This document shows, in pieces, positions 1 through 64,000 of a stretch of DNA of 64,000 nucleotides. This DNA is from Clostridia bacterium (GTDB taxonomy: Bacteria; Bacillota; Clostridia; UBA1212; UBA1255): the NCBI GenBank assembly GCA_017620915.1, contig JAFZSK010000011.1, forward strand, positions 4,647 through 68,646, in the 5' to 3' direction. Position numbers and translations under genes: made by a program. Positions within the stretch are counted from its first letter, which is position 1. Each line of letters opens with the position of its first letter. The notes below the pieces were generated by a model. That model made no database searches and had not been told where the DNA came from. It saw nothing but the letters and a program-made list of their open reading frames with translations.

Positions 1-938
1 CGCAGGAGCGGTTCCGGCGGGAGGGGTACGGTATTGTCCTCGGTCCCAACTGCTACGCTTCCGACGGCTCGGGCAAAAGCAGCACTCCGCAGAACTGCGG
101 CGCAGAGGTCAATAAACTGTTCACCTCCCCCGGAGCGGACGTACTGATCTCCTGCGGCGGCGGCGAGACGATGTGCGAGGACCTGCCTTTCATCGATTTT
201 GACGCGCTCACGAAAGCCGCGCCGAAATGGTTCATGGGCTACTCGGACAACACCAACCTCACCTTCACACTTCCCGTCCTGTGCGATACAGCGGCAATAT
301 ACGGCCCCAACGCCCCCGCCTTCGGCATGGCGCAACTGCATGAATCGCTCGAGGATGCCTGGGCGCTGCTGCACGGCGAAAAACGCGAATTTCACAGCTA
401 CCCGCGCTGGGAGCGCGAGAGCCTCAAAACGCCGGAAGACCCGTTCGTACCCTACGATCTCACCGAACTGACCCGGCTGCGCACCGTATCCGCTTCGGGA
501 AGCGCGGATTACCCGGTGGAATTTTCCGGCCGGCTGATCGGCGGCTGTCTGGACAGTCTGATCAACCTGGCCGGCACGCCCTACGGCAAAGCGCCGGAGT
601 TCGCGGAAAGATATGCTTCCGACGGCATCATATGGTTCCTGGAATCGTGCGAACTCACTACGATGGGCATCCGGCGCGCGCTGTGGCAGCTCGCTCAGGC
701 GGGCTGGTTCCGCCACGTGCGCGGCTTCATTTTCGGAAGGCCCTTCATGATCGACGACCGGTTCGGAGATGAGGGACCGGCGGACGCGGTACTCGCCGCA
801 TTGTCCGGGTTTGGCGTACCTATCGTACTCGACGCGGATATCGGCCACCTGCCGCCGGCAATGCCCATGGTCTCCGGCGCCCTTGCCCGGGTCCGGGCGG
901 CGACCGGCATGCTTTCCATCGAATATTTTTTTGAGTGA
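1..938 (+). CDS. S66 family LD-carboxypeptidase (MccF-like), 5' end outside the window
   Basis: The frame is open upstream of the annotated ATG at 171 (..ISCGGGETM). It has the catalytic GYSD motif, GxLIGGCL, FLESCE and a C-terminal DIGH motif. Confidence 0.85.
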   Translation, partial: QERFRREGYGIVLGPNCYASDGSGKSSTPQNCGAEVNKLFTSPGADVLISCGGGETMCEDLPFIDFDALTKAAPKWFMGYSDNTNLTFTLPVLCDTAAIYGPNAPAFGMAQLHESLEDAWALLHGEKREFHSYPRWERESLKTPEDPFVPYDLTELTRLRTVSASGSADYPVEFSGRLIGGCLDSLINLAGTPYGKAPEFAERYASDGIIWFLESCELTTMGIRRALWQLAQAGWFRHVRGFIFGRPFMIDDRFGDEGPADAVLAALSGFGVPIVLDADIGHLPPAMPMVSGALARVRAATGMLSIEYFFE

Positions 939-943
939 AGACC

Positions 944-964
944 GGGGTCTGTCCCCCGTATAAA
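944..964 (+). repeat. Intergenic copy of the GGTCTGTCCCC repeat
   Basis: GGGGTCTGTCCCCCGTATAAA, near-identical to 63909-63930. Confidence 0.85.
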
Positions 965-997
965 TTCCTGTACAAATCGCAAAGGAAGATGTAAAAA

Positions 998-3949
998 ATG
1001 GCTGACAAAACGACGCCCGGAGCGGCGGATAAAGAGCAGACGAACACCGCGAGACCTAAAAGCAGAAATGCCGGCAGGCGGATCGCGGATATCGACTGGA
1101 AGCTTTCCGAAGACTTCAGTGTGATACCCGCGCAGACCATGCGGGGCGTGAAGCTGTGTTCAGAAGCACTGGAGATAAAAGACGAACTGGACGAAGACGG
1201 AGATATCGTGATCACGTTCAACCGCCAGATGTGCGATTCGGATGAGTATCCGGCCAACGTGCACCACGACGACAATATATTCACCCAGCAGCCCGCCCGC
1301 AACCGCATCTGGATCAATCCCGAAAAGCCTTATTCGTTTTTCCTGCCCTGCACCACGGTACTGCAGGGTACGGACGAGTCGGTGCGCCCCAGCTGGAACT
1401 GCAAGATCTGCAACCGGGGCATGCCGTGCCGGCCTGCGCTGGCCGCGTACTACAAGTACCTCATGCAGTACCACCCCGACGAATTCCGCCGGCAGCGGGA
1501 GGAGTATTTCAAGAACAAGGACGCCGTTGACGGCACGCTGAACCGCAAGCGGCCGCTGCCCGATCTGGTGTACGGCGCGGATGAATTGCCCGTGATGCCG
1601 TTTTCACGGATAAAAGATATCCGGGACGAAATTGACAACTACTCCTACGACGTGGGGTATTCGGGAGAGGCGGAGTTTCCGTTGTCCCTGACCTGCTTCG
1701 GCAGCGGCAGCAGATCTTCCGCCGGCCGCACGGACAACTGGCGCGCGCAGTCCCTCAACGCCTTCGTGGAAAACAGCCTGAACAACTCCGTGGCGCAGAA
1801 ATACTCCACCGCGGACGCCGAAAAGATGCGCTACCTGCTGATTCTGAAACTGCTGGAGAACCCGGCCGAGTACGCGGCGTACGTGGAACGGGTCAAAAAT
1901 ACCGAGACCGGCGCGCCGGACATTCAGGGCGGCAGTTACTACGGATTCGTAGCGGGCAACGACCGCCAGGAAGTCGCGCGCAGAGTAAAACAGATCGCCG
2001 AAGCCATCCAGCTCAAATTCGCGATCCCCAACACATACAGTCAGTTTTCAGCCATGGACCTGATGCAGAGCCTGGCCAAAGTGACCGATTACCCCCGCTA
2101 CAATCCGATGGTGTACGAGAGCCTGCGCGACGATACAATCTACCTGATAACGGGCCTTTCGGAATTCACCAAAGCGTACCGCTCCGCCCCGAACGATTAC
2201 GGAGATCCCGCGCGGCGCCAGGTGGAACATTTCCTGTACGAGATCTCCGAATTCAAGCTGCACCGCTTCATCCTTTTGGCGGGCACCGAGGACGCCGTGA
2301 ACGACTTCCTGTCCCTCTCACCTTCGCTGCAGATCTTCTTCAACAACAACCGCGTTATCATCCAGGACAAAAACATCGACGAGATATTTGACATGTTCAT
2401 CGAGCTGGTGCGCGACAAATTGCCCGAGCCGGTGCCGGAGGATGCCCGCGAGCAGTTTAAAGAATACTTCACGTTCAACATCAGCGCGTTCCCGTTCAAG
2501 AACCGGTCGCTGGCGGAGTACATTGCCAACTACATGATCCAGCAGAAAGCGTTCGCGTTCCCGCAGGACCTTTCGGGCGTAAAGCGCAAGAACTTCATGG
2601 AGGAACTGGATCAGCTGATCGGTCTGGAGAAGATCAAGGCCGCGGTCAAGCAGTTCTACGACTTCGCGCGCTACCGCCAGGCGGCACTGGACAACGGCAT
2701 CAAGGTCAAAGCGGGCAATATGCATATGGTATTCACGGGCAATCCGGGCACCGGCAAAACGACCGTTGCCCGCCTTATCGCCCGCGCGCTGTACGATATC
2801 GGCATTCTCAAAGAAAACAAGCTGATCGAGTGCGAAAAGAAGGACCTGGTGGGCGAATACCTGGGCCAGACGGCGCCCAAGACTTACGCAATGATCGAAA
2901 AGGCGCTGGGCGGCGTGCTGTTTATCGACGAGGCGTATTCGCTGGCCACGGGCGACCACGGCGGCAATTCATACAGCGAAGAAGCCGTGGCCACACTGGT
3001 CAAGGCCATGGAGGACAAAAAAGACAACCTGGTCATCATCTTTGCCGGCTACAAGGCCGAGATGGCGCGTTTCATCAATTCCAATCCGGGCATTGCCTCC
3101 CGCGTGGGCTACACCTTCCACTTCGAGGACTACACCGAGGACGAACTGGTGGACATGTTCTTCCTGAAGATGACCAAGAGCAAGCTGCGGGTTGACGAAG
3201 CCTGCCGCCCGAAGATCAAGCAGATCCTGCAGTATTTCCACAACGTGGAAAACCTGGGCAACGGCCGCTTCGTGGACAAACTCTACCAGCTCACGCTGCA
3301 GAAACGCTCCGCGCTGAACGACCCGGATCTGGCCCGGATCGACGAGCGCAGCATCCCCGCCATCGAAGAGATCGTCGAATTCCTGCCTAACAACGAACTG
3401 ATGATCCTGCCCGATGCCATTAGAGAGTCCGAAGGCCGCCGGGTCGCGCTGCATGAATCCGGCCATGCGTTCATAGGGCGGCTCCTCAACGCGGGCGACG
3501 AGATCGTGCGCATCACCGTGGAAACCTCTGCGGGCGGTGTGCTGGGCTACGTGCAGAACAAGCCGCAGCCGCAATATCTGCGCACGCGCGAAGACTACGA
3601 AGATTCGATCTGCGTGCTGCTGGGCGGTCTGGCCGCCGAGGAAGTGTTCCTCGGGGAGTATTCCGACGGCGGTTCCTCCGATCTGCGGTCCGCGATCGAT
3701 CTGGCCCGCCGCATGGTAGAGGACAACGGCATGTCCAGTCTCGGTTTTGCCGCTCTCTATTTGAAGGACAAGCCCGATGCTTCCGCTAATGTGATCTACA
3801 CCGAAGTTGACAATATCATCCGCAGCCAGTTCGACCGGGCGCGGACGATCTTAAACGAACACCGCGACGCGATCACCAGGCTGGCGGATCAGCTGTTTGA
3901 GAAGCGTACCGTTGACCGCGCCGAGATCGACAAACTGTTCGAGTCCTGA
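998..3949 (+). CDS. SpoVK/CbbX-type AAA+ ATPase fused to a C-terminal M41 (FtsH-type) zinc peptidase domain
   Basis: HMVFTGNPGTGKTTVAR (Walker A), GGVLFIDEAYSL (Walker B), NPGIASR and GNGRFV, followed by ALHESGHA, LLGGLAAEEV and GGSSDL. No transmembrane segment is evident. Confidence 0.85.
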   Translation: MADKTTPGAADKEQTNTARPKSRNAGRRIADIDWKLSEDFSVIPAQTMRGVKLCSEALEIKDELDEDGDIVITFNRQMCDSDEYPANVHHDDNIFTQQPARNRIWINPEKPYSFFLPCTTVLQGTDESVRPSWNCKICNRGMPCRPALAAYYKYLMQYHPDEFRRQREEYFKNKDAVDGTLNRKRPLPDLVYGADELPVMPFSRIKDIRDEIDNYSYDVGYSGEAEFPLSLTCFGSGSRSSAGRTDNWRAQSLNAFVENSLNNSVAQKYSTADAEKMRYLLILKLLENPAEYAAYVERVKNTETGAPDIQGGSYYGFVAGNDRQEVARRVKQIAEAIQLKFAIPNTYSQFSAMDLMQSLAKVTDYPRYNPMVYESLRDDTIYLITGLSEFTKAYRSAPNDYGDPARRQVEHFLYEISEFKLHRFILLAGTEDAVNDFLSLSPSLQIFFNNNRVIIQDKNIDEIFDMFIELVRDKLPEPVPEDAREQFKEYFTFNISAFPFKNRSLAEYIANYMIQQKAFAFPQDLSGVKRKNFMEELDQLIGLEKIKAAVKQFYDFARYRQAALDNGIKVKAGNMHMVFTGNPGTGKTTVARLIARALYDIGILKENKLIECEKKDLVGEYLGQTAPKTYAMIEKALGGVLFIDEAYSLATGDHGGNSYSEEAVATLVKAMEDKKDNLVIIFAGYKAEMARFINSNPGIASRVGYTFHFEDYTEDELVDMFFLKMTKSKLRVDEACRPKIKQILQYFHNVENLGNGRFVDKLYQLTLQKRSALNDPDLARIDERSIPAIEEIVEFLPNNELMILPDAIRESEGRRVALHESGHAFIGRLLNAGDEIVRITVETSAGGVLGYVQNKPQPQYLRTREDYEDSICVLLGGLAAEEVFLGEYSDGGSSDLRSAIDLARRMVEDNGMSSLGFAALYLKDKPDASANVIYTEVDNIIRSQFDRARTILNEHRDAITRLADQLFEKRTVDRAEIDKLFES

Positions 3950-3993
3950 TTCCGGGCGCTGCGCGCAGGCGGCGCGCCTTATCGACCCATAGT

Positions 3994-6234
3994 TTACTGC
4001 CGTGCGTGCCTCTCCCAGGCGCGCACGCGCTGTTTCATGCCCTCCACATCCAGTACGCCCAGCGCAAACCCTTTACGCACCAGTTCGGGCGGCACGAATT
4101 CATCGTATTTCTCAAACACCGGTACTTCTTTCGGGTACACCAGTTCCAGCGGATCCCACTCCTGCGCCGCCTCGTCGCAAACGACCCGGTAAAACTCCGC
4201 TTCATCCGCCTGCATCGTAAACTGCATATAATACGGCCGCCCGGAAGTCAGCCCCTTCAAACCCAGCCGCTTGCCGCAGCGCTGCTTCAAAAACCGCTCC
4301 AGCGCCAGAAACGCATAGCTGCCCAGCCACGGGAACAGTGCCCACATTTTACCGCCGAGATGGATCAGCGGCTTCTCCGCCATGCCGGACTTCCCGAACA
4401 GATCCCGCGCCTCCGCCAGCCGGCAGGCTGCGTGGCGCATCAGGTACGGATATTGACGGTCTTCCTGCAGCACTCCGAACATTCGCTCCAGAATGCGCGT
4501 ATGGATATCGCCGGCAACATCGCCGAAGTATGCGGGAATATTGCCCCGGACCAGCGTACAGTACACCTCACGCCGCTTGTGGTCAACTTCCTCCACCACC
4601 CAGACGCGGCCGGCAATGGCGATCTTGTCCCCTACCGGCGGCGGCTTGACGATCGTGCCGAGCTGCTCGGAACCGGAATGGACGGTGTATTCGACGTTGT
4701 CCTGGAACACCGCGTAGAAACGGTGGTCGCTCACCACGCGCTCACCCGCGAGTCCTACAATCAGGCCGCCGTTCTCCGTGCGCTGGATGTGATCAATCTC
4801 GATCAGGTGCCGCAGCAACAGCCGGTAATCTTCCTGCGTTATGCGTTTGAAACAGTTCAGTGTGAGCACCCGCGACGCCAGTTCCCCTGCCGTCATTTCA
4901 CCGCAGGATGCCAGCGTGCTCATCGTCTGATGGTACAGCAGACTGTACGGGAGCCGGTCCGTGCGCGGCGGTTCCACGAACCGTTCTTCTATGTACAGCT
5001 GTACCAGCGCGATGCCCTGTATTAGATACCAGGGCACCGTGGCCGGCAGCAACGCCCGCGCCTCCTGATGCTCCTCCCGCATCACAAACCACATTTCCGA
5101 CGGATCGCCGCGCCGGCCGGTGCGCCCCATGCGCTGCAGAAAACCGGAAACCGTAAACGGCGCATCGATCTGAAATGCGCGCTCCAGCCGCCCAATATCT
5201 ATGCCCAGTTCCAGCGTAGCGGTGGCGCATACGCTCATGAGCGACTCGTCATCCTTCATCTCGTCTTCGGCGCTTTCCCGGTATGAGGCGGAAAGATTGC
5301 CGTGGTGGATCAGGAAGCGGTCGGGCTCGTGATTGACCTCGCAATACTGGCGGAGGCTCTGACACACGGACTCGCACTCTTCGCGGGAATTGGTGAATAT
5401 CAGACACTTTTTGCCCTTCGTATGTTCAAAAATGTACCCGATGCCCGGATCCGCGGCGGGCGGCGCGCTGTCGGTGGCGGCTTCTTGCGGGAGTATCCCG
5501 CCGATATCCCCCTTGTCCTCGTCCGCCTGCGGCGCCGTATTATAAAAGTGCTCCATGCCGAGGCGCCAGATCTCTTTACCGCCGTCGAAGCGCGGGATCA
5601 CCGTGCCTCTCCCGCTGCCCGCGGCCAGGAATCTGCCGGCGGCTTCCGGGTCGCCGATGGTGGCGGACAATCCGATCCGTCTCGGCCTGCACCCCGCCAG
5701 CCGGCAGAGCCGTTCGATCAGGCAGAACGTCTGTAGTCCCCGGTCCGCGCGCAGCAGCGAGTGGATCTCGTCTATCACCACGAACCGCAGATCGCCGAAC
5801 AGCGCCGGGATCTCCATATGCTTGTTGATCAGCAGCGATTCCAGCGACTCCGGCGTGATCTGCAGTATGCCGGTTGGCTTTTTAAGCAGTTTGCGTTTCT
5901 GAGACAGCGCCGCGTCGCCGTGCCAGCGCGTTACCGCGATGCCCTCCTCCGCGCACAGTTCGCCCAGCCGTCCGAACTGGTCGTTGATCAGCGCTTTAAG
6001 CGGGGCAATGTACAGCACCCCCACGGTCTCGGACGGCTGCTCGTTCAGCAGCGTCAATATCGGAAAAAACGCGGCCTCGGTCTTGCCGGACGCGGTGGAG
6101 GCGGTCAACAGCACGTTGTCCTCCGTGCCGAATATCGCGTCTCCCGCGGCGTTCTGCACGGCCCGGAGGCTTTGCCACCCTGACCGGTAGATATAGTCCT
6201 GAATAAACGGCGCATAGCGTTCAAACACATTCAT
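3994..6234 (-). CDS. Lhr-like SF2 DEAD/DEAH-box helicase (BrxHI-like)
   Basis: Motifs TASGKTEAAF, APLKALINDQ, ITPESLE, DEIH, LSAT, TLELGIDIG and QRMGRTGRR. Confidence 0.9.
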   Translation of the reverse strand: MNVFERYAPFIQDYIYRSGWQSLRAVQNAAGDAIFGTEDNVLLTASTASGKTEAAFFPILTLLNEQPSETVGVLYIAPLKALINDQFGRLGELCAEEGIAVTRWHGDAALSQKRKLLKKPTGILQITPESLESLLINKHMEIPALFGDLRFVVIDEIHSLLRADRGLQTFCLIERLCRLAGCRPRRIGLSATIGDPEAAGRFLAAGSGRGTVIPRFDGGKEIWRLGMEHFYNTAPQADEDKGDIGGILPQEAATDSAPPAADPGIGYIFEHTKGKKCLIFTNSREECESVCQSLRQYCEVNHEPDRFLIHHGNLSASYRESAEDEMKDDESLMSVCATATLELGIDIGRLERAFQIDAPFTVSGFLQRMGRTGRRGDPSEMWFVMREEHQEARALLPATVPWYLIQGIALVQLYIEERFVEPPRTDRLPYSLLYHQTMSTLASCGEMTAGELASRVLTLNCFKRITQEDYRLLLRHLIEIDHIQRTENGGLIVGLAGERVVSDHRFYAVFQDNVEYTVHSGSEQLGTIVKPPPVGDKIAIAGRVWVVEEVDHKRREVYCTLVRGNIPAYFGDVAGDIHTRILERMFGVLQEDRQYPYLMRHAACRLAEARDLFGKSGMAEKPLIHLGGKMWALFPWLGSYAFLALERFLKQRCGKRLGLKGLTSGRPYYMQFTMQADEAEFYRVVCDEAAQEWDPLELVYPKEVPVFEKYDEFVPPELVRKGFALGVLDVEGMKQRVRAWERHARQ

Positions 6235-7559
6235 ATCGTAAACTCCGCGTATCCTGCCTCTGCCTCGTCAGAAACGGCCTCAGACTTCGCGTACGAAAAC
6301 TCATCCGATTCCAGCAGGACGGTTATGTTCATGTTTGGATTCTGGTACAGCAGATCCAGCAGTTCGATAAAGTCCCGTATTACTTCCCGCGGCGTGATGT
6401 TCTGATCCGCGCCGATGCGGCTGTACTCGATCCGGATGAAGCCGGTCAGTTCGTCCGTATTCACCGTGCGCGCATATCCGTACAGTCCCGCGTGCATGTC
6501 CGCCAGTTTCTCGCAGAGCACCAGCATCTCCTCCGCGGTGAGCGGCTCCAGCCGGATCACCGGCGCCAGCAGATCCCGCGCGCCGGGCTTAGAAAATCTG
6601 CCTTCCGCCAAGCGCGAGCGCAGCGCCTCGTAGCTGTATATGCCGCGGCGTTTGTCCTCGAGGGCCTGGGGCGTTGACCCCATGATGATGCCCAGGTAGC
6701 GCGCCTTGCCCTGCAGCGTGTCGTTGTACATCGTGAGCAGTTTTTCGTAATTGTATTGACGCGTGACCGCGTTGGGGATCTTGTAGATGTTGACCAGCTC
6801 GTCCACCATGATCATGAGCCCCGCGTAGCCGGCTCCGCGGAAAAACGCGGCAAACAGCTTCAGGTAGTCGTACCAGTCATCGTCGGATATGATAATGTTC
6901 ACGCCCAGCGCCTCTTTCGCCTCGCTTTTGAGCGCGTATTCGCCGCGGAACCAGCGCACGACCCGAGCTTTCAGCTCGTCATCGCCGTTCACGTACGCCC
7001 GGTAATACATCGAAAGCAGCCGCGCGAATTCAAAGCCGTGCACCAGTTCACTGACGGAGGCAGTCACCGCGTAGATCTTTTTATCTGTAGCCGCCGCAAG
7101 TCCGGGGTCGTCCGGGGACAATCCCGTCTCCTGCGCCGCCTCGCTCTGTACCATACTTATCCACCGGTCCAGCACCAGCGTCAACGCGCCGCCTTCGGGC
7201 TTCGTTTTAGTAGACAGATTGCCGATCAGCTCGCGGTACGTGGCGAGGCCCTGCCCTTTTGTCCCCTGCAGCCGCCGCTCCGGAGACAGGTCCGCGTCCG
7301 CCACGATGAATCCGCGGTCCATCACGTAATTCCGGATCGTCTGGAGCAGAAAGCTTTTGCCGCTGCCGTACCGTCCGACGATGAACCGGAACGACGCGCC
7401 GCCTTCCGCGATGATGTCAACGTCGTGCAGCAGCGCCTCTATCTCGTTCTTCCGCCCCACGGCGATATACGGCAGGCCGATGCGCGGCACCACGCCGCCC
7501 TTTAGTGAATTCAGTACCGTCTGCGCGATCCGCTTCGGCACTTTTTTATTCTCATCCAT
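6231..7559 (-). CDS. BrxD-like P-loop ATP-binding protein (DUF2791 family)
   Basis: N-terminal LKGGVVPRIGL..VGR, Walker A GRYGSGKS, and IMVDEL. Overlaps the helicase start by 4 nt. Confidence 0.85.
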   Translation of the reverse strand: MDENKKVPKRIAQTVLNSLKGGVVPRIGLPYIAVGRKNEIEALLHDVDIIAEGGASFRFIVGRYGSGKSFLLQTIRNYVMDRGFIVADADLSPERRLQGTKGQGLATYRELIGNLSTKTKPEGGALTLVLDRWISMVQSEAAQETGLSPDDPGLAAATDKKIYAVTASVSELVHGFEFARLLSMYYRAYVNGDDELKARVVRWFRGEYALKSEAKEALGVNIIISDDDWYDYLKLFAAFFRGAGYAGLMIMVDELVNIYKIPNAVTRQYNYEKLLTMYNDTLQGKARYLGIIMGSTPQALEDKRRGIYSYEALRSRLAEGRFSKPGARDLLAPVIRLEPLTAEEMLVLCEKLADMHAGLYGYARTVNTDELTGFIRIEYSRIGADQNITPREVIRDFIELLDLLYQNPNMNITVLLESDEFSYAKSEAVSDEAEAGYAEFTI

Positions 7560-7563
7560 GTAT

Positions 7564-9498
7564 TTACCCTCCCGTTAAACGTTCAATATCTTCTCTGTAG
7601 TCTTCCACCAGCGACAGACGGTCGTCGTCGCAGATGATGACGTTGTCCCCGATCTCGTCCGCCAGCGCCTCATTCACGGCATCCGCCACCATCGACGGCA
7701 TCAGCCGCTGCGCTTTAATATAATCACTTACATCCGTCCCGTCCAGCAGCAGCCGTAAAATGCGGAACTGCGTCTCATCCAGCGCAAGTCCGGCAGGGAC
7801 AGCAACTCCACCGGCGGATACCTGCGTCAACTTGCCCGCTACGTCTGTCTCCGGTACCGCCTGCACCGTTTCCGGTGCGGTCAATTCCCGTTTTTCCTCC
7901 TCCGTAAGCAGCCGGTCCAGCGTCACATCCGCATCCGCGCGGATCTTTTCCAGTCCCGCGGGGTCGATCCGGATATTTTGCCGCGCGGCTTCGCGCATTG
8001 CCCGCTTGTCCGCTCCGAGCACGGCGTCAATAAACGGCTCCGCCCACGCCTCCTCCGGCCGGGCTGTGCCGGGATGACCGGCCTTCAGGTATTGCCGCAA
8101 TTTCACGTCCGCGGCGTGCACGAACCCGCGCAGCCGGCTCAGTTTGAAATTGACCTTTTCGTACGCCTCCGCGCGCCAGATGCCGCCCCGGCGCCGGTAT
8201 ATGCGGCACTCGTTCAGCACATAGTCCGTATTTTCATTCCTGTTCCGGTCCAGATACACCGCGCTGGAAAGCGGATACCAGACCGCCTTGCGCCGCTCGC
8301 CGAAGCACGCGGTAAACAGATCCGTTTCGGAAAGCAGTTCCTTGTCCTCGATCCGGCAGTGCGCCGCCGCGTACCGCCATATTTCGCTGAACAGATGCGT
8401 GCCGCGCTCTTTATCGGCGGCAATGACCGGCGAAGCGGACAATTTCCTGCCGGCAAATACACACAGCGCGTCAAACACTTCCGTATCTGTGTGCTCATCC
8501 GGTTTTCGCATCACCGCCAGCGCCGCGTCGCGCTTCGGCTGTTCCGGATCCGCGAACGAAACGGTCAATTCCGGATCCAGTCCGTTCACCACCGCAAATT
8601 CGTACAGCCAGCGGTCAATATACCGGCGCATGTATTCGTTTCCGAACCCGGCATCCAGATATCCGGCTTCGAATGCTTTTATCTTCTCTATACTTTCCTC
8701 CGGCGACGCCGCGCCGATCCCGTTCAGCAGTTCATATACGTACATATACGCCGCCGAAGCCGAGATATCGGTGTATTCCCCTTTCCGGACACGCGTACGC
8801 CACGCAAAATACCCGCGCAGCTGCCGGGTGTTCATATCGTGATACGTCGGATAATAACAGAAAAACAATCCGCCGTCCCACGGCGCGTCATCTTCGTAGT
8901 CCTCCATAAACCGGCCCTGGCGGCAGAAATTCTGCGCCCGCATTTCCGGGCTCTCGCTGCCGTATTCGTACAGGCGGCGCATTTCCCGGATGCGTTCCGG
9001 TGCCGGATCTTTGGCGGCTGCCGGGACCCCGGCGCGACGCGGAAGTAAGGTGTCGGTGTATTGACCGGCCGGAACAGACAGACCGGCGCCCGCCGGATCA
9101 TTGCCCGCCGCGTTCAACATTACGGGAACTGGATCCAGCACCAGTGTGCAGCCGTATTGTCCGTTAGCTGCCACCGCCCGATCAAACAGCGTATACACCA
9201 CGTCCGGTTCGGTGCGCTCATCTAACGTGATCCCGACCCACTTTTTTCCGTACATCCGGAACGGCGGCGACAGATACGGCCGCGAAAGTTCCGCGAGCGC
9301 GCCCTCACCGCACCTCAGATCGCAGCGATCCAGTTCTTCCCCGGTCGCCGGATCCCACTCCCGCATCAGATACGCGAGCATGACCCCGGTATCCGGATCG
9401 TTAAGCGTATAGAATAACCCGGGGTCGCTGTTCCACTTCTCCTGAAGTGCCATATTATATTTATCCCGGGCATACGCCGCCAGTTCTTCCGGCCGCAC
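7564..9498 (-). CDS. TerB_N + TerB_C domain protein with an N-terminal MmcQ/YjbR-like domain
   Basis: YYPTYHDMNTRQLRGYFAWRT..YMYVYELLNGIG (TerB_N-like), C-terminal DAVNEALADEIGDNVI (TerB_C-like), and an N-terminal DLRC..SPPFRMYGKKWVGI (YjbR-like). GTG start. Confidence 0.8.
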   Translation of the reverse strand: MRPEELAAYARDKYNMALQEKWNSDPGLFYTLNDPDTGVMLAYLMREWDPATGEELDRCDLRCGEGALAELSRPYLSPPFRMYGKKWVGITLDERTEPDVVYTLFDRAVAANGQYGCTLVLDPVPVMLNAAGNDPAGAGLSVPAGQYTDTLLPRRAGVPAAAKDPAPERIREMRRLYEYGSESPEMRAQNFCRQGRFMEDYEDDAPWDGGLFFCYYPTYHDMNTRQLRGYFAWRTRVRKGEYTDISASAAYMYVYELLNGIGAASPEESIEKIKAFEAGYLDAGFGNEYMRRYIDRWLYEFAVVNGLDPELTVSFADPEQPKRDAALAVMRKPDEHTDTEVFDALCVFAGRKLSASPVIAADKERGTHLFSEIWRYAAAHCRIEDKELLSETDLFTACFGERRKAVWYPLSSAVYLDRNRNENTDYVLNECRIYRRRGGIWRAEAYEKVNFKLSRLRGFVHAADVKLRQYLKAGHPGTARPEEAWAEPFIDAVLGADKRAMREAARQNIRIDPAGLEKIRADADVTLDRLLTEEEKRELTAPETVQAVPETDVAGKLTQVSAGGVAVPAGLALDETQFRILRLLLDGTDVSDYIKAQRLMPSMVADAVNEALADEIGDNVIICDDDRLSLVEDYREDIERLTGG

Positions 9499-9531
9499 AG
9501 CGTCACCTCTCCTCCCGGACCGTACGGGCCG

Positions 9532-10125
9532 TCACAAGTCTTTTAATACTTTTACCGCCACGCCCTGTATCTCGCACGCTTCCACATAAATATCACTGAG
9601 CCGCGGATTCTCCGGATGCAGCCGTATGCGGTGCCGCGCCGGTTCGGCGTAAAAACGTTTGAGCGTAGCTTCGTTTTCGGTGAGGGCGACCACGATCTGA
9701 CCATCCTCCGCGTAACTCTGCCGCCGGATCAGCACCAGGTCGCCGTCGTCGATGCCCGCACCGGTCATGGAATCGCCGTTCGCCCGCAGTATGAAATAAT
9801 CGCCGCTGCCGAACAGCGCCACCGGGAGCCGCACGTACTCATCGATGTTCTCCTCCGCCAGCTTCGGGACGCCGCAGGCAACCTCCCCCAGCACCGGCAC
9901 ACGCACGGCCCGAGCGTCGGTGCGCATTGACGTTATGCTGCGCACGCCGGAGTAATCGATCACCCCGTCCGCGCACAACTGCGTTATATATCTGTACGCC
10001 GTTGATTTCCCGACGCCAACGCCGTCCGCCACCTCCTGCATCGCGGGTGAATAGCCGTGTTTGTCAATATAATTGCACACGAACCGTTCGATCTCCGCCA
10101 GGAGGCTCTTGTCCTTGCTCCTCAT
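9532..10125 (-). CDS. lexA: LexA-family repressor (winged HTH + S24 peptidase)
   Basis: GYSPAMQEVAD HTH, cleavage region VLGEVACGVP, catalytic GDSM and ATLKR, LHPEN. Confidence 0.85.
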   Translation of the reverse strand: MRSKDKSLLAEIERFVCNYIDKHGYSPAMQEVADGVGVGKSTAYRYITQLCADGVIDYSGVRSITSMRTDARAVRVPVLGEVACGVPKLAEENIDEYVRLPVALFGSGDYFILRANGDSMTGAGIDDGDLVLIRRQSYAEDGQIVVALTENEATLKRFYAEPARHRIRLHPENPRLSDIYVEACEIQGVAVKVLKDL

Positions 10126-10142
10126 ATACCCGTCCTCCTAAA

Positions 10143-10158
10143 TGAAACAAATGTTTCA
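10143..10158. promoter_or_regulatory. Palindromic operator, probable LexA autoregulatory box
   Basis: TGAAACA-AA-TGTTTCA, a perfect inverted repeat between the lexA promoter and its RBS. Confidence 0.7.
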
Positions 10159-10169
10159 CTTACGATCGG

Positions 10170-10198
10170 ATCATACCACGCCCGGCAAAACGTGTCAA
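10170..10198 (-). promoter_or_regulatory. Sigma-A promoter of the lexA operon
   Basis: TTGACA (10198-10193), 17-nt spacer, TGn-extended TATGAT (10175-10170). Confidence 0.75.
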
Positions 10199-10214
10199 GT
10201 GAAAGATGTCATCA

Positions 10215-10243
10215 TTGAAAAAAACTCCCGGTTGTGGTATAAG
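10215..10243 (+). promoter_or_regulatory. Sigma-A promoter of the aldolase gene
   Basis: TTGAAA-17 nt-TATAAG with a TGn extension. Confidence 0.55.
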
Positions 10244-10327
10244 GAAGCGGTTGTACGTGCGGCGTCCGGATCTGTTCGCCCGCCCGCGCGAACCATTATC
10301 GCATTAACAGAAAGAACCTGATACATC

Positions 10328-11164
10328 ATGCTCACCAATCTGATCGACGTGCTTGCCAAAGCGCAACAAGGACATTACGCCGTGGGGCTGTTCAACGCCA
10401 CGGATTCGGATATGCTGGAGGCGGTCATTGGCGCCGCTGAAGAGCTGTGTTCACCGGTGATCGTCGGCACCGCGCAGGTGCTGCTCCCGTACGGAGAACT
10501 TAAATTAATTGCCCCCTCGATGATCGCCGCGGCCAAACGCGCCAGCGTGCCGGTGGTGGTGCATTTCGACCATGGATTGACCTTTGAGCGCTGCATTGAG
10601 GCGCTGAAGCTCGGGTTCACCAGCATCATGTACGACGGCTCGGCGGGCGCGGTAGCGGACAACCTGCGCGACACCGCGGAGATCGTTCGCATCTGCCACG
10701 CGTTCGGCGCCAGTGTCGAGGGCGAGATAGGGCACGTGGGACTGGCGGCCGCAGGCGACGGCGAGGTCAAAGACATGTACACCACGCCCGCAGAAGCTAT
10801 TGAATTTGCGGAGGCCACGGGCGTGGACGCGCTGGCGATTGCCATCGGCACAGCCCACGGCGTGTACAAAGCCAAACCGAAACTGGATATTGACCGCCTG
10901 AAAGAGATCCGCGCGGTGCTGGACACGCCGCTGGTGCTGCACGGCGGTTCCGGTTTGTCGGACCAGGACTTCCGCAACACCATCGAAGCAGGCATCACGA
11001 AGGTCAACATCCACACCGACCTCTGCCTCGCCGGCCTGGCGGCAATGCGCGCCGGCATCGCCGAAGGGCTCGACTACCTGGCGCTGCGGCAGCGGAAAGT
11101 TGACGCCATCAAGGCGGAGGTCAAAAAGAAACTCGAACTGTTCGGCTGCGCGGGAAAAGGCTGA
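10328..11164 (+). CDS. fba: Class II fructose/tagatose-bisphosphate aldolase
   Basis: VHFDHG, SIMYDGS, VEGEIGHVG, AIGTAHGVY, PLVLHGGSG, KVNI. Confidence 0.88.
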   Translation: MLTNLIDVLAKAQQGHYAVGLFNATDSDMLEAVIGAAEELCSPVIVGTAQVLLPYGELKLIAPSMIAAAKRASVPVVVHFDHGLTFERCIEALKLGFTSIMYDGSAGAVADNLRDTAEIVRICHAFGASVEGEIGHVGLAAAGDGEVKDMYTTPAEAIEFAEATGVDALAIAIGTAHGVYKAKPKLDIDRLKEIRAVLDTPLVLHGGSGLSDQDFRNTIEAGITKVNIHTDLCLAGLAAMRAGIAEGLDYLALRQRKVDAIKAEVKKKLELFGCAGKG

Positions 11165-11202
11165 TATTGTTAGAAAAAACGTTATATAAAGGAGTTTTGA
11201 TC

Positions 11203-12150
11203 ATGAAAAGAAAAGTAATTGCTGTTATTGCCGCCGTTATTATGCTGGCGCTGTGCGCGTGCTCGAAAGCGGGCGGCCACGAGACCGTTAAACCGGGAAC
11301 TTCTTCTGTCCCGAAAACTGCCGGACCGGACACATCCGGAAAAACTGCCGAGCCTTCGACACCTACTGAAGCCCCTGCGGATGCGCCTACTGCCGCCCCG
11401 GTGGAAGGCAGCGAAGGACTGGCGATCAAAGAATACAACGACCGGTGTATTATCACCGGAATCGGTTCCTGCATGTTGACAGATATCGTCATCCCGTCCC
11501 ACGTGAACGGCAAGCCGGTGGAAGCGATCGACGAATGCGCGTTCCAGGACAACACGACTATTACCAGCGTTTTCATCCCTGGCACCGTCCAGACGATCGA
11601 CGAAGACGCGTTCGCGGGCTGCACGAGTCTCGCTGCCGTCACGCTTTCCGATGGGCTCACAGGCATCAACGAGGGGGCGTTTTACGGCTGCACCGCGCTG
11701 AAGAGCATTACCATCCCCCAGACTGTAGCCGGAATCTCATCCTACGCGTTCCGTGGCTGCGGTCTGGAAGAAGTCACGCTGATCAGCTGCGTCGACCTGC
11801 GGAACAATGTTTTTTCCGACTGCGAAAAGCTGAGATCATTCGTCATTAAAAACGTCTACAACGGAAGCTATAAGATCATGAACAACGCCTTCGGCGGCTG
11901 CTACTCGCTGGAGGAACTGGTGCTTGCTCCCGGGCTCACCGAGATTGGGACTTGGAATTTCCCGGACGCCCCGAATCTGAAAACCGTATTTCTGCCCCGC
12001 TCCCTGAAATCGATCGGCGCGTGCACGTTCCTGCGTTCCGGCGTCGAGACCGTTTATTACGAAGGCAGCGAGGAAGAATGGAAAAATGTCGAGATCAAAG
12101 AACCGACGTTTACCCCGGAGGTCGTGTATAATTCCGTGTTCGGGGGCTAA
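11203..12150 (+). CDS. BspA-type leucine-rich repeat lipoprotein
   Basis: AAGGAG RBS before ATG 11203, lipobox LCAC, P/T-rich linker and repeated 'AF.GC..L..I.IP..V..I' units. Confidence 0.85.
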   Translation: MKRKVIAVIAAVIMLALCACSKAGGHETVKPGTSSVPKTAGPDTSGKTAEPSTPTEAPADAPTAAPVEGSEGLAIKEYNDRCIITGIGSCMLTDIVIPSHVNGKPVEAIDECAFQDNTTITSVFIPGTVQTIDEDAFAGCTSLAAVTLSDGLTGINEGAFYGCTALKSITIPQTVAGISSYAFRGCGLEEVTLISCVDLRNNVFSDCEKLRSFVIKNVYNGSYKIMNNAFGGCYSLEELVLAPGLTEIGTWNFPDAPNLKTVFLPRSLKSIGACTFLRSGVETVYYEGSEEEWKNVEIKEPTFTPEVVYNSVFGG

Positions 12151-12156
12151 GCAGCA

Positions 12157-13203
12157 TCAGTAGACTCGGGCATCAGCGTCAGAGGCCATAATAATCATTT
12201 CCGCCAGCGCAGAATCGATCAGCGAATTGCCATAAAAGGAAAAACTCACAGACCTTCCTACTTGATACAGGTCCTGCTGAACAGAAGAAAACACAAAAAC
12301 GATCTCATAGGAATACTCGGCATCAACGACCGGATCGTCTTTGTAATCGACCAGTTTGAGAGAATACGCATTCACACCGAATTCGCCCGTATCCTGAGTG
12401 CTGTCTAACAATACTTCTAATTCGCCGGCGCCGAAACTGCCCTCGTCCGGTAACGCGAGGCCCATTTTCGCGAGCACATCCGCAATCGAATCGCCGTAGC
12501 GGATCCCGAAAGGCAGCTCGAGACCTTCAAGCCCTATGTTGCTGCGCAGCCAGAGCACATTTGTGACGGCAATAATATTTGAATCAAACATTTTGCTCTG
12601 CTCCGCATGCAAAACTTGAATAAAATACTTGTCTCCCGTGTAATGCTGTTCTGTTGAAAAGTCCCCGCTCGGTTCATCAAAACTGCTCGATTCGTCGAAT
12701 CCGCCCAGTTCTTTGAGCGTTTTTCCGCCCGATCCGAACCGCACGGCAAGGTCGTCAAGGCTGTCCGGATAAACGATATTGGAAAAACCATTGTCGCACA
12801 TGAACGCGTCTATAGCATAGAGCAGTGTGCCTTCCGGCGGCGCTGTGGGTGTGTCCGTAGGCAGCGCTGTCGGCGTGTCCGTTGCCGCCGTAGTTGGGTC
12901 ATCCGTAGCCGGAATAACATTCGTTTCCGCCGACGGTTCCGGAGTTGTTCCCATACCGACCGGGGCGTGGTCATGTCGCCTGTTATTGTTATTCGAAATG
13001 ATCACCATTGCCGTTATTGCCGCGATCAACGCCACGGGTATGATAACAAGCGGCAGCAGGTTCCGGCCGCGGTTGTTGTCACCTGCGTTCCGTCCGGAGC
13101 TGTTTTTGGCAAACGACGCACCTGTTTCGGAGCGTGCCGCCAGCGCGGGATCAATATCCTCGAATGCTTCGTATAAAATGTTATTGTCCAGCCTGTCGCT
13201 CAT
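12157..13203 (-). CDS. Single-pass membrane protein, anti-sigma-factor-like
   Basis: N-terminal LYEAFEDIDPALA, one TM helix, a PT-rich linker and an extracellular domain. Overlaps the upstream regulator by 4 nt. Confidence 0.6.
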   Translation of the reverse strand: MSDRLDNNILYEAFEDIDPALAARSETGASFAKNSSGRNAGDNNRGRNLLPLVIIPVALIAAITAMVIISNNNNRRHDHAPVGMGTTPEPSAETNVIPATDDPTTAATDTPTALPTDTPTAPPEGTLLYAIDAFMCDNGFSNIVYPDSLDDLAVRFGSGGKTLKELGGFDESSSFDEPSGDFSTEQHYTGDKYFIQVLHAEQSKMFDSNIIAVTNVLWLRSNIGLEGLELPFGIRYGDSIADVLAKMGLALPDEGSFGAGELEVLLDSTQDTGEFGVNAYSLKLVDYKDDPVVDAEYSYEIVFVFSSVQQDLYQVGRSVSFSFYGNSLIDSALAEMIIMASDADARVY

Positions 13204-13652
13204 TTTACGCGCTCCTTCAGATATTTCTTCAGCTTCCGGCGGCTCCGGGTCAATACCGATCGGACGTAGTTCCCGCCTACGCCGTACCGCGCGCCGATCT
13301 CAGCCGCTGTTTCGTGGAACCGGTACCGCCGCACGAATATGTCGCAGGTCCCGTCCGGCAGCGTCCGCAGAAAGCCGTTCAGCAGATCCGCCGCTTTTCT
13401 TCGGTCGCCGATCCCGCCTTCGGGCACACAGCTCGAGAGTTCCTCCATTATCACGCTTTCTTCGCTGACAATGCTTCCGGCCGGTACGCCCAGCGCGTCG
13501 GCGATCTTTTCGACCATCCGGTAATCTGGCCGGCGTTCGCCGCTCTCCCATTTGCAAACCAGCTCCCGCGACACGAAAAGTTTTCCCGCCAGTTCCTGCT
13601 GGGTCAATCCTTTTTCTTTTCTGAATTCGGTGATCTTCGACCCGATGTCCAT
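13200..13652 (-). CDS. XRE HTH regulator fused to a sigma-70 region-4-like domain
   Basis: GLTQQELAGKLFVSRELVCKWESGERRPD (XRE), then FLRTLP..IFVRRYRFHETAAEIG..VRSVLTRSRRKLKKYL (ECF region 4). Confidence 0.75.
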   Translation of the reverse strand: MDIGSKITEFRKEKGLTQQELAGKLFVSRELVCKWESGERRPDYRMVEKIADALGVPAGSIVSEESVIMEELSSCVPEGGIGDRRKAADLLNGFLRTLPDGTCDIFVRRYRFHETAAEIGARYGVGGNYVRSVLTRSRRKLKKYLKERVK

Positions 13653-13777
13653 CCTGTTTTATCCTTTAATGAACGCTTTTTCCGAAAAAGCGGATCGCGC
13701 GGTCTGACTTTTTCCCGCCTGCGGCAATACTATTATATTTTGACTTCAGCACGCGGGCAAGGTACAAAGCGCAACAA

Positions 13778-14467
13778 TTAATCAGGCCGGACCGTAAACA
13801 CCGTGTTCTTTTCAATTATCCCGAACGCAAAACCGAGCTTCAGAAACAGCGGCATTTTATCGTACGCCTCAAAACTTGTCCGTTCCAGAAACTCGTCAAC
13901 GGTTATTTCTTCGATATATCCGTACGGATTGGCCACGGTGACCTTATCGTTCGGGATGTCAATGCCGGTGATCAGTGAATAATGCAGTGTCCATTCGTCT
14001 CCGTACTTTGCCGCCCATTCAAACGGGACGGGCACGCCTGCTGAAAGCTGATCGTATACCAGCTCGATCAGTTCCGTGTTTTTCAGATACTTGTGGATCT
14101 CTGTCGTGTACTCCGGAAACTGCTTATTCATTTCTTTGGCGAAGCTGCTGCCGGTAGACGTGACGACTTTGCCGTATTCCCGATACAGGCTTTCTTCCGT
14201 GATATCGCGGCCGCACCACGCAGAAAACATCTCAATTACAGCATAACCGCAGGACACGTCCTGCTCTATCACCGTCACTCCATTGGCAGCCACCGGCGTA
14301 TTGTACTTTTCATTGCTGTATATCGCAGAATAGTCATCCCGGATAGCGACTGTGCGGGCGTGAAGGACAATTAACGCGGCTATGACCGTGACCAGCAGCG
14401 CGCCGATCCCAGCCGCGGCCGCGATCAATAATATGCGGATTGATTTATTATTCTTATTGCTTGCCAT
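13778..14467 (-). CDS. Membrane-anchored C39-like (papain-fold) peptidase
   Basis: Q..SCG, HYSLITG and ANPYG motifs, with an N-terminal TM helix. Confidence 0.65.
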   Translation of the reverse strand: MASNKNNKSIRILLIAAAAGIGALLVTVIAALIVLHARTVAIRDDYSAIYSNEKYNTPVAANGVTVIEQDVSCGYAVIEMFSAWCGRDITEESLYREYGKVVTSTGSSFAKEMNKQFPEYTTEIHKYLKNTELIELVYDQLSAGVPVPFEWAAKYGDEWTLHYSLITGIDIPNDKVTVANPYGYIEEITVDEFLERTSFEAYDKMPLFLKLGFAFGIIEKNTVFTVRPD

Positions 14468-15371
14468 TTTTCTTCTTTATTACCAGCGCCACAACGACGG
14501 CAACGACGATCGCGGCAGCCACGCCGGCAACGATCCATATCCAGGCCTTGTTAGACGAATCGGCGGTTTTGTCCGCAGGATCGGTATTGTCCGCCGGTTT
14601 TTCAGTGGCAGCCTGCGCGGTAGGGGCAGCGTTTTCCGTTACCTTCGGCTCTTCCGTAGGCTGAGGCGCGGCGGTAGGTTCGGCGGTGGCGGTCTTCTGT
14701 TCGGAAGGAAGTCCGTCAGGGTACTCTGTGTAGACTGCTTTCGTGACCTTCATCTCCGTCCAGGCGGCCTCGATACCGATGCAGCCCTCGTGAGCTTCCG
14801 GGTCGAAGTAGTCAACAGCCGTTTCGATGCCGTTGACCTTATAAACGATCTCCTCAAATGAAGCGGCGTATTCTATCACGATATTGAGGTGTGCCGGAAC
14901 CGCGTCCAGCCCCTCGGGCAGCTCCATTTCGCTGTTTGCGACAATAAACACGCCGTCCCGGGTCTTAGGCAGCATCGTCAATCCGCCTCTCAAATACAGC
15001 CGGTTTTTTACCGCCTCATCGATCTCATCGTCTGCTTCCGGCACGCCCAGGCTGAACGAGTAATACAGCCAGCCCTCGCTCCAGACGTAATCATTGTCGA
15101 TCACAGATAAGATGTCAACGTCATACTCCATCGTGAACGACACCGAACCGTCAACGTATTTGTCCGATCTAACGAACACGGTATTGGTGGTCTGACCTGT
15201 ATAAAGTCCGTCGTCACTCACCTGGAAAGTATGGCCGTCGTACGTTATTCCCTTCCAGTTGAGGTTCGTCTCAAAACCCGCAGCTTCCGGCGCTTCTTCG
15301 GCGCTCCCGATCAGGGGCAGGAATACTATTGCCAGGCAAAGGAGAATCGCTATGAGTTTTTTCATAAACAT
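14454..15371 (-). CDS. Secreted protein with a C-terminal membrane anchor
   Basis: Signal peptide, beta-rich domain, TEEP linker, C-terminal TM and KKK tail. Confidence 0.7.
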   Translation of the reverse strand: MFMKKLIAILLCLAIVFLPLIGSAEEAPEAAGFETNLNWKGITYDGHTFQVSDDGLYTGQTTNTVFVRSDKYVDGSVSFTMEYDVDILSVIDNDYVWSEGWLYYSFSLGVPEADDEIDEAVKNRLYLRGGLTMLPKTRDGVFIVANSEMELPEGLDAVPAHLNIVIEYAASFEEIVYKVNGIETAVDYFDPEAHEGCIGIEAAWTEMKVTKAVYTEYPDGLPSEQKTATAEPTAAPQPTEEPKVTENAAPTAQAATEKPADNTDPADKTADSSNKAWIWIVAGVAAAIVVAVVVALVIKKKNGKQ

Positions 15372-15543
15372 TTACCTCCGGTTCCGCTTCATTCAGCGTC
15401 AGTATGCGTTCATTGCTTCCATGTTTTTCGAAGTCAATTATAGCAATTTTACCCGATTAGTCAAGCCGCGCGGCGCGGTTGCATTGCCGTTCCGATACAA
15501 GTATAATATATGGTGAAAATTATTGAACGAGGGGAACAGTATA

Positions 15544-18039
15544 ATGCCGAGAAAAACTTTGCTTATCCTGTTGATACTGATCACCGTTATGATACCTGCC
15601 TCATGTGCCAAAAGAACTCCCCCGCCCCCGGTCGGCGAGACCGTAACGCCGCTCCCTTTTGAAGCGGAGCAGCTCGCTCCGGCGAACGTGGCCCGGGAAG
15701 GTTTTGCCATAGCATCATCTTCAAAATACGACAAAGGCTACTCGAATCTGTACATTAACGACGGCGACCTGTCGCGCGGTTTTTCCACGCAATGGGATCA
15801 GAGCTATGACCCCGCCGCGCCGCACTATATACTGATCGATCTGGCCGGAACACAAACCGTCGAAGCTGTGAAACTGTACCCGCTCAAGGGCGACGAAGCC
15901 GGGTTTCCGGTGGATTTTGACATCCTGGTCTCGCTGGACAATGATAATTATACGAAAGTTGCCTCCGTTGATGGCGCTTCCGCAGATCAGGCCAAAAATG
16001 GCCTTGCGGTCAATTTTGATCCGGTCGAAGCCGCTTACGTTAAACTGGTGACCCGTAAGGCCGGCGTAGGTACAGGTAATAAAGGCGCATACCTCTCCCT
16101 TGCGGAATTTGAAGTAATTGCCGCCGTTACCACCGGCACGAACATGATCCTCAACCGCAGCGACATCTGGCTCTACCGTGATCCGGACACGACGCAAAAG
16201 CTGGAAATCGTGTACTACCGGGACGGGAAATCAGTTGATTCAAATAAGAAGTTGTATTATTCCTCGGAAGATCCGTCGGTTGCCTCCGTTGACGCAACCG
16301 GACTTATCACCCCCGTATCCGTCGGAGAAACGGTGGTCTACGTTTACGATGATACGAACCGGGCCGCCTGCCGCGTAACTGTAAAAGAAGAACAGAAGGA
16401 CGAATTCCGGATCAGTGCCTTCTATCATTCCACTTTCGGTTCCCCCGAAACCTACGTTAAAGGGCTGGAGATACTGAAAGGCGCCGGCGTCGAATATATC
16501 GAAGATACCCGTTTCTGCGACCGCGTCGGCAACAACATCACGATGTACATGATCTATCTGTGCAATAAACTCGGGCTCGCATACTCCGTCTGCGATCAGG
16601 AAGGCGGCGAAGGCGGCTTTCTGAAGATGAGCGATGAAAAGATCCTGTCCATCGTTGACAAATACAAAAACCGGGCAGGGCTGTACGGGCTCTACCTGTG
16701 CGATGAACCGCACGAAGAGTACACAAAGTATGCGGAAGTACACCGGCTGATCCAGGAATACGATCCGCATCTTATCCCCCACTTAAATCTGTTGCCCCCG
16801 TTCAATTTCGGCGGCACCGAAGAGTATTTCACCGAATATGCCGCAGTCGCCGGGGGCGCGCGCAGGATGCGGTTCCTGTCCTTCGATTTCTACCCGTTCC
16901 GTGTGGGCGGCACCTTCGTTGACAGCTTTTACGGATCCATCGATATGGTCCGCGAAGCCGGAGTAAAATACAACGCCGATACCGGATATTACCTGCAGAG
17001 CATGATCATCACCGGCTCGTATCCGCTGCTTTACGAGAAAGAACTGCGTTACAACGCCTCCCTCGGTGCCGCGTACGGCATGAAGAACTATAAATGGTTC
17101 GTAGCACTGACACCCATCGGCAATGAAGGCGAAAGTTTCCAGACCGGACTTGTGGGACCCGATTTTGAACCGGCGGACAATTACGACGCAATAATCGCGG
17201 CAAACCGGATGATCAAAAATCTCGGCCGTTATCTCGGTGATTTCGACGCTATCGAGGTATATCACACTAAAAAAGGAAGCGGCGTGAAGAAAGTCCCTGA
17301 TTCGTTCCTGCTAAAGTCCGAGGACAACAGCCAGGCGATATACACGCTTTACCGGGCAGGCGACGGTTCCGGCCGCCAGCACATTCTCATTACCAGCAAG
17401 AATTACAAAAAAAAGGATTCCGTAGTCCTAAAGTTTTCTCTCACAAAGGATGCGGGCGAACTCCGTATATACGACCCGCTGACCGATCAGGAATCTGCGC
17501 TCACCGCCGGTGAGAACGGGATTTTTTCGATCACGCTTGAGCCGGGAGGCTGCGCGTTGATATTGCTGCCGGAAGGAACAGACGCTTCTACGCCCTCCGA
17601 ACCGAGCGACAATCTTGCTCTGGGCAAAGCGGTATTCGTCTCCTCCTCCCGCGCTTCATTCTGGGAAAAGGGCAATATCGGTACCCACTATCTTACCGAC
17701 GGAAAACCCAACAAAGGCTACTGGATCTCCGATCGCGATGACAAAAACAGCGAGCTTCTGTTGGATCTGGGCGACGTTAATTCCGTCAGCCGGATCCTGC
17801 TTTACTGGCACTTTGATCTGGGTGACAAATTCTGCAAACAATTCACTGTTTTGGCTTCGGCGGACGGCGTGAATTATACGGAAGTTGCAAATGTGTCCAC
17901 CGCGGTCCCCGCTGCAATGGACGAACCGTGCGTCTGCACTTTCGACCCGGTCAATGCGCGCTACATCCGCATCCGGCTGCTGGACAACGGCTCCGGCAAA
18001 GGCTCCGGATTCGGCGAAATAGAGGTTTATAAATACTAA
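15544..18039 (+). CDS. Lipoprotein with discoidin (F5/8) domains, an Ig-like domain and a putative glycoside-hydrolase TIM barrel
   Basis: Lipobox PASC, F5/8-type motifs (IDLAG..FPVDFDI; NLALGK..ARYIRI..GEIEVY), SSEDPSVASVD Ig-like motif, and YLCDEP / SFDFYPF. Confidence 0.7.
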   Translation: MPRKTLLILLILITVMIPASCAKRTPPPPVGETVTPLPFEAEQLAPANVAREGFAIASSSKYDKGYSNLYINDGDLSRGFSTQWDQSYDPAAPHYILIDLAGTQTVEAVKLYPLKGDEAGFPVDFDILVSLDNDNYTKVASVDGASADQAKNGLAVNFDPVEAAYVKLVTRKAGVGTGNKGAYLSLAEFEVIAAVTTGTNMILNRSDIWLYRDPDTTQKLEIVYYRDGKSVDSNKKLYYSSEDPSVASVDATGLITPVSVGETVVYVYDDTNRAACRVTVKEEQKDEFRISAFYHSTFGSPETYVKGLEILKGAGVEYIEDTRFCDRVGNNITMYMIYLCNKLGLAYSVCDQEGGEGGFLKMSDEKILSIVDKYKNRAGLYGLYLCDEPHEEYTKYAEVHRLIQEYDPHLIPHLNLLPPFNFGGTEEYFTEYAAVAGGARRMRFLSFDFYPFRVGGTFVDSFYGSIDMVREAGVKYNADTGYYLQSMIITGSYPLLYEKELRYNASLGAAYGMKNYKWFVALTPIGNEGESFQTGLVGPDFEPADNYDAIIAANRMIKNLGRYLGDFDAIEVYHTKKGSGVKKVPDSFLLKSEDNSQAIYTLYRAGDGSGRQHILITSKNYKKKDSVVLKFSLTKDAGELRIYDPLTDQESALTAGENGIFSITLEPGGCALILLPEGTDASTPSEPSDNLALGKAVFVSSSRASFWEKGNIGTHYLTDGKPNKGYWISDRDDKNSELLLDLGDVNSVSRILLYWHFDLGDKFCKQFTVLASADGVNYTEVANVSTAVPAAMDEPCVCTFDPVNARYIRIRLLDNGSGKGSGFGEIEVYKY

Positions 18040-18061
18040 ACAATTATAAGGAGACACTGAA

Positions 18062-18880
18062 ATGAAGCCGTACATCATCGATCAGGACCTGCATATCCAT
18101 TCGCACCTTTCGTCGTGCTCATCCGATCCGGAGCAGACGCCCGCCCGCATACTTCAGTACGCGTTGAATACCGGGTTGACAACGATCTGCCTCACCGACC
18201 ATTTCTGGGATCCTGCGGTCCCGGGCGCGTCGGACTGGTACAAGGTGCAGGATCTGGACCATATAAGAGAGTCGTTGCCCCTGCCGCAGGCGGAAACCGT
18301 CCGCTTCCTGTTCGGCTGCGAAACGGATATGGACAAGAATTTTACGATCGGCGTCAGCGACAAGACGCTTGAAGAGCTGGATTTTATTATAATCCCGACG
18401 ACGCATATGCATATGCCGGGTTTTACGATCGATGCGGACGTCGGTTTTGACGCGGACGGTATAAAACGCCGCCGGGAATTATATATAAAACGGTTTGAAA
18501 AGGTGCTTTCCGCCGATCTGCCGTTTTACAAAGTCGGCATAGCGCATCTCACCTGCCCGCTCGCATGTATGCAGCCGAAAGACGGGATTCTGCAGCTGAT
18601 CGACGGTATTCCGGACGAGACCTTCCGCGAGCTGTTCTCGACGGCGGCAAAAAAGGGACTCGGCATCGAGCTGAATTTCGGTGCGTTCAAGTATTCGGGC
18701 AAAGAGAAGGAGAGCGAATACCGGCCGTTCCGCATCGCGAAAGAATGCGGCTGCAAGTTCTATTTCGGCAGCGACGCCCACCATCCGCGCGACCTCGAAC
18801 CCGCGATCCGCAATTTCCAAGAGATAATAAACACCCTGGGCCTCAGCGAAGACGAGAAGTTCCGCCCGGGCAAAGCGTAA
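18062..18880 (+). CDS. PHP-domain phosphoesterase
   Basis: DLHIHS, LTDH, IAH, IELN and GSDAH. Confidence 0.85.
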   Translation: MKPYIIDQDLHIHSHLSSCSSDPEQTPARILQYALNTGLTTICLTDHFWDPAVPGASDWYKVQDLDHIRESLPLPQAETVRFLFGCETDMDKNFTIGVSDKTLEELDFIIIPTTHMHMPGFTIDADVGFDADGIKRRRELYIKRFEKVLSADLPFYKVGIAHLTCPLACMQPKDGILQLIDGIPDETFRELFSTAAKKGLGIELNFGAFKYSGKEKESEYRPFRIAKECGCKFYFGSDAHHPRDLEPAIRNFQEIINTLGLSEDEKFRPGKA

Positions 18881-18888
18881 GATACTGA

Positions 18889-19308
18889 TCAGTCTTCCAG
18901 ATCGGAGAGCATATCATAGGCCGTGTCATACCCGGCGTTGGCCGAACGCCTCAGCCAGGCCTTGGCCTCGTCTTTGTTCTGTTCAAAATCCTTTGTGAGG
19001 AGGATCTTGGCGACATTGTACATTGCCTCCGGAATATCCTGCTCCGCGGCCTTGAGGAACCATTTATACGCCTCTTCCAGATTCGGCTCGGTCCCCCTGC
19101 CGGACCAGTACATGAAGCCTAAAGTAAACTGCGAAATGGCGTCCCCGTGCTCCGACGCCACCGTCAGATAGCGCAGCGCGCGGTCAAGATCCTGGGGTAT
19201 GTTCCAGCCGTAATAGAACTCTTTCCCGAGAAACGCGCACATTTCCGGGTCGCCCTCTTCGCATAATTCGATGCAAGCCTTAAGTTTCTCTTCCATTGTA
19301 GGTTCCAT
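18889..19308 (-). CDS. Sel1-repeat protein
   Basis: SQFTLGFMYWSGRGTEPNLEEAYKWFLKAAEQ-type repeats. Confidence 0.85.
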   Translation of the reverse strand: MEPTMEEKLKACIELCEEGDPEMCAFLGKEFYYGWNIPQDLDRALRYLTVASEHGDAISQFTLGFMYWSGRGTEPNLEEAYKWFLKAAEQDIPEAMYNVAKILLTKDFEQNKDEAKAWLRRSANAGYDTAYDMLSDLED

Positions 19309-19396
19309 AGTATTGAGTCCCCCTTATTAATATGCGTTTTTTCAACTGCTAATGTACCATATCAACTGATTAAAATCAAGCTGCTGTATAATACTC

Positions 19397-20113
19397 CTAT
19401 TCATCCGGATCCGGTTCTATATAGTTTGAGTCCCATTCGAATTTCTTTTTGCCAAACTGAATAAATTCAATATCCATTTTGTTCTTTTTATTCCTCTGCT
19501 CCGGAAACAGATCCATCCGGGAATAATACCAGTCGCGATAAACCAGCACGATCGACGAAACGTTCGACAACACGTCATCCTTTATATTCAGATCCCAGAC
19601 GCGCGGGTGTTTGTCGCTTCTCTTTTCAAGTCTGCGGTCCGCATTGAATTCGGCAATGATCGAAACATTATATTGTTCTGCCATCTTTACAAGAAATCGG
19701 GCAATTTCCGTCTGATCGAACACGTACTCGTTGTGAAAATATGAGCGTTCGCTCAAAATACGAACACTATCGACAAATATATATTTGACCGGAGTGTGCT
19801 TCCGCAAGTAACCCAATATTGTACTGAACTGTCCAAAACACATGCCGTCATCATGGATCAGGTTTACAGTCGGGTGCTGACCGGCAAATCTCATCCATTG
19901 GCTCTCTTTCGCTCTCTGTTTACCGGATGCGTAATAGCTGTAACCATAATAGTTGGTGTAGTCAAGAATGAATAAAGCTATTTCGCCATTCTCCTTATGA
20001 CTGTGCAAAAGGTCCTTGATCATGCTTTGGCAGAAAACGCTCTTCCCCATTGCCGGACGCCCCGCAACGATCGTCAGACCGCCTTCCTCAATTTCGATAT
20101 TGTCAATTCTCAT
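19397..20113 (-). CDS. Stand-alone DnaB-like C-terminal domain protein (degenerate)
   Basis: LTIVAGRPAMGKS, IFVDS, RRLEKRSDKHPRVWDL and LVYRD resemble DnaB motifs. There is no N-terminal domain. Confidence 0.7.
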   Translation of the reverse strand: MRIDNIEIEEGGLTIVAGRPAMGKSVFCQSMIKDLLHSHKENGEIALFILDYTNYYGYSYYASGKQRAKESQWMRFAGQHPTVNLIHDDGMCFGQFSTILGYLRKHTPVKYIFVDSVRILSERSYFHNEYVFDQTEIARFLVKMAEQYNVSIIAEFNADRRLEKRSDKHPRVWDLNIKDDVLSNVSSIVLVYRDWYYSRMDLFPEQRNKKNKMDIEFIQFGKKKFEWDSNYIEPDPDE

Positions 20114-20286
20114 TACAGTTCTCCTTTTGATGATCTATTAGCAGCTGTATTGCTTACCGGATTGTGCCGTTTCAATTATACGATCAGCCGCGTACCAAAT
20201 ACGGTACACAAAAAAGACCGGGTTTTTGTTATCAACCCGGCCGGCAATATTATATTAGTCTTTATACCTTGACGGAATCGGATCTG

Positions 20287-20724
20287 TCATGTCTTTGGCT
20301 GGCGGTTCTGCTTTTCGGAATCGAAGATCGCCACCGCCAGGTCAGTCATCTCCCGCCCCCACAGCTCCCCGGTTTTCTGTACCTCTGCCCACGGACAGAG
20401 CGAGGCATAGTTATCGTCAAGCGCGATATCATACGAACCGTTACGGTCGCTTACGCTTTTATACAGGTGCCTGCCCGTTCCTATCAACTCATGGGCGTCC
20501 CGGCGTTTCATGCCCTTGGTTTTCAGGTTGCTGAAGATCTCTGCGTTGATCTCATAGAGGTCATAGTATCCGGCCCAAAAGGTTTCGGCGGTATAAAGCG
20601 CTTTTTCGCTGTCATAGCAGGCCTTCCAGCCCGCGCCCGTCTTAAAACGAAGCGCGCCTTCCGCGAATTCCGCCGGAAGTCTTATGCGTTTTTTCTTCTT
20701 ATTATTCCTTGATATTTTTGACAT
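20287..20724 (-). CDS. Hypothetical protein
   Basis: 145-aa ORF with a GAGG RBS, co-oriented with its neighbours. Confidence 0.6.
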   Translation of the reverse strand: MSKISRNNKKKKRIRLPAEFAEGALRFKTGAGWKACYDSEKALYTAETFWAGYYDLYEINAEIFSNLKTKGMKRRDAHELIGTGRHLYKSVSDRNGSYDIALDDNYASLCPWAEVQKTGELWGREMTDLAVAIFDSEKQNRQPKT

Positions 20725-20746
20725 TGACCGGCCTCTTCCGCGATTT

Positions 20747-21328
20747 TCAACTTATGATCTTCTCAGGTCTGTGGGAAGAAAGGATCCTTTTCGGCCGGAA
20801 AGATAATATTCGATCCCAGTCGTCTTTCAGTTTACTATTCTCCCCGTATGCTTCTATGTATTCAAATGGTTCCAGATCACCGGCAAGGCAGTCACCGTCA
20901 TCCAGCACTAAAACAACACTGTCACCGCTGTGGCTTGGTGTGTGTACGATCTCGCCTGAGATACCCAACTGCGCCAGGAAGGCGCGGCTTGCTTTGCAGG
21001 AAATAAGCGTTGCCCGCGTCTCATCTATCGGCGTATACGGGAGCTTATCTCGCGCGAAAATATTGTCCGCACCGTGCACGAAGGGCTTTTGCGCATCGAT
21101 CAGCAGGAGTTTGACGCCTTGCTCCATAAGCTCGTTTATCAGCCCCATATGATCGGGGTGATAGTGCGTTGCCATTACATATTCTATGTCTTTTACCCTG
21201 ATGCCGTTATGCTTCAGCGCTTTATAGAACGCCGGCATAGTTCCGGCATGATCCGTGTCGACAAGCAGCCCGCCAAGATCGCCTTGTATGAAAAACGTAT
21301 TCGTGTTTCCGTATTTAAGTTTGATCAT
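20747..21328 (-). CDS. MBL-fold metallo-hydrolase
   Basis: THYHPDH, HTPSHS, GD, and a terminal H. Confidence 0.85.
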   Translation of the reverse strand: MIKLKYGNTNTFFIQGDLGGLLVDTDHAGTMPAFYKALKHNGIRVKDIEYVMATHYHPDHMGLINELMEQGVKLLLIDAQKPFVHGADNIFARDKLPYTPIDETRATLISCKASRAFLAQLGISGEIVHTPSHSGDSVVLVLDDGDCLAGDLEPFEYIEAYGENSKLKDDWDRILSFRPKRILSSHRPEKIIS

Positions 21329-21332
21329 TTAT

Positions 21333-22262
21333 TCACGCTTTAATAAAAGAAATTATCTCATCCCACACGGCGGGGTCCTGCTCTGTCATACGCCCGATTG
21401 GTTTATCGGAGAAATACTCCTTCCGGGCCTCGGGCGTTTCCAGCTGTTTCTCCGCTATCCGGCGGTAATATTCTCCGATCCAGGCGTTCATTGTCCCCAG
21501 CGCCTCGGAAGTATATTGCGGGTTGTGCTTTTTGCCCTCCACCGTCACGACGCGCAGGTTCGGATTGTCCAGTTTCAAAACCTTGCCGGCGTTGTATTTG
21601 TAATTGACCATGGGATCGTCCGTGGAATGGAACCACAATATCTTGTCCGGCGTGGAGGCAAGATAGTCCAGGTTGTCCAGGGCACCGTAGCGCGGGTCAA
21701 GCTTCTTTTCGAACCGTCTGACGCGGTTGGCCAGTAACCGGAGTTTGACGAAGCCCATCATCTCGTCCGCGATGCTGACGAATCCGGAAATGATCACCGC
21801 TCTTTTAACCGAATCGTTCAGGTGGGCAATATTCAGCGCCGTATATCCGCCCAGCGAGTGACCGACAGGAATGAGCTCCGCTTCCGGGCGCAGCAATTCG
21901 GTCAATTCGACCGCGTCCCGGGTGGGCGCGTTGACGGAGTCCATCTTCTCTCCCCCGGAGCTGCCGCAGCCCGTATAATCCAGCGTCAATACCCGTAACC
22001 CCGCCCTGCAGATCGTCTCTATCTCGGCCAGATAAGCGGTGTGGCCCGGACCCATGCCCGGGCAAAACAATATGAGCTTGCCCGCGTCGTATCCCGGGTA
22101 GCAATAACTGAAATAACGGATGGACACCCCGGCGGAATTGTTGAAATAACCTGGCTCGCAAAGAAGGCCCGGAAAATCCTCGGGGCAATAATACGGTATC
22201 GCCTCGTCCTTGTCGTACCGCTTCAGGAAATTCTTTTCATACATTTTGCTGATCAGGCCCAT
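21333..22262 (-). CDS. Alpha/beta hydrolase
   Basis: DYTGCGSS, nucleophile elbow GHSLGG, HSTDD and a terminal H. Confidence 0.85.
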   Translation of the reverse strand: MGLISKMYEKNFLKRYDKDEAIPYYCPEDFPGLLCEPGYFNNSAGVSIRYFSYCYPGYDAGKLILFCPGMGPGHTAYLAEIETICRAGLRVLTLDYTGCGSSGGEKMDSVNAPTRDAVELTELLRPEAELIPVGHSLGGYTALNIAHLNDSVKRAVIISGFVSIADEMMGFVKLRLLANRVRRFEKKLDPRYGALDNLDYLASTPDKILWFHSTDDPMVNYKYNAGKVLKLDNPNLRVVTVEGKKHNPQYTSEALGTMNAWIGEYYRRIAEKQLETPEARKEYFSDKPIGRMTEQDPAVWDEIISFIKA

Positions 22263-22398
22263 AGAACGTCACTCCTGCTTGAATTGCAAGATTATTATAC
22301 TGTTCCGCCCGGGACAATTCAAGAACATAAGGCGGTTCTTTCCGTCCTTCTTTGCGCTTCCTCTCTCATTTCACGGATTAAAATAATAAGTTCCGGAT

Positions 22399-23469
22399 TC
22401 AGATCGCCACGCAGTGGTTGAGGCCTCTAGTCAGGTCGGATCGGGCACGCTGCGCGTCGAAACCCACCAGCTTTATGCCTTTGTCCACCGTATTCTGATA
22501 AATGATCTCCATATCGTTAAGGTGAGGTTGAGTCATATTTACCACCGACAGCGATGGCGCCCCGCACAGAGATCTGATATAGTGATCGCCCCTGCCGCAG
22601 AAATGCATGCCTCCGCCGCCGAAGCGGTCCAGCAGCATCCGGTCGTAGGGGACGCAGAATTCGTCGTACAGCTCCGGCGAGAGATTCATTGCGCTGTCAC
22701 AGCGCAGCATGATGCTGCCCTTGTGCCAGACGTTGCCCCAGTGGGGGTTTATGTCCGGCCGCGGCGGGTAAAGTTTCTGCCACTCCTCCATAAAACTGAT
22801 GTAGGACCGGGTCAACAGCCCCAGTACGTCGTGGACAGTTTCCGGTTCGTCTGCGATCTGGTAGAACATTTCTTCGCCGAACAGCAGTTCGCAGTTGTCG
22901 ATCGGCCCCTGTATATCAGGGTGGTAGACCTGCACATATCTGGATATTTTGGGGTAATGCGCGAATATTTCCTTCACAAATTCGCCGAAGCCGAACACCT
23001 TCGCACCCAGCCCCGCGCGGTTGTCCGGAATGCCTCTGTCGAGGAGCTTTTGCATTGCCCCTTCGCCTGTGAGCGCGCGGGTTATGGGCAATGTATTTGT
23101 TTTGTACGGCATGATGTACACTTCGGCGCCGAACAGCGAAGTGCCGATGCAGGAGCCGTAATTGGCCCGGATGGCGAGGCTCATGGATCTTTCACGGTTG
23201 CGGTCGTTGTCGTCAAGGGCGTAGGATACTCCGAGCAGCTGCGAATACAGCATGCTGTCGTAGTCGGCCATGGCGTCGTTGATCATCATGCTTTTCCGCC
23301 CGACTGTCGTCAATGTCAGTTTTTTGCGCTTCGGAGCGAATATGTCTCCTTCGAACCGGTCAAACAGGAAGTCCCACCACTGGTCAACAAAATCTTCTTC
23401 GGTCTCCGGGTCTATCCTCCGCTCTATATCTTCGAGAAGGTCGATCGTTTTTTGTGTCAGCTTCATCAT
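22399..23469 (-). CDS. URO-D/methyltransferase-like TIM-barrel protein
   Basis: DIQGPID, CDSAMNLSPELYDEFCVPYD and MHFCG. Confidence 0.65.
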   Translation of the reverse strand: MMKLTQKTIDLLEDIERRIDPETEEDFVDQWWDFLFDRFEGDIFAPKRKKLTLTTVGRKSMMINDAMADYDSMLYSQLLGVSYALDDNDRNRERSMSLAIRANYGSCIGTSLFGAEVYIMPYKTNTLPITRALTGEGAMQKLLDRGIPDNRAGLGAKVFGFGEFVKEIFAHYPKISRYVQVYHPDIQGPIDNCELLFGEEMFYQIADEPETVHDVLGLLTRSYISFMEEWQKLYPPRPDINPHWGNVWHKGSIMLRCDSAMNLSPELYDEFCVPYDRMLLDRFGGGGMHFCGRGDHYIRSLCGAPSLSVVNMTQPHLNDMEIIYQNTVDKGIKLVGFDAQRARSDLTRGLNHCVAI

Positions 23470-23515
23470 TCACCTTTAACTCTGCCGCAGGGATCCCGCG
23501 AGCACTTGTTTTTTC

Positions 23516-25849
23516 TTATCCGATCTGACTCTGCATCCATGTCAGATGGGCGGCCATCCATGTATTAAAGTCGTTTCGCATCGCGGAGAGCGTCCGGTAT
23601 GATCCTGACTGGTAACGGGTGCTCTCCAGCTGATAGAGTTTGTTGTATGCGGCCTCATTGATCTTATCCAGATCGGCGTTGACGGCAGCGGTCACTTTAT
23701 CATAGGTATTGCGGAACAGTTCGGCGTATGCCTTTGCGAATTCCGGCTTCCGGGAAAGCTGCGGAAAGTAGAAGTGCGAGCCGTCCCTGTGGATATTGGC
23801 AAAAGAATCAATATTCCATTTCCATGAGTCAAAGTCCCAGTTCGGTCCCATGACGAGCTTGCTGTTCTCGGTGGAATCCTTTTTCCACATAAAGAGGTTG
23901 TTACCTCCGGAGTCCAGGAGACACATGTAGTCCGCTACCAGGACCCACGAAACGAAGGAATCCAGATCGATATAGTCAAGGTATGAGCTGTCGTTTCGGG
24001 AGAGAGCTCTCTCCAGTTCGGTCATGTAGTTTTTAATGTATTTGTAGGCGTCGGAATTTGCGTCGATATCATCGGTATCCGGATATTTGAAGGTGTACTT
24101 CATCACGAAGTTCACAGACGATGGAGTTGTGAAGTATAGCGGCTCGTTCCACCAGTAGGCGTCAAATTCGATGACAAATCCGTCATCTTCCACCGGGCAG
24201 CGCCACCTGGCGTCCCCTTTTCCGGTCCCTTGCTTGACGCATTCCGAGAGTATGTAAATTCCCCGGTAATCGCCGTTGACGTATAGAGAAACGTAGGTAT
24301 AATCCGGCGACCAGGGCGTACCGACAACGTCCGCGATCGCGTCACCGGCAACGCGGTAAATATCCGTTCCGTAATTGAGCAGGAGCCATTCTTTGTCGGC
24401 ATAGGACTTTCCGTCCGACGGGCGGTCAATAAACGGTGCCAGAAGATCGCTCTTCTTTTTCAGCTTGATCTTGTAAGGTTTCTTTATGCCGTAGGCGCTG
24501 GTATTGCCGCGGATCTTCATCTTCGCGCCTTGATACTGTTCCTCCTCGGAACAGTTTTGCGAGGAGTCGTAAACAACGTTGTCGGAGGCATCGTAGATCT
24601 TCACGATGCTGTTCTCCCAAGTCGCATTCGTGATGCCGGCGCCAATATTTCCGGGCGGCGGAGTTACATATTCGCAAGTCGGCCAGACATAGTCTTCGGT
24701 CGTGATCTCCACGCGCGGGAAGTCAACGCTTCTCGCATCGGGTACGTAGCAGGCACTGAAACTGACTGAACTCCCGATCTGCTCATAGCCGTAGCATTTC
24801 AGCTTGACCGTGAACACGTCGTTCTTCGTGAGCTTCATTATATCGCATTCGCCAATCTCACCGTCATATGTTTTGGAGATAGTGCCTGCTCCGCCGGTAA
24901 CGGTGACCTCCACGTAACGGAGCGGCTCTTCCTCCGCTTCTGTCCAGGTGACGATCAGCCGGCCGCTGTCCGATATACCGTAACCGTATGACCCCAGGAG
25001 CGTTTTTCCGTTTGACGCGTTCGCCATTGCCCCGGACGATGCCGTTACTTTAATGTTGCTGTTCACTCCCCGGATAATATAAATATCCCGTCCCAGATCC
25101 TCGATTTGCGCGTATGATCCTTCGACGTTCACCGATGAGATCAGATAACCCTTTTTAGGTTTCAGACAAAGCCAAAGATTCCCGTTCTCACGAGTCGGTT
25201 CCCCGCCGGGCGAATCAGATGTATAGAAGATGTCCGACAGACCGTCCGGAAGCTCCTTCCCTTCGGTATAAAGAGACGGGACGATGCGCGAGTCGGTTTT
25301 GACTGTACAAATATAGGCGTTTTTTTCATAATACTCCCGGGTCCCCGGTTCGGGTTCCTTCGTCGGATCCGGAGTAGACGGCACCGCTGTAGGGGTCGGA
25401 GTCTTGGCGGGGACCGGTGTCCCGGTAGGAGACGGTGTCCCGGTAGGGGCCGGGGCTTCGGTGGGAGTCGGGACTTCTGTGGAACGCGGGGTCTCGGTGG
25501 GAGTCGGGACTTCGGTGGGTGTCGGGGTTTCGGCAGGGGTCGGAACTGCGGTGGGAGTCGGGGCTTCGGTGGGAGCCGTGGTTTCGGCGGGAGTCTGGAC
25601 TTCGGCGGGTGCGGAAGGCGCTTCACTGAACGTTGGTTCCTCGCTCGCGGAGAGTTCTTCACCGGCTATGTCAACAATGTCCGAGGGATCGGGGAAAGGA
25701 GATGAAGAAATCCCGTTTTTCGGTCCGCAGGCAACAAGAGTCATAAGGGTCATCCAAATTGCCAACCCCAAGCATAAGCATCTCTTATATTTTGTTCGTA
25801 TTCGAAGGGTTCTCATAGGCAATTTCTCCCGGTAAAGTTGAACTCTCAT
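23516..25849 (-). CDS. CotH-kinase family lipoprotein
   Basis: KIRGNTS, KKPYKIKL, YVNGDYRGIY, MGPNWDFD; lipobox LVAC and a PT linker. The start codon is uncertain. Confidence 0.85.
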   Translation of the reverse strand: MRVQLYREKLPMRTLRIRTKYKRCLCLGLAIWMTLMTLVACGPKNGISSSPFPDPSDIVDIAGEELSASEEPTFSEAPSAPAEVQTPAETTAPTEAPTPTAVPTPAETPTPTEVPTPTETPRSTEVPTPTEAPAPTGTPSPTGTPVPAKTPTPTAVPSTPDPTKEPEPGTREYYEKNAYICTVKTDSRIVPSLYTEGKELPDGLSDIFYTSDSPGGEPTRENGNLWLCLKPKKGYLISSVNVEGSYAQIEDLGRDIYIIRGVNSNIKVTASSGAMANASNGKTLLGSYGYGISDSGRLIVTWTEAEEEPLRYVEVTVTGGAGTISKTYDGEIGECDIMKLTKNDVFTVKLKCYGYEQIGSSVSFSACYVPDARSVDFPRVEITTEDYVWPTCEYVTPPPGNIGAGITNATWENSIVKIYDASDNVVYDSSQNCSEEEQYQGAKMKIRGNTSAYGIKKPYKIKLKKKSDLLAPFIDRPSDGKSYADKEWLLLNYGTDIYRVAGDAIADVVGTPWSPDYTYVSLYVNGDYRGIYILSECVKQGTGKGDARWRCPVEDDGFVIEFDAYWWNEPLYFTTPSSVNFVMKYTFKYPDTDDIDANSDAYKYIKNYMTELERALSRNDSSYLDYIDLDSFVSWVLVADYMCLLDSGGNNLFMWKKDSTENSKLVMGPNWDFDSWKWNIDSFANIHRDGSHFYFPQLSRKPEFAKAYAELFRNTYDKVTAAVNADLDKINEAAYNKLYQLESTRYQSGSYRTLSAMRNDFNTWMAAHLTWMQSQIG
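25385..25620. repeat. 18-nt tandem repeats encoding a (TE/AE)xPTP linker
   Basis: Repeated TCGGTGGGAGTCGGG-like units. Confidence 0.8.
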
Positions 25850-25902
25850 GCATTCATTATATTTGAACAGAAGGGAAAAATCAATTTGTTTAGTAGTTAT
25901 TC

Positions 25903-25923
25903 CGACAAACCGGATTTTTATCG
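25903..25923 (+). repeat. Putative recombination site, orientation A (1-nt longer core)
   Basis: CGACAAA-CCGGATT-TTTATCG; overlaps the stop codon of the adjacent gene. Confidence 0.65.
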
Positions 25924-26625
25924 AGCAAACCCAAAAAAATCAGGAATAATCTCTGCTCCGAATGTCCGTATTCCCATTCTGTACATTGCTTTGGCGTGAA
26001 TTCTGTCATGCCATATGAAACGTCTCAATACTTTTCGCACAGACCATTGCTCGCCGTAGCTGCCCGTTACGGTATCAAGCGACAAATATCCCGCGATGTT
26101 TTCAAGTGTTTCAAATCCCCTTGCTCTACAGGAAAAGATGGTTCCTTCGTTATCCGATTTAACACCGATTTCAGAAAAATAGTATTCGTTGACATTTTTT
26201 GTGTGCTGGTACATTTCTTCCGCGGTGCGAGGAACAGAACCGTAAAATGTCTTGCGCCAAGGAAGCGTGCTCTTGTGTTTATCCGGAAATGAACTGTAAA
26301 GCATATGAAAATCATTTGCAGATTTCAAAGCCAACAATTTAAGATATCGGTATTCTTCAACCGTCAGAGGACTTTCTTCTGTTGTAAACAAAACATCACT
26401 ATCAGCATCTTTGATTTGCAGATCTGATTTCTTCTCCTGAACGATTTCAATTTCGTAATCATCAGGCGGCGTTTCGCCTTTCCAAAGTTGAAATCGCCGT
26501 ATTTCTTCCGGCATTTTTAATAATGCTTCTTCTTTAGATGCGCCTCTTGTAAAAGCACCCGGATAAGTGTTCACGTAAAGAATGGTATCATAACCATTAT
26601 GCTCCCACACGCAGCCAATTCTCAT
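25918..26625 (-). CDS. Hypothetical protein (HicB-like N-terminus, DinB-like C-terminal His motif)
   Basis: GGAGG RBS before ATG 26625; PGAFTRGASKEEAL and RRFIWHDRIHAKAM. Confidence 0.65.
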   Translation of the reverse strand: MRIGCVWEHNGYDTILYVNTYPGAFTRGASKEEALLKMPEEIRRFQLWKGETPPDDYEIEIVQEKKSDLQIKDADSDVLFTTEESPLTVEEYRYLKLLALKSANDFHMLYSSFPDKHKSTLPWRKTFYGSVPRTAEEMYQHTKNVNEYYFSEIGVKSDNEGTIFSCRARGFETLENIAGYLSLDTVTGSYGEQWSVRKVLRRFIWHDRIHAKAMYRMGIRTFGAEIIPDFFGFAR

Positions 26626-26633
26626 TTTTACCT

Positions 26634-26653
26634 CCAAAGATCCCGGTTTATTG
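26634..26653 (-). repeat. Putative recombination site, orientation B
   Basis: CCAAAGA-TCCCGG-TTTATTG, abutting the RBS of the downstream gene. Confidence 0.6.
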
Positions 26654-26656
26654 AGA

Positions 26657-27535
26657 TCAGAGATCCTTTTCGACAATGTAGTAACTGTGCCTTTTAGGCA
26701 GATCGGACAATACGCCGGCAATCTTATAGCCGTTCTTTAAAAAGAAATCGATGTTCCAGTCATATACTTCTTCAGCGATCAATTTGGTCGCTCCGTTTTC
26801 TTTTGCTTTCTTTTCAAAGTGTTTTAAGAGCAAACTTCCCAGGCCTTGATCACGATGATCTTCATTGACCCATATTTTCCAGATCCAGCCGTCGTCAGTT
26901 CCGGATACACCCGCCATTATGGCGGCAACGACGTTGCCGTTTTCATCGATCAGCTTTCGGTTGATCTTAATGTAATCGTGTTTGGGCTTGAGAAAAGGCA
27001 GATTATACTCATCCAGCTTATTGTCGATATACTCGCTGTCTGCTTCGTTTCCGTCCGCTATTTCATAGCCGATCGGTTTGCACGGCCTTTTGGTTTGAGC
27101 ATTGTCAAGCCGTTTAAATAATGAATAATCCTCGAATCCGGCATGATCATGATTGACCGTTCCGAAAACGGTATATCCATGCTTTAGATAAAAAGGCTTG
27201 GCCTGAAAATCTGCGGTATCCAGATAAGAAAGATAGCAGCCCCTGCCTTTTCCCGCTTCTTCCACCGCCTGTAAAAGGTTCGAGCCCAGTTCCCGCAGAC
27301 GGTATTTTTCGTCCACCCACATAACGTCAACGAACAGACAACCCCATTGATAAATGAATGCGATGCAGCCGGCAATTATGTTGCCGTCTTCATCTGTTAT
27401 CTTTTTACAGATCATCTCCTCTTCATCCTTAAAGCCGTCTGCCGCAGGCACAATTTTGAAATAATGCTCATAAACAAGATCAATTATACGCGCAGAATCT
27501 TTACGTGCGCTTCTTCTTAGTTTGAACTTTTCCAT
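26657..27535 (-). CDS. Tandem GNAT acetyltransferase
   Basis: Two GNAT domains (WVDEKYRLRELGS..FYLKHGY; WVNEDHRDQGLGS..FFLKNGY). Confidence 0.88.
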   Translation of the reverse strand: MEKFKLRRSARKDSARIIDLVYEHYFKIVPAADGFKDEEEMICKKITDEDGNIIAGCIAFIYQWGCLFVDVMWVDEKYRLRELGSNLLQAVEEAGKGRGCYLSYLDTADFQAKPFYLKHGYTVFGTVNHDHAGFEDYSLFKRLDNAQTKRPCKPIGYEIADGNEADSEYIDNKLDEYNLPFLKPKHDYIKINRKLIDENGNVVAAIMAGVSGTDDGWIWKIWVNEDHRDQGLGSLLLKHFEKKAKENGATKLIAEEVYDWNIDFFLKNGYKIAGVLSDLPKRHSYYIVEKDL

Positions 27536-27621
27536 ATTGATATTTCCTTTCGAATTTACTTAAGTGACTTTATAAACTGAAATCAGGGCTGAAGCCCCGG
27601 AAACAGTTGGTAATAATCCAG

Positions 27622-27780
27622 TCACTTATGATTCCCGAACAGATCATCCCGGTACGCATCCAGATATTCGATGCAATATTCGTCTATGCCAAGGAGCGCC
27701 TCCGCGGCGTATACTCCGCCCATCATATCGCGGCTTAAAGGATCCAGTATCGCACTGTCCATTTCTTCGTTTTTCCCCAT
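27622..27780 (-). CDS. Small hypothetical protein (52 aa), not in the ORF track
   Basis: GAGGT RBS, then MGKNEEMDSAILDPLSRDMMGGVYAAEALLGIDEYCIEYLDAYRDDLFGNHK*. Confidence 0.5.
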   Translation of the reverse strand: MGKNEEMDSAILDPLSRDMMGGVYAAEALLGIDEYCIEYLDAYRDDLFGNHK

Positions 27781-27791
27781 CCGTTTTACCT

Positions 27792-27811
27792 CACTAAACC
27801 GGAATTTGCCG
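27792..27811 (+). repeat. Putative recombination site, orientation A
   Basis: CACTAAA-CCGGAA-TTTGCCG. Confidence 0.7.
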
Positions 27812-27819
27812 ATGTTTTT

Positions 27820-28689
27820 TCAGAGGGACTTTTCCATGCAGTACATTGTATGCCCTTTCGGATAATCTTCAAGCACGCCCGTTACTCTTTCATAGCCGTT
27901 CTTTTTGAAAAATCCCACATTCCAATCATATGCTTCAATAAACACAACAGCAACACCGTTTTCCTTTAACTCCTGCTCTAACTCGCCAAGAAGCTGAGAG
28001 CCGATCCCTTGATTGCGGTACTTTTCTTCCACCCAAAGGGCATCGATATCTGTGCCGTTCCAACCATCAATACCACCGACAAACCCGGCAATGATACATC
28101 CGTTTTCGTCCACGATTTTTTTTCTCAGCGAGATGTATTCATGCTCATGAGGCGCAACGGTACTGTCATATTCGCGCAATTTGCTGGAAAGGATTTCTGC
28201 ATCCTTTTCGTTACCACGCTTGATTTCGTATTGTTGGCAATCTAACGGCATATATTCCGCGGAAGGTCGGTCAAGCCGTTTTGTGAGCATATAGTGTTCA
28301 TGACCCTTCGGCACATCTGTCATCGTGTCGTTCAGCATATAACCATGTTTGTCGTAAAACGCTTTTGCCTGCCAGTCAAAGGTTCCGACCATTGCGAGAT
28401 AGCAACCTTGTTCCCTTGCTTTACGTTCAGCCTCCCGCATCAGTGCAGAGGCCATACCCTGTCTGCGAAACGCTTCTTCCACCCACAGATCATAGATTGA
28501 TGCAGTCCTCAGAGCGTCTACAGACAAAATGCATCCGCCAAGGAGGTTTCCACTTTCGTCGGTGACTATATAAACAAACTCTTCTTCCTCCGCTTCTTCA
28601 GGTTGTGCAATTGTGTTGAAAGCATTTTCCACTTGTTCTTCAATATACTCCATATCGTCTTCTGAACAAGGTATCATTTCAAATTTCAT
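27820..28689 (-). CDS. Tandem GNAT acetyltransferase (paralogue of 26657-27535)
   Basis: AAGGAG RBS before ATG 28689; two GNAT domains with RRQGMAS and RNQGIGS. Confidence 0.88.
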   Translation of the reverse strand: MKFEMIPCSEDDMEYIEEQVENAFNTIAQPEEAEEEEFVYIVTDESGNLLGGCILSVDALRTASIYDLWVEEAFRRQGMASALMREAERKAREQGCYLAMVGTFDWQAKAFYDKHGYMLNDTMTDVPKGHEHYMLTKRLDRPSAEYMPLDCQQYEIKRGNEKDAEILSSKLREYDSTVAPHEHEYISLRKKIVDENGCIIAGFVGGIDGWNGTDIDALWVEEKYRNQGIGSQLLGELEQELKENGVAVVFIEAYDWNVGFFKKNGYERVTGVLEDYPKGHTMYCMEKSL

Positions 28690-28702
28690 TTCTGTTTCTC
28701 CT

Positions 28703-28722
28703 TCACAAATCCCGATTTGTCG
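28703..28722 (-). repeat. Putative recombination site, orientation B
   Basis: TCACAAA-TCCCGA-TTTGTCG, abutting an RBS. Confidence 0.72.
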
Positions 28723-28759
28723 ATATGATTCTATCACACCGGGCAAAGCTTTTCTACTG

Positions 28760-28815
28760 AAAACGGGGCTGGAATGTTGCTTCCAACCCCGCAGATGGAG
28801 GAGAGGATTGGATTC
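28760..28815 (-). other. tRNA 3'-end-like remnant followed by a terminator-like hairpin
   Basis: GGAGAGGATTGGATTC (28800-28815) matches the tRNA-Ser 3' end (50180-50195) at 15/16 positions. Hairpin CGGGGCTGGAA..TTCCAACCCCG. Confidence 0.5.
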
Positions 28816-28943
28816 CTCGCCTGCGGGTCGGATTTTTGGCGTACAGAATCGCCTGTGTGCCCTTCAAATCGATCGGGAGGCATAGTTGCCTCTCCGAACC
28901 GGAATGGCACGTAAAACGCGTTTTTGAGTGGATTAAAAGACCT

Positions 28944-28963
28944 CGACAAACCGGGATATGTAA
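28944..28963 (+). repeat. Putative recombination site, orientation A
   Basis: CGACAAA-CCGGGA-TATGTAA. Confidence 0.68.
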
Positions 28964-28977
28964 ATCTGTACGGATCT

Positions 28978-29871
28978 TTATTCTTTCTTTTTTACAGGAA
29001 CCCAGACCGCGCTGCGGTAGTCGGGATCGGTCTTTTCTCCGTTTATGCAATCATACCACTCAACATTTGCATTGCCGCAAAGCTCGTACTCCGGGTTTCC
29101 CGGCAGCCATTCCCGGAAGATCTGCGTGTTCACGCTTTGGAGCGCCTCCGGGATCGGACCGATGCAGTTGAACACGGCCCAGTCGCTTCTTGGAAATTCA
29201 TAGACGACCATTCCTTCCGGCACATCTCCGCCCGTGTATTTGCCGGCAACGAGATACCGGAACTTTCCGCCGTCGATATCGTCGATACAGACGCCGTATT
29301 CCCCGATGCAGTTATCTACCAATGCCTGCTCATAGGGATTTGCCGGAGTATTACCGGCATACACGTTGTAAGCATATTTTTCACAGATCTCATCCCAGAA
29401 CTTCGGGATCTCAGCGTAAGCGGTTTCATTGTCAAATACTTTCTGAAAGCCGATGACCTTAAACGGGAATATCGGTGTGATTTTGTAGTCCATCTGATTA
29501 CCTCCATGAACGGACAGTTTGATCGTCAAGGGAAGGAACGTGTTGATCGCCGCACCGCCGCGAACCTGTGACGGCGCCCGGCCGTGGAACCGTGAGAAAG
29601 CCTTTGTAAAACTTTCCGGCGTTTCATATCCGTACCGGAATGCAATGTCGATCACTTTGTCATCCGTCTCCCTCAGATCCACCGCCGCCAGATACAGCCT
29701 TCTGTTTCTGATATACTCTCCGATACCGTATCCGGTCAAGAGAGAAAAGCCCTTCTGAAGAAAGAATGGGGAAAAATACACCTGATCCGCCACGTCCTGC
29801 ACACTGATATCGTCGGTCAGATGTTTTTCAATATAATCGATTGCAGTACGAACACAGGTAAGCCACTCCAT
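28978..29871 (-). CDS. AraC-family regulator with a GyrI-like effector domain
   Basis: YIRNRRL..DIAFRYGYETPESFTKAFSRFHG; C-terminal IFREWLP..VWVPV. Confidence 0.9.
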   Translation of the reverse strand: MEWLTCVRTAIDYIEKHLTDDISVQDVADQVYFSPFFLQKGFSLLTGYGIGEYIRNRRLYLAAVDLRETDDKVIDIAFRYGYETPESFTKAFSRFHGRAPSQVRGGAAINTFLPLTIKLSVHGGNQMDYKITPIFPFKVIGFQKVFDNETAYAEIPKFWDEICEKYAYNVYAGNTPANPYEQALVDNCIGEYGVCIDDIDGGKFRYLVAGKYTGGDVPEGMVVYEFPRSDWAVFNCIGPIPEALQSVNTQIFREWLPGNPEYELCGNANVEWYDCINGEKTDPDYRSAVWVPVKKKE

Positions 29872-29987
29872 CTGTCGATCCTCCTTTTTCTGACAAGATC
29901 ATTATATCACTAAAAGCGATAAATGTCCTGTCATTTACTGCTCAGATCTGTCCCGCGAATACCGGCTTGCCGGAATCATTTTTATTC

Positions 29988-30007
29988 CTACAAACTGGAA
30001 TTTATCT
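29988..30007 (+). repeat. Putative recombination site, orientation A
   Basis: CTACAAA-CTGGAA-TTTATCT. A degenerate B-like site precedes it at 29953-29972. Confidence 0.65.
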
Positions 30008-30038
30008 AACCGCACCAAAAGAGTTGTTAGCATAAGAA

Positions 30039-30551
30039 CTAATTTACTTCATTATCGCATTCCACGAAGTCCGGCGTTCCGGCAAAAATGAACTCACTGC
30101 ATAAATACTCGAAAAGATTGCCGAAATAATTAACTCTACCGCCGTAGTCGGGTAGAATCGCGATCAGACTTCCGTCTGGTTTGATCCAAATAATGTCGTA
30201 GTAATAGTATCCGCCTGTCGCTACAGGAACGGTATCCGGACCAAACTTATCTCTCGTGTCAGGATCGTACCAGTACTGCAAAGCCTCCTCAGACGAATCA
30301 AAACCATCAATCAAGTCGAGCGTACAAACAAACCGGAAATCGATGCGGTTCTTGCTCCGAGTGGAAAAGCGACAATGATCAAGCACACCGTCCCACTCGC
30401 GGCAGAATTTCTCCGCCGCTTCGGTGTAAGGCACGCCTGCATTGCGATAACGCTTCACGAACTTATCGTGATCGTATTCATAAGCCCTGTGCGCTTTAGC
30501 AAATTCCACCATCGCGGCGATTCGTTCTTCTAACGTCCCGGTGAGTTCCAT
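30039..30551 (-). CDS. Hypothetical protein (weak resemblance to SUKH-type immunity proteins)
   Basis: 170-aa ORF. AAEKFCREWDG and VPVATGG..IWIKPDG are suggestive only. Confidence 0.5.
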   Translation of the reverse strand: MELTGTLEERIAAMVEFAKAHRAYEYDHDKFVKRYRNAGVPYTEAAEKFCREWDGVLDHCRFSTRSKNRIDFRFVCTLDLIDGFDSSEEALQYWYDPDTRDKFGPDTVPVATGGYYYYDIIWIKPDGSLIAILPDYGGRVNYFGNLFEYLCSEFIFAGTPDFVECDNEVN

Positions 30552-30557
30552 ATAGTT

Positions 30558-31259
30558 TTACTCCTTCTCCCACACACAAAACGTTTTAGCGCAGTGCTTT
30601 TGAACGCATATCTTTATCAGGTTGAACCAGCAGATACAGTGATCGAGGATGATCGAATCGGTCGTGATCACGTTATTCTTGTCCCACAGCGTCGAATCGA
30701 CGGCTTTCAGTATCTGAATATCGAGATCGAACGGATATTCTTCGCCGATCTCGGCGAGCAGCGTTTTCAGCCTCCCGGAATTCGACACCGGCTCGTCGAG
30801 CAGGACACGCGCGGTTTTGACATTTTGCTCTTTCAGCGTATCGAACAGCGCGTGAACGGCTTTCTCAGTCTCTGGGATAATACGATACGTACCGCGCAGG
30901 GCGGCAAGATCGCGTACCGTACCATCCATACATTCAAACAGGATCGAATCGGAAAACATAACTTCAAGCGTTATCACCGTGTTGAAGCCGTCTATCCAAA
31001 CTTCCGAGCCTTCAAGAGAGGTTTTCTCTTTTGCTTTTCTTGTTTTCAGCTGTTCATTGGAGGCAACGCTACGCGCGATCGCAAGCCTCTGACGCTCGGA
31101 CAATACGAAATGATTGCCGACAAACGTCGACGCCTGCTTCAAGTCGTATCCCTCGTTCAACAGGTAACAGATATGCCGCGATGCGGTTTTCATTGTCTTT
31201 ATTGCCGCCGGAGAAAAGTATCTTTCATCCTCCGGCACATATCCGCGCTTTGCGTTCAT
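30558..31259 (-). CDS. DUF434-domain protein
   Basis: YLLNEGY..FVGNHF..RQR, IDGFN, DGTVRDLA and PVSNSGRL. AAGGAG RBS before ATG 31259. Confidence 0.8.
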   Translation of the reverse strand: MNAKRGYVPEDERYFSPAAIKTMKTASRHICYLLNEGYDLKQASTFVGNHFVLSERQRLAIARSVASNEQLKTRKAKEKTSLEGSEVWIDGFNTVITLEVMFSDSILFECMDGTVRDLAALRGTYRIIPETEKAVHALFDTLKEQNVKTARVLLDEPVSNSGRLKTLLAEIGEEYPFDLDIQILKAVDSTLWDKNNVITTDSIILDHCICWFNLIKICVQKHCAKTFCVWEKE

Positions 31260-31287
31260 TCGCCTTCTCCTTTCCTGCGCTTTATCC

Positions 31288-31307
31288 CGACAAACCGGAA
31301 TTTGTTG
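31288..31307 (+). repeat. Putative recombination site, orientation A
   Basis: CGACAAA-CCGGAA-TTTGTTG. Confidence 0.75.
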
Positions 31308-31320
31308 ATCAGATGCGAAT

Positions 31321-31854
31321 TTATAACGCAGTGCCGTTTTTCGGCACATAGAAACCGCTAATATCAATACTTTCCATTTCCAGAAGTTTCATTTTCTTTT
31401 CTATACCGCCGGCATATCCAGTAAGATTTCCGTTTGCTCCGACAACACGGTGGCATGGGATGATGAGAGATATGGAATTATGCCCGACTGCTCCGCCGAC
31501 CGCCTGAGCTGACATCCGCGTAATACCTGTGTCTTTAGCAAGCTTCTCGGCAATCTCTCCGTAAGTCATAGTATTTCCGTATGGGATATTTAGCATGATT
31601 TTCCAGACCGACTTACGAAATTCTGTCGTTTTCATATTAATCGGTGGTGTGAAACCGGGTTCCTTACCGCTGAAATAGATATCAAGCCACTTATCCGTCT
31701 GTCTGAAAACGAGCAGTTCCTTTTCTTCACAATCGGAGTCCAATGTATCTGCAAAATACTTCTGGCCGTCAAACCAAAGCCCGATCAGATGATCACCGTC
31801 AGAAGCTTCAGTTATCCCGCCGAGCGGTGAATCATAGTGATGCGTATATTCCAT
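31321..31854 (-). CDS. ogt: Methylated-DNA--protein-cysteine methyltransferase
   Basis: IPYG.T.TYG, AVGGAVG.N, active site PCHRV, LTGYAGG. Confidence 0.92.
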   Translation of the reverse strand: MEYTHHYDSPLGGITEASDGDHLIGLWFDGQKYFADTLDSDCEEKELLVFRQTDKWLDIYFSGKEPGFTPPINMKTTEFRKSVWKIMLNIPYGNTMTYGEIAEKLAKDTGITRMSAQAVGGAVGHNSISLIIPCHRVVGANGNLTGYAGGIEKKMKLLEMESIDISGFYVPKNGTAL

Positions 31855-31870
31855 AGTCAGAATTTCTCCT

Positions 31871-31890
31871 CCGCAAATCCCAGTTTGTCG
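31871..31890 (-). repeat. Putative recombination site, orientation B
   Basis: CCGCAAA-TCCCAG-TTTGTCG. 31873-31892 is identical to 50104-50123. Confidence 0.75.
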
Positions 31891-31908
31891 AGCTCTTAGC
31901 CCGATATT

Positions 31909-31936
31909 ATTATACCATTTTTGCCCCATAATTCAA
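31909..31936 (-). promoter_or_regulatory. Sigma-A promoter at the head of the cassette array
   Basis: TTGAAT-16 nt-TATAAT with a TGn extension, reading into the first site and ogt. Confidence 0.6.
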
Positions 31937-32244
31937 TGAACCCTAACACAATTCTGTCACATTAGCGGATATTATATCCGTTACGTTTGAATGACTTTTT
32001 CCATATGTCATTAGAAAAACAGAGTACTTATTGAAGTGCCCAAAAGCATTGTAACATATAGCTTTTGTGACACTTTTTATCCTCCATTTCTTTACATTTG
32101 GAGGTCTCAGAATCCCCTCACTTTTCGGACTAATTCTAATGTGATTCTAATGTCATTTTTGTACGCTCATTAGATATTTGGCTTATTCCGGCAAAACAAG
32201 CATAAGTATATCTCTTTCCAAAGCCCAGATCACGATAAAATCGC

Positions 32245-32272
32245 GAATTCCGTGATTATAATCACGAAATTC
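32245..32272. promoter_or_regulatory. 28-bp near-perfect palindrome (putative operator)
   Basis: GAATTCCGTGATTATAATCACGAAATTC, with a perfect 16-bp core at 32251-32266. Confidence 0.55.
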
Positions 32273-32379
32273 TTAAAAAATCCGTGAAATTGTCTCTGGA
32301 CTTTGTTCTGTTTCTGTTTATATTGTTGTTGCCAACGCAAAACCGCGGCGGCGGCAATACTAAAACAGAGGTGAGTAAT

Positions 32380-32535
32380 ATGAAACCAGTTGACCCGGCC
32401 GAGTACACAAAAATACTAAACGATAGTCCAGTGGCAATGATGGCAAAAGAAGCCGCAGTGATCGGGCGCGAATACAGGATCCCGAAGACGGAGTTGCTCG
32501 CGTTTATCAGCGGAAACTCATCTGCCGAAGAGTGA
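32380..32535 (+). pseudogene. Truncated excisionase-like (MerR/HTH_17) gene
   Basis: GAGGTG RBS. The 51-aa product keeps the wing motif IGREYRIPKTELLAFI but lacks most of the HTH. Confidence 0.55.
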
Positions 32536-32685
32536 GCAAAAAAGGCCCGAAAAAAGAGAATTTGCAGTTCGCTTTCTCGCTATCTTGTGCTAAAATAGGT
32601 AGCGCAAGAGTTCGCTGAAAGCGAAGGTTCGAAATTTGTCGGGCGGGGACAATGCCCGTTCAGCGAGCTTAAGGAGACGTAATAA

Positions 32686-33483
32686 ATGACCGGAATATCG
32701 ATCCCGTTCAATGGAATATATGACGAAGAGGCAATGGAAGAGTTCCTTCCGGCACTGAGGCAAGCGAAAGATCTCGGTGCCGAAAGCATCGAAATACGCA
32801 ACGTCAGACCAGAATACGATCCGAAAGAAGTCGCGAAAGCGGTTGACTATTTCACAGATTTCGGCTTCCAGATCTCGGTGCACGGAGCGATGATGTCGCC
32901 CGAAACCGCGGTCGAAGACGTTTTCGCACCGCTCTCGGAGATTCTTCCCGGGCTGAAACAGAAATCGCTCAACATAACCGTGCACCCGTTCGATGGGGAC
33001 AATACGGCGGCGCTGACGAGGCTTTCCGATCATATAATCAAAAACCGCCTTCCGGTCACGATAGCGCTGGAAAACAATCGCCTTATGCCCGATGGAAGTC
33101 AGGGCGACTGCGCGGAATACATCCTAGACGCCGTGAAAAAGACGGACAGACCGAACGTCGGCATCTGCTTCGATCTCGGACACTATCTTTATTTCGTACT
33201 GAAAAACCATCCCGAAAAACCGGATATGCTGCCATCAAAAGAGTTTTACAGCCGTGTCATCCACACCCATATTCACGCGCTGCGCGGTCACAGCACGCAT
33301 TATCCATTGACTGAAGAGTATTATATGCCACTGGCGGAATACCTCGCCCCGCTCGCGCCATCCTTTTCCGGGATCTTCAATCTGGAACTTAGTTTTAACA
33401 AATTTGCCGACTCCATGTCGCCCGCCGATGCGCTCGCGGTTTCGATGAAATCTCTTCGTGCAGCATTGTCCGCACTCAGCTGA
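32686..33483 (+). CDS. Sugar phosphate isomerase/epimerase (xylose-isomerase-like TIM barrel)
   Basis: TVHP, IALEN, GICFDLGH, HTHIH and NLE. Confidence 0.8.
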   Translation: MTGISIPFNGIYDEEAMEEFLPALRQAKDLGAESIEIRNVRPEYDPKEVAKAVDYFTDFGFQISVHGAMMSPETAVEDVFAPLSEILPGLKQKSLNITVHPFDGDNTAALTRLSDHIIKNRLPVTIALENNRLMPDGSQGDCAEYILDAVKKTDRPNVGICFDLGHYLYFVLKNHPEKPDMLPSKEFYSRVIHTHIHALRGHSTHYPLTEEYYMPLAEYLAPLAPSFSGIFNLELSFNKFADSMSPADALAVSMKSLRAALSALS

Positions 33484-33484
33484 A

Positions 33485-35494
33485 TTATGCTTTCTTCTTT
33501 TTCTTCGAAGCAGCAGTCACGGCAGCAACACCTGCTGCCGCAGCCAGCACACCACCGGTGATCGCGGGAATTATCCAGCCGTTTTTCTTCTTGGAAGCGG
33601 CATCATCCGATTCGTGAGATTCTGTTGCCTCCGGTGTTCCCGGCGCCCCGGTGGGTTCCTCAGCCGGTTTCGGCGCCAGTTCCGGCAATTCCTGCGTACA
33701 GATATACATATCGTGGACTGTCACCAGGAAGTACGACGGTTCGTCGCCGTTCACATCGAAACCTACGGCAGTGAAAATCGGGTCGTCGTTGACGAAGATC
33801 GATTTTGACCATTTGCCGTGATCGCAGAAGATCGCCGAAGGCATAAACAGATAGCCGTCAAAACCCTCGGGGATGCCGTAACTGTAGCGGCCGTTATTTT
33901 GTGCAAGTTCCGCAGCGGGTTCGTTGATCACGCTGACCGTACCGTCAGTCCCAACCAGATACAGATCCAGACCCATCTTGCCCATGTAGGCGTGGTCGTG
34001 ACCGGGCGTATCAGGCTGGAAACAGAACCATACGTCACCGTCGCTCTTGTTGGTCAAGGATAGGACAACGTACTTCGCTCCGGTCAGTTTACCCTCCTCC
34101 TTGAGCATCGGTGCTGTTATACCGTAGCGGTCAACGCAGCTCGCGGCATTCTCCTCGCTCAGCACTATATCGCCGTCAATGATCTCGCATTCACCGTATT
34201 CCCACGGATCGACAACAGACTCGTCAAAAGTTTCTACCAGCCTGAGCTGTACCTTTTTGTCTTCATAGTCGATTTCCGTATTTCCGGTCAGAATAACCAC
34301 GTCTTTGACCGACATATCCAGATCGTAATTTCCCGGAAGCTCAATGCCCATGTACATACCGTTTATGTACAGATTCTCCCACTTGGCGTTTTTCATATAG
34401 CCGGCGTTTTTCGCTTCGCTAAGAGCGCGCCGTATGAGCGGCAGAAGTTCCACGTCGATGTCTTTCCATTCGTTGAATATCATCTGACCGGTGCTGTCGT
34501 AGAAATTGTTGTCTTCGCTGTAAAAATTTGAAGAGGCAATATTGAAGATCCACTTTCCGGTAGCAGAATCCTTACTGCCCACATCCGGGAAACTCATTTC
34601 GGAAACGAAGGCCTCGCGGTTGTCGAATACAGGAAGACCGAACCACAACATATCGGTATAGCGCCCGGTCGTCTCGTCGTAATTGGCCACGAAGAGGTAG
34701 AACATGAATATGGCTGAGTGAAGCGCAGGGTCCGCTGTTCCATTCGTATTGTCCGCAAAGGCATTGAGCCGGGCGCTGAGCTTGACCCTGACTGAATCAT
34801 GCTCCGAGATCTTCGTCTCAGGCATCGGAAGATCCATAGTCTGTTCGAGCAGCAGATGCGGCCATTCCTGCCCCTCTTCCCGGTTTGGCTGTGTATAGCA
34901 TTCGGAGCCCTTCAAGGCGAGCCGTATCTCCCCTTCCACAGTATTCACTTCAACTGTTTTGGATTGGTTGTCATACTTGTAAACGCCGTTTCCTTCATCC
35001 GTAAACCGGTAATTGAAGGTCTGCTCGCCGTTTTTGATCTCATAAGTCGTGTTTTCCTTGTCGTGGAACGGATATCGGGAAGCCCACTGGCACAGATTCC
35101 AGGCCGGGGTTTGTCCCTCGCGCCCGTGATCAAATATGACCATCGGATCGTACATATCCATTTCCGGGAAAGATTCGATCGGATCTGAGTAGATCGGTCT
35201 TCCGAGGCCTCTTACTACAAACCCTTGTGCAAAAGTCCGGTCACGCAATATTGAGATCTCATTCCGGTTCATTTTGTTCTCCTCTTTATCCGTTTCGATC
35301 GAAGTCGGCTCAAACGATGCGGGCGTATCTATATCGGGCGCTGCGGTGCTGTCATCGGTGGGCAACGTTGCCAACGGTGCATCTGTTTTATTTTCCGTAA
35401 GGGTCGATCCGGACAGGCAGCCTGCCAGCAGCGAGAAACACAACAGTAACGCAGTAAAAGCAATATTTATTTTTATACTCTTTATACGCTCCAT
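33485..35494 (-). CDS. Lipoprotein with a C-terminal membrane anchor, unknown function
   Basis: Lipobox LAGC; C-terminal TM and KKKK tail. Its C-terminal domain is shared with 44516-46195. Confidence 0.75.
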   Translation of the reverse strand: MERIKSIKINIAFTALLLCFSLLAGCLSGSTLTENKTDAPLATLPTDDSTAAPDIDTPASFEPTSIETDKEENKMNRNEISILRDRTFAQGFVVRGLGRPIYSDPIESFPEMDMYDPMVIFDHGREGQTPAWNLCQWASRYPFHDKENTTYEIKNGEQTFNYRFTDEGNGVYKYDNQSKTVEVNTVEGEIRLALKGSECYTQPNREEGQEWPHLLLEQTMDLPMPETKISEHDSVRVKLSARLNAFADNTNGTADPALHSAIFMFYLFVANYDETTGRYTDMLWFGLPVFDNREAFVSEMSFPDVGSKDSATGKWIFNIASSNFYSEDNNFYDSTGQMIFNEWKDIDVELLPLIRRALSEAKNAGYMKNAKWENLYINGMYMGIELPGNYDLDMSVKDVVILTGNTEIDYEDKKVQLRLVETFDESVVDPWEYGECEIIDGDIVLSEENAASCVDRYGITAPMLKEEGKLTGAKYVVLSLTNKSDGDVWFCFQPDTPGHDHAYMGKMGLDLYLVGTDGTVSVINEPAAELAQNNGRYSYGIPEGFDGYLFMPSAIFCDHGKWSKSIFVNDDPIFTAVGFDVNGDEPSYFLVTVHDMYICTQELPELAPKPAEEPTGAPGTPEATESHESDDAASKKKNGWIIPAITGGVLAAAAGVAAVTAASKKKKKA

Positions 35495-35545
35495 TTCATT
35501 ATCTCCGCGTCGTACCCCGTTTTCGTTTCGTCTTTCGCGTCTCGA

Positions 35546-37108
35546 TCATTCAAAAAACGCTTTCTCAATTTCCATGCAGATATGATGGTAGATAGGCAGA
35601 TGCAATTCCTGAACCTTATAGGTTTCGGTTTCGGGTGCGCAAATACAAATATCAGCTATTCCCTTTAACTTACCGCCCGACTGTCCGGTAAGGGCAATAA
35701 CAGTAAGCCCCAGTCCCTTTGCCACCTGAGCGGCGGCAACACAGTTTTTCGAATTGCCCGACGTACTGATGCACATCAGCACATCGTTCTTTCGCCCGAG
35801 CCCCATCAAACACTGCGCATAGACCAGTTCGGAGTCAACGTCGTTGCAAAAGGCAGTATTCAGTCCCGCGAAACTCGGCAGAGAGATCGCCGGAACCGCC
35901 CTTTGCAGCTTTGCCAGAACCTCATCCGTAAGCTCCGGATTGTATTTCTTCATTTGCGCCTTTTGTGCTTCGCTCAACGCTCTTTTCGACAAAAAGCCTT
36001 TCATCAGTTCGCCGACAATATGCTCGCAGTCGGCACAGCTGCCGCCGTTTCCACACAGCAGTAATTTGCCCTCATTTTGGAAAGCGGAAATGATGATTTT
36101 TGTCGCTGTTTCGATCTCAGCCCGGCAGCTGTTTAGCACCGGATAATGCGTAAATAAATCATCCGTGTTTTGTTCTTCCAGCAAGGCAACTCCTATAGCG
36201 GCATGATCACCGAAGGACTCTCCGAGCTTTGCAGGTACGACCCGGCAAACTCCGGCGGAGATCGGCAGTGCTTCACGGTCGATAACTTCTTTAGTATATT
36301 GCCACAGCAGATTTTGAGAGCGGGTGAAAATACTGCCGATGACGATGCATTCGGGGTTTAAAATATCGATCAGCACGGACAATCCCTGGCCCAGTTTTTC
36401 GCCGCAGGTTTTATACACTTCGATCGCTGTTGCATCGCCGTTGTCGGCGGCAATCGAAATGGTTTTGGCATTGACCTCATCAGCGGCATACATCGGAACG
36501 ATGCCGTTTTTAAGGGCCTGATCCAAATACTGTTTTCCCAGCTGTGCCAGACCGCCGCCGCTGCAAAAGCCTTCAAACGAACCGCTTTTACCGTATCCCA
36601 CCGGACCGTCTTTTTCAATGCGGATATGCCCGACTTCACCGGCGTTGTCGTTAGTGCCGGAATACAGGCGTCCGTCCAAAATAAGGCCGGCGCCGAGCCC
36701 CGTACCGAAGGTCAAAAATATCATGTTTTTTGTACCCTTGCCGGCGCCGAATTTCCATTCAGCCAAGGCACAGGCATTCGCATCATTTTGCAGATGTACC
36801 GGCACACCGAAATGGTTTTTGATCTGTAGGGCGATCGGCACACAGTCCCAGCCGGGCAGATTCGGGGGCCCTAAGATCAGTCCCCTGCTCGAGTCCAGCG
36901 GTCCGCCGCAGGAAATACCGATGGATTCGGGATGCTTTCCACCGCAGACCTTATCAGCCAGAGCTATCAGACGGTCTATCATCTCCCCCGGGCTGATGTT
37001 TAGATCAGTTGGTGCTTTTTCTTTGGCGGTAATGGTTATACCGTCTGGAGTCTTTTCTGCTGTTACTACGGCACATTTTGTGCCGCCGATATCGAAACCT
37101 AATATCAT
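35546..37108 (-). CDS. ROK-family sugar kinase fused to a SIS (GmhA-like) isomerase
   Basis: DIGGTK, NDANACALAE, GTGLG, GEVGH; then CGNGGS..HIVGEL, STSGNS, QELHL. Confidence 0.88.
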   Translation of the reverse strand: MILGFDIGGTKCAVVTAEKTPDGITITAKEKAPTDLNISPGEMIDRLIALADKVCGGKHPESIGISCGGPLDSSRGLILGPPNLPGWDCVPIALQIKNHFGVPVHLQNDANACALAEWKFGAGKGTKNMIFLTFGTGLGAGLILDGRLYSGTNDNAGEVGHIRIEKDGPVGYGKSGSFEGFCSGGGLAQLGKQYLDQALKNGIVPMYAADEVNAKTISIAADNGDATAIEVYKTCGEKLGQGLSVLIDILNPECIVIGSIFTRSQNLLWQYTKEVIDREALPISAGVCRVVPAKLGESFGDHAAIGVALLEEQNTDDLFTHYPVLNSCRAEIETATKIIISAFQNEGKLLLCGNGGSCADCEHIVGELMKGFLSKRALSEAQKAQMKKYNPELTDEVLAKLQRAVPAISLPSFAGLNTAFCNDVDSELVYAQCLMGLGRKNDVLMCISTSGNSKNCVAAAQVAKGLGLTVIALTGQSGGKLKGIADICICAPETETYKVQELHLPIYHHICMEIEKAFFE

Positions 37109-37129
37109 ATCACAAACCCATTCCGTCTT

Positions 37130-39610
37130 TCAGAACTGTTTTATTTCGTCGATCAACGTGATCTCTTGGAGCATATTATCATTAACTCGATACGTTTTCA
37201 ACTCATAATTTCCGAAATCGATTTCTTCTTTGACATTAAATGCATCAAGCTTGATTTCAGCACAAACCGGTTTGTCAAGGGTATTAAACAAATGCATGAT
37301 ATAACCGTTCCCGTCCTCTGCCTTCTTGAGCGCGTCAAGGCGGACATTCTTGATCTCGAAGTTTTTGAAATTGCTTTTCCCTTCGCCACCGGGAAAGTAC
37401 GAAATTGCGACCGGTGCCTCGTTGATGTATTGTGCAGCCTTATCGGTTTCGATCAAAACGTTTTCTTTGTCCCCTGCCAGCACCCTGAATCTGAACTCGC
37501 TCTCATTTTGATCCATCCGGTGGTGGAAGCAGGGATCTTCCATCAGCATTCTGTCACCGATATCATGGCAGGAATATGCCGGTGAACGCAAAAGACTCAA
37601 TCGTATCCCGCCCTTATCCGTATCTAAGCCGTAACAGGTTTGGTTGATCACCGCCAACGCCCGGTCGTTTTCACAAGCCATGACCCATTTGTGGGCGACC
37701 TGCTCATAATCTTTATTTAACGGTTTCACCCCGAACATATCTTCGCCCGCGTACTGAGGAGCGTCAAAAGAATTCGGTATATTCAGTTTTAACAGGGTAT
37801 CCTTCTCGTTCCAGTAAAGCGTAAGTTTGATTTCAAACGCTTTTGAATGATTTGAAAAAACGTACACCAGTCTGGCTCTCGAAGTTTTGAAGCCCAATAA
37901 CACTTCGACCAGAGTGCGTACTTCGCCCGAATCGATGACATTAATCGGACAGATCTCCTTTTCATTTGTCCCCGCAAAAACGGCAGCTTCTTTTCTGCTA
38001 AGCGGTTTAAACTTTCCTAACAGTTTGCCATGATAAAGCGTTTCTCTGAGCCGCCACGGGTTCGGACAATCCTCATAAACAAGCAGCTCACCCAAGCCAT
38101 GAGCAGCATAATTCCGACCGTTTACAACATATTCGGTAATGCTGCCCGTAGACGGATCCAGGACGACTTTCATATAACCGTTTTCAAATACAAACGGATC
38201 AACCTGTGATATGGCTTTAACGGTGCGGGGATTGTCGTCAACGATTCGCAGTTTGCAATCAAAACGGTTTGCGGACATTGGCTTCAATGTACCGTGGAAC
38301 GAGATCTTCTTGTGCCAGTCAAGAGGCATATTGCTGCCTTCTTTTTCCATTTGCGAAGGAAGCGGCCTGTCCCCGTCATACACTGTGGCGACCGTATAGT
38401 TATTGTCCCAGTTTTGATTTTGAAGCATGTATTCACACTCGAAATCATCTGTGATCTCATAAGGATGCGGATTGACAATGATGATCGGGATATCTGTGCC
38501 GGTTGCCCGAGGCTGGTCTGCACTGAGCGCGAAAAACGCCTTGGCTATTATTTGTTCGCATATCTCCAATCCGTGATCCAGTTTTTGGATCGTATCTTTT
38601 TCCGCGCTGCGGATCATTGTCCCCGGCAAAGAATCGTGAAATTCCGAGAACATAAGATCTTCATACGCTTCATAGATCTTTTCGCCCGGATAAGCCATCA
38701 AACCGTTTTTTTCACAAAGCGCTGAAAGCTTTTCCGAAACCGCCAGCCTGCCTTCAAGTTTTCTATGAAGCGCTTTGATCGAGTGCATTGACGTAATACT
38801 TCCGACGTTTACGGGATTTAAATCTTCATACCACAAAGGAAGATCAGCTTTTTCGATTTCGTTGACGTATTGTTCCGGAGTGGAATGCATGACCTTACTC
38901 TTATCAGAAACACGCTCTATCAGTTCATTAATTGCAATTATGTCTCTTCTGGAAGGACCGCCCCCATGGTTTCCAACTCCCCAGCACATAAGATACGCTT
39001 TATCCTCGGTATGTGAGTTTACATACTGTTCAACGGCTTTGCCCGCAGTGCCGAGCAGTGTATTGTATCCCCAGTCAAAATGGTGCGTTAGTATTTTGCT
39101 GCCGTCATAACCGACCCAAAGGAAATTCTGCCCGTCAATACCTTCGGGGATCCCTGTATCCGGTGTCGGTCTTAAATATAAATATGCATCATACCCGCAC
39201 TTGGCCAGGATCTGAACAAGGCCTCTGGAATGGCCGAAAGAATCAACGTTGACTGCCGCGTTGGGGCTGACGCCGAATTTATCTCTGAAATATTTCTGTC
39301 CGTATATGATTTGGCGAACTATGGATTCACCGCTGGGCATATTGCAATCCGGCTGCAGATACCAGCCGCCCATAATGTGCCATTTGCCTGCCTGAACGAG
39401 CTTTTGAATGCGCTTGAACAAGGGCGGATCGTACTCTTCTATCCATTGGTACAGCATGGCTTCGTTGTGATTGAAAACGAAATTGTCGAATTCCTCACAG
39501 AACTCTGCTGCAACTCTGAACGTCGAAAGAACCGTTGCTAATCCTTCATCCCATTTCCATTGCCACACAGGGTCAATATGCGCATTACATATTAAATGCA
39601 GTCTGTTCAT
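37130..39610 (-). CDS. GH38 alpha-mannosidase
   Basis: NAHIDPVWQW, DCNMPSGES..RQ, DSFGH, GVGNHGGGP, FHDSLPG. Confidence 0.9.
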   Translation of the reverse strand: MNRLHLICNAHIDPVWQWKWDEGLATVLSTFRVAAEFCEEFDNFVFNHNEAMLYQWIEEYDPPLFKRIQKLVQAGKWHIMGGWYLQPDCNMPSGESIVRQIIYGQKYFRDKFGVSPNAAVNVDSFGHSRGLVQILAKCGYDAYLYLRPTPDTGIPEGIDGQNFLWVGYDGSKILTHHFDWGYNTLLGTAGKAVEQYVNSHTEDKAYLMCWGVGNHGGGPSRRDIIAINELIERVSDKSKVMHSTPEQYVNEIEKADLPLWYEDLNPVNVGSITSMHSIKALHRKLEGRLAVSEKLSALCEKNGLMAYPGEKIYEAYEDLMFSEFHDSLPGTMIRSAEKDTIQKLDHGLEICEQIIAKAFFALSADQPRATGTDIPIIIVNPHPYEITDDFECEYMLQNQNWDNNYTVATVYDGDRPLPSQMEKEGSNMPLDWHKKISFHGTLKPMSANRFDCKLRIVDDNPRTVKAISQVDPFVFENGYMKVVLDPSTGSITEYVVNGRNYAAHGLGELLVYEDCPNPWRLRETLYHGKLLGKFKPLSRKEAAVFAGTNEKEICPINVIDSGEVRTLVEVLLGFKTSRARLVYVFSNHSKAFEIKLTLYWNEKDTLLKLNIPNSFDAPQYAGEDMFGVKPLNKDYEQVAHKWVMACENDRALAVINQTCYGLDTDKGGIRLSLLRSPAYSCHDIGDRMLMEDPCFHHRMDQNESEFRFRVLAGDKENVLIETDKAAQYINEAPVAISYFPGGEGKSNFKNFEIKNVRLDALKKAEDGNGYIMHLFNTLDKPVCAEIKLDAFNVKEEIDFGNYELKTYRVNDNMLQEITLIDEIKQF

Positions 39611-39626
39611 ATAATAAACTCCTCGC

Positions 39627-42188
39627 TTAGGATTCCTTTTCAAAAACATAAAAACCGCTGCCTAACTTTTCGCAATGATCTCCAAAGTATAAGGTCGCAG
39701 TAACACCAAAAGGAATATTAATATACAGATACGTTTTACCGAAATGTTTTACCCATCTGACTGACAGTTCGCCTTTTATTGTCTGCAATGAAGCGTTTGC
39801 GCTTAATAGTTTTTTGGGGAAATACGGCTTGATGTCAACTGTGTCATACGCCGCCGAAGTGGGTTTGATCCCGCAGATATATGCATAGAACCAATACCCT
39901 ATAGCACCGTACATCGGATGATTATGGGAATTCATCGACGACGTCTTTTTGAATTCAAATCTTTCCCAGACAGTAGTCGCTTCCAGCTGAAGCATATATC
40001 CAAAAGAAGGATATTCCTCTCTTGTTATAACCTCCCATGCATCGTCAATATATCCATATTCGGCAAGCATGTCCATCATATAACGGGTGTTCAGATTCCC
40101 GGTCGTTATACGATAGTCACACTTAACGAGATCATCTCTCAGCTGTGCAGCCGCCAGTTTTCTCTTGTTCTCCGGAATAATACCAAGCCATAACGCAAAG
40201 CTTTGACTCCCCTGAGAACCGGTGCACATTTTACCCGTATTATCGTCCCACCATTTGTCCAAAATGGCTGCTTTTATTCGTTCCGCGAGCTCGCGGTACT
40301 TTATTTCGTCCTCTGTTTTGCCGAGCAACTTTGCGAATCTCGACATTGTCATTGCGTCAAAATAGTAATACCCGCTGGACATAAACAGACCGGGCGTTAC
40401 TATTGACTCGGCACCTTCATCACCGCCGAGACAGGCATATCCGGGGCCGGCCCAGTCGCCGTAATAAGAATAATTAACAAGATAGTTTTCAGAATGATCT
40501 CCGAGACATTTCACCCATCCGGCATACATATCATACGCACGCTGCAATATTTCAAGATTGCCCGTATGGAGATAGCACTGAAGTCCGGCTACGATTGGTG
40601 AAGCGCAAACCGGATCGGCCGGTCTGTTTCCCCACAAATAAGGCGCCGTACAAGTGATAGCACCGTTTTCATCCTGGGTATCTATGACGTCTTGAATGAT
40701 TTTGGGCATCATTCTGCCGATGTCAAAATTATAGGGTGTTTCCTCAAAGCGCACTGTAGCGTCATTCATCCAGCCCATGCGCTCATCTCTTTGCGGACAA
40801 TCGGTAAATAATCCATGAATATTGGATTTTTCCGTTTGAAGAACCAGTTTATGAATACTGTTAACGAGACCACTTCCGCAGAAAAATCTGCTCTCCGACT
40901 GAATATCCGAATACACACTTACGGCGACAATGTCATCCTTATCTAGCATAGATAGCCCGGAAATTTGGGCATATCTGAAGCCGTGATAAGTGAAGAGCGG
41001 CTGCCAGATTTTTAAGTCTCTTTCGTCCCCGGATGCGATGTAAACATCTGTGCTGGCAGCATTACGATATGTCGCCATATACAGCAGGCTGTCTTCATTA
41101 ATAAACTCGGAATGGGTTATTGATATCCGTTGCCCTTTTTTCAGGTTTTCCGGGAGCTTGATTCTGGTGATTCCGGCCATGTTTTGACCGAAGTCAACAA
41201 CATATGTATTCTCGTTCACCTGATTTGTAGTGACCGGTCTATATACTTCCTGCTCAACGATCGGTTCGGCTGTCATTATCCGAGAAACGCCGCCGGGGCT
41301 TTGTACAACACTTACTTTCTCAAAAGATTTTTCGTCACATTCGATACGGTTCCAATCATTTAAAGCATAGTTGGCATCGTATGTTTCGCCGTTAAATATA
41401 TTGTTCTTAACGATTGCTCCGTAGCTCCATTTCCAGGAAGGATCCGTCTCTATCCTGTCAACGGTTCCGTCTTCGTAATAAATATTGAGCAGTGCAGAAA
41501 GTTGCGGAACTCCCGCAAATCTCACTTTTTGATCCGGTCCGGAGCTATTCGCCGGGAAGACTATACCGTTTCTTCTCCAGCCCTCGCCGATCACGATTCC
41601 GATACAGTTTTCCCCCTCGGTGATCTTATCGGCAACCTCCGGTTCCATAACATAATAGCAGTCTTTGGAGTAATCGGAAAATAATGGGTCAAGAACTGTA
41701 TTGCTCACCGCCACGCCATTGATGTACAGCTTATGATAACCTAAGCCGCAGGCATACAACACCGCGCGGCTTATTGTTTTATTGACCGTAAACTTCTTTC
41801 TGAAATATAACGCCTTTTCTTCTTCGGCCGCTTCAGGGGCGATCCAGCGCAAAGACTTGAAATCAGTGCCGGCAACATAAAAATATTCTTCTTTTGAAGT
41901 TCCCCATTCGTCCCGGTTATCTAAAACAGTTATTTCTACATACAGTTTGCAATCGCACGGCAGTTCGACGTTCTCCAATTTATATTCCTGTTTAGCGGAC
42001 TCGATCACGCCGGAATCAAAAACAATATCCTTTCCGTTTTTGATTTTCAATACGAACGCTTTTTGAAAACCGTCCTTATAATCGGCTTTTACAGCCCATG
42101 AAAACACCGGAAGGCTTTCCGTAATACGGTATCGCTCGGTCTTTTTCAAAGGGCTGTAATTCATGTATATTCCAGTAATTTTATTCAT
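39627..42188 (-). CDS. GH78 alpha-L-rhamnosidase
   Basis: DFGQN, FTYHGFRY, TDCPQRDERMGW.ND, GDW, ATTVWE, SHNHPM. Confidence 0.92.
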   Translation of the reverse strand: MNKITGIYMNYSPLKKTERYRITESLPVFSWAVKADYKDGFQKAFVLKIKNGKDIVFDSGVIESAKQEYKLENVELPCDCKLYVEITVLDNRDEWGTSKEEYFYVAGTDFKSLRWIAPEAAEEEKALYFRKKFTVNKTISRAVLYACGLGYHKLYINGVAVSNTVLDPLFSDYSKDCYYVMEPEVADKITEGENCIGIVIGEGWRRNGIVFPANSSGPDQKVRFAGVPQLSALLNIYYEDGTVDRIETDPSWKWSYGAIVKNNIFNGETYDANYALNDWNRIECDEKSFEKVSVVQSPGGVSRIMTAEPIVEQEVYRPVTTNQVNENTYVVDFGQNMAGITRIKLPENLKKGQRISITHSEFINEDSLLYMATYRNAASTDVYIASGDERDLKIWQPLFTYHGFRYAQISGLSMLDKDDIVAVSVYSDIQSESRFFCGSGLVNSIHKLVLQTEKSNIHGLFTDCPQRDERMGWMNDATVRFEETPYNFDIGRMMPKIIQDVIDTQDENGAITCTAPYLWGNRPADPVCASPIVAGLQCYLHTGNLEILQRAYDMYAGWVKCLGDHSENYLVNYSYYGDWAGPGYACLGGDEGAESIVTPGLFMSSGYYYFDAMTMSRFAKLLGKTEDEIKYRELAERIKAAILDKWWDDNTGKMCTGSQGSQSFALWLGIIPENKRKLAAAQLRDDLVKCDYRITTGNLNTRYMMDMLAEYGYIDDAWEVITREEYPSFGYMLQLEATTVWERFEFKKTSSMNSHNHPMYGAIGYWFYAYICGIKPTSAAYDTVDIKPYFPKKLLSANASLQTIKGELSVRWVKHFGKTYLYINIPFGVTATLYFGDHCEKLGSGFYVFEKES

Positions 42189-42233
42189 CTCTATTCTCCA
42201 ATGAAAAGGCAGGTGTCTGTCTCCAACTCGTTT

Positions 42234-44390
42234 TTAATTAACCAGACTGATCAGCGGTGATGCCGTGATATAGCTCGTTGCTCTGCAGCGTACGGACAGT
42301 TCGATGTAGTAATTGACCGCGTCATCGGGCAGGTGCACGGAGACGGTGTCGCCATTGATCTCGCACTTGACATAGTGCCACTCCTGATCGATGGTGTCCT
42401 GACCGCTGAGATGCAGGCGGCCGTTCGGCGAGTAGCTTAGCGGGGCGTCAATGTAGCACACCCGCGCGTTTACTTCCGCGGCGTCGTCAGGCAGTGTTAT
42501 CTGGAACGAAATGTCGCGGCCTTCGCCCGGCAGCGTTTTGAACGTTGCAAGGGGCTCGCCTCCCTTGACGGCCCAGTCAGCGAAACGGTTTATCTCCGGC
42601 CGGCTCCAGCCTTCTATATGCCCGTGGCTCCAGTTCTGGATCACAGAAAGCACACTGCCCTGCACGTCCAGGCAGGACTTGCTGTTGGAGTTGATCGAGA
42701 AACAGTTATCGTTGGCCCAGCACAACCAGAGCACCTTTGTTTTGACCTCTTTCAGTTTCAGCGAAGGCTCCCAGAGTTCGCGCGTGCCCGCGGAATTGAA
42801 ATTGTTCTTCATCCAGGAGTGCGCTTCGTTCAGGTAGCCGCTGCCGTACACAGGAATTGCGAACGCGAAGCGCGGGTCGTAGCCAATGGCTATAGACGTG
42901 ATCACGCCGCCCCAGGAGATGCCGGTCAGTCCGACTTTTTCGGCGTCAACGCGCGAGTCCGCCCGCAGCAGGCTGTTCGCCAGGATCGTCTGCGCCACGG
43001 CGTGGTACATCCACATGCGGTCTACTCTACCTGTGGACGAGTTCATTCCATCGTTGTCCGGAGGCATTATGCGCGGATCGGAGGACAATACGTCTTTCGG
43101 TACGCTCCGGGTCCAGGACGCGGCACCGTAAAAATCAGTGATACCTTGAGCGGCTGGGAAGTAGCCGGTGTTGCCCACCGCGATGGCCGCGTAGCCACGA
43201 TCGTTCCACAGTTTTACCCAATTGGGATACGCGTATCCGCCGCCGCCATGCTGCAGCACGATGGCGGGCACTTTATTGTCCGCGCTCGCGCCTTCGGGGA
43301 AACCGATGTACGCGAATACCTTAGTAGCCTTGCCGCCGAAGCTGACGCCGTCGAGCCAGATCGCTTTCACATTTGGATAGCCTGCAGGATCGTATTCTGG
43401 ACAGTACTGAAACGTGGCTTCTTTGTTCAATAATTCGGAAAACATATAGTCGAGCTCCTCATTTTTGGTGGCAAAGGTCTGCTGATCCGGCTGCTCGCCG
43501 TGCGAGCCGGAGCCGCCCGGTCGGAGTTCTCCCACGGGGCTGTCGGAGATGCACAACGCGTCGAGCATGTACCGATCACCATCGGATACAACATTTGGCC
43601 GCGCGTCGATCTTCAGGTAATTTACTTTGGCAAGATCAGTGATGCCTTCGTAATTGTTCCATGGTATCAGTTCGCTGAGAGGCAACGCTACATATCCTTC
43701 AAAACCATCAGGGATACGGACAGAGGAATCGTCTCCGGCGTCTGATGTGTCGTTGCCCGTGTCGCATTCTATCACTTCGCCGCTCACATCTGTGACGATC
43801 GCGTTGGAGGTGTCAATATAGCTCCGCTTACTTCCGCCGCCCGTGCCGAGGCAGAAAGTAAGACCTACGCTGGTGATATCAGGTGTAACGACCCAGATCC
43901 GCAGGTAGTACTCCGGCCGTGCTTCTTTAAATACATTCAGCCGCTTGCCCGTGAGTTCAAACGCCTGGCACCAGGTGGACGCAGAAAGTGTGTTGACCAA
44001 CGCAAGCCCTTCCTGGGCGTACTCCTCCTCAAAAGAGAACTCCGGATGCGTGATGCCGAAATAACTGAGGTCGAGGGGGCCAAGTTCCTTTATTGGATCT
44101 GAGATCCCGTTAAAGTCTTCGATCGTCAGCGTGACCGTGGAAGGATCAGGCACCGGTGTCGGTTTCGGCGTCGGAGTCAAAGTCGGAGTCGGAGTAGACT
44201 CTGCTGTAGCCGTTGCTATGTCGGTAGCTGTTGCCGTGTTGATTACTTCAGCGGTATTATTTGACACGGGATCTATCCCCGTACTGCAACCGAAAAGCGC
44301 TGCCGGCAGCATAAGCACGGCCACTAGCGCGGATAGTCTTCTGCACGCTCTGTTCCGTCTTTTAGATCTTTCTCCTGTCAACTTATTCAT
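42234..44390 (-). CDS. Lipoprotein with a C-terminal alpha/beta-hydrolase (acetylxylan-esterase-like) domain
   Basis: Lipobox LFGC, PT linker, PAIVLQHGGGG, nucleophile GISWGG. The start codon is uncertain. Confidence 0.75.
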   Translation of the reverse strand: MNKLTGERSKRRNRACRRLSALVAVLMLPAALFGCSTGIDPVSNNTAEVINTATATDIATATAESTPTPTLTPTPKPTPVPDPSTVTLTIEDFNGISDPIKELGPLDLSYFGITHPEFSFEEEYAQEGLALVNTLSASTWCQAFELTGKRLNVFKEARPEYYLRIWVVTPDITSVGLTFCLGTGGGSKRSYIDTSNAIVTDVSGEVIECDTGNDTSDAGDDSSVRIPDGFEGYVALPLSELIPWNNYEGITDLAKVNYLKIDARPNVVSDGDRYMLDALCISDSPVGELRPGGSGSHGEQPDQQTFATKNEELDYMFSELLNKEATFQYCPEYDPAGYPNVKAIWLDGVSFGGKATKVFAYIGFPEGASADNKVPAIVLQHGGGGYAYPNWVKLWNDRGYAAIAVGNTGYFPAAQGITDFYGAASWTRSVPKDVLSSDPRIMPPDNDGMNSSTGRVDRMWMYHAVAQTILANSLLRADSRVDAEKVGLTGISWGGVITSIAIGYDPRFAFAIPVYGSGYLNEAHSWMKNNFNSAGTRELWEPSLKLKEVKTKVLWLCWANDNCFSINSNSKSCLDVQGSVLSVIQNWSHGHIEGWSRPEINRFADWAVKGGEPLATFKTLPGEGRDISFQITLPDDAAEVNARVCYIDAPLSYSPNGRLHLSGQDTIDQEWHYVKCEINGDTVSVHLPDDAVNYYIELSVRCRATSYITASPLISLVN

Positions 44391-44515
44391 TCCATGTTCC
44401 TCCGTAAGGTCCATCTTCGACTGCGATGCCAATTTAGAAGCATACAGCTATGATATAGAGCAATGGCCGCGATCCGTTTTTAAAGATCGCGACCTTTGCG
44501 GTTCTGTCCTATTAT

Positions 44516-46195
44516 TTATGCTTTCTTCTTTTTCTTTGATGCAGCAGCGACTGCAACTATAATTGCCGCCACAACAACCACGCCGCCGATGATCACGGGA
44601 ATCAGCCAGCCGTTGTTCTTCTTGGGAGCAGGCTCCTCTGATTTGGAATCATCTGTTGTCTTCGGCTCCTCGGTAACGACCGGTGCGTCCGTAGGTGCCT
44701 CGGTAGGTTCCGCCGTGGGAACTTCTGTAGGTACTTCGGTGGGAGCCTCAGTTGGGGCCTCTGTCGATTTCGGCGCGATCTCCGGCAACTCCTGCGTGCA
44801 TATATACATATCGTGGACCGTCACTAAGAAGAAAGACGGTTCATCACCGTTCACATCGAAGCCTACTGCCGTGAAAACCGGATCGTCGTTGGTGAAGATC
44901 GGTGTTGACCAATCTCCGTGATCGCAGAAGATCGATGACGGCATGAACAGGTAGCCGTCGAAGCCCTCGGGTATGCCGTAGCCGTAGCGGCCGTTATTTT
45001 GCGAGGTCTCTGCAGCGGGCTCGTCGATTACGCTGACCGTGCCGTCAAGCCCGACCAGATACAGTTCCAGATCCATCTCACCGCCCATGTAGGCATGTTC
45101 GTAGCCAGGTGTATCAGGCTGGAAACAGAACCAGACTTCGCCGTCGCTCTTGTTGGTCAATGAGAGGACAACATACTTCGCCCCGGTAAGTGTTCCGGCG
45201 GCTTTAAGCATCGGCGCGGTAATACCGTAGCGGTCAACGCAGCTCGCAGCATACTCCTCGCTCAGAATTACATCACCATCTATGATCTCGCATACGCCGT
45301 AGTCCCACGGACTGACAACGGAATCATTAAAATTCTCTACCAGCTTGATCTGCACTTGTTTGTCTCCGTATTTGATGTCGGAGATTACCTCTTCGGGGGT
45401 CGACGTGGGTGCTTCAGTCGGAACCGTCGTGGGCGCTTCAGTCGGAACCGTATCGCCCGAGTCGCCGTTGATCAAATATTCAGATATTAAAACCTTTAAC
45501 GGCTTTCCCCAAGAAGATTCTACGCTTTGGTCAATTTCAGGAGTTAAGAGCAAGAAGCAGGCTTCGGGGTTAAACGACGCTGACAAATCATCAAAATTAA
45601 CGGTAAAAGAGTCAATATTTGTTCCGTCTTTATCGAGGTATACTTTAACTGTTGAAGCCGTATCATTATAGTCCGATATTCTGACAGAGTAAGTATGTGT
45701 AAGATAATCTGTGCCGTCAACAATTGTGTATCTGCCGTTGCCTATATTTGCAGCATCACCTGCTCTTGAATGTACAGTTGTATCAGCAACCAATGCGGTT
45801 TGAGTATCTTTAAAAAGGATTCTGAACCCATCGCCATATCCGCTTAATGGATAGTCATCATCTGTAGCCATAAAGCTTAAACTAAAACCGCCGCCAATTC
45901 CCATTTCTATAATTTGGAATGAGATTTTAGTATCTATTGTAATATCAATAGGTTCAGAATATGCTCTTGATTGCTGTGGCTGTCTATCTTTTACCATAAA
46001 TATCATTTCTTCGCCGGATGAATTTACAGTAGTGTTGACCCTGCCCTTTTGAGCATCCCACTTACCGGAAACGAAATGTGAATCTTCATCAAAAGTATAT
46101 TCGCTCTCTTCAGCGAAAGCGATTCTGATGTTACATAATGTTAGACATGCGACTAATATGGCTAACAAGGGAACAAGTAGTTTTCTGCGTTTCAT
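44516..46195 (-). CDS. Secreted protein with a C-terminal membrane anchor, unknown function
   Basis: AAGGAGG RBS, signal peptide, TEAP linkers, C-terminal TM and KKKK tail. Confidence 0.78.
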   Translation of the reverse strand: MKRRKLLVPLLAILVACLTLCNIRIAFAEESEYTFDEDSHFVSGKWDAQKGRVNTTVNSSGEEMIFMVKDRQPQQSRAYSEPIDITIDTKISFQIIEMGIGGGFSLSFMATDDDYPLSGYGDGFRILFKDTQTALVADTTVHSRAGDAANIGNGRYTIVDGTDYLTHTYSVRISDYNDTASTVKVYLDKDGTNIDSFTVNFDDLSASFNPEACFLLLTPEIDQSVESSWGKPLKVLISEYLINGDSGDTVPTEAPTTVPTEAPTSTPEEVISDIKYGDKQVQIKLVENFNDSVVSPWDYGVCEIIDGDVILSEEYAASCVDRYGITAPMLKAAGTLTGAKYVVLSLTNKSDGEVWFCFQPDTPGYEHAYMGGEMDLELYLVGLDGTVSVIDEPAAETSQNNGRYGYGIPEGFDGYLFMPSSIFCDHGDWSTPIFTNDDPVFTAVGFDVNGDEPSFFLVTVHDMYICTQELPEIAPKSTEAPTEAPTEVPTEVPTAEPTEAPTDAPVVTEEPKTTDDSKSEEPAPKKNNGWLIPVIIGGVVVVAAIIVAVAAASKKKKKA

Positions 46196-46211
46196 AATTA
46201 TCCTCCTTCAT

Positions 46212-46356
46212 AAACATTACAATGTTTCAAAACATTGTAATATTTAATGTTTATTCTATTATATCAAACGGCGAAAGCAATGTCAACAGCTTAAAATCGG
46301 CTTTTTTTACATAAATATGGTTGATTTTGGGCGAAAATATAAACATTGTAATATTA
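46212..46356 (-). promoter_or_regulatory. Consensus promoter with three operator copies
   Basis: TTGACA (46286-46281)-17 nt-TATAAT (46263-46258). Operators AAACATTACAATGTTT (46212), AAACATTGTAATATTT (46230) and AAACATTGTAATATTA (46341). Confidence 0.75.
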
Positions 46357-46614
46357 TTATTTTTGCACTTCTTATTCCTTGCCCGGTCTGTCTCTCCTCG
46401 CAGAAGCATCTTTTGGCTCCCGGATAATCTCAGATCGGTTAAAAAATAGGAATAATAGGATAATAAGTTAGTAATAATAAGATAATATGCCAATTTGTTG
46501 ACATAAAGGAGGATGACGTTTATAATAACAACCGAGATGCTGATAAAACAAATGTTTAAGCACTCAAAAACCGAGGAATCGGGCAAAATCATTTTTTTAT
46601 TATGCGAGGTTGTT

Positions 46615-47724
46615 ATGGCAAAATATCACGAAATATATATGGCTATCTCAAGAGATATTGACAATAAGATTCTGACTCCGGGCGATCTGCTGCCCACGGA
46701 ACAGGAGTATGCTGAAAAGTATAACGTAAGCATAACCACCGTTCGGCACGCATTGGACATGCTCGTAAACGAAAACAAAATAACCAGAACGGCTGGAAAA
46801 GGAAGTTTTGTAAAAGATTCTCAAATCATAACTGAAAAGAAAAAAATCGGTCTTGTAATGCCTACCAGTTCAGAATTTTTCGGCAGGAAGATTTCTAAGG
46901 GGATCCAGTCCTTCTGCAAAGAAAACAACCTTATACCTATTATATCCAGTACTTATAAGACACAATCCGAAGAAGCGGAAGAGCTGCAATATATGCTTTC
47001 GCTGGGTATTTCGGGCATCATCATTATGCCAATGAACGGCGAACTGTATAATTCCGCCTTTACTTCCGAAAGCCTTCAAAATATGCCGCTTGTTATGGTC
47101 GACCGCTATCTTCCCGGTTTACCTTATACCTATGTTTGCACAGATAATTTCAATGCTTCTAAAGATCTGGTGAACTATCTGTTTGCTAAAGGACACAGTA
47201 AAATCGCTTTTATCGGTTCATTCATTTCCAACACCGCACTGGAAGAACGAATCAAAGGTTTTATGTACGCATTTGCCCACAGCGAAGACCGTGCTTATCA
47301 CGAAAAGTATGTTTGCAGAAAATTAAACTCTTCTGACACCAATCAGCTGTATGACAACATTGCCATGTTAACAGATCTGTTTACCACTTATAACGAAATA
47401 ACTGCTGCCGTTGCTGAAAACTACGAATGTGCCAACCTGATTCAACTCGCTTTAAAAATGTGCGGCAAGGATCTGAGCAATTTTGAGATCGTGTGTTTTG
47501 ACGGTGGGACCAACAGCGCGCTTGAATTATTAAACGGCTCATTTTATACGCACATCCTGCAGGATGAATATACGATCGGATATAAAGCTGCCGAACTGCT
47601 TTTACAGCAAATCAATAATCCCAAGGAAAGCATTCCGCATGTTACCGTTCCCTATCAGCTGATTAAAAAAGAAGATGTCGAACAGACCGTATCTGCTTTT
47701 TTAAAAAACGGTGAATTGAAATGA
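46615..47724 (+). CDS. GntR-HTH/LacI-sensor hybrid repressor (AraR-like)
   Basis: LPTEQE..YNVSITTVRHAL..GKGSFV plus a periplasmic-binding-fold domain (VMVDR, TDNF, GHSKIAF). Confidence 0.88.
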   Translation: MAKYHEIYMAISRDIDNKILTPGDLLPTEQEYAEKYNVSITTVRHALDMLVNENKITRTAGKGSFVKDSQIITEKKKIGLVMPTSSEFFGRKISKGIQSFCKENNLIPIISSTYKTQSEEAEELQYMLSLGISGIIIMPMNGELYNSAFTSESLQNMPLVMVDRYLPGLPYTYVCTDNFNASKDLVNYLFAKGHSKIAFIGSFISNTALEERIKGFMYAFAHSEDRAYHEKYVCRKLNSSDTNQLYDNIAMLTDLFTTYNEITAAVAENYECANLIQLALKMCGKDLSNFEIVCFDGGTNSALELLNGSFYTHILQDEYTIGYKAAELLLQQINNPKESIPHVTVPYQLIKKEDVEQTVSAFLKNGELK

Positions 47725-48866
47725 AAGTAGCAGTTGCTATTGACTCTTTCAAGGGGAGTCTGTCTTCCGTACAGGCCGGCGAAGCCGTTCGAAAAGCCAT
47801 ATTAAGAGTTGACCCTGACGCAACAGTATACGTGCTGCCCCTGGCAGACGGAGGCGAAGGAACCGTGGAGGCACTTTGCTCCGGGTCAGGCGGGCAAATT
47901 GTTGTCACACAGGTTACCGGGCCGTTGGGAGCGCCGGTGACAGCCCGATTCGGAATTTTGCCGGATAAAGTTACGGCTGTGATCGAGATGGCGTCAGCTG
48001 CGGGAATTACCCTGGTGCCTTCAGAAATGCGAGACCCTATGGTCACCACTACTTATGGAGTGGGTGAATTGATTCGGGAGGCAATTCACCGCGGTTGCCG
48101 CCGCTTTCTGATAGGCATTGGCGGAAGCGCCACCAACGACGGCGGTGTTGGAATGCTGCAGGCACTTGGGTTTGATTTTACAGACGAGGAAGGACGATCC
48201 ATCACGTTTGGAGCTGCCGGTTTGGAAAAGCTGCACAGTATATCAAATAAAAATGCATTGCCCGCGCTGCAAAATTGCCAGTTTCGCATTGCCTGCGACG
48301 TAGGCAATCCATTGTGCGGCAAGAACGGCTGCAGTGCAGTATTCAGTCTCCAAAAAGGAGCCTCGCCGGGAGACGTTCCCAAAATGGACAAGTGGTTGTC
48401 CAACTATGCCGCCATAGCATCAGCAATAAATCCAGATGCAGATCCTGACGCACCCGGAGCGGGGGCTGCCGGAGGATCAGGCTTCGCATTCATGACTTTT
48501 ACCAACGCAAAACTGGAATCCGGCGTGCAGCTCGTTATTAATGAGGCCAATTTAGAAGAGTATATCCGAGAAGCGGATATCGTGGTCACCGGCGAGGGAC
48601 GCCTTGACGGACAAACCGTTATGGGAAAGGCGCCTGTTGGAATCGCTTCCCTTGCAAAGAAATACGGCAAACGCGTCATTGCCTTCTCCGGCTGTGTTTC
48701 GGATGACGCTATCTTATGTAACGATTACGGGATCGATGCCTTTTTCCCGATCCTGCGAAACATCTGCACTCTCGAGGAGGCTCTTGACTCGGAATATGCA
48801 GCGCACAATTTAGCGGAAACCGCATACCAGGTGTTCAGGCTTTTGAACAGTAATAGTAAGAAATAA
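47721..48866 (+). CDS. glxK: Glycerate kinase
   Basis: DSFKGSL, PLADGGEGT, GGSATNDGG, GAGAAGG, TGEGRLDGQT..GK. Confidence 0.92.
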   Translation: MKVAVAIDSFKGSLSSVQAGEAVRKAILRVDPDATVYVLPLADGGEGTVEALCSGSGGQIVVTQVTGPLGAPVTARFGILPDKVTAVIEMASAAGITLVPSEMRDPMVTTTYGVGELIREAIHRGCRRFLIGIGGSATNDGGVGMLQALGFDFTDEEGRSITFGAAGLEKLHSISNKNALPALQNCQFRIACDVGNPLCGKNGCSAVFSLQKGASPGDVPKMDKWLSNYAAIASAINPDADPDAPGAGAAGGSGFAFMTFTNAKLESGVQLVINEANLEEYIREADIVVTGEGRLDGQTVMGKAPVGIASLAKKYGKRVIAFSGCVSDDAILCNDYGIDAFFPILRNICTLEEALDSEYAAHNLAETAYQVFRLLNSNSKK

Positions 48867-49035
48867 GATACTCCGTGATCGCTCGCAAAGGCAAACATAC
48901 GCAACTCATTCCGCTTTTATATTCCGCTTCGAACAAAAACCGATTAATAACGCATAAAAAAGCAAGAAAGAAGGCGTTGATATTAAACTAACGGGTAGCG
49001 AATTCAGGCAGTACGTCCATATCTCCACTCGGAAG

Positions 49036-49527
49036 ATGAAGTACCTAATGGATAACAACATTGTCCCGCACTTGAATACAGGCCAGACAACACACAAGTA
49101 CGACATAAAGAAATCCGATGCGGACGAGTTCCTTCGTAAAGTAAAGTGCGATCCATCTTTTATGGCAGAAAGCAAAGGGCTGTTCTCGTCTCGATATGAA
49201 CACCCAAAACGTTTCGAACCGCTTAGTGCCGATAAAGAGCGAGAAACGAAGCGAGACCTTAATGAGAAGTATTCACATGCTGTGTCATATTTTACTTACT
49301 TATGGCGAGATCAACCCGATATACTCCGCGCAACAGCTGCGGCGGATCTCATCGGAGCCAATCGCCAATATATTCGGCGTAAACAAGAATCAGATGAATT
49401 GAATGTAGTAATGATCAAGGGAACATTAATGTTATCCAAGCGTGAACTGATCCGGTTTGTCTGTACGAAGAAACATATCTTCAATCCGCCGACTATTAAA
49501 CTGAAAGAGCTAATCGCTCAGATTTAG
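49036..49527 (+). CDS. Excisionase-like helix-turn-helix protein of mobile elements
   Basis: The in-frame upstream sequence reads ..YVHISTRKMKYLMDNNIVP..TG..THKYDI, so the true start may be earlier. A second HTH-like segment (PDILRA..AADLIG) follows. Confidence 0.6.
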   Translation: MKYLMDNNIVPHLNTGQTTHKYDIKKSDADEFLRKVKCDPSFMAESKGLFSSRYEHPKRFEPLSADKERETKRDLNEKYSHAVSYFTYLWRDQPDILRATAAADLIGANRQYIRRKQESDELNVVMIKGTLMLSKRELIRFVCTKKHIFNPPTIKLKELIAQI

Positions 49528-49571
49528 AAATCTACCTCGAAAAAATAGCGGTTACTTCGTAGGTATAAAAA

Positions 49572-49599
49572 CGGACTTGGCTAGAATTAGTCAAGTCCG
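49572..49599. terminator. Hairpin between convergent genes
   Basis: CGGACTTGGCTA-GAAT-TAGTCAAGTCCG. Confidence 0.5.
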
Positions 49600-49627
49600 A
49601 AACAGTTGTTGCGAAAAAGAATCATCT

Positions 49628-49647
49628 CGACAAACCGGAATTTGTCG
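49628..49647 (+). repeat. Putative recombination site, orientation A (perfect arms)
   Basis: CGACAAA-CCGGAA-TTTGTCG. Confidence 0.78.
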
Positions 49648-49670
49648 TTCAAATACTCCGGTTTTTGCAA

Positions 49671-50072
49671 CTAAGAAACCAATTCTTCAAAGCGGCTTGC
49701 TTCCTCGTAAGTCATTTTATACCACGAACCGTTTTCGGTCTTAATGAACATGTTTCCAAAGTGATATATCGTAAGGCTGGTTCCGTCTTCATATTCCAGA
49801 GTAATGACCCATGTCATTCCATCATAATCAGCCGGATTCTCAGGATAATCATCGATTAAATGCAATTGTGAAATATAGTCAATAATGGATTGCGCCCTAT
49901 CTCCGGTGAAGGAATAGCTGTGGCCTTCAGGCCGCGATGATACAGATATCTTTCGAACAGGGCCTTCCTTAAGCAAAGTTCCGCCTTTTGCGACAGTGAT
50001 CGAGCATGCAGTCATTGTAAGCAAGCATAAAGCAATCATAACCACAACCACTAATTTACTAATCCGTCTCAT
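49671..50072 (-). CDS. Small lipoprotein flanked by inverted sites
   Basis: GAGGAG RBS and lipobox MTAC. Confidence 0.75.
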   Translation of the reverse strand: MRRISKLVVVVMIALCLLTMTACSITVAKGGTLLKEGPVRKISVSSRPEGHSYSFTGDRAQSIIDYISQLHLIDDYPENPADYDGMTWVITLEYEDGTSLTIYHFGNMFIKTENGSWYKMTYEEASRFEELVS

Positions 50073-50101
50073 ATAGAAATCTCCTCGTTCAGATAACTAC
50101 T

Positions 50102-50121
50102 CGGCAAATCCCAGTTTGTCG
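50102..50121 (-). repeat. Putative recombination site, orientation B
   Basis: CGGCAAA-TCCCAG-TTTGTCG. Confidence 0.78.
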
Positions 50122-50134
50122 AGATCTTTTACTT

Positions 50135-50170
50135 AAGAAAAACCGCTCCAGATTACCATCCAAAGCGGTT
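50135..50170 (-). terminator. Intrinsic terminator of tRNA-Ser
   Basis: AACCGCTTTGGAT..ATCTGGAGCGGTT followed by TTTCTT on the minus strand. Confidence 0.7.
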
Positions 50171-50178
50171 ATTTTCAG

Positions 50179-50262
50179 CGGAGAGGATGGGATTCGAACC
50201 CATGTGGCTGACGCCAAACGGTTTTCAAGACCGCCTCGTTATGACCCCTTCGATACCTCTCC
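50179..50262 (-). tRNA. tRNA-Ser(UGA)
   Basis: Acceptor stem GGAGAGG/CCTCTCC, anticodon loop CTTGAAA, long variable arm, T-loop TTCGAAT, G discriminator. CCA is not encoded. Confidence 0.93.
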
Positions 50263-50439
50263 GTATGTGTTTTCAAGCCTGTTTTTGCTTGAAAAGTTTT
50301 TGTCAGCTCATTAGATAACTCATTAGAATTGAGCTTTTTTAGAAGATTTGCGAGCTTTTCAAATCTCCGTTTTCCTCGCGTTTTCGGCGTTTTTCGCCGT
50401 TTTTCGCCGTTTTTCATAAGAGGCGCTTCCACTCAAATG

Positions 50440-50485
50440 AACGGTTTTCAAGACCGCCTCGTTATGACCGCTTCGATACCTCTCC
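50440..50485 (-). pseudogene. Duplicated 5' half of tRNA-Ser (att-like fragment)
   Basis: 46 nt identical to 50217-50262 except one base; it ends just after the anticodon arm. Confidence 0.85.
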
Positions 50486-50499
50486 GCGGAGCAAGGCGG

Positions 50500-50528
50500 A
50501 TTGTACAATATGTGCCCGGTTTTGTCAA
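50500..50528 (-). promoter_or_regulatory. tRNA promoter
   Basis: TTGACA-17 nt-TACAAT followed by a GC-rich stretch. Confidence 0.75.
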
Positions 50529-50643
50529 GCGGAAAGTAGGGTGCGGCAGGTAACTGTGGAAAAACTGCGGGCATTGTGATAATATATTATAGGCTTTGCG
50601 GGGCGGGAGCAATTGACGCCGGAACAGAGCGGGAGAGGTTAAT

Positions 50644-51417
50644 ATGATCGTCAACTACCACACACATTCGTACCATTGCCACCATGCGGCGGGAACGCCG
50701 GAGGAGTATGTTGTCACCGCGATAAAAAACGGACTGGAGGAGCTCGGGTTCTCGGACCATGTGCCTTATCCGTTTTCGAACGGCCACCGCTCGGGGTTCC
50801 GGATGGAGGTCGAAGAGACCGGTACGTATGTGGACGAGATCCTGGAGCTGAAGGCGAAGTACGCGGGGCAACTGAAGATCTACGTGGGGTACGAGGCGGA
50901 GTACTACCCGGCGGAGTTTGAGGCGATGCTGCGAAATATCGGAAAGTATCCGGTGGATTATCTGATCTGCGGGCAGCATTTTTCGCGCAACGAGTACGAT
51001 GGATACTATAACGGAGGCGCCACGGAGGAGCGGGAGAAGTTGGCGGAGTACGTGGATCAGTTGACGGCGGCGATGCAGACCGGGCTGTACACGTATATTG
51101 CCCACCCGGATCTGTTCAATTTCCGCGGCGACCCGGGCGTGTACCGCGAGGAGGTGCTGCGGTTGTGCGAGGCGTCGATCAAGTACGATGTGCCGCTGGA
51201 GTACAACTGCCTGGGCATGGAGGGCGGCCGCCATTATCCCCGGCCGGATTTCTGGCGGCTGGTGGCGGAGAGCGGGGCGTCAACTGTGATAGGCTCCGAC
51301 GCCCACCAACCCGACCGCACGGGCGACCCCGTAAGCGCCTCGCGCGCGGCCCGCGAACTGGCCGGATTCGGCATCGTGCCGGGGGACAGACCTCGGTTGC
51401 GCAAGCCGGTCTTGTGA
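50644..51417 (+). CDS. PHP-family histidinol-phosphatase-like protein
   Basis: NYHTHS..CHHA, GFSDHVP, IAHPD, GSDAH. Confidence 0.88.
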   Translation: MIVNYHTHSYHCHHAAGTPEEYVVTAIKNGLEELGFSDHVPYPFSNGHRSGFRMEVEETGTYVDEILELKAKYAGQLKIYVGYEAEYYPAEFEAMLRNIGKYPVDYLICGQHFSRNEYDGYYNGGATEEREKLAEYVDQLTAAMQTGLYTYIAHPDLFNFRGDPGVYREEVLRLCEASIKYDVPLEYNCLGMEGGRHYPRPDFWRLVAESGASTVIGSDAHQPDRTGDPVSASRAARELAGFGIVPGDRPRLRKPVL

Positions 51418-51430
51418 GAAACACGCGGTT

Positions 51431-53161
51431 ATGATCTGCAATATTCGTATTAAAATATCTGAATTAAACGCTACGAGCGGCGAGTTTTCTACGGATCAGC
51501 CGGAGTTTTTTGAGGTGCTGCGCCGGAGGCTGGCGCGGGAGCTCGATCGGGAGCGCCTGGCGGCGCCCGGGAAGCAGTCTGCCGAGGCGTTAACTCCGGC
51601 GGATGTCCGGATACTCCACCGAAGCCTAGATTTTCGCGCCGGACGGGAGCCTGCCCTGGAGCTCAGCGTTAGCATGAAAGACGGCGTGAACGGCAACGTG
51701 AAGGGGGACAGACCTGTTTCCGTGAGCACGGCAAAGTCGTTTATTTATGCCGACAGTCAGGGTCTTGCACCGCGCATGGACGAACGGAGGCCGGTGGTCG
51801 TGGGGTTCGGACCGGCAGGGATGTTTTGCGCGTTGACGCTGGCGCAGGCCGGGCTCAGGCCGGTGGTGCTGGAGCGGGGCGAGGATATTGACGGCCGTGC
51901 GGCGAGTGTGAAAAAGTTCTGGAAAACGGGCGAATTGGCCTCCGACAGCAACGTACAGTTCGGCGAAGGCGGGGCGGGTGCGTTTTCGGATGGAAAATTG
52001 ACCACGCTGGTGAAGGAAAAGCACCGCACCGGGCGGAAAGTGCTGGAATCTTTCGTGGAATTCGGGGCGCCGGAGGACATTTTGATCGACGCGTACCCGC
52101 ATATCGGCACGGATCTGCTGCGCGGCGTGGTCAAAAACCTGCGAAATGAGGTCGTGCGGCTGGGCGGCAGCGTGCTTTTCGGGGCAAAATTGTGCGGTCT
52201 GGAGCGGAACGGGGGCAATATCACCGGCATTACGTACGCGCAGGGCGGCAATTTAGTGTCGCTCCCCGCAGACATCGTTTTCCTGGCGATCGGCCACAGC
52301 GCGCGGGACACGTTTGAGCTGCTGACGAAGGAGGGCATTGAGCTGTCGGCTAAACCCCTGGCGGCGGGCTTCCGGATCGAGCACCCGCAGGAGCTCATCA
52401 ACGCGCGCCAGTACGGCCGGTACGCTCCCCTGCTCGCCCGCCGCTGGCCCGCCATATACAAGCTCGCGCACCACGGCGCGTTCACGTTCTGCATGTGTCC
52501 GGGCGGGTTCGTTGTCAACGCCTCCTCCGAGCCCGGCGGCCTGGTCACCAACGGCATGAGCTACAGCCGCCGCGACGGGCGCAACGCCAACAGCGCCGTG
52601 CTGGCGGACATTGTCCCCGCGGACTACCTGCCCTGGGCCCAGTACCCCGGCGACCCGCTGGCGGGCATGCGTTTCCAGCGCGCGGTCGAGCAGGCGGCGT
52701 TCAGGCTCACCGGCGGCAGCGGGCGGCTCCCCCGCCAGACCCTGGGCGACTTCGCAAACGCGCGAGGCATTGCGGCAACTGCTTCTCTGCAGACCGCGTT
52801 TCAGAGGTCTGTCCCCTGTATGAACGGGTTTGAGACGCAGGTCAAAGGCGGTTCGGCGGAGGCAGACATGAGCGGGTTGTACCCGGACTTCGTTGCCACC
52901 AAAATTCTGGAGGGCATAGCGCATTTTGACCGCGTCATACCGGGTTTCGGGCACCCGGGGGCAATATTGACCGGCCCTGAAACGCGCTCTTCATCGCCAG
53001 TGCGTATTGACCGCGATCCCGACACGCTGGAGAGCGTCAACTGCCCCGGCCTCTACCCCGTCGGCGAAGGCGCCGGCTACGCGGGGGGCATCACATCCGC
53101 AGCCATCGACGGCATCCGTGCCGCGGAAAAATATATGCAAAAACGAGAGAGGAACAGCTAA
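51431..53161 (+). CDS. FAD-dependent oxidoreductase (uncharacterised conserved family)
   Basis: VVGFGPAG, SNVQFGEGGAGAFSDGKL, PHIGTD, FCMCPGG, ETRSSSP, GEGAGYAGGI. Confidence 0.9.
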   Translation: MICNIRIKISELNATSGEFSTDQPEFFEVLRRRLARELDRERLAAPGKQSAEALTPADVRILHRSLDFRAGREPALELSVSMKDGVNGNVKGDRPVSVSTAKSFIYADSQGLAPRMDERRPVVVGFGPAGMFCALTLAQAGLRPVVLERGEDIDGRAASVKKFWKTGELASDSNVQFGEGGAGAFSDGKLTTLVKEKHRTGRKVLESFVEFGAPEDILIDAYPHIGTDLLRGVVKNLRNEVVRLGGSVLFGAKLCGLERNGGNITGITYAQGGNLVSLPADIVFLAIGHSARDTFELLTKEGIELSAKPLAAGFRIEHPQELINARQYGRYAPLLARRWPAIYKLAHHGAFTFCMCPGGFVVNASSEPGGLVTNGMSYSRRDGRNANSAVLADIVPADYLPWAQYPGDPLAGMRFQRAVEQAAFRLTGGSGRLPRQTLGDFANARGIAATASLQTAFQRSVPCMNGFETQVKGGSAEADMSGLYPDFVATKILEGIAHFDRVIPGFGHPGAILTGPETRSSSPVRIDRDPDTLESVNCPGLYPVGEGAGYAGGITSAAIDGIRAAEKYMQKRERNS

Positions 53162-55903
53162 ATGGACCGTTTAAATCGTTCAGTTTGTACAAATCGGGCA
53201 AATCGCAAAAACCACCGTATAAAAAAACCGGTGTCCGTACTCGCCTCTATCCCGGCCTTCGTACTGGCCTCGGCGCTGTTAATACAGGGGACGGACCTGT
53301 TTCGTGACCCGTTTCAGGGGCGGCTGCGGGCCGCGGAGCAGACGGGCATGATCATCGGCGCGGAGCTGTACAGCGAAGACTTCGAAGGAGTTGCCGACGG
53401 CGAACTGCCCGAAGGCTGGACGCTCAGCCCGACGCTCAAAAACGGCGGCAGCGCCGAAGTGAAAGACGGCAAGCTGATCATTGACGCCGGAACGGTGGAG
53501 CTGGGCAAAGTGCTGATGCCGGAGGCGTTGTCCGCAAACGGCAACTACGCCATCGAAGCCGATGTGACCTTCCTCTCGAGCCGCGATGCCTCGCGCTGGA
53601 TGTCCCTCGTAGCGCGCCAGCAGACCTCCGACCAGGACTACTACCACATGTGCGTGCGCCGCACCACCACCGCCTCCAACGGCGTGGAATTTGCGGTCCG
53701 CTCGGCGTCCGGATGGAACGTGCTCACCACCGCGTCGGCGAAAAAAGATCTCGGACTGGACCGCGAGGTGCACCTCAAAATGTGCATCGCGGACAACTGG
53801 GTTTACGAGTATGTGGACGGCAAGGAAGTGCTGGCGGGCGAGTTCCTGGACGGCATTCGCAACGCGTTTGCCACCGGCGGCGTGGGGATCCAGGCGAACT
53901 ATTCGAAGATCAGCGTTGACAACGTGAAGGTCTCCGAATGCAGGTTTGTCCCCGATCTCGACGCGGTGGCGGACAAGCAGTACATCAGCCACGACTTCCT
54001 CAAAACACAGGTGATCTCCGCGGCGGCGACCATTGCCGAAGCCGACTCGCTCGCCACCCTCGACCGCCTGACCGGCCCGGAACAGAGGCCCGAAAACATC
54101 CTCCTCTACGTCGACGGCGGCGGCAATGTCACCTCCCCCGACGGATCCGCCGTGCTGGGCACGCTGGATGAGATCACGGACAAAGTGTTCCGCATGATGA
54201 TCCCGGTCTTCGTTGTCAACTCAAGCGACGCCGCGGACGCCCTGTCGCAGTTCCTCAAGGAAAAAAAGCTGGTGGACTGCATGGTCATGTCCGCGGATCC
54301 CGCGCTGGTGGCCGCGGTGCGCAAAGTCAACACCAAGATCGGCGGCGTAATTGACTACACCGCGGAGTTTTATACGGGGGACAGACCTGCTTCCGATATT
54401 GAAGACACACTGCAGTTTATCATTGAGACTACCAACGCCAACAGCGCGAAGACGGCGCTGATAAGCGCGGACATTGCCCGCAAGGCCAACGTGGAGTACC
54501 TGCAGCACCGCCTGATCACCGTCTGGGTCAAAGAAGCCGCCGGCCCCGATGAGGACGCCCTGCTGCACGACGCCATATTGAGCGGCGCCAACGGCATTGT
54601 CACCGACACCCCCGAAAAACTGATCAGCGCCTACGATTTTTACAAAAACGAAATGGCGGTACTGGTGCGCAACCCGCTGGTGATCGGCCATCGCGGATTG
54701 CCCTCCTCCGCCCCCGAAAACACCATCGAGAGCGCGAAGGAAGCCGTGGCGGCGGGCGTTGACTGCATCGAGCTGGACGTGCGTCTCTCTTCCGACGGCG
54801 AGATCTACATCTACCACGACAACGATCTGAGTTCGCTCACCACCGGCTCCGGCACGGTCAACAGCCACACCGCCGCCGAACTCGATAAACTCAAAGTGCT
54901 GCGCTCGGGCTCGTACGGCACTTTCAAAAAATACTCCGAGGTCAAGCTCCCGTCGCTGCGCGAATTCTTCGAGGCGCTCAAAGACGACGACGTGATGTTT
55001 TTCATCGAGATCAAAGAAGAAACCGGCAATATCTCCCAGAAAGTCGCGGATATGGTACAGGAATTCGGTCTGACCCGCCGCTGCTGCATGATCACGTTCC
55101 TGTCGTCCCAGGTCAAAGCGTTCCACCAGGCGCTCCCCGGCATGTCTACAGGGCAGCTCATGGGCACGCCCTCGGGCAAACAGTACGAGACCGTCGTAAA
55201 GAACATCATCGCCCAGATCGCACCCGAGAACGCTACCTTCAACGCCAGCGGCGTCAACGACACCAAGCTCGTCCGCGCCCTCATGTACCGCGGCATCACA
55301 GCCTGGCCCTGGACGTACAGCAACGCCACTACGGGCGACGCGTACCTTCTCGGCGTCGGCGGCATCACCACCGACTACTGCAATGTCGTCTCACACGTGC
55401 CGGTGCGCATCGATATCGGCGAAAAGTACGATTATACGCTGAATCCCACCGACTCCAAAACGGGGTCTGTCCCCTTTCATCCTGTGGTGTACAGCCGCAT
55501 GGGCGTCGAAAAAGCGGACAAATTGTACACCGCGCCGGAGCCGGTGATCCTGGAAGGTGCCGAACATGTGAAGGTCGAGGGCAACACGATCCACGCGTTC
55601 AGCGACGGTACCGTGCGGCTGGTGTACCGGCTGCGGACATCATTGACGCCGGACCGCGAACCGGACAATCTGTTCTCTGAATTTACTATTTACACTCAGG
55701 TGATAACGCTGCACATCGACTCGACGGCCGAGCCGGAAGCGATCGACGATCCGGGCAGCCGGAAACAAGAACGCTCACGTTCCGGAAACCGGGCCATTGA
55801 AGTCGGTGTGGTCTGCGGGATTGCCGGTGTGGTAATTGCCGCCTGCTGCGTCGCGCTGGCCGCGTACGGCAAGAAGAAAAACAACGTAGACCAGGGCCGC
55901 TGA
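53162..55903 (+). CDS. Secreted, membrane-anchored glycerophosphodiester phosphodiesterase with an N-terminal beta-sandwich (DUF1080-like) domain
   Basis: IGHRG..APENT, ELDV.LSSDG..YHD, IEIK, GITTD; C-terminal TM. Confidence 0.85.
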   Translation: MDRLNRSVCTNRANRKNHRIKKPVSVLASIPAFVLASALLIQGTDLFRDPFQGRLRAAEQTGMIIGAELYSEDFEGVADGELPEGWTLSPTLKNGGSAEVKDGKLIIDAGTVELGKVLMPEALSANGNYAIEADVTFLSSRDASRWMSLVARQQTSDQDYYHMCVRRTTTASNGVEFAVRSASGWNVLTTASAKKDLGLDREVHLKMCIADNWVYEYVDGKEVLAGEFLDGIRNAFATGGVGIQANYSKISVDNVKVSECRFVPDLDAVADKQYISHDFLKTQVISAAATIAEADSLATLDRLTGPEQRPENILLYVDGGGNVTSPDGSAVLGTLDEITDKVFRMMIPVFVVNSSDAADALSQFLKEKKLVDCMVMSADPALVAAVRKVNTKIGGVIDYTAEFYTGDRPASDIEDTLQFIIETTNANSAKTALISADIARKANVEYLQHRLITVWVKEAAGPDEDALLHDAILSGANGIVTDTPEKLISAYDFYKNEMAVLVRNPLVIGHRGLPSSAPENTIESAKEAVAAGVDCIELDVRLSSDGEIYIYHDNDLSSLTTGSGTVNSHTAAELDKLKVLRSGSYGTFKKYSEVKLPSLREFFEALKDDDVMFFIEIKEETGNISQKVADMVQEFGLTRRCCMITFLSSQVKAFHQALPGMSTGQLMGTPSGKQYETVVKNIIAQIAPENATFNASGVNDTKLVRALMYRGITAWPWTYSNATTGDAYLLGVGGITTDYCNVVSHVPVRIDIGEKYDYTLNPTDSKTGSVPFHPVVYSRMGVEKADKLYTAPEPVILEGAEHVKVEGNTIHAFSDGTVRLVYRLRTSLTPDREPDNLFSEFTIYTQVITLHIDSTAEPEAIDDPGSRKQERSRSGNRAIEVGVVCGIAGVVIAACCVALAAYGKKKNNVDQGR

Positions 55904-56803
55904 GATCGCGAGGAATACAGCCCCCCCGACCGCGGTACTTACTGTATTACTGAATATCAATACCAGCAGCGCGGACAACAGCCACGAACTGTTGAAGCCC
56001 ATATGCATCGCGACCGGCCCCCATACGGTGCCGGTCATTTCGTATATTGCCACCAGCAGCACCGAGAAGAGTGCGGTGTAGATGCCCTGCAGGATGTTGC
56101 CGTGGTAGATGCCGAATACGACCGAAACTACCGCTCCGGCGATCAGCATGGCGGTGCGGCGTCTGCCCGGGATCGCGTCCCGGAGCGAGGTGTAAAAAAT
56201 TCCGCGGAACAGCAGTTCTTCCACCAGCGGCGCAATGACCGAGGTGGCAAACAACGCCAGCAGGATGCTGCCCTGCATTACGGCGCTGACGCTTTCTTCG
56301 TTGGCTTCCAGCCAGGATTCCGGGATCGGAATGAGTTCGATCAGCGCCACAAAGCCGGCATTGAACGCCAATCCCGCCGCAAAACACACCGCCAGCACCC
56401 CCACCGCGCGGCCGCCTCTAAGGCGCTCCGGCAGTTTGAGGATCCGCGCCATCTGCCAGCGGCCCTTTTTATATGTGAGGAACAGGATCAGCAGAGTGAT
56501 CCCCAGCATCAACAAGCCGCTGATTATAAAGATCTCCGCCGCGTGCTGCATATAGATCCCGGTCACGTGCTCAGTCAGTGTTTCAGAATCGGCCAGCTGA
56601 GGATCCACCGCCACCGCCATCGCGGTCAATATGACCATAAACAACAGCGACACGCCCAGCTGGACCAGCATGTAGCCGACCAGAAACGCCGCTGAGACAG
56701 CGAGGGCAATCAGTATTTTCTTGCCCGCAGATTTCTTTTTCTGCGGAACATTTTGCGTTGGAACGCTTTGCACAGGAACATCTTGCATGGGGACAGACCT
56801 CAC
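55775..56803 (-). CDS. CPBP (CAAX/Abi) intramembrane metalloprotease
   Basis: EELLFRG, FGIYH, HMGFN and multiple TM helices. The 3' end overlaps the convergent gene. Confidence 0.85.
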   Translation of the reverse strand: MRSVPMQDVPVQSVPTQNVPQKKKSAGKKILIALAVSAAFLVGYMLVQLGVSLLFMVILTAMAVAVDPQLADSETLTEHVTGIYMQHAAEIFIISGLLMLGITLLILFLTYKKGRWQMARILKLPERLRGGRAVGVLAVCFAAGLAFNAGFVALIELIPIPESWLEANEESVSAVMQGSILLALFATSVIAPLVEELLFRGIFYTSLRDAIPGRRRTAMLIAGAVVSVVFGIYHGNILQGIYTALFSVLLVAIYEMTGTVWGPVAMHMGFNSSWLLSALLVLIFSNTVSTAVGGAVFLAISAALVYVVFLLAVRGQRDAAGGNYHTGNPADHTDFNGPVSGT

Positions 56804-56821
56804 AATTAACTCATAATTAAC

Positions 56822-57811
56822 TCATATTTTTGAGGAAAAGTACGACGCGGCGATGCCGGCGGCCAGCGTGACAAGGCCGATAATGATGCCAGCGAAACCG
56901 ATTGACAGCGCCGGGAGATTAAGGCTGATCAGGAGGGCGAGTATTGACCCCGCCAGCAGTCCCAGAATGCCGTAATACGTGCCGGACTTAAACTTTTTGA
57001 ACAGGAGCTGAATGATCTTGGCGATGGTAAATATGCCCGCGATGATGCCGAGCCCCAGCGGGAGCGCGCAGAGAGCTGCTTTCAGCATTGTCCCCGGTTC
57101 GTGGAAGGACGTGAGTCCCGAGATGATCGCCAGCATGTCGTCGTACAGGCCGAGCAGCAGGAGCACGAGCGAGCCGCTGACGCCGGGGACCACCATTGCC
57201 CCCGCGCTGACCACGCCGCCGATGAACAGTTTCAGTATCATTCCAACGCTGAGCGTCGGCAGTCCGCCGGCAACGACCTGGTCTGTCCCCTGTGTGAAAT
57301 ACGTCTGGACGATGGCGAGCGCCACGACCGCGAGGGCGCAGATGACGAACGGGATCAGGTAGAGGTTGCGGTATTTGCTGTCGCTGTTCGCTTTTTTAAG
57401 GATCAGCGGCACGGAACCTATCACGAGGCCGACGAAGAACAGCCCCGTCTGCAGCGGGAACTTCGCCAGCGCAAAGCCGATCAGCTTGCTGAAGGCAACG
57501 ACGCCCGCCACCAGCCCCAGCCCCACGGGGATGAGGAATTTCAGGTTTTTGACGAACTTTTTGAAGAGGGTGTTGATGGCCTCGATCAGGGGGTCGAAGA
57601 TGCCGGTGACAACGGCGATGGTACCGCCGCTCACGCCCGGGATTATGTTGGCAACACCCACCACGATGCCCTTAACGAACAATATCAGTGCCTCAACGAG
57701 GCCGCTGCGCTTTTTCTTCGGTTCGGCAGCCGGCTCGGCGGTAAACTCGGCGGCGGGTTCGACGGAAGGTTCGGCGGCAAGGTCAATGACGGTATCGTTA
57801 AGCTCAGCCAT
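56822..57811 (-). CDS. DUF368 membrane protein (undecaprenyl-phosphate translocase family)
   Basis: Two PGVSG repeats (IIPGVSGGTIA; VVPGVSGS) and many TM helices. Confidence 0.9.
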   Translation of the reverse strand: MAELNDTVIDLAAEPSVEPAAEFTAEPAAEPKKKRSGLVEALILFVKGIVVGVANIIPGVSGGTIAVVTGIFDPLIEAINTLFKKFVKNLKFLIPVGLGLVAGVVAFSKLIGFALAKFPLQTGLFFVGLVIGSVPLILKKANSDSKYRNLYLIPFVICALAVVALAIVQTYFTQGTDQVVAGGLPTLSVGMILKLFIGGVVSAGAMVVPGVSGSLVLLLLGLYDDMLAIISGLTSFHEPGTMLKAALCALPLGLGIIAGIFTIAKIIQLLFKKFKSGTYYGILGLLAGSILALLISLNLPALSIGFAGIIIGLVTLAAGIAASYFSSKI

Positions 57812-58517
57812 TGCCGCTACCCTCCGTGCCGCGCGGCGCCGCGCCTGTGTTCACCGTGCTGCCCGCCTCCGCCGGAACAGAGGTCTGTCCCCCGTCCAGC
57901 AGCTCGATTTTTGACACCGAGACTTCGTACGCGGTACGCTCGACTGCGGTGCCGTCCGGGTAGCGCTTCTGATAGACGCGGCTCTGCATGCGGCCAATGA
58001 CCTTGACGTGGTCGCCGACCTTGCGCTTGCCGCAGAAGCGGGCGTTGCGGCCCCAGCAGATGCAGGGCAGATAATCGGATTTATTGTAGGAGCGGTTGAC
58101 CGCCAGCAGAAAGTCGGAGATCTCGCGGTTGAAGGGCGTTGTCCGGTATACCGGCGGCTTACAGATGAAGCCGTTCATCTCGACCGAGTCGACGTCTGTC
58201 TCCGGCACCGCGTCCGGAAAGCGTATTTCCTGCACGAACAGTGTGAGCGTGAGCTTGACCTGTCCCCCGGCTAACACCGAGTTGTACGACCGGAACTGGC
58301 CGTCGAGGGCCACGAATCTGCCCTTCTTCAGCTCGCCGATATCGATCAGCCGGTCCGACACCGTGGCCGGTATCAGGTCAAAACTGTCGCTGAGCCGCCG
58401 CGTGCGGACAATAAAACTGTAGAACCCCTCGCCGTACACTTCATGGCTGAACACGGGCTCGCTCTCCACGGTCCCGGTCAATTGTGCAATGTTGTTCTCA
58501 CTTTGATTTCCCGTCAT
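57804..58517 (-). CDS. ssb: Tandem OB-fold single-stranded DNA-binding protein (clostridial type)
   Basis: FSHEVYGEGFY, GQFRSYN, YRTTPFNREI, SDYLPCICWGRNA, AYEVS. Confidence 0.88.
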   Translation of the reverse strand: MTGNQSENNIAQLTGTVESEPVFSHEVYGEGFYSFIVRTRRLSDSFDLIPATVSDRLIDIGELKKGRFVALDGQFRSYNSVLAGGQVKLTLTLFVQEIRFPDAVPETDVDSVEMNGFICKPPVYRTTPFNREISDFLLAVNRSYNKSDYLPCICWGRNARFCGKRKVGDHVKVIGRMQSRVYQKRYPDGTAVERTAYEVSVSKIELLDGGQTSVPAEAGSTVNTGAAPRGTEGSGNG

Positions 58518-58759
58518 ACCTAAACTCCCTTCGGAGGCTTTTCCTTTGGCGTTGTACGGGGGACAGACCCTGTTTTGAACAGGGGGACAGACCCGCGTCA
58601 ACGCAAGTTGACAAAAAGTCATTTTATATTATACATAAAGGCGCCGCGTGTTGCAAGTGCCACCCTTTTCCATTTGCTCTTCCGGCAGCGTTGAGAGTAT
58701 AATTGACTGTGAAAAAGCGGAAGCACGAAAAAGCCCCGCAAAACAGGAGGCGGCAATTC

Positions 58760-59938
58760 ATGACCCATCCCGAAAAAAAGCTCGCCCGCAGATACGACAC
58801 GCCTGGGAGGTGTGCGGAATTCACAGATCTTGTTTACATGGACGCCGGCGTGACCGGAGCGGATCTGAAACGCGCGGAACAGAGGTTTGTCCCCGGTCCG
58901 CCCGCGTACAACGCGTACATCGGCGAACTGCACGGGCACAGCACGTTGTCCGACGGGGGCGTCGACATCGATACCTATTTCAGGAATCTGCGGAGTCGAG
59001 GCATTGACTTCGGCGCGCTCAGCGACCACGACCACGGCGGCGTTGGCCGCCCAACGCTCTGGTCCGGCGCCCCGTCCAAATGGGAACTGATCAACCGGAA
59101 AGCCGCGGAATACGACGAACCCGGCAAATTCACGGTCATCCCGGCGTACGAGCGCGACTCGTACCCGTATTACAACAATCTCGTCGTTTATTACGGCACG
59201 CGGAACGGCGAAATGATCCGCGGCGTGCGGGACGGCGAGTTCACCGAGGGCGAACTGCAGCAGGCGCTCGCACGGGACGACGTGATACTGGTGCCCCATG
59301 ACACGTATATGTTTTCGGCGGGCGTTGACTTCCGGCGCATTCCGGAAGGTCTGTTCACGCCGCTGATCGAGCTGTATTCGGTCGCCGACGCGGCGGAGTA
59401 TATGGGCAACCCGGCGTTTGACGCCAATTCGGCATGCGAAGGCGGGTTCTGGCAGGACGCGCTCCGGCGGGGGGCAAAAATGGGCTGCATCGGCGGCTCG
59501 GACAATCACTCCGGCACCGGCGCGACAGTCCTGGACGCCCCGTATCCGCACAATTATCAGGGACTTACGGGCATCTGGGCGAAGGGCAACACACTCCCCG
59601 ACCTGTTCTCCGCGCTGAAAGCCCGGCGCTGCTATACGATCATGGGCGGCCGGATGGTCATCGACTTCCGCATAAACGGCCACTATATGGGCGAAGAATT
59701 CGCGGCATCGACGGACGAAGAACTGGCCGTTTGGTATTCCGTAGAAGCGGACTGCGCCGTAAAAAAAGTCACGCTGGTCAAGAACCTGCGCGACTACATC
59801 ATGTTGAAAGGCAACCCCCGCCAACTGATATTCGATTACGAACACGAGACCGCCGAAGACTGCTACTATCTGCGCGTGGAATTGACCGACGGGCGATTCG
59901 GCTGGACAAGTCCGATCTGGGTGAGTATAATAGATTAA
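58760..59938 (+). CDS. PHP-like metallohydrolase (DUF3604/CehA-McbA type)
   Basis: GELHGHS.LSDG, LSDHD, GGSDNH, YYLRV..WTSPIWV. AGGAGG RBS. Confidence 0.75.
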   Translation: MTHPEKKLARRYDTPGRCAEFTDLVYMDAGVTGADLKRAEQRFVPGPPAYNAYIGELHGHSTLSDGGVDIDTYFRNLRSRGIDFGALSDHDHGGVGRPTLWSGAPSKWELINRKAAEYDEPGKFTVIPAYERDSYPYYNNLVVYYGTRNGEMIRGVRDGEFTEGELQQALARDDVILVPHDTYMFSAGVDFRRIPEGLFTPLIELYSVADAAEYMGNPAFDANSACEGGFWQDALRRGAKMGCIGGSDNHSGTGATVLDAPYPHNYQGLTGIWAKGNTLPDLFSALKARRCYTIMGGRMVIDFRINGHYMGEEFAASTDEELAVWYSVEADCAVKKVTLVKNLRDYIMLKGNPRQLIFDYEHETAEDCYYLRVELTDGRFGWTSPIWVSIID

Positions 59939-59973
59939 ACACTGCATAGAAAGCGCAGAAAGAAGGAATAAAA

Positions 59974-60720
59974 ATGAAACTTAAATTGTTTGCTTTAACA
60001 GTTATCACGGCGCTGGTGCTGACGGCATTGTTCGCGTTGAACGCCTGCATGGTACTGGGTACACAACCGGACGCGACCGCCGCTCCCGGCGAAAACGTTT
60101 CGGAAGTGACCGTCGATGATCCGGAACTCTATTACAAGACCAGGTACGAAAATGCCGCGTTCCTTTATTCCGTTGGCCATCCGGACAACTGGACCGTAGT
60201 CACCGGCAGCAGCGGCAACGCTCTGGAAGATCTTAAATTAGGACAGATGAGCAGCTTCGCCGGCGGATTCCTGTGCTGCAAGGTAGTTCCCTCCGCGCAG
60301 TCCGACAGAGACTACCACGACGTCACCGCCTCGTTCTGCGTTTACAAGCTCAATCTTAAAGGCGAAAAGCACGACCTGACTTCGGCCGGACAGATCCTTG
60401 AAAGCCTGATGAGCGCCAGCAGCGACAGCTTCAAATTTGAATGGTTCACCCAGGGCGATCTCAACAGAGCCTCCATCAAATTCACGGATACAAAGCCGCA
60501 GGACGAAGTACCGTATCAGTTCGAGTTTAAAACCGCTTCGTACGAGTTCGTAAGAGGAAGCAACGCGTGGAAGGGCAAAGTCTACGTCACTTCTCTGGAT
60601 GACAGTTCGTGGTTCATCATCTGTGCAGAATCCGTCGAATCCGACTGGGCGGCTAATTACCCGATCTTCCAGAACATGGCGCACGACTTTGTGCTGCTCG
60701 GCGCGGCGGTCAACGGCTGA
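59974..60720 (+). CDS. Putative lipoprotein
   Basis: Signal peptide with LNAC. Confidence 0.7.
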   Translation: MKLKLFALTVITALVLTALFALNACMVLGTQPDATAAPGENVSEVTVDDPELYYKTRYENAAFLYSVGHPDNWTVVTGSSGNALEDLKLGQMSSFAGGFLCCKVVPSAQSDRDYHDVTASFCVYKLNLKGEKHDLTSAGQILESLMSASSDSFKFEWFTQGDLNRASIKFTDTKPQDEVPYQFEFKTASYEFVRGSNAWKGKVYVTSLDDSSWFIICAESVESDWAANYPIFQNMAHDFVLLGAAVNG

Positions 60721-60769
60721 CAACGCTTCCCGTCTCTGAAGACTACGAGCCATAATAGCAGAGTCGCAG

Positions 60770-60814
60770 AAAAAGGCCGCCCGGTGATTTAAAACTCCGG
60801 GCGGTCTGTTTTTT
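60770..60814. terminator. Bidirectional intrinsic terminator
   Basis: AAAAAGGCCGCCCGG..CCGGGCGGTCTGTTTTTT between convergent genes. Confidence 0.8.
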
Positions 60815-60844
60815 ATACTATTGTATCACGAATAAAGCCGGGAG

Positions 60845-61822
60845 CTACTGACCGAGGATCTGCCTGCGCTTTGCCTCGTACTCCGCGTCAGTGATCACAC
60901 CGGACTCTAAAAGGTTTTGCCAGGTCGCCAGCAGTTCCGCGTTTCTGGGTCCGGTAACTGTATTGACGGCCGCTCCGGTCTGCAGTTTCTGCTCATTGAC
61001 CCGCAGCAGCCAGTAACCGATCAGCAGAAGCGGAATAGTAAAGATCATTATTCCGTCGATCGTAACGAAATAGATCTGAAATATATATCTTGAGATCCCG
61101 GTATAGCCTTTAAGCTCTTTAAGAATAGAAAACAAAAACAGCAGGCGCAGCAGGAAATACACCGTTCCGGGAATGAACCATATGTATATAAATGCATTTA
61201 TACTTTTATTGACGATCTGCGATGCCAGCAGCATTGCCGCCGTTCCGGCAAATACCAGCATCAGCACCAACATCGAGCGACGGGACTCGATTACCAGCGC
61301 CTTAGATAAAACTCCGCTTATATAATTATACACGGTCAAAAGAAAGAGCACGCCAAACAAAACGGTCAGGGCCATCTTATGGGGTTTTACCAGTAATATG
61401 ATACCGATCGCAATATAAATCGCGTACCAGATCATATTAAACAAGCCTGAGGATCGTCCTATGTTTAAATCATAAAAGACACCATAAAAATCATAACCAA
61501 AAAAAGGGGCCAGATTTATTATAAAATTGAAAAACCCTATGAACACAAAAAAGATTCCCGCGTAACCTGCGATCGTATTGACCTTCTGGCGAAAGAACAA
61601 TACGATGCCGACCGCGATCAAAGAAGCAATATATAAAAACGGCGCATACCGGACAATCAGCTGAAGTACCTTACCAAAAGGATCTAATTGTCTGAAATAT
61701 AATGAGAAACTAAAAAACTCCTTTAGGTCCGGGAACAAAGCAATGATCGCCACCAGACCGAGCAGCAGCGACGCGGCGGCAATTATGATCTGACCGACCG
61801 GAATATGTTTAGAGTCAGACAT
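60845..61822 (-). CDS. Polytopic membrane protein with a C-terminal SHOCT domain
   Basis: Multiple TM helices; LLESGVITDAEYEAKRRQIL. Confidence 0.8.
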   Translation of the reverse strand: MSDSKHIPVGQIIIAAASLLLGLVAIIALFPDLKEFFSFSLYFRQLDPFGKVLQLIVRYAPFLYIASLIAVGIVLFFRQKVNTIAGYAGIFFVFIGFFNFIINLAPFFGYDFYGVFYDLNIGRSSGLFNMIWYAIYIAIGIILLVKPHKMALTVLFGVLFLLTVYNYISGVLSKALVIESRRSMLVLMLVFAGTAAMLLASQIVNKSINAFIYIWFIPGTVYFLLRLLFLFSILKELKGYTGISRYIFQIYFVTIDGIMIFTIPLLLIGYWLLRVNEQKLQTGAAVNTVTGPRNAELLATWQNLLESGVITDAEYEAKRRQILGQ

Positions 61823-62351
61823 TGCCGTTACCCCTCAGTTTTTTGAAATATGCGGCCACCATAGTCTGATATTCCTCCGGCGTGATCTTGCCCTCCTGCA
61901 GAAGCCGGTCGTAAGTCTGGATCTCACTAGCGGAAATCGTCATGGTCGCCTCATCATCGGCGGTATTGACCGGTCTCACGGGCTGGCCGGGGGCGGCAGC
62001 GTAATTGACCGGCCTCGCAGCCTGTCCGGGAGCGGCGGCGTTATTGACCGGTCTGGCGGGCTGGTTGGGGGCGGGGGCGTAGTTGACCGGTCTCGCGGTC
62101 TGGCCGGGAGCGGGGGCAGTGCGCACCGCGTTGTCAACGCGCGCCTTTTTGTCCGGCAGGGCAACGACCATAAGCATACCGACGATCCCGGTAAAAAATA
62201 CCCAGGCGAAATATGCTCTGTCGGTCCAGCCCTTCTCCTCCGCGATCTCCTTGAACACGCGGCAGACCGCACAGTGGATAGCGATCGTGACGATAAGTGA
62301 AATTATGACAATAAAACCGTATACGGCAAAAAAATCAGATATGTCAGGCAT
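61815..62351 (-). CDS. Membrane protein with 13-aa repeats and a SHOCT-like tail
   Basis: Two TM helices, about 4 copies of APAPGQxARPVNY, and LLQEGKITPEEY. Confidence 0.78.
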   Translation of the reverse strand: MPDISDFFAVYGFIVIISLIVTIAIHCAVCRVFKEIAEEKGWTDRAYFAWVFFTGIVGMLMVVALPDKKARVDNAVRTAPAPGQTARPVNYAPAPNQPARPVNNAAAPGQAARPVNYAAAPGQPVRPVNTADDEATMTISASEIQTYDRLLQEGKITPEEYQTMVAAYFKKLRGNGNV

Positions 62352-63192
62352 GATATGACCCTCCCTTTGGGGTTATGAAACTCGCTTTATAGTCTCGATT
62401 GATCCAGTAGCCGAACAGCAGCAGCGCGGCCGTAAAGAATAATACGGCAACATTTCTAAAGTGATACCCGTTGTAGCCAATTAACCATACAATAAGCAAG
62501 ACCGCAAAGAACAGGACTCCGGGAATGAACCAGACGTGCTGAAACGTGTCCTCTCCTTTTTCGTGCCGAATGGATATGTACAAAAACACTACCAGCAGTA
62601 TGTACGCCAGCAGAAACGCGGCTAACCCGATAATTTCAAGTACTCCGTTTTTTCTGTACTCTATTATATCGCTATAATAATTACCAAAGTAGTCATACCC
62701 TTCATATTTAGTAAAATCATGATTATTCAGAGTGCGTACCAGACAGAATATTTTGTAAAACATAGCGAAAAAGCCGAATACGAGCGTTGTGATCACCATC
62801 GCTATCAGCGTTGTTTTTTTGCTTTTTCCGCGCATCAGTACAAAGCCCGCCGCAGCCAGAAACATCAGTGAAACGCCAAATAGAAAATACTGCTGATAGA
62901 AGTGGCGGTAATACATGATCGACTGGCAGATCCCGTATTCTATTAAACAGACCGAAGCCAGCGCCGCGTATTTTTTCGCGCCGAAATCAGTTTTTACCAG
63001 CAGCATGACTCCCAGTACTATAAAAGATATCTCAAACAGGACCGTCGGAGCAAACAACGTGAAATAAGCACGCGATGAATAACTTAAATTATTAAATGCC
63101 CATCTGCATTCGAAAAAACTCAAAACTGCGAACACGAACATAAGTACGGCAAACGCGATCTGATCTTTTGTCTTTTCTTTTGATTCGGTCAT
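62344..63192 (-). CDS. Polytopic membrane protein
   Basis: Multiple TM helices; shares WFIPG..F and LLLxGYW with 60845-61822. Confidence 0.72.
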   Translation of the reverse strand: MTESKEKTKDQIAFAVLMFVFAVLSFFECRWAFNNLSYSSRAYFTLFAPTVLFEISFIVLGVMLLVKTDFGAKKYAALASVCLIEYGICQSIMYYRHFYQQYFLFGVSLMFLAAAGFVLMRGKSKKTTLIAMVITTLVFGFFAMFYKIFCLVRTLNNHDFTKYEGYDYFGNYYSDIIEYRKNGVLEIIGLAAFLLAYILLVVFLYISIRHEKGEDTFQHVWFIPGVLFFAVLLIVWLIGYNGYHFRNVAVLFFTAALLLFGYWINRDYKASFITPKGGSYHA

Positions 63193-63240
63193 TGTGAAGT
63201 CCTTCCTGATCTGTGTCGGTACGCGGCACCTGGTTAACTG

Positions 63241-63888
63241 TCAAATATGGAATATCTTCTGGATCGTCCGGTATTCGCCCAGCACCAGGAGCGTTTTGTC
63301 GTCTGTAAGCACGGTGTCGGGCGTGATATTGACGTCCAGTTTGCCGTTCTGTTTCAGGCCCAGGATGTTGATGCCGTAGTTACGGCGGACATTGAGTTGG
63401 CCGACGGACTTGCCGATCCACGGTTCCGGCATGGTCACTTCGAACATGCCCTTGGACTCGTCGATCTCCACATAGTCCAGGATATGCTCGGAGCTGTAGC
63501 GGATGGCGGAGAGTTTCGCCATCTGCTTTTCGGGGTATACCACTTCGTCGGCACCGTTGCGCAGCAGGAACTTCTCCTGTACGTCGCGCTCCGCCCGGGA
63601 AACCACGTGTTTCGCGCCAAGTTCCTTGAGATTCGACGTGGTCTCCAGCGAGCTCTGGAAATCGCTGCTGATAGTCACTATGCACACGTCGTAGTTGCGG
63701 ACGCCCAGCGACTTCAGGAATTCTTTGCTGTTGCTGTCGCCGATCTGCGCGCCGGAAACAAAGTTCATCGATTCGTTGACGCGGGACTCGTCGCGGTCAA
63801 TGGCCATCACTTCATGCCCGAGCGTCGTCAACTGATACGCCAGATGCTTACCGAACCGGCCCAATCCTATAACCAGAAACGATTTCAT
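63241..63888 (-). CDS. trkA: TrkA/KtrA potassium uptake regulatory subunit
   Basis: VIGLGRFG, LKELG, GADEVVYPE and an RCK-C domain. GAGGTG RBS before ATG 63888. Confidence 0.9.
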   Translation of the reverse strand: MKSFLVIGLGRFGKHLAYQLTTLGHEVMAIDRDESRVNESMNFVSGAQIGDSNSKEFLKSLGVRNYDVCIVTISSDFQSSLETTSNLKELGAKHVVSRAERDVQEKFLLRNGADEVVYPEKQMAKLSAIRYSSEHILDYVEIDESKGMFEVTMPEPWIGKSVGQLNVRRNYGINILGLKQNGKLDVNITPDTVLTDDKTLLVLGEYRTIQKIFHI

Positions 63889-63908
63889 GTTCTGCACCTC
63901 TTCATTCA

Positions 63909-63930
63909 GGGGTCTGTCCCCCGTATTAAA
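63909..63930 (+). repeat. Intergenic copy of the GGTCTGTCCCC repeat
   Basis: GGGGTCTGTCCCCCGTATTAAA. Confidence 0.85.
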
Positions 63931-63945
63931 CCGTATTGACCCTGC

Positions 63946-64000
63946 TTATCCGACGGTAATTTTGCCCAGCGGGAAGCGGGAGTTGTAGTAGTTTTTATCC
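63946..64000 (-). CDS. C-terminus of a probable TrkH/KtrB potassium transporter (partial)
   Basis: ..DKNYYNSRFPLGKITVG*, a typical I.VG ending, directly upstream of trkA. Confidence 0.55.
   Translation of the reverse strand, partial: DKNYYNSRFPLGKITVG

Follow-up and report, generated by a model that had tools for sequence, protein, structure and literature searches.

A region of the 64,000-nucleotide stretch of clostridial DNA analysed here (the window) appears to be a mobile gene-cassette array whose genes are exchanged by site-specific recombination through a putative enzyme, a reading to which we assign a probability of about 0.5. The array holds eight short accessory genes, co-oriented as originally predicted and all on the minus strand: ogt, DUF434+DUF5616, AraC+Cass2/GyrI, two double-GNATs and three genes without a Pfam family. 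All three tests set for the original prediction of cassette capture and shuffling support it: synteny breakpoints coincide with the sites, gene content and order vary among strains, and sites are found at stop codons as well as upstream of genes.

Site sequence and position

All eight sites of the original prediction were confirmed in position and orientation, by reading the sequence and by oriented alignment. Those in orientation A (plus strand ..CGACAAA-CCGGAA-TTTG..) lie at 25903, 27792, 28944, 29988 and 31288, and those in orientation B at 26634, 28703 and 31871. Two extra sites, at 49628 (A) and 50102 (B), enclose one gene beside a tRNA-Ser gene, giving ten sites in the window, clustered in one region of the 2.57-Mb genome. 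Scanned with the strict pattern and up to two mismatches, the window gave six matches where 0.36 would be expected, and six or more were found in 0 of 100 shuffles; one of the six, at 19771, lacks the core and is probably due to chance. A position weight matrix (PWM) trained on the ten window sites scores them at 27.5–43 bits, and the best other position in the genome reaches 22.3 bits. Because the training sites score high by construction, the informative part is that the scan of all 2.57 Mb found no further comparable site.

The 7-bp inverted arms that had been proposed hold in their inner part. The CAAA/TTTG pairs form regularly (58–70 of 73 distinct sites from many genomes), whereas the outer three pairs form in 28–32 of the 73, and within the window the full arms are perfect at 49628 only. 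What is conserved is thus an asymmetric ~22-bp sequence, AT(C/T)YCGACAAA-YYGGRA-TTTG, which retains the predicted asymmetric core YYGGRA. The site exists in two versions that differ by one base (GGGA versus GGAA), with spacer CYGGGA at the 5' end of units and CCGGAA at the 3' end; site 28944 is in 3' position, yet its spacer is of the GGGA type. Two degenerate copies had also been proposed. The copy at 29953, back to back with 29988, is a weak match of 15 bits, and that at 27570 is not supported, being the tail of a terminator-like hairpin (27584–27599). No description of these sites or cassettes was found in the literature searched. The features of the region are:

22399–23469, minus: 356-aa gene, no Pfam family, probably a further unit at the array's low end (90% nucleotide identity to G031:C18 over 1094 bp, ending at 23488)
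23476–23500, minus: degenerate 5'-site remnant just upstream of the RBS, with breakpoint 23488 (sequence; joints in X2 and X5; end of the G031 homology)
23516–25849, minus: CotH-family gene with its own promoter (25884–25856), absent or replaced in other strains (Pfam CotH, promoter scan, joints)
25903–25922, plus: 3' site (A) overlapping the 235-aa gene at its stop codon (sequence, alignment, PWM; joint 27550->25917 in X2)
25918–26625, minus: 235-aa cassette gene, no Pfam family (85% nucleotide identity over 25919–26655 to G031:C18, from another family; bounded by sites in both genomes)
26634–26653, minus: 5' site (B) lying behind the GNAT stop codon and ahead of the RBS that serves the 235-aa gene (sequence, alignment, PWM)
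26657–27535, minus: double-GNAT acetyltransferase cassette (Pfam)
27622–27780, minus: 52-aa ORF, followed by the terminator-like hairpin 27599–27584
27792–27811, plus: 3' site (A) behind the second GNAT gene (sequence, alignment, PWM)
27820–28689, minus: double-GNAT acetyltransferase cassette (Pfam); its high summed contig depth in four metagenomes shows that many organisms share it
28703–28722, minus: 5' site (B), starting ~5 nt after the extended -10 promoter 28756–28728 (sequence; joint 28720->31281 in X10, loose ends 28706 in X2 and X9)
28723–28943, minus: long 3'/5'-site junction with a tRNA-Ser-like remnant (~28793–28895), terminator hairpin (~28760–28790) and promoter (tRNA-Ser alignment; 86–94% identity to G036)
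28944–28963, plus: 3' site (A, GGGA-type spacer) behind the AraC gene (sequence, alignment, PWM)
28978–29871, minus: AraC HTH + Cass2/GyrI-like regulator cassette with its own promoter 29929–29901 (Pfam, promoter scan)
29953–30007, no strand: back-to-back junction of the degenerate 5' site 29953–29972 and the 3' site 29988–30007 (alignment, PWM)
30039–31259, minus: two-gene unit, DUF434+DUF5616 (30558–31259) and a 170-aa protein (30039–30551) (Pfam; 82–83% nucleotide identity to G001:C16 and G034:C6, ending at 31286/31298)
31288–31307, plus: 3' site (A) behind ogt (sequence; joints ending at 31281 and 31284; loose end 31305)
31321–31854, minus: ogt (O6-methylguanine-DNA methyltransferase) cassette (Pfam; G001, G002 and G005 have homologous cassettes whose ends lie at sites)
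31871–31890, minus: the array's first 5' site (B), downstream of the extended -10 promoter 31936–31909 (sequence, promoter scan)
49628–50121, minus: single cassette beside tRNA-Ser, with 3' site 49628–49647, gene 49671–50072 (133 aa, signal-peptide-like start) and 5' site 50102–50121
50178–50262, minus: tRNA-Ser (tga), anchor of the cassette locus (ARAGORN)

Unit architecture and a possible role in expression

Read on the gene strand, a unit runs from a 5' site through one or two genes to a 3' site, an anatomy repeated in 20 loci from relatives. The 5' site consists of a flank followed by CGACAAA, CYGGGA and TTTG, and leads straight into the RBS; the 3' site is the inverted motif, directly behind the stop codon. 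Among 77 sites in 28 sequences, an ORF starts within 60 nt downstream of 22 of the 30 sites with a GGGA spacer, and 34 of the 47 other sites abut a stop codon. The latter count excludes the reading of the site as an operator found solely upstream of genes. Arrays are co-oriented. The predicted extended -10 promoter was found just outside the first site of the window's array (TTGAAT-16-TATAAT with TG), and the head promoter puts the start of the first 5' site at about +1, a position at which 5' sites often begin. In many cases a tRNA gene with its terminator immediately precedes this promoter.

An alternative that we consider unlikely, while taking it seriously, holds that the sites are gene-boundary expression elements and that genes are swapped by homologous or short-homology recombination with no dedicated recombinase. 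The 5' copy would form the first 20 nt of the mRNA, running into the RBS, and the 3' copy would lie in the 3' UTR before the terminator; binding of a host protein, or pairing of the transcript ends, would control stability, processing or transcription. Many unrelated genes would then carry the same 20–30 bp at both ends and so could be swapped through them. Several observations agree with this: five 5' sites begin 5–6 nt behind an extended -10 box, i.e., at about +1, the distance from site to RBS has a median of ~11 nt, and low-GC Clostridia have lone 3' sites between stop codon and terminator hairpin. A gene's 5' site shows complementarity to its 3' site over ~17–20 nt, the sites on viral contig L231 flank three to four tail genes and not accessory cargo, and the site is conserved across a class without a co-occurring recombinase. 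However, a single site folds weakly (-3 to -5.7 kcal/mol) and, given the scarcity of outer arm pairs, is not a conserved hairpin, so that it could be read solely by a sequence-specific protein or through long-range pairing. The sites match no Rfam family, and this explanation offers no evident purpose for the single base that consistently distinguishes 5' from 3' spacers. Positions at transcript ends (+1; 3' UTR before terminators) and around phage tail genes could point to a role in expression.

Breakpoints and strain variation

Homology between genomes breaks at the sites. Seven blocks with 88% identity or more are shared by different genomes, and five of them have ends that lie, in both genomes, no farther than 17 nt from a site centre. 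In one ~515-bp cassette, 99% identical, divergence sets in within the 5'-site spacer. Other genomes also contain the ogt and 235-aa cassettes, with homology that stops at sites. At the tRNA-Ser locus, the window, G003 and G005 are alike on the tRNA side up to the 5' site. Beyond it the window and G005 have different genes with the same kinds of site, and in G003 homology to the window stops inside the 5' site, the sequence after it being diverged until the contig ends.

In metagenome contigs of other strains, from four runs of four studies, genes are deleted or replaced and in one case re-ordered, and these changes end at sites or directly beside them. Long joints connect 28720->31281 (X10), 23488->31284 (X5), 23488->26666 (X2) and 27550->25917 (X2), of which the last goes back and represents another gene order; loose contig ends lie at 28706, 28693, 31305 and 31260. 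Likeness was set to 92% and two of the four long joints have anchors shorter than 30 nt, so that related organisms may be the source of these joints. In 34 of 121 cases an exact site is no more than 200 bp away from a contig end, a pattern that branching of assembly graphs at the sites would produce. The metagenome contigs, which are assemblies and not reads, showed no circle, inversion or excision product. One case runs against cassette exchange, in that an unusual outer arm, CAATAAA, travels with its cassette. The breakpoints resolve to the shared AAAYYGGGATTTG, which is compatible with both site-specific and short-homology recombination. Recombination at 13–20 bp of homology is rare, and the inter-genome blocks ending at sites, together with the sites at contig ends, argue against the expression-element explanation.

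Junctions as palindromes

Where units abut, their 3' and 5' sites stand back to back, 12–16 bp apart, and form an imperfect palindrome of 52–56 bp; longer junctions of ~220–240 bp also occur. Sites had been described as unlike attC hairpins, which is true of single sites and does not extend to the combined 3'/5' junctions, as these are imperfect palindromes with attC architecture, although they lack the attC boxes.

It is improbable, in our judgement, that this intergenic palindrome is itself the mobile unit, a MITE- or REPIN-like element with the two sites as its TIRs and a transposase acting in trans. Such elements, with outer ends CAAAT...ATTTG and lengths from 52 bp to ~240 bp or more, would insert between a stop codon and the next RBS, and genes would appear as cassettes merely because elements accumulate around them. 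Eight back-to-back junctions in relatives, with cores 12–16 bp apart, would suit such an element, as would four outward-facing pairs 213–227 bp apart in other genomes, one of which folds as one hairpin of 240 nt (-73 kcal/mol, z -10), closed at its base by pairing of the two sites. The window's long junction recurs in L193, and a RAYT-like Y1 gene is present in all five site-carrying genomes of the window's genus. However, this gene is found in none of the eight genomes of genus g13, seven of which have sites. No target-site duplication was seen by eye at two isolated units (window 49628–50121 and G005), and no transposase was found between outward-facing pairs of 3.1–5.7 kb or among the listed cargo families. 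The copy number and placement, ten in the genome and all in one region, do not resemble those of REP or MITE families, the break in homology between genomes falls within the site and not at its outer end, and junctions with one site only are common (in the window 26634, 27792 and 31288).

Recombinases and tRNA genes

The suggestion that the recombinase is encoded elsewhere fits the genome: the window encodes none, and a single tyrosine recombinase, Xer-like, lies on another contig. No recombinase, of the tyrosine type or any other, co-occurs with the sites consistently. IntI was found neither in the genome nor in 45 genomes of the order; a small serine recombinase is present in 8 of the 45 and missing from most site carriers. 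The recombinases near sites are diverse, while the site is conserved across a class, and a conserved host factor fits this better than many different integrases. No Bacillus-type dif was found in the genome at up to seven mismatches, and the host's dif may differ from that type.

An AP2-arm integrase adjoins sites in G005, G036 and G002. G005 and G036 share the order tRNA-Ser, terminator, promoter, 5' site, gene(s), 3' site and convergent integrase, and L174 has a looser version at tRNA-Pro, its integrase-side 3' site being a weak 13-bit match. Tyrosine recombinase genes occur around sites in 8 of the 80 loci listed; L104, which speaks for the cassette reading as well, is a 6.2-kb element with two such genes flanked by direct site copies, and in the window the full tRNA-Ser at 50178 and the tRNA-Ser-like remnant are in direct orientation. 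That the sites are core att sites of small tRNA-adjacent integrative elements, and the array an integrase-less tandem pile (accretion, CIME-like), is nevertheless very improbable: no site lies near the close integrase homologues in G001:C7, G016 and G019, and those in G001:C7, G019 and G021 adjoin a tRNA-Ser gene, so that the tRNA gene is the likely target and explains the adjacency of integrase and site, a unit's two sites are inverted and not direct like attL/attR, and whole-element integration explains single-gene units neither in arrays nor in prophage tail modules.

Distribution and cargo

The site pattern occurs in 14 of 40 relatives (two genomes for a reversed control), and in 16 of 45 genomes of the order. 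Across the class, 76 of 401 genomes have it, compared with 8 for the control, the class figure being inflated by hsdS coding matches; among 20 class-level loci sampled, three were hsdS coding sequence and two lay inside other genes. Species genomes have at least 120 loci with exact matches; 80 of these were listed, almost all from Clostridia. Around exact-match loci (792 kb) the PWM found 151 sites versus 0 with a backwards PWM, and 17 inward-facing neighbouring pairs span 214–1654 bp. Other genes bounded by such sites are found in relatives, many Clostridia MAGs and prophage contigs. Cargo is of the integron type, with GNAT in 5 of 48 ORFs and CAT, hexapeptide transferase, Cass2, ogt, Fic and aldo-keto reductase besides; the 25 listed families of 55 found include no transposase or recombinase.

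Comparison with known systems

The clostridial arrays resemble integrons in that single-gene units, all facing one way and mostly without promoters of their own, are read from a promoter at the array head, with intergenic imperfect palindromes (52–56 bp up to ~240 bp) conserved at their ends as two inverted 'simple sites'. They share cargo (GNAT, CAT, Cass2, small proteins of no assigned family) and, as in CALINs, can lack an adjoining integrase. The boxes of attC are RYYYAAC and GTTRRRY, which the clostridial site does not fit, and the outer boxes are the conserved ones in attC, whereas here the inner arms are. The clostridial site is also conserved in sequence across a class and not in structure alone, many junctions hold only one half, and IntI is missing from the genomes searched. 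Cury et al. (2016, PMC4889954) did not find complete integrons in Firmicutes genomes.

In the pdif modules of Acinetobacter (XerC/XerD), as here, inversely oriented sites of arm, 6-bp spacer and arm bracket genes, one arm is better conserved, site orientation alternates along the array, modules are shuffled between replicons, and no dedicated recombinase adjoins, so that a housekeeping enzyme is presumed. The clostridial system differs in being chromosomal and prophage-borne, in sites unlike the Bacillus-type dif (a consensus that may not be the host's), and in a 5' site fused to the RBS and often to the promoter, which is not known as a feature of pdif. In the literature searched, dif modules appear in Acinetobacter only.

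MITEs, REPINs, BIMEs and MICs share the short terminal inverted repeats, intergenic placement and, for some junctions, the potential for long hairpins; MICs also carry passenger genes between inverted repeats, as the clostridial units do. Unlike these elements, the clostridial sites come without target duplications seen or a cognate transposase found, in few, clustered copies per genome, and with breakpoints inside the repeats. Accretion of ICEs, IMEs and CIMEs at tRNA genes resembles the anchoring of the array downstream of tRNA-Ser, the tRNA-like remnant inside it and the integrase-bearing elements adjoining arrays in relatives. It differs in that each clostridial unit is one gene between inverted boundary sites that bear no relation to the tRNA sequence, and the integrases nearby appear to target the tRNA gene and not the sites.

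Proposed mechanism

Under cassette exchange by site-specific recombination, cassettes would be gained, lost, exchanged and re-ordered by crossover inside the sites, probably at a point flanked by the strongly conserved outer arm and the weak arm nearest the gene. Sites would recombine with their own kind, 5' with 5' and 3' with 3'. The GGGA versus GGAA spacers may bar a unit's two inverted sites from recombining together, and we propose that the outcome is for this reason cassette exchange and not inversion. Catalysis would fall to a site-specific recombinase that acts in trans and is most likely of the tyrosine type, with the conserved host Xer-like enzyme and a mobile-element-borne one as candidates. 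Strains related to this gut bacterium would thus gain, lose and reorder small accessory genes at these sites in an integron-like manner, with sites unlike those of integrons and without the integron enzyme.

Gene-bounding sites in the window

A conserved, asymmetric site of about 22 bp, present in two versions, bounds genes in the window and is widespread in other genomes; the units that it delimits vary by strain and by genome, and the breaks fall inside the sites. The original prediction had listed eight 20-bp sites in an array at 25903-31936, and a reading of 25700-32300 together with a pattern search recovered all of them with the positions and orientations assigned, although a supposed degenerate copy at 27570 proved to be the tail of a terminator. 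With up to two mismatches allowed, the window contains six matches to the strict palindrome where 0.36 would be expected, a count reached by 0 of 100 shuffles. Two of these matches, at 49628 and 50102, lie beyond the eight predicted and flank a 133-aa gene adjoining tRNA-Ser.

Sites, promoters and junctions (window coordinates; array genes on the minus strand)
25884-25856, promoter of an individual unit
25903, A (3') site
26634, B (5') site, single-site junction
27792, A site, single-site junction
28703, B site
28723-28943, long junction holding a tRNA-Ser-like remnant, a terminator hairpin and a promoter
28756-28728, extended -10 promoter directly before the 5' site at 28703
28944, A site
29929-29901, promoter of an individual unit
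29953/29988, back-to-back junction, the second an A site
31288, A site, single-site junction
31871, B site
31936-31909, extended -10 promoter directly before the 5' site at 31871
49628, site, perfect palindrome
50102, site
50178-50262, tRNA-Ser

Once ten sites are oriented by their cores, the motif is seen to be asymmetric, with one side longer: an AT(C/T)Y flank, CGACAAA, a YYGGRA spacer, TTTG and a variable remainder. The proposed genome scan, run with a PWM of these ten, found nothing comparable when extended to the remaining 120 contigs (genome size 2.57 Mb); the ten score 27.5-43 bits, the best score elsewhere is 22.3 bits, and all 10 copies are confined to one region. Pairing within the site is consistent for CAAA/TTTG only. 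An alternative hairpin between flank and spacer was set aside, as the covariation (42/73 Watson-Crick) is a partial association that descent explains as easily. Single sites and short junctions fold weakly (short junctions as single strands, z -1.4 to -3.5). Rfam gave no match at E <= 1 in 23000-33000 and none at sites in six further loci, which leaves the site without a known RNA family. The outer arm resembles what we take to be an inverted 0A box (Spo0A); because the spacer is equally conserved and sites also stand in 3' positions, the sequences argue for coincidence.

A different, 28-bp near-perfect palindrome of 11-6-11 form, TTGAACACGGG-TCTGTC-CCCGTGTTCAA, occurs with its variants in at least six copies on five contigs of the source genome (C67:10941, C117:36141, C96:8850, C7:534, C55:13150 and C55:15413) and could represent either a family of repeats or an operator. 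Other features of the window are as follows.

25405-25638, about 11-13 tandem 18-bp units (11 overlapping 54-nt copies listed), encoding, close to the N-terminus of a CotH-family protein, a Pro/Thr-rich repeat
33485-35494 (669 aa) and 44516-46195 (559 aa), paralogous large genes with 76-82% nucleotide identity over ~750 bp, 11.1 kb apart, with glycoside-hydrolase and sugar-kinase genes between them
~46000-50500, switch of gene strand and GC skew (left, minus strand and negative; right, plus strand and positive) with the cumulative skew minimum, an origin-like pattern, yet no replication genes were seen there in the window
50440-50486, repeat of the tRNA-Ser 5' half (50217-50263) 223 bp upstream, 98% identity over 47 nt, possibly the scar of an integration event; ARAGORN calls one tRNA

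Anatomy and cargo of the units

All eight genes in the predicted span lie on the minus strand, co-oriented as originally read, and comprise ogt, DUF434+DUF5616, a 170-aa protein, AraC+Cass2/GyrI, two double-GNATs, a 52-aa ORF and a 235-aa protein. G+C content is 43-48% in the array against 56.6% in the genome. On the gene strand, B sites (spacer CYGGGA) stand immediately 5' of a ribosome binding site (RBS) and A sites (TTCCGG) immediately 3' of stop codons. Among 77 sites tallied in 28 sequences from the source and other genomes, 30 have the GGGA-type spacer, with an ORF start at most 60 nt downstream in 22 (median ~11 nt); the remaining 47 have other spacers, mostly CCGGAA, and 34 abut a stop codon. 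A unit therefore consists of a 5' site, an RBS, one or more genes and an inverted 3' site. The same 34 of 47 rule out a transcription-factor operator confined to positions upstream of genes, an outcome that the original prediction had named as counting against it.

The extended -10 promoter predicted outside the first site is present, a second precedes the 5' site at 28703, and some units possess their own promoter. Eight back-to-back junctions in relatives have 20-bp cores 12-16 bp apart and form an imperfect palindrome of 52-56 bp. The long junction of the window recurs in another genome (locus L193), and a different junction of ~240 nt (locus L100) folds into a single hairpin (-73 kcal/mol, z -10) with its two sites paired at the base. 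The tRNA-Ser-like sequence within the array (28793-28895) is degenerate, with acceptor and T-arm ends kept and the middle rearranged; the terminator and promoter after it are those that follow real tRNA-Ser genes in two other genomes, G036 and G005.

The 48 site-adjacent ORFs examined matched 55 Pfam families, GNAT first with five ORFs, the rest including chromate transporter, CAT, hexapeptide transferase, aldo-keto reductase, ogt, Fic, Cass2, methyltransferase and DUFs; the 25 families listed of these 55 include no transposase or recombinase. Site-bounded units in two sister species hold, by our own reading, a chloramphenicol-acetyltransferase-family gene (L038:464-1114, G001:C14) and a gene taken as a hexapeptide acetyltransferase (L053:10141-10707, G005:C49).

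Homology ends and strain differences

Homology between genomes stops at the sites, and gene order and content vary among strains, the two behaviours by which the original prediction proposed to judge the array. The ogt unit is shared with G001, G002 and G005 at 77-79% identity in alignments ending at 31290-31297 and 31870-31890, and the 235-aa unit has an 85% identical counterpart in G031, a genome of another family, where it is likewise bounded by sites. Of the seven blocks shared between different genomes at >=88% identity over >=150 bp, five have an end that lies, in each of the two genomes, no more than 17 nt from the centre of a site. G034 and G036 show this most clearly, being 99% identical over ~515 bp and diverging within the spacer of the 5' site; the gene is thus accompanied by its weak arm and RBS, and the outer arm stays with the context. 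At the tRNA-Ser locus, the tRNA side is common to the window and G003 as far as the 5' site, beyond which the window and G005 hold different genes; G003 departs after the site and its contig ends shortly beyond.

Parts of the array occur in public ruminant and other gut metagenomes (20 runs, 10 studies). Strains were compared on contigs from four runs of four studies at 92% likeness, and no evidence was drawn from gaps in coverage, from depth or from the word shares of the other runs. The contigs join 28720 to 31281 (with 18 other letters in between), 23488 to 31284, 23488 to 26666 and, going back, 27550 to 25917, which places the 235-aa gene and a GNAT gene in reverse order; two of these four joints have anchors of just 23 and 26 nt, and related organisms can give rise to joints of this kind. 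Loose contig ends fall at 28706 (two runs), 28693, 31305 and 31260. Position 23488 is a joint, the end of 90% homology to G031 and part of a degenerate 5'-site remnant, which makes it probable that the array extends as far as 22399. A contig end lies at most 200 bp from 34 of 121 exact sites, as expected from branching of the assembly graph at variable junctions.

Distribution in other genomes and phages

An 18-mer pattern with one mismatch was found in 14 of 40 relatives, mostly in several copies (reversed control, two genomes), in 16 of 45 genomes of the order, and in 76 of 401 genomes of a class sample against eight for the control. The class figure is an overestimate, because three of 20 loci inspected from it are hsdS coding sequence and two lie in other genes. 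The remainder are four site-bounded units and 11 lone 3'-type sites, which follow a stop codon and mostly precede a terminator. In hsdS loci of other Clostridia (L082, L044, L097, L054 and L084) the pattern matches the sequence encoding the HsdS central conserved region, LIKxRFVEM, as an 11-6-11 near-palindrome; we treated these matches as false positives, and a link to hsdS-shuffling recombinases is conceivable.

A scan for exact sites, with one genome per species, returned at least 120 loci; the 80 matches listed are nearly all Clostridia gut MAGs, with a few cultured strains, among them Oribacterium sinus DSM 17245 and Eubacterium xylanophilum ATCC 35991 (names as in the records). Over the listed loci (792 kb) the PWM found 151 sites, against 0 when read backwards, and neighbouring sites most commonly face inward (17 pairs, 214-1654 bp). 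The motif also occurs in 14 viral contigs, two of which (L219 and L220) carry a small unit inserted between two tail genes. Sites range over many Clostridia families, ruminant and other gut metagenomes, and prophage contigs; a plasmid collection queried with a junction gave no match. One 4.9-kb viral contig (L231) has six sites around three to four phage tail-module genes, each flanked, which we read as a Gp15-like protein, a tape-measure-like protein and two tail proteins, odd contents for accessory cassettes.

Search for the recombinase

No recombinase gene is encoded in the window. The source genome has one Xer-like tyrosine recombinase (contig C24), two serine recombinase genes and one RAYT-like Y1 gene. 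Its best match to the IntI model TIGR02249 scored 54.7 bits against a cut-off of 265, and none of 45 genomes of the order had a match at E <= 1e-30 or above the cut-off in a search run without a positive control. No non-housekeeping candidate gene tracks the sites across the order. The small serine recombinase on contig C12 occurs in 8 of 45 genomes with no link to sites; its gene (18618-19061) is interrupted by a TAG, in frame, ahead of the point where a DNA-binding domain would be expected. The RAYT-like Y1 protein occurs in 12 of 45 genomes, but in none of the eight of genus g13, seven of which carry sites.

A tyrosine integrase with an AP2 arm lies ~200 bp past a 3' site in G005 and G036, with a remnant in G002. 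It was rejected as the cassette enzyme, as the loci examined around its close homologues in G001:C7, G016 and G019 contain no site. Since these lack a nearby site and the homologues in G001:C7, G019 and G021 adjoin a tRNA-Ser gene, the tRNA gene or remnant lying after the array best accounts for the adjacency; no empty site was found in the G001:C7 interval. Tyrosine recombinase genes lie near sites in 8 of the 80 listed loci, all generic family members, and locus L104 has two of them in a 6.2-kb segment between direct copies of the site. That element also contains a match to the Gut-1 RNA family (4345-4417; 40.2 bits, below the gathering score of 50). Conservation of the site throughout the class would agree best with a conserved enzyme of the host.

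Comparison with known systems and possible mechanism

In its workings the system comes closest to an integron array or to the Acinetobacter dif modules. As in integrons, imperfect palindromes of two inverted simple sites separate cassettes (the back-to-back junctions and the 240-nt hairpin), and a promoter heads a co-oriented array in which some units have their own. The attC R''/R' boxes have the consensus RYYYAAC ... GTTRRRY, whereas the outer boxes here, compared by eye with that consensus, are YRRCAAA ... TTTGYRR with no GTT/AAC pair. With no IntI found and no such boxes, the array does not fit the definition of an integron. As in dif modules, inversely oriented sites of arm-6 bp-arm form bound the modules in the inward-facing pairs; no Bacillus-type dif was found in the genome at up to seven mismatches, a consensus that may not be the host's. 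The portions of the literature available to us describe no such sites in Clostridia or Firmicutes.

We consider it roughly an even chance (about 0.5) that cassettes are exchanged by site-specific recombination at the sites. Crossover would take place in or beside the spacer through a site-specific recombinase, probably of the tyrosine type, with like pairing with like (5' with 5', 3' with 3'). A one-base spacer difference would block inversion, and cassettes would therefore be exchanged. The sites could instead be expression-boundary elements whose genes are shuffled through homology. The positions next to RBSs and the lone 3'-type sites before terminators speak for this reading and the homology blocks that end at sites against it; we hold it to be rather unlikely. 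Intergenic elements of the MITE/REPIN kind, to which the palindromic form might point, are improbable: two of two units judged by eye (window 49628-50121 and G005) show no target-site duplication, no transposase lies between outward-facing pairs (3.1-5.7 kb) or among the listed cargo families, and the ten copies are clustered rather than many and dispersed, with no consistent RAYT co-occurrence. Attachment sites of tRNA-linked integrative elements, with accretion, are a still fainter prospect; the tRNA-Ser neighbours speak for them, the integrase homologues with no site nearby against them.

Cassette exchange may, more tentatively, amount to a system that Clostridia and their prophages have for themselves, apart from integrons and Acinetobacter dif modules, as a natural form of recombinase-mediated cassette exchange. 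Each cassette would carry two heterospecific, inverted recombination sites, so that double exchange would proceed without inversion; the 5' site would also serve as mRNA start and RBS adaptor, and tRNA-linked promoters would provide the expression platform. The swaps would be made by a conserved tyrosine recombinase, possibly the single housekeeping Xer-like enzyme.

One survey found complete integrons in no Firmicutes genome (PMC4889954), and the trade of single accessory genes among these dominant gut bacteria is therefore poorly understood. A system of site-bounded cassettes would account for a class of assembly breaks, and the 22-bp site is a simple handle with which to mine metagenomes for cassettes. 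The enzyme, if found, might become a cassette-exchange tool for anaerobes that are hard to engineer. If the proposed exchange is true, it would be a new route of gene flow, one that includes resistance-type genes such as the CAT and hexapeptide acetyltransferase genes in units of relatives.
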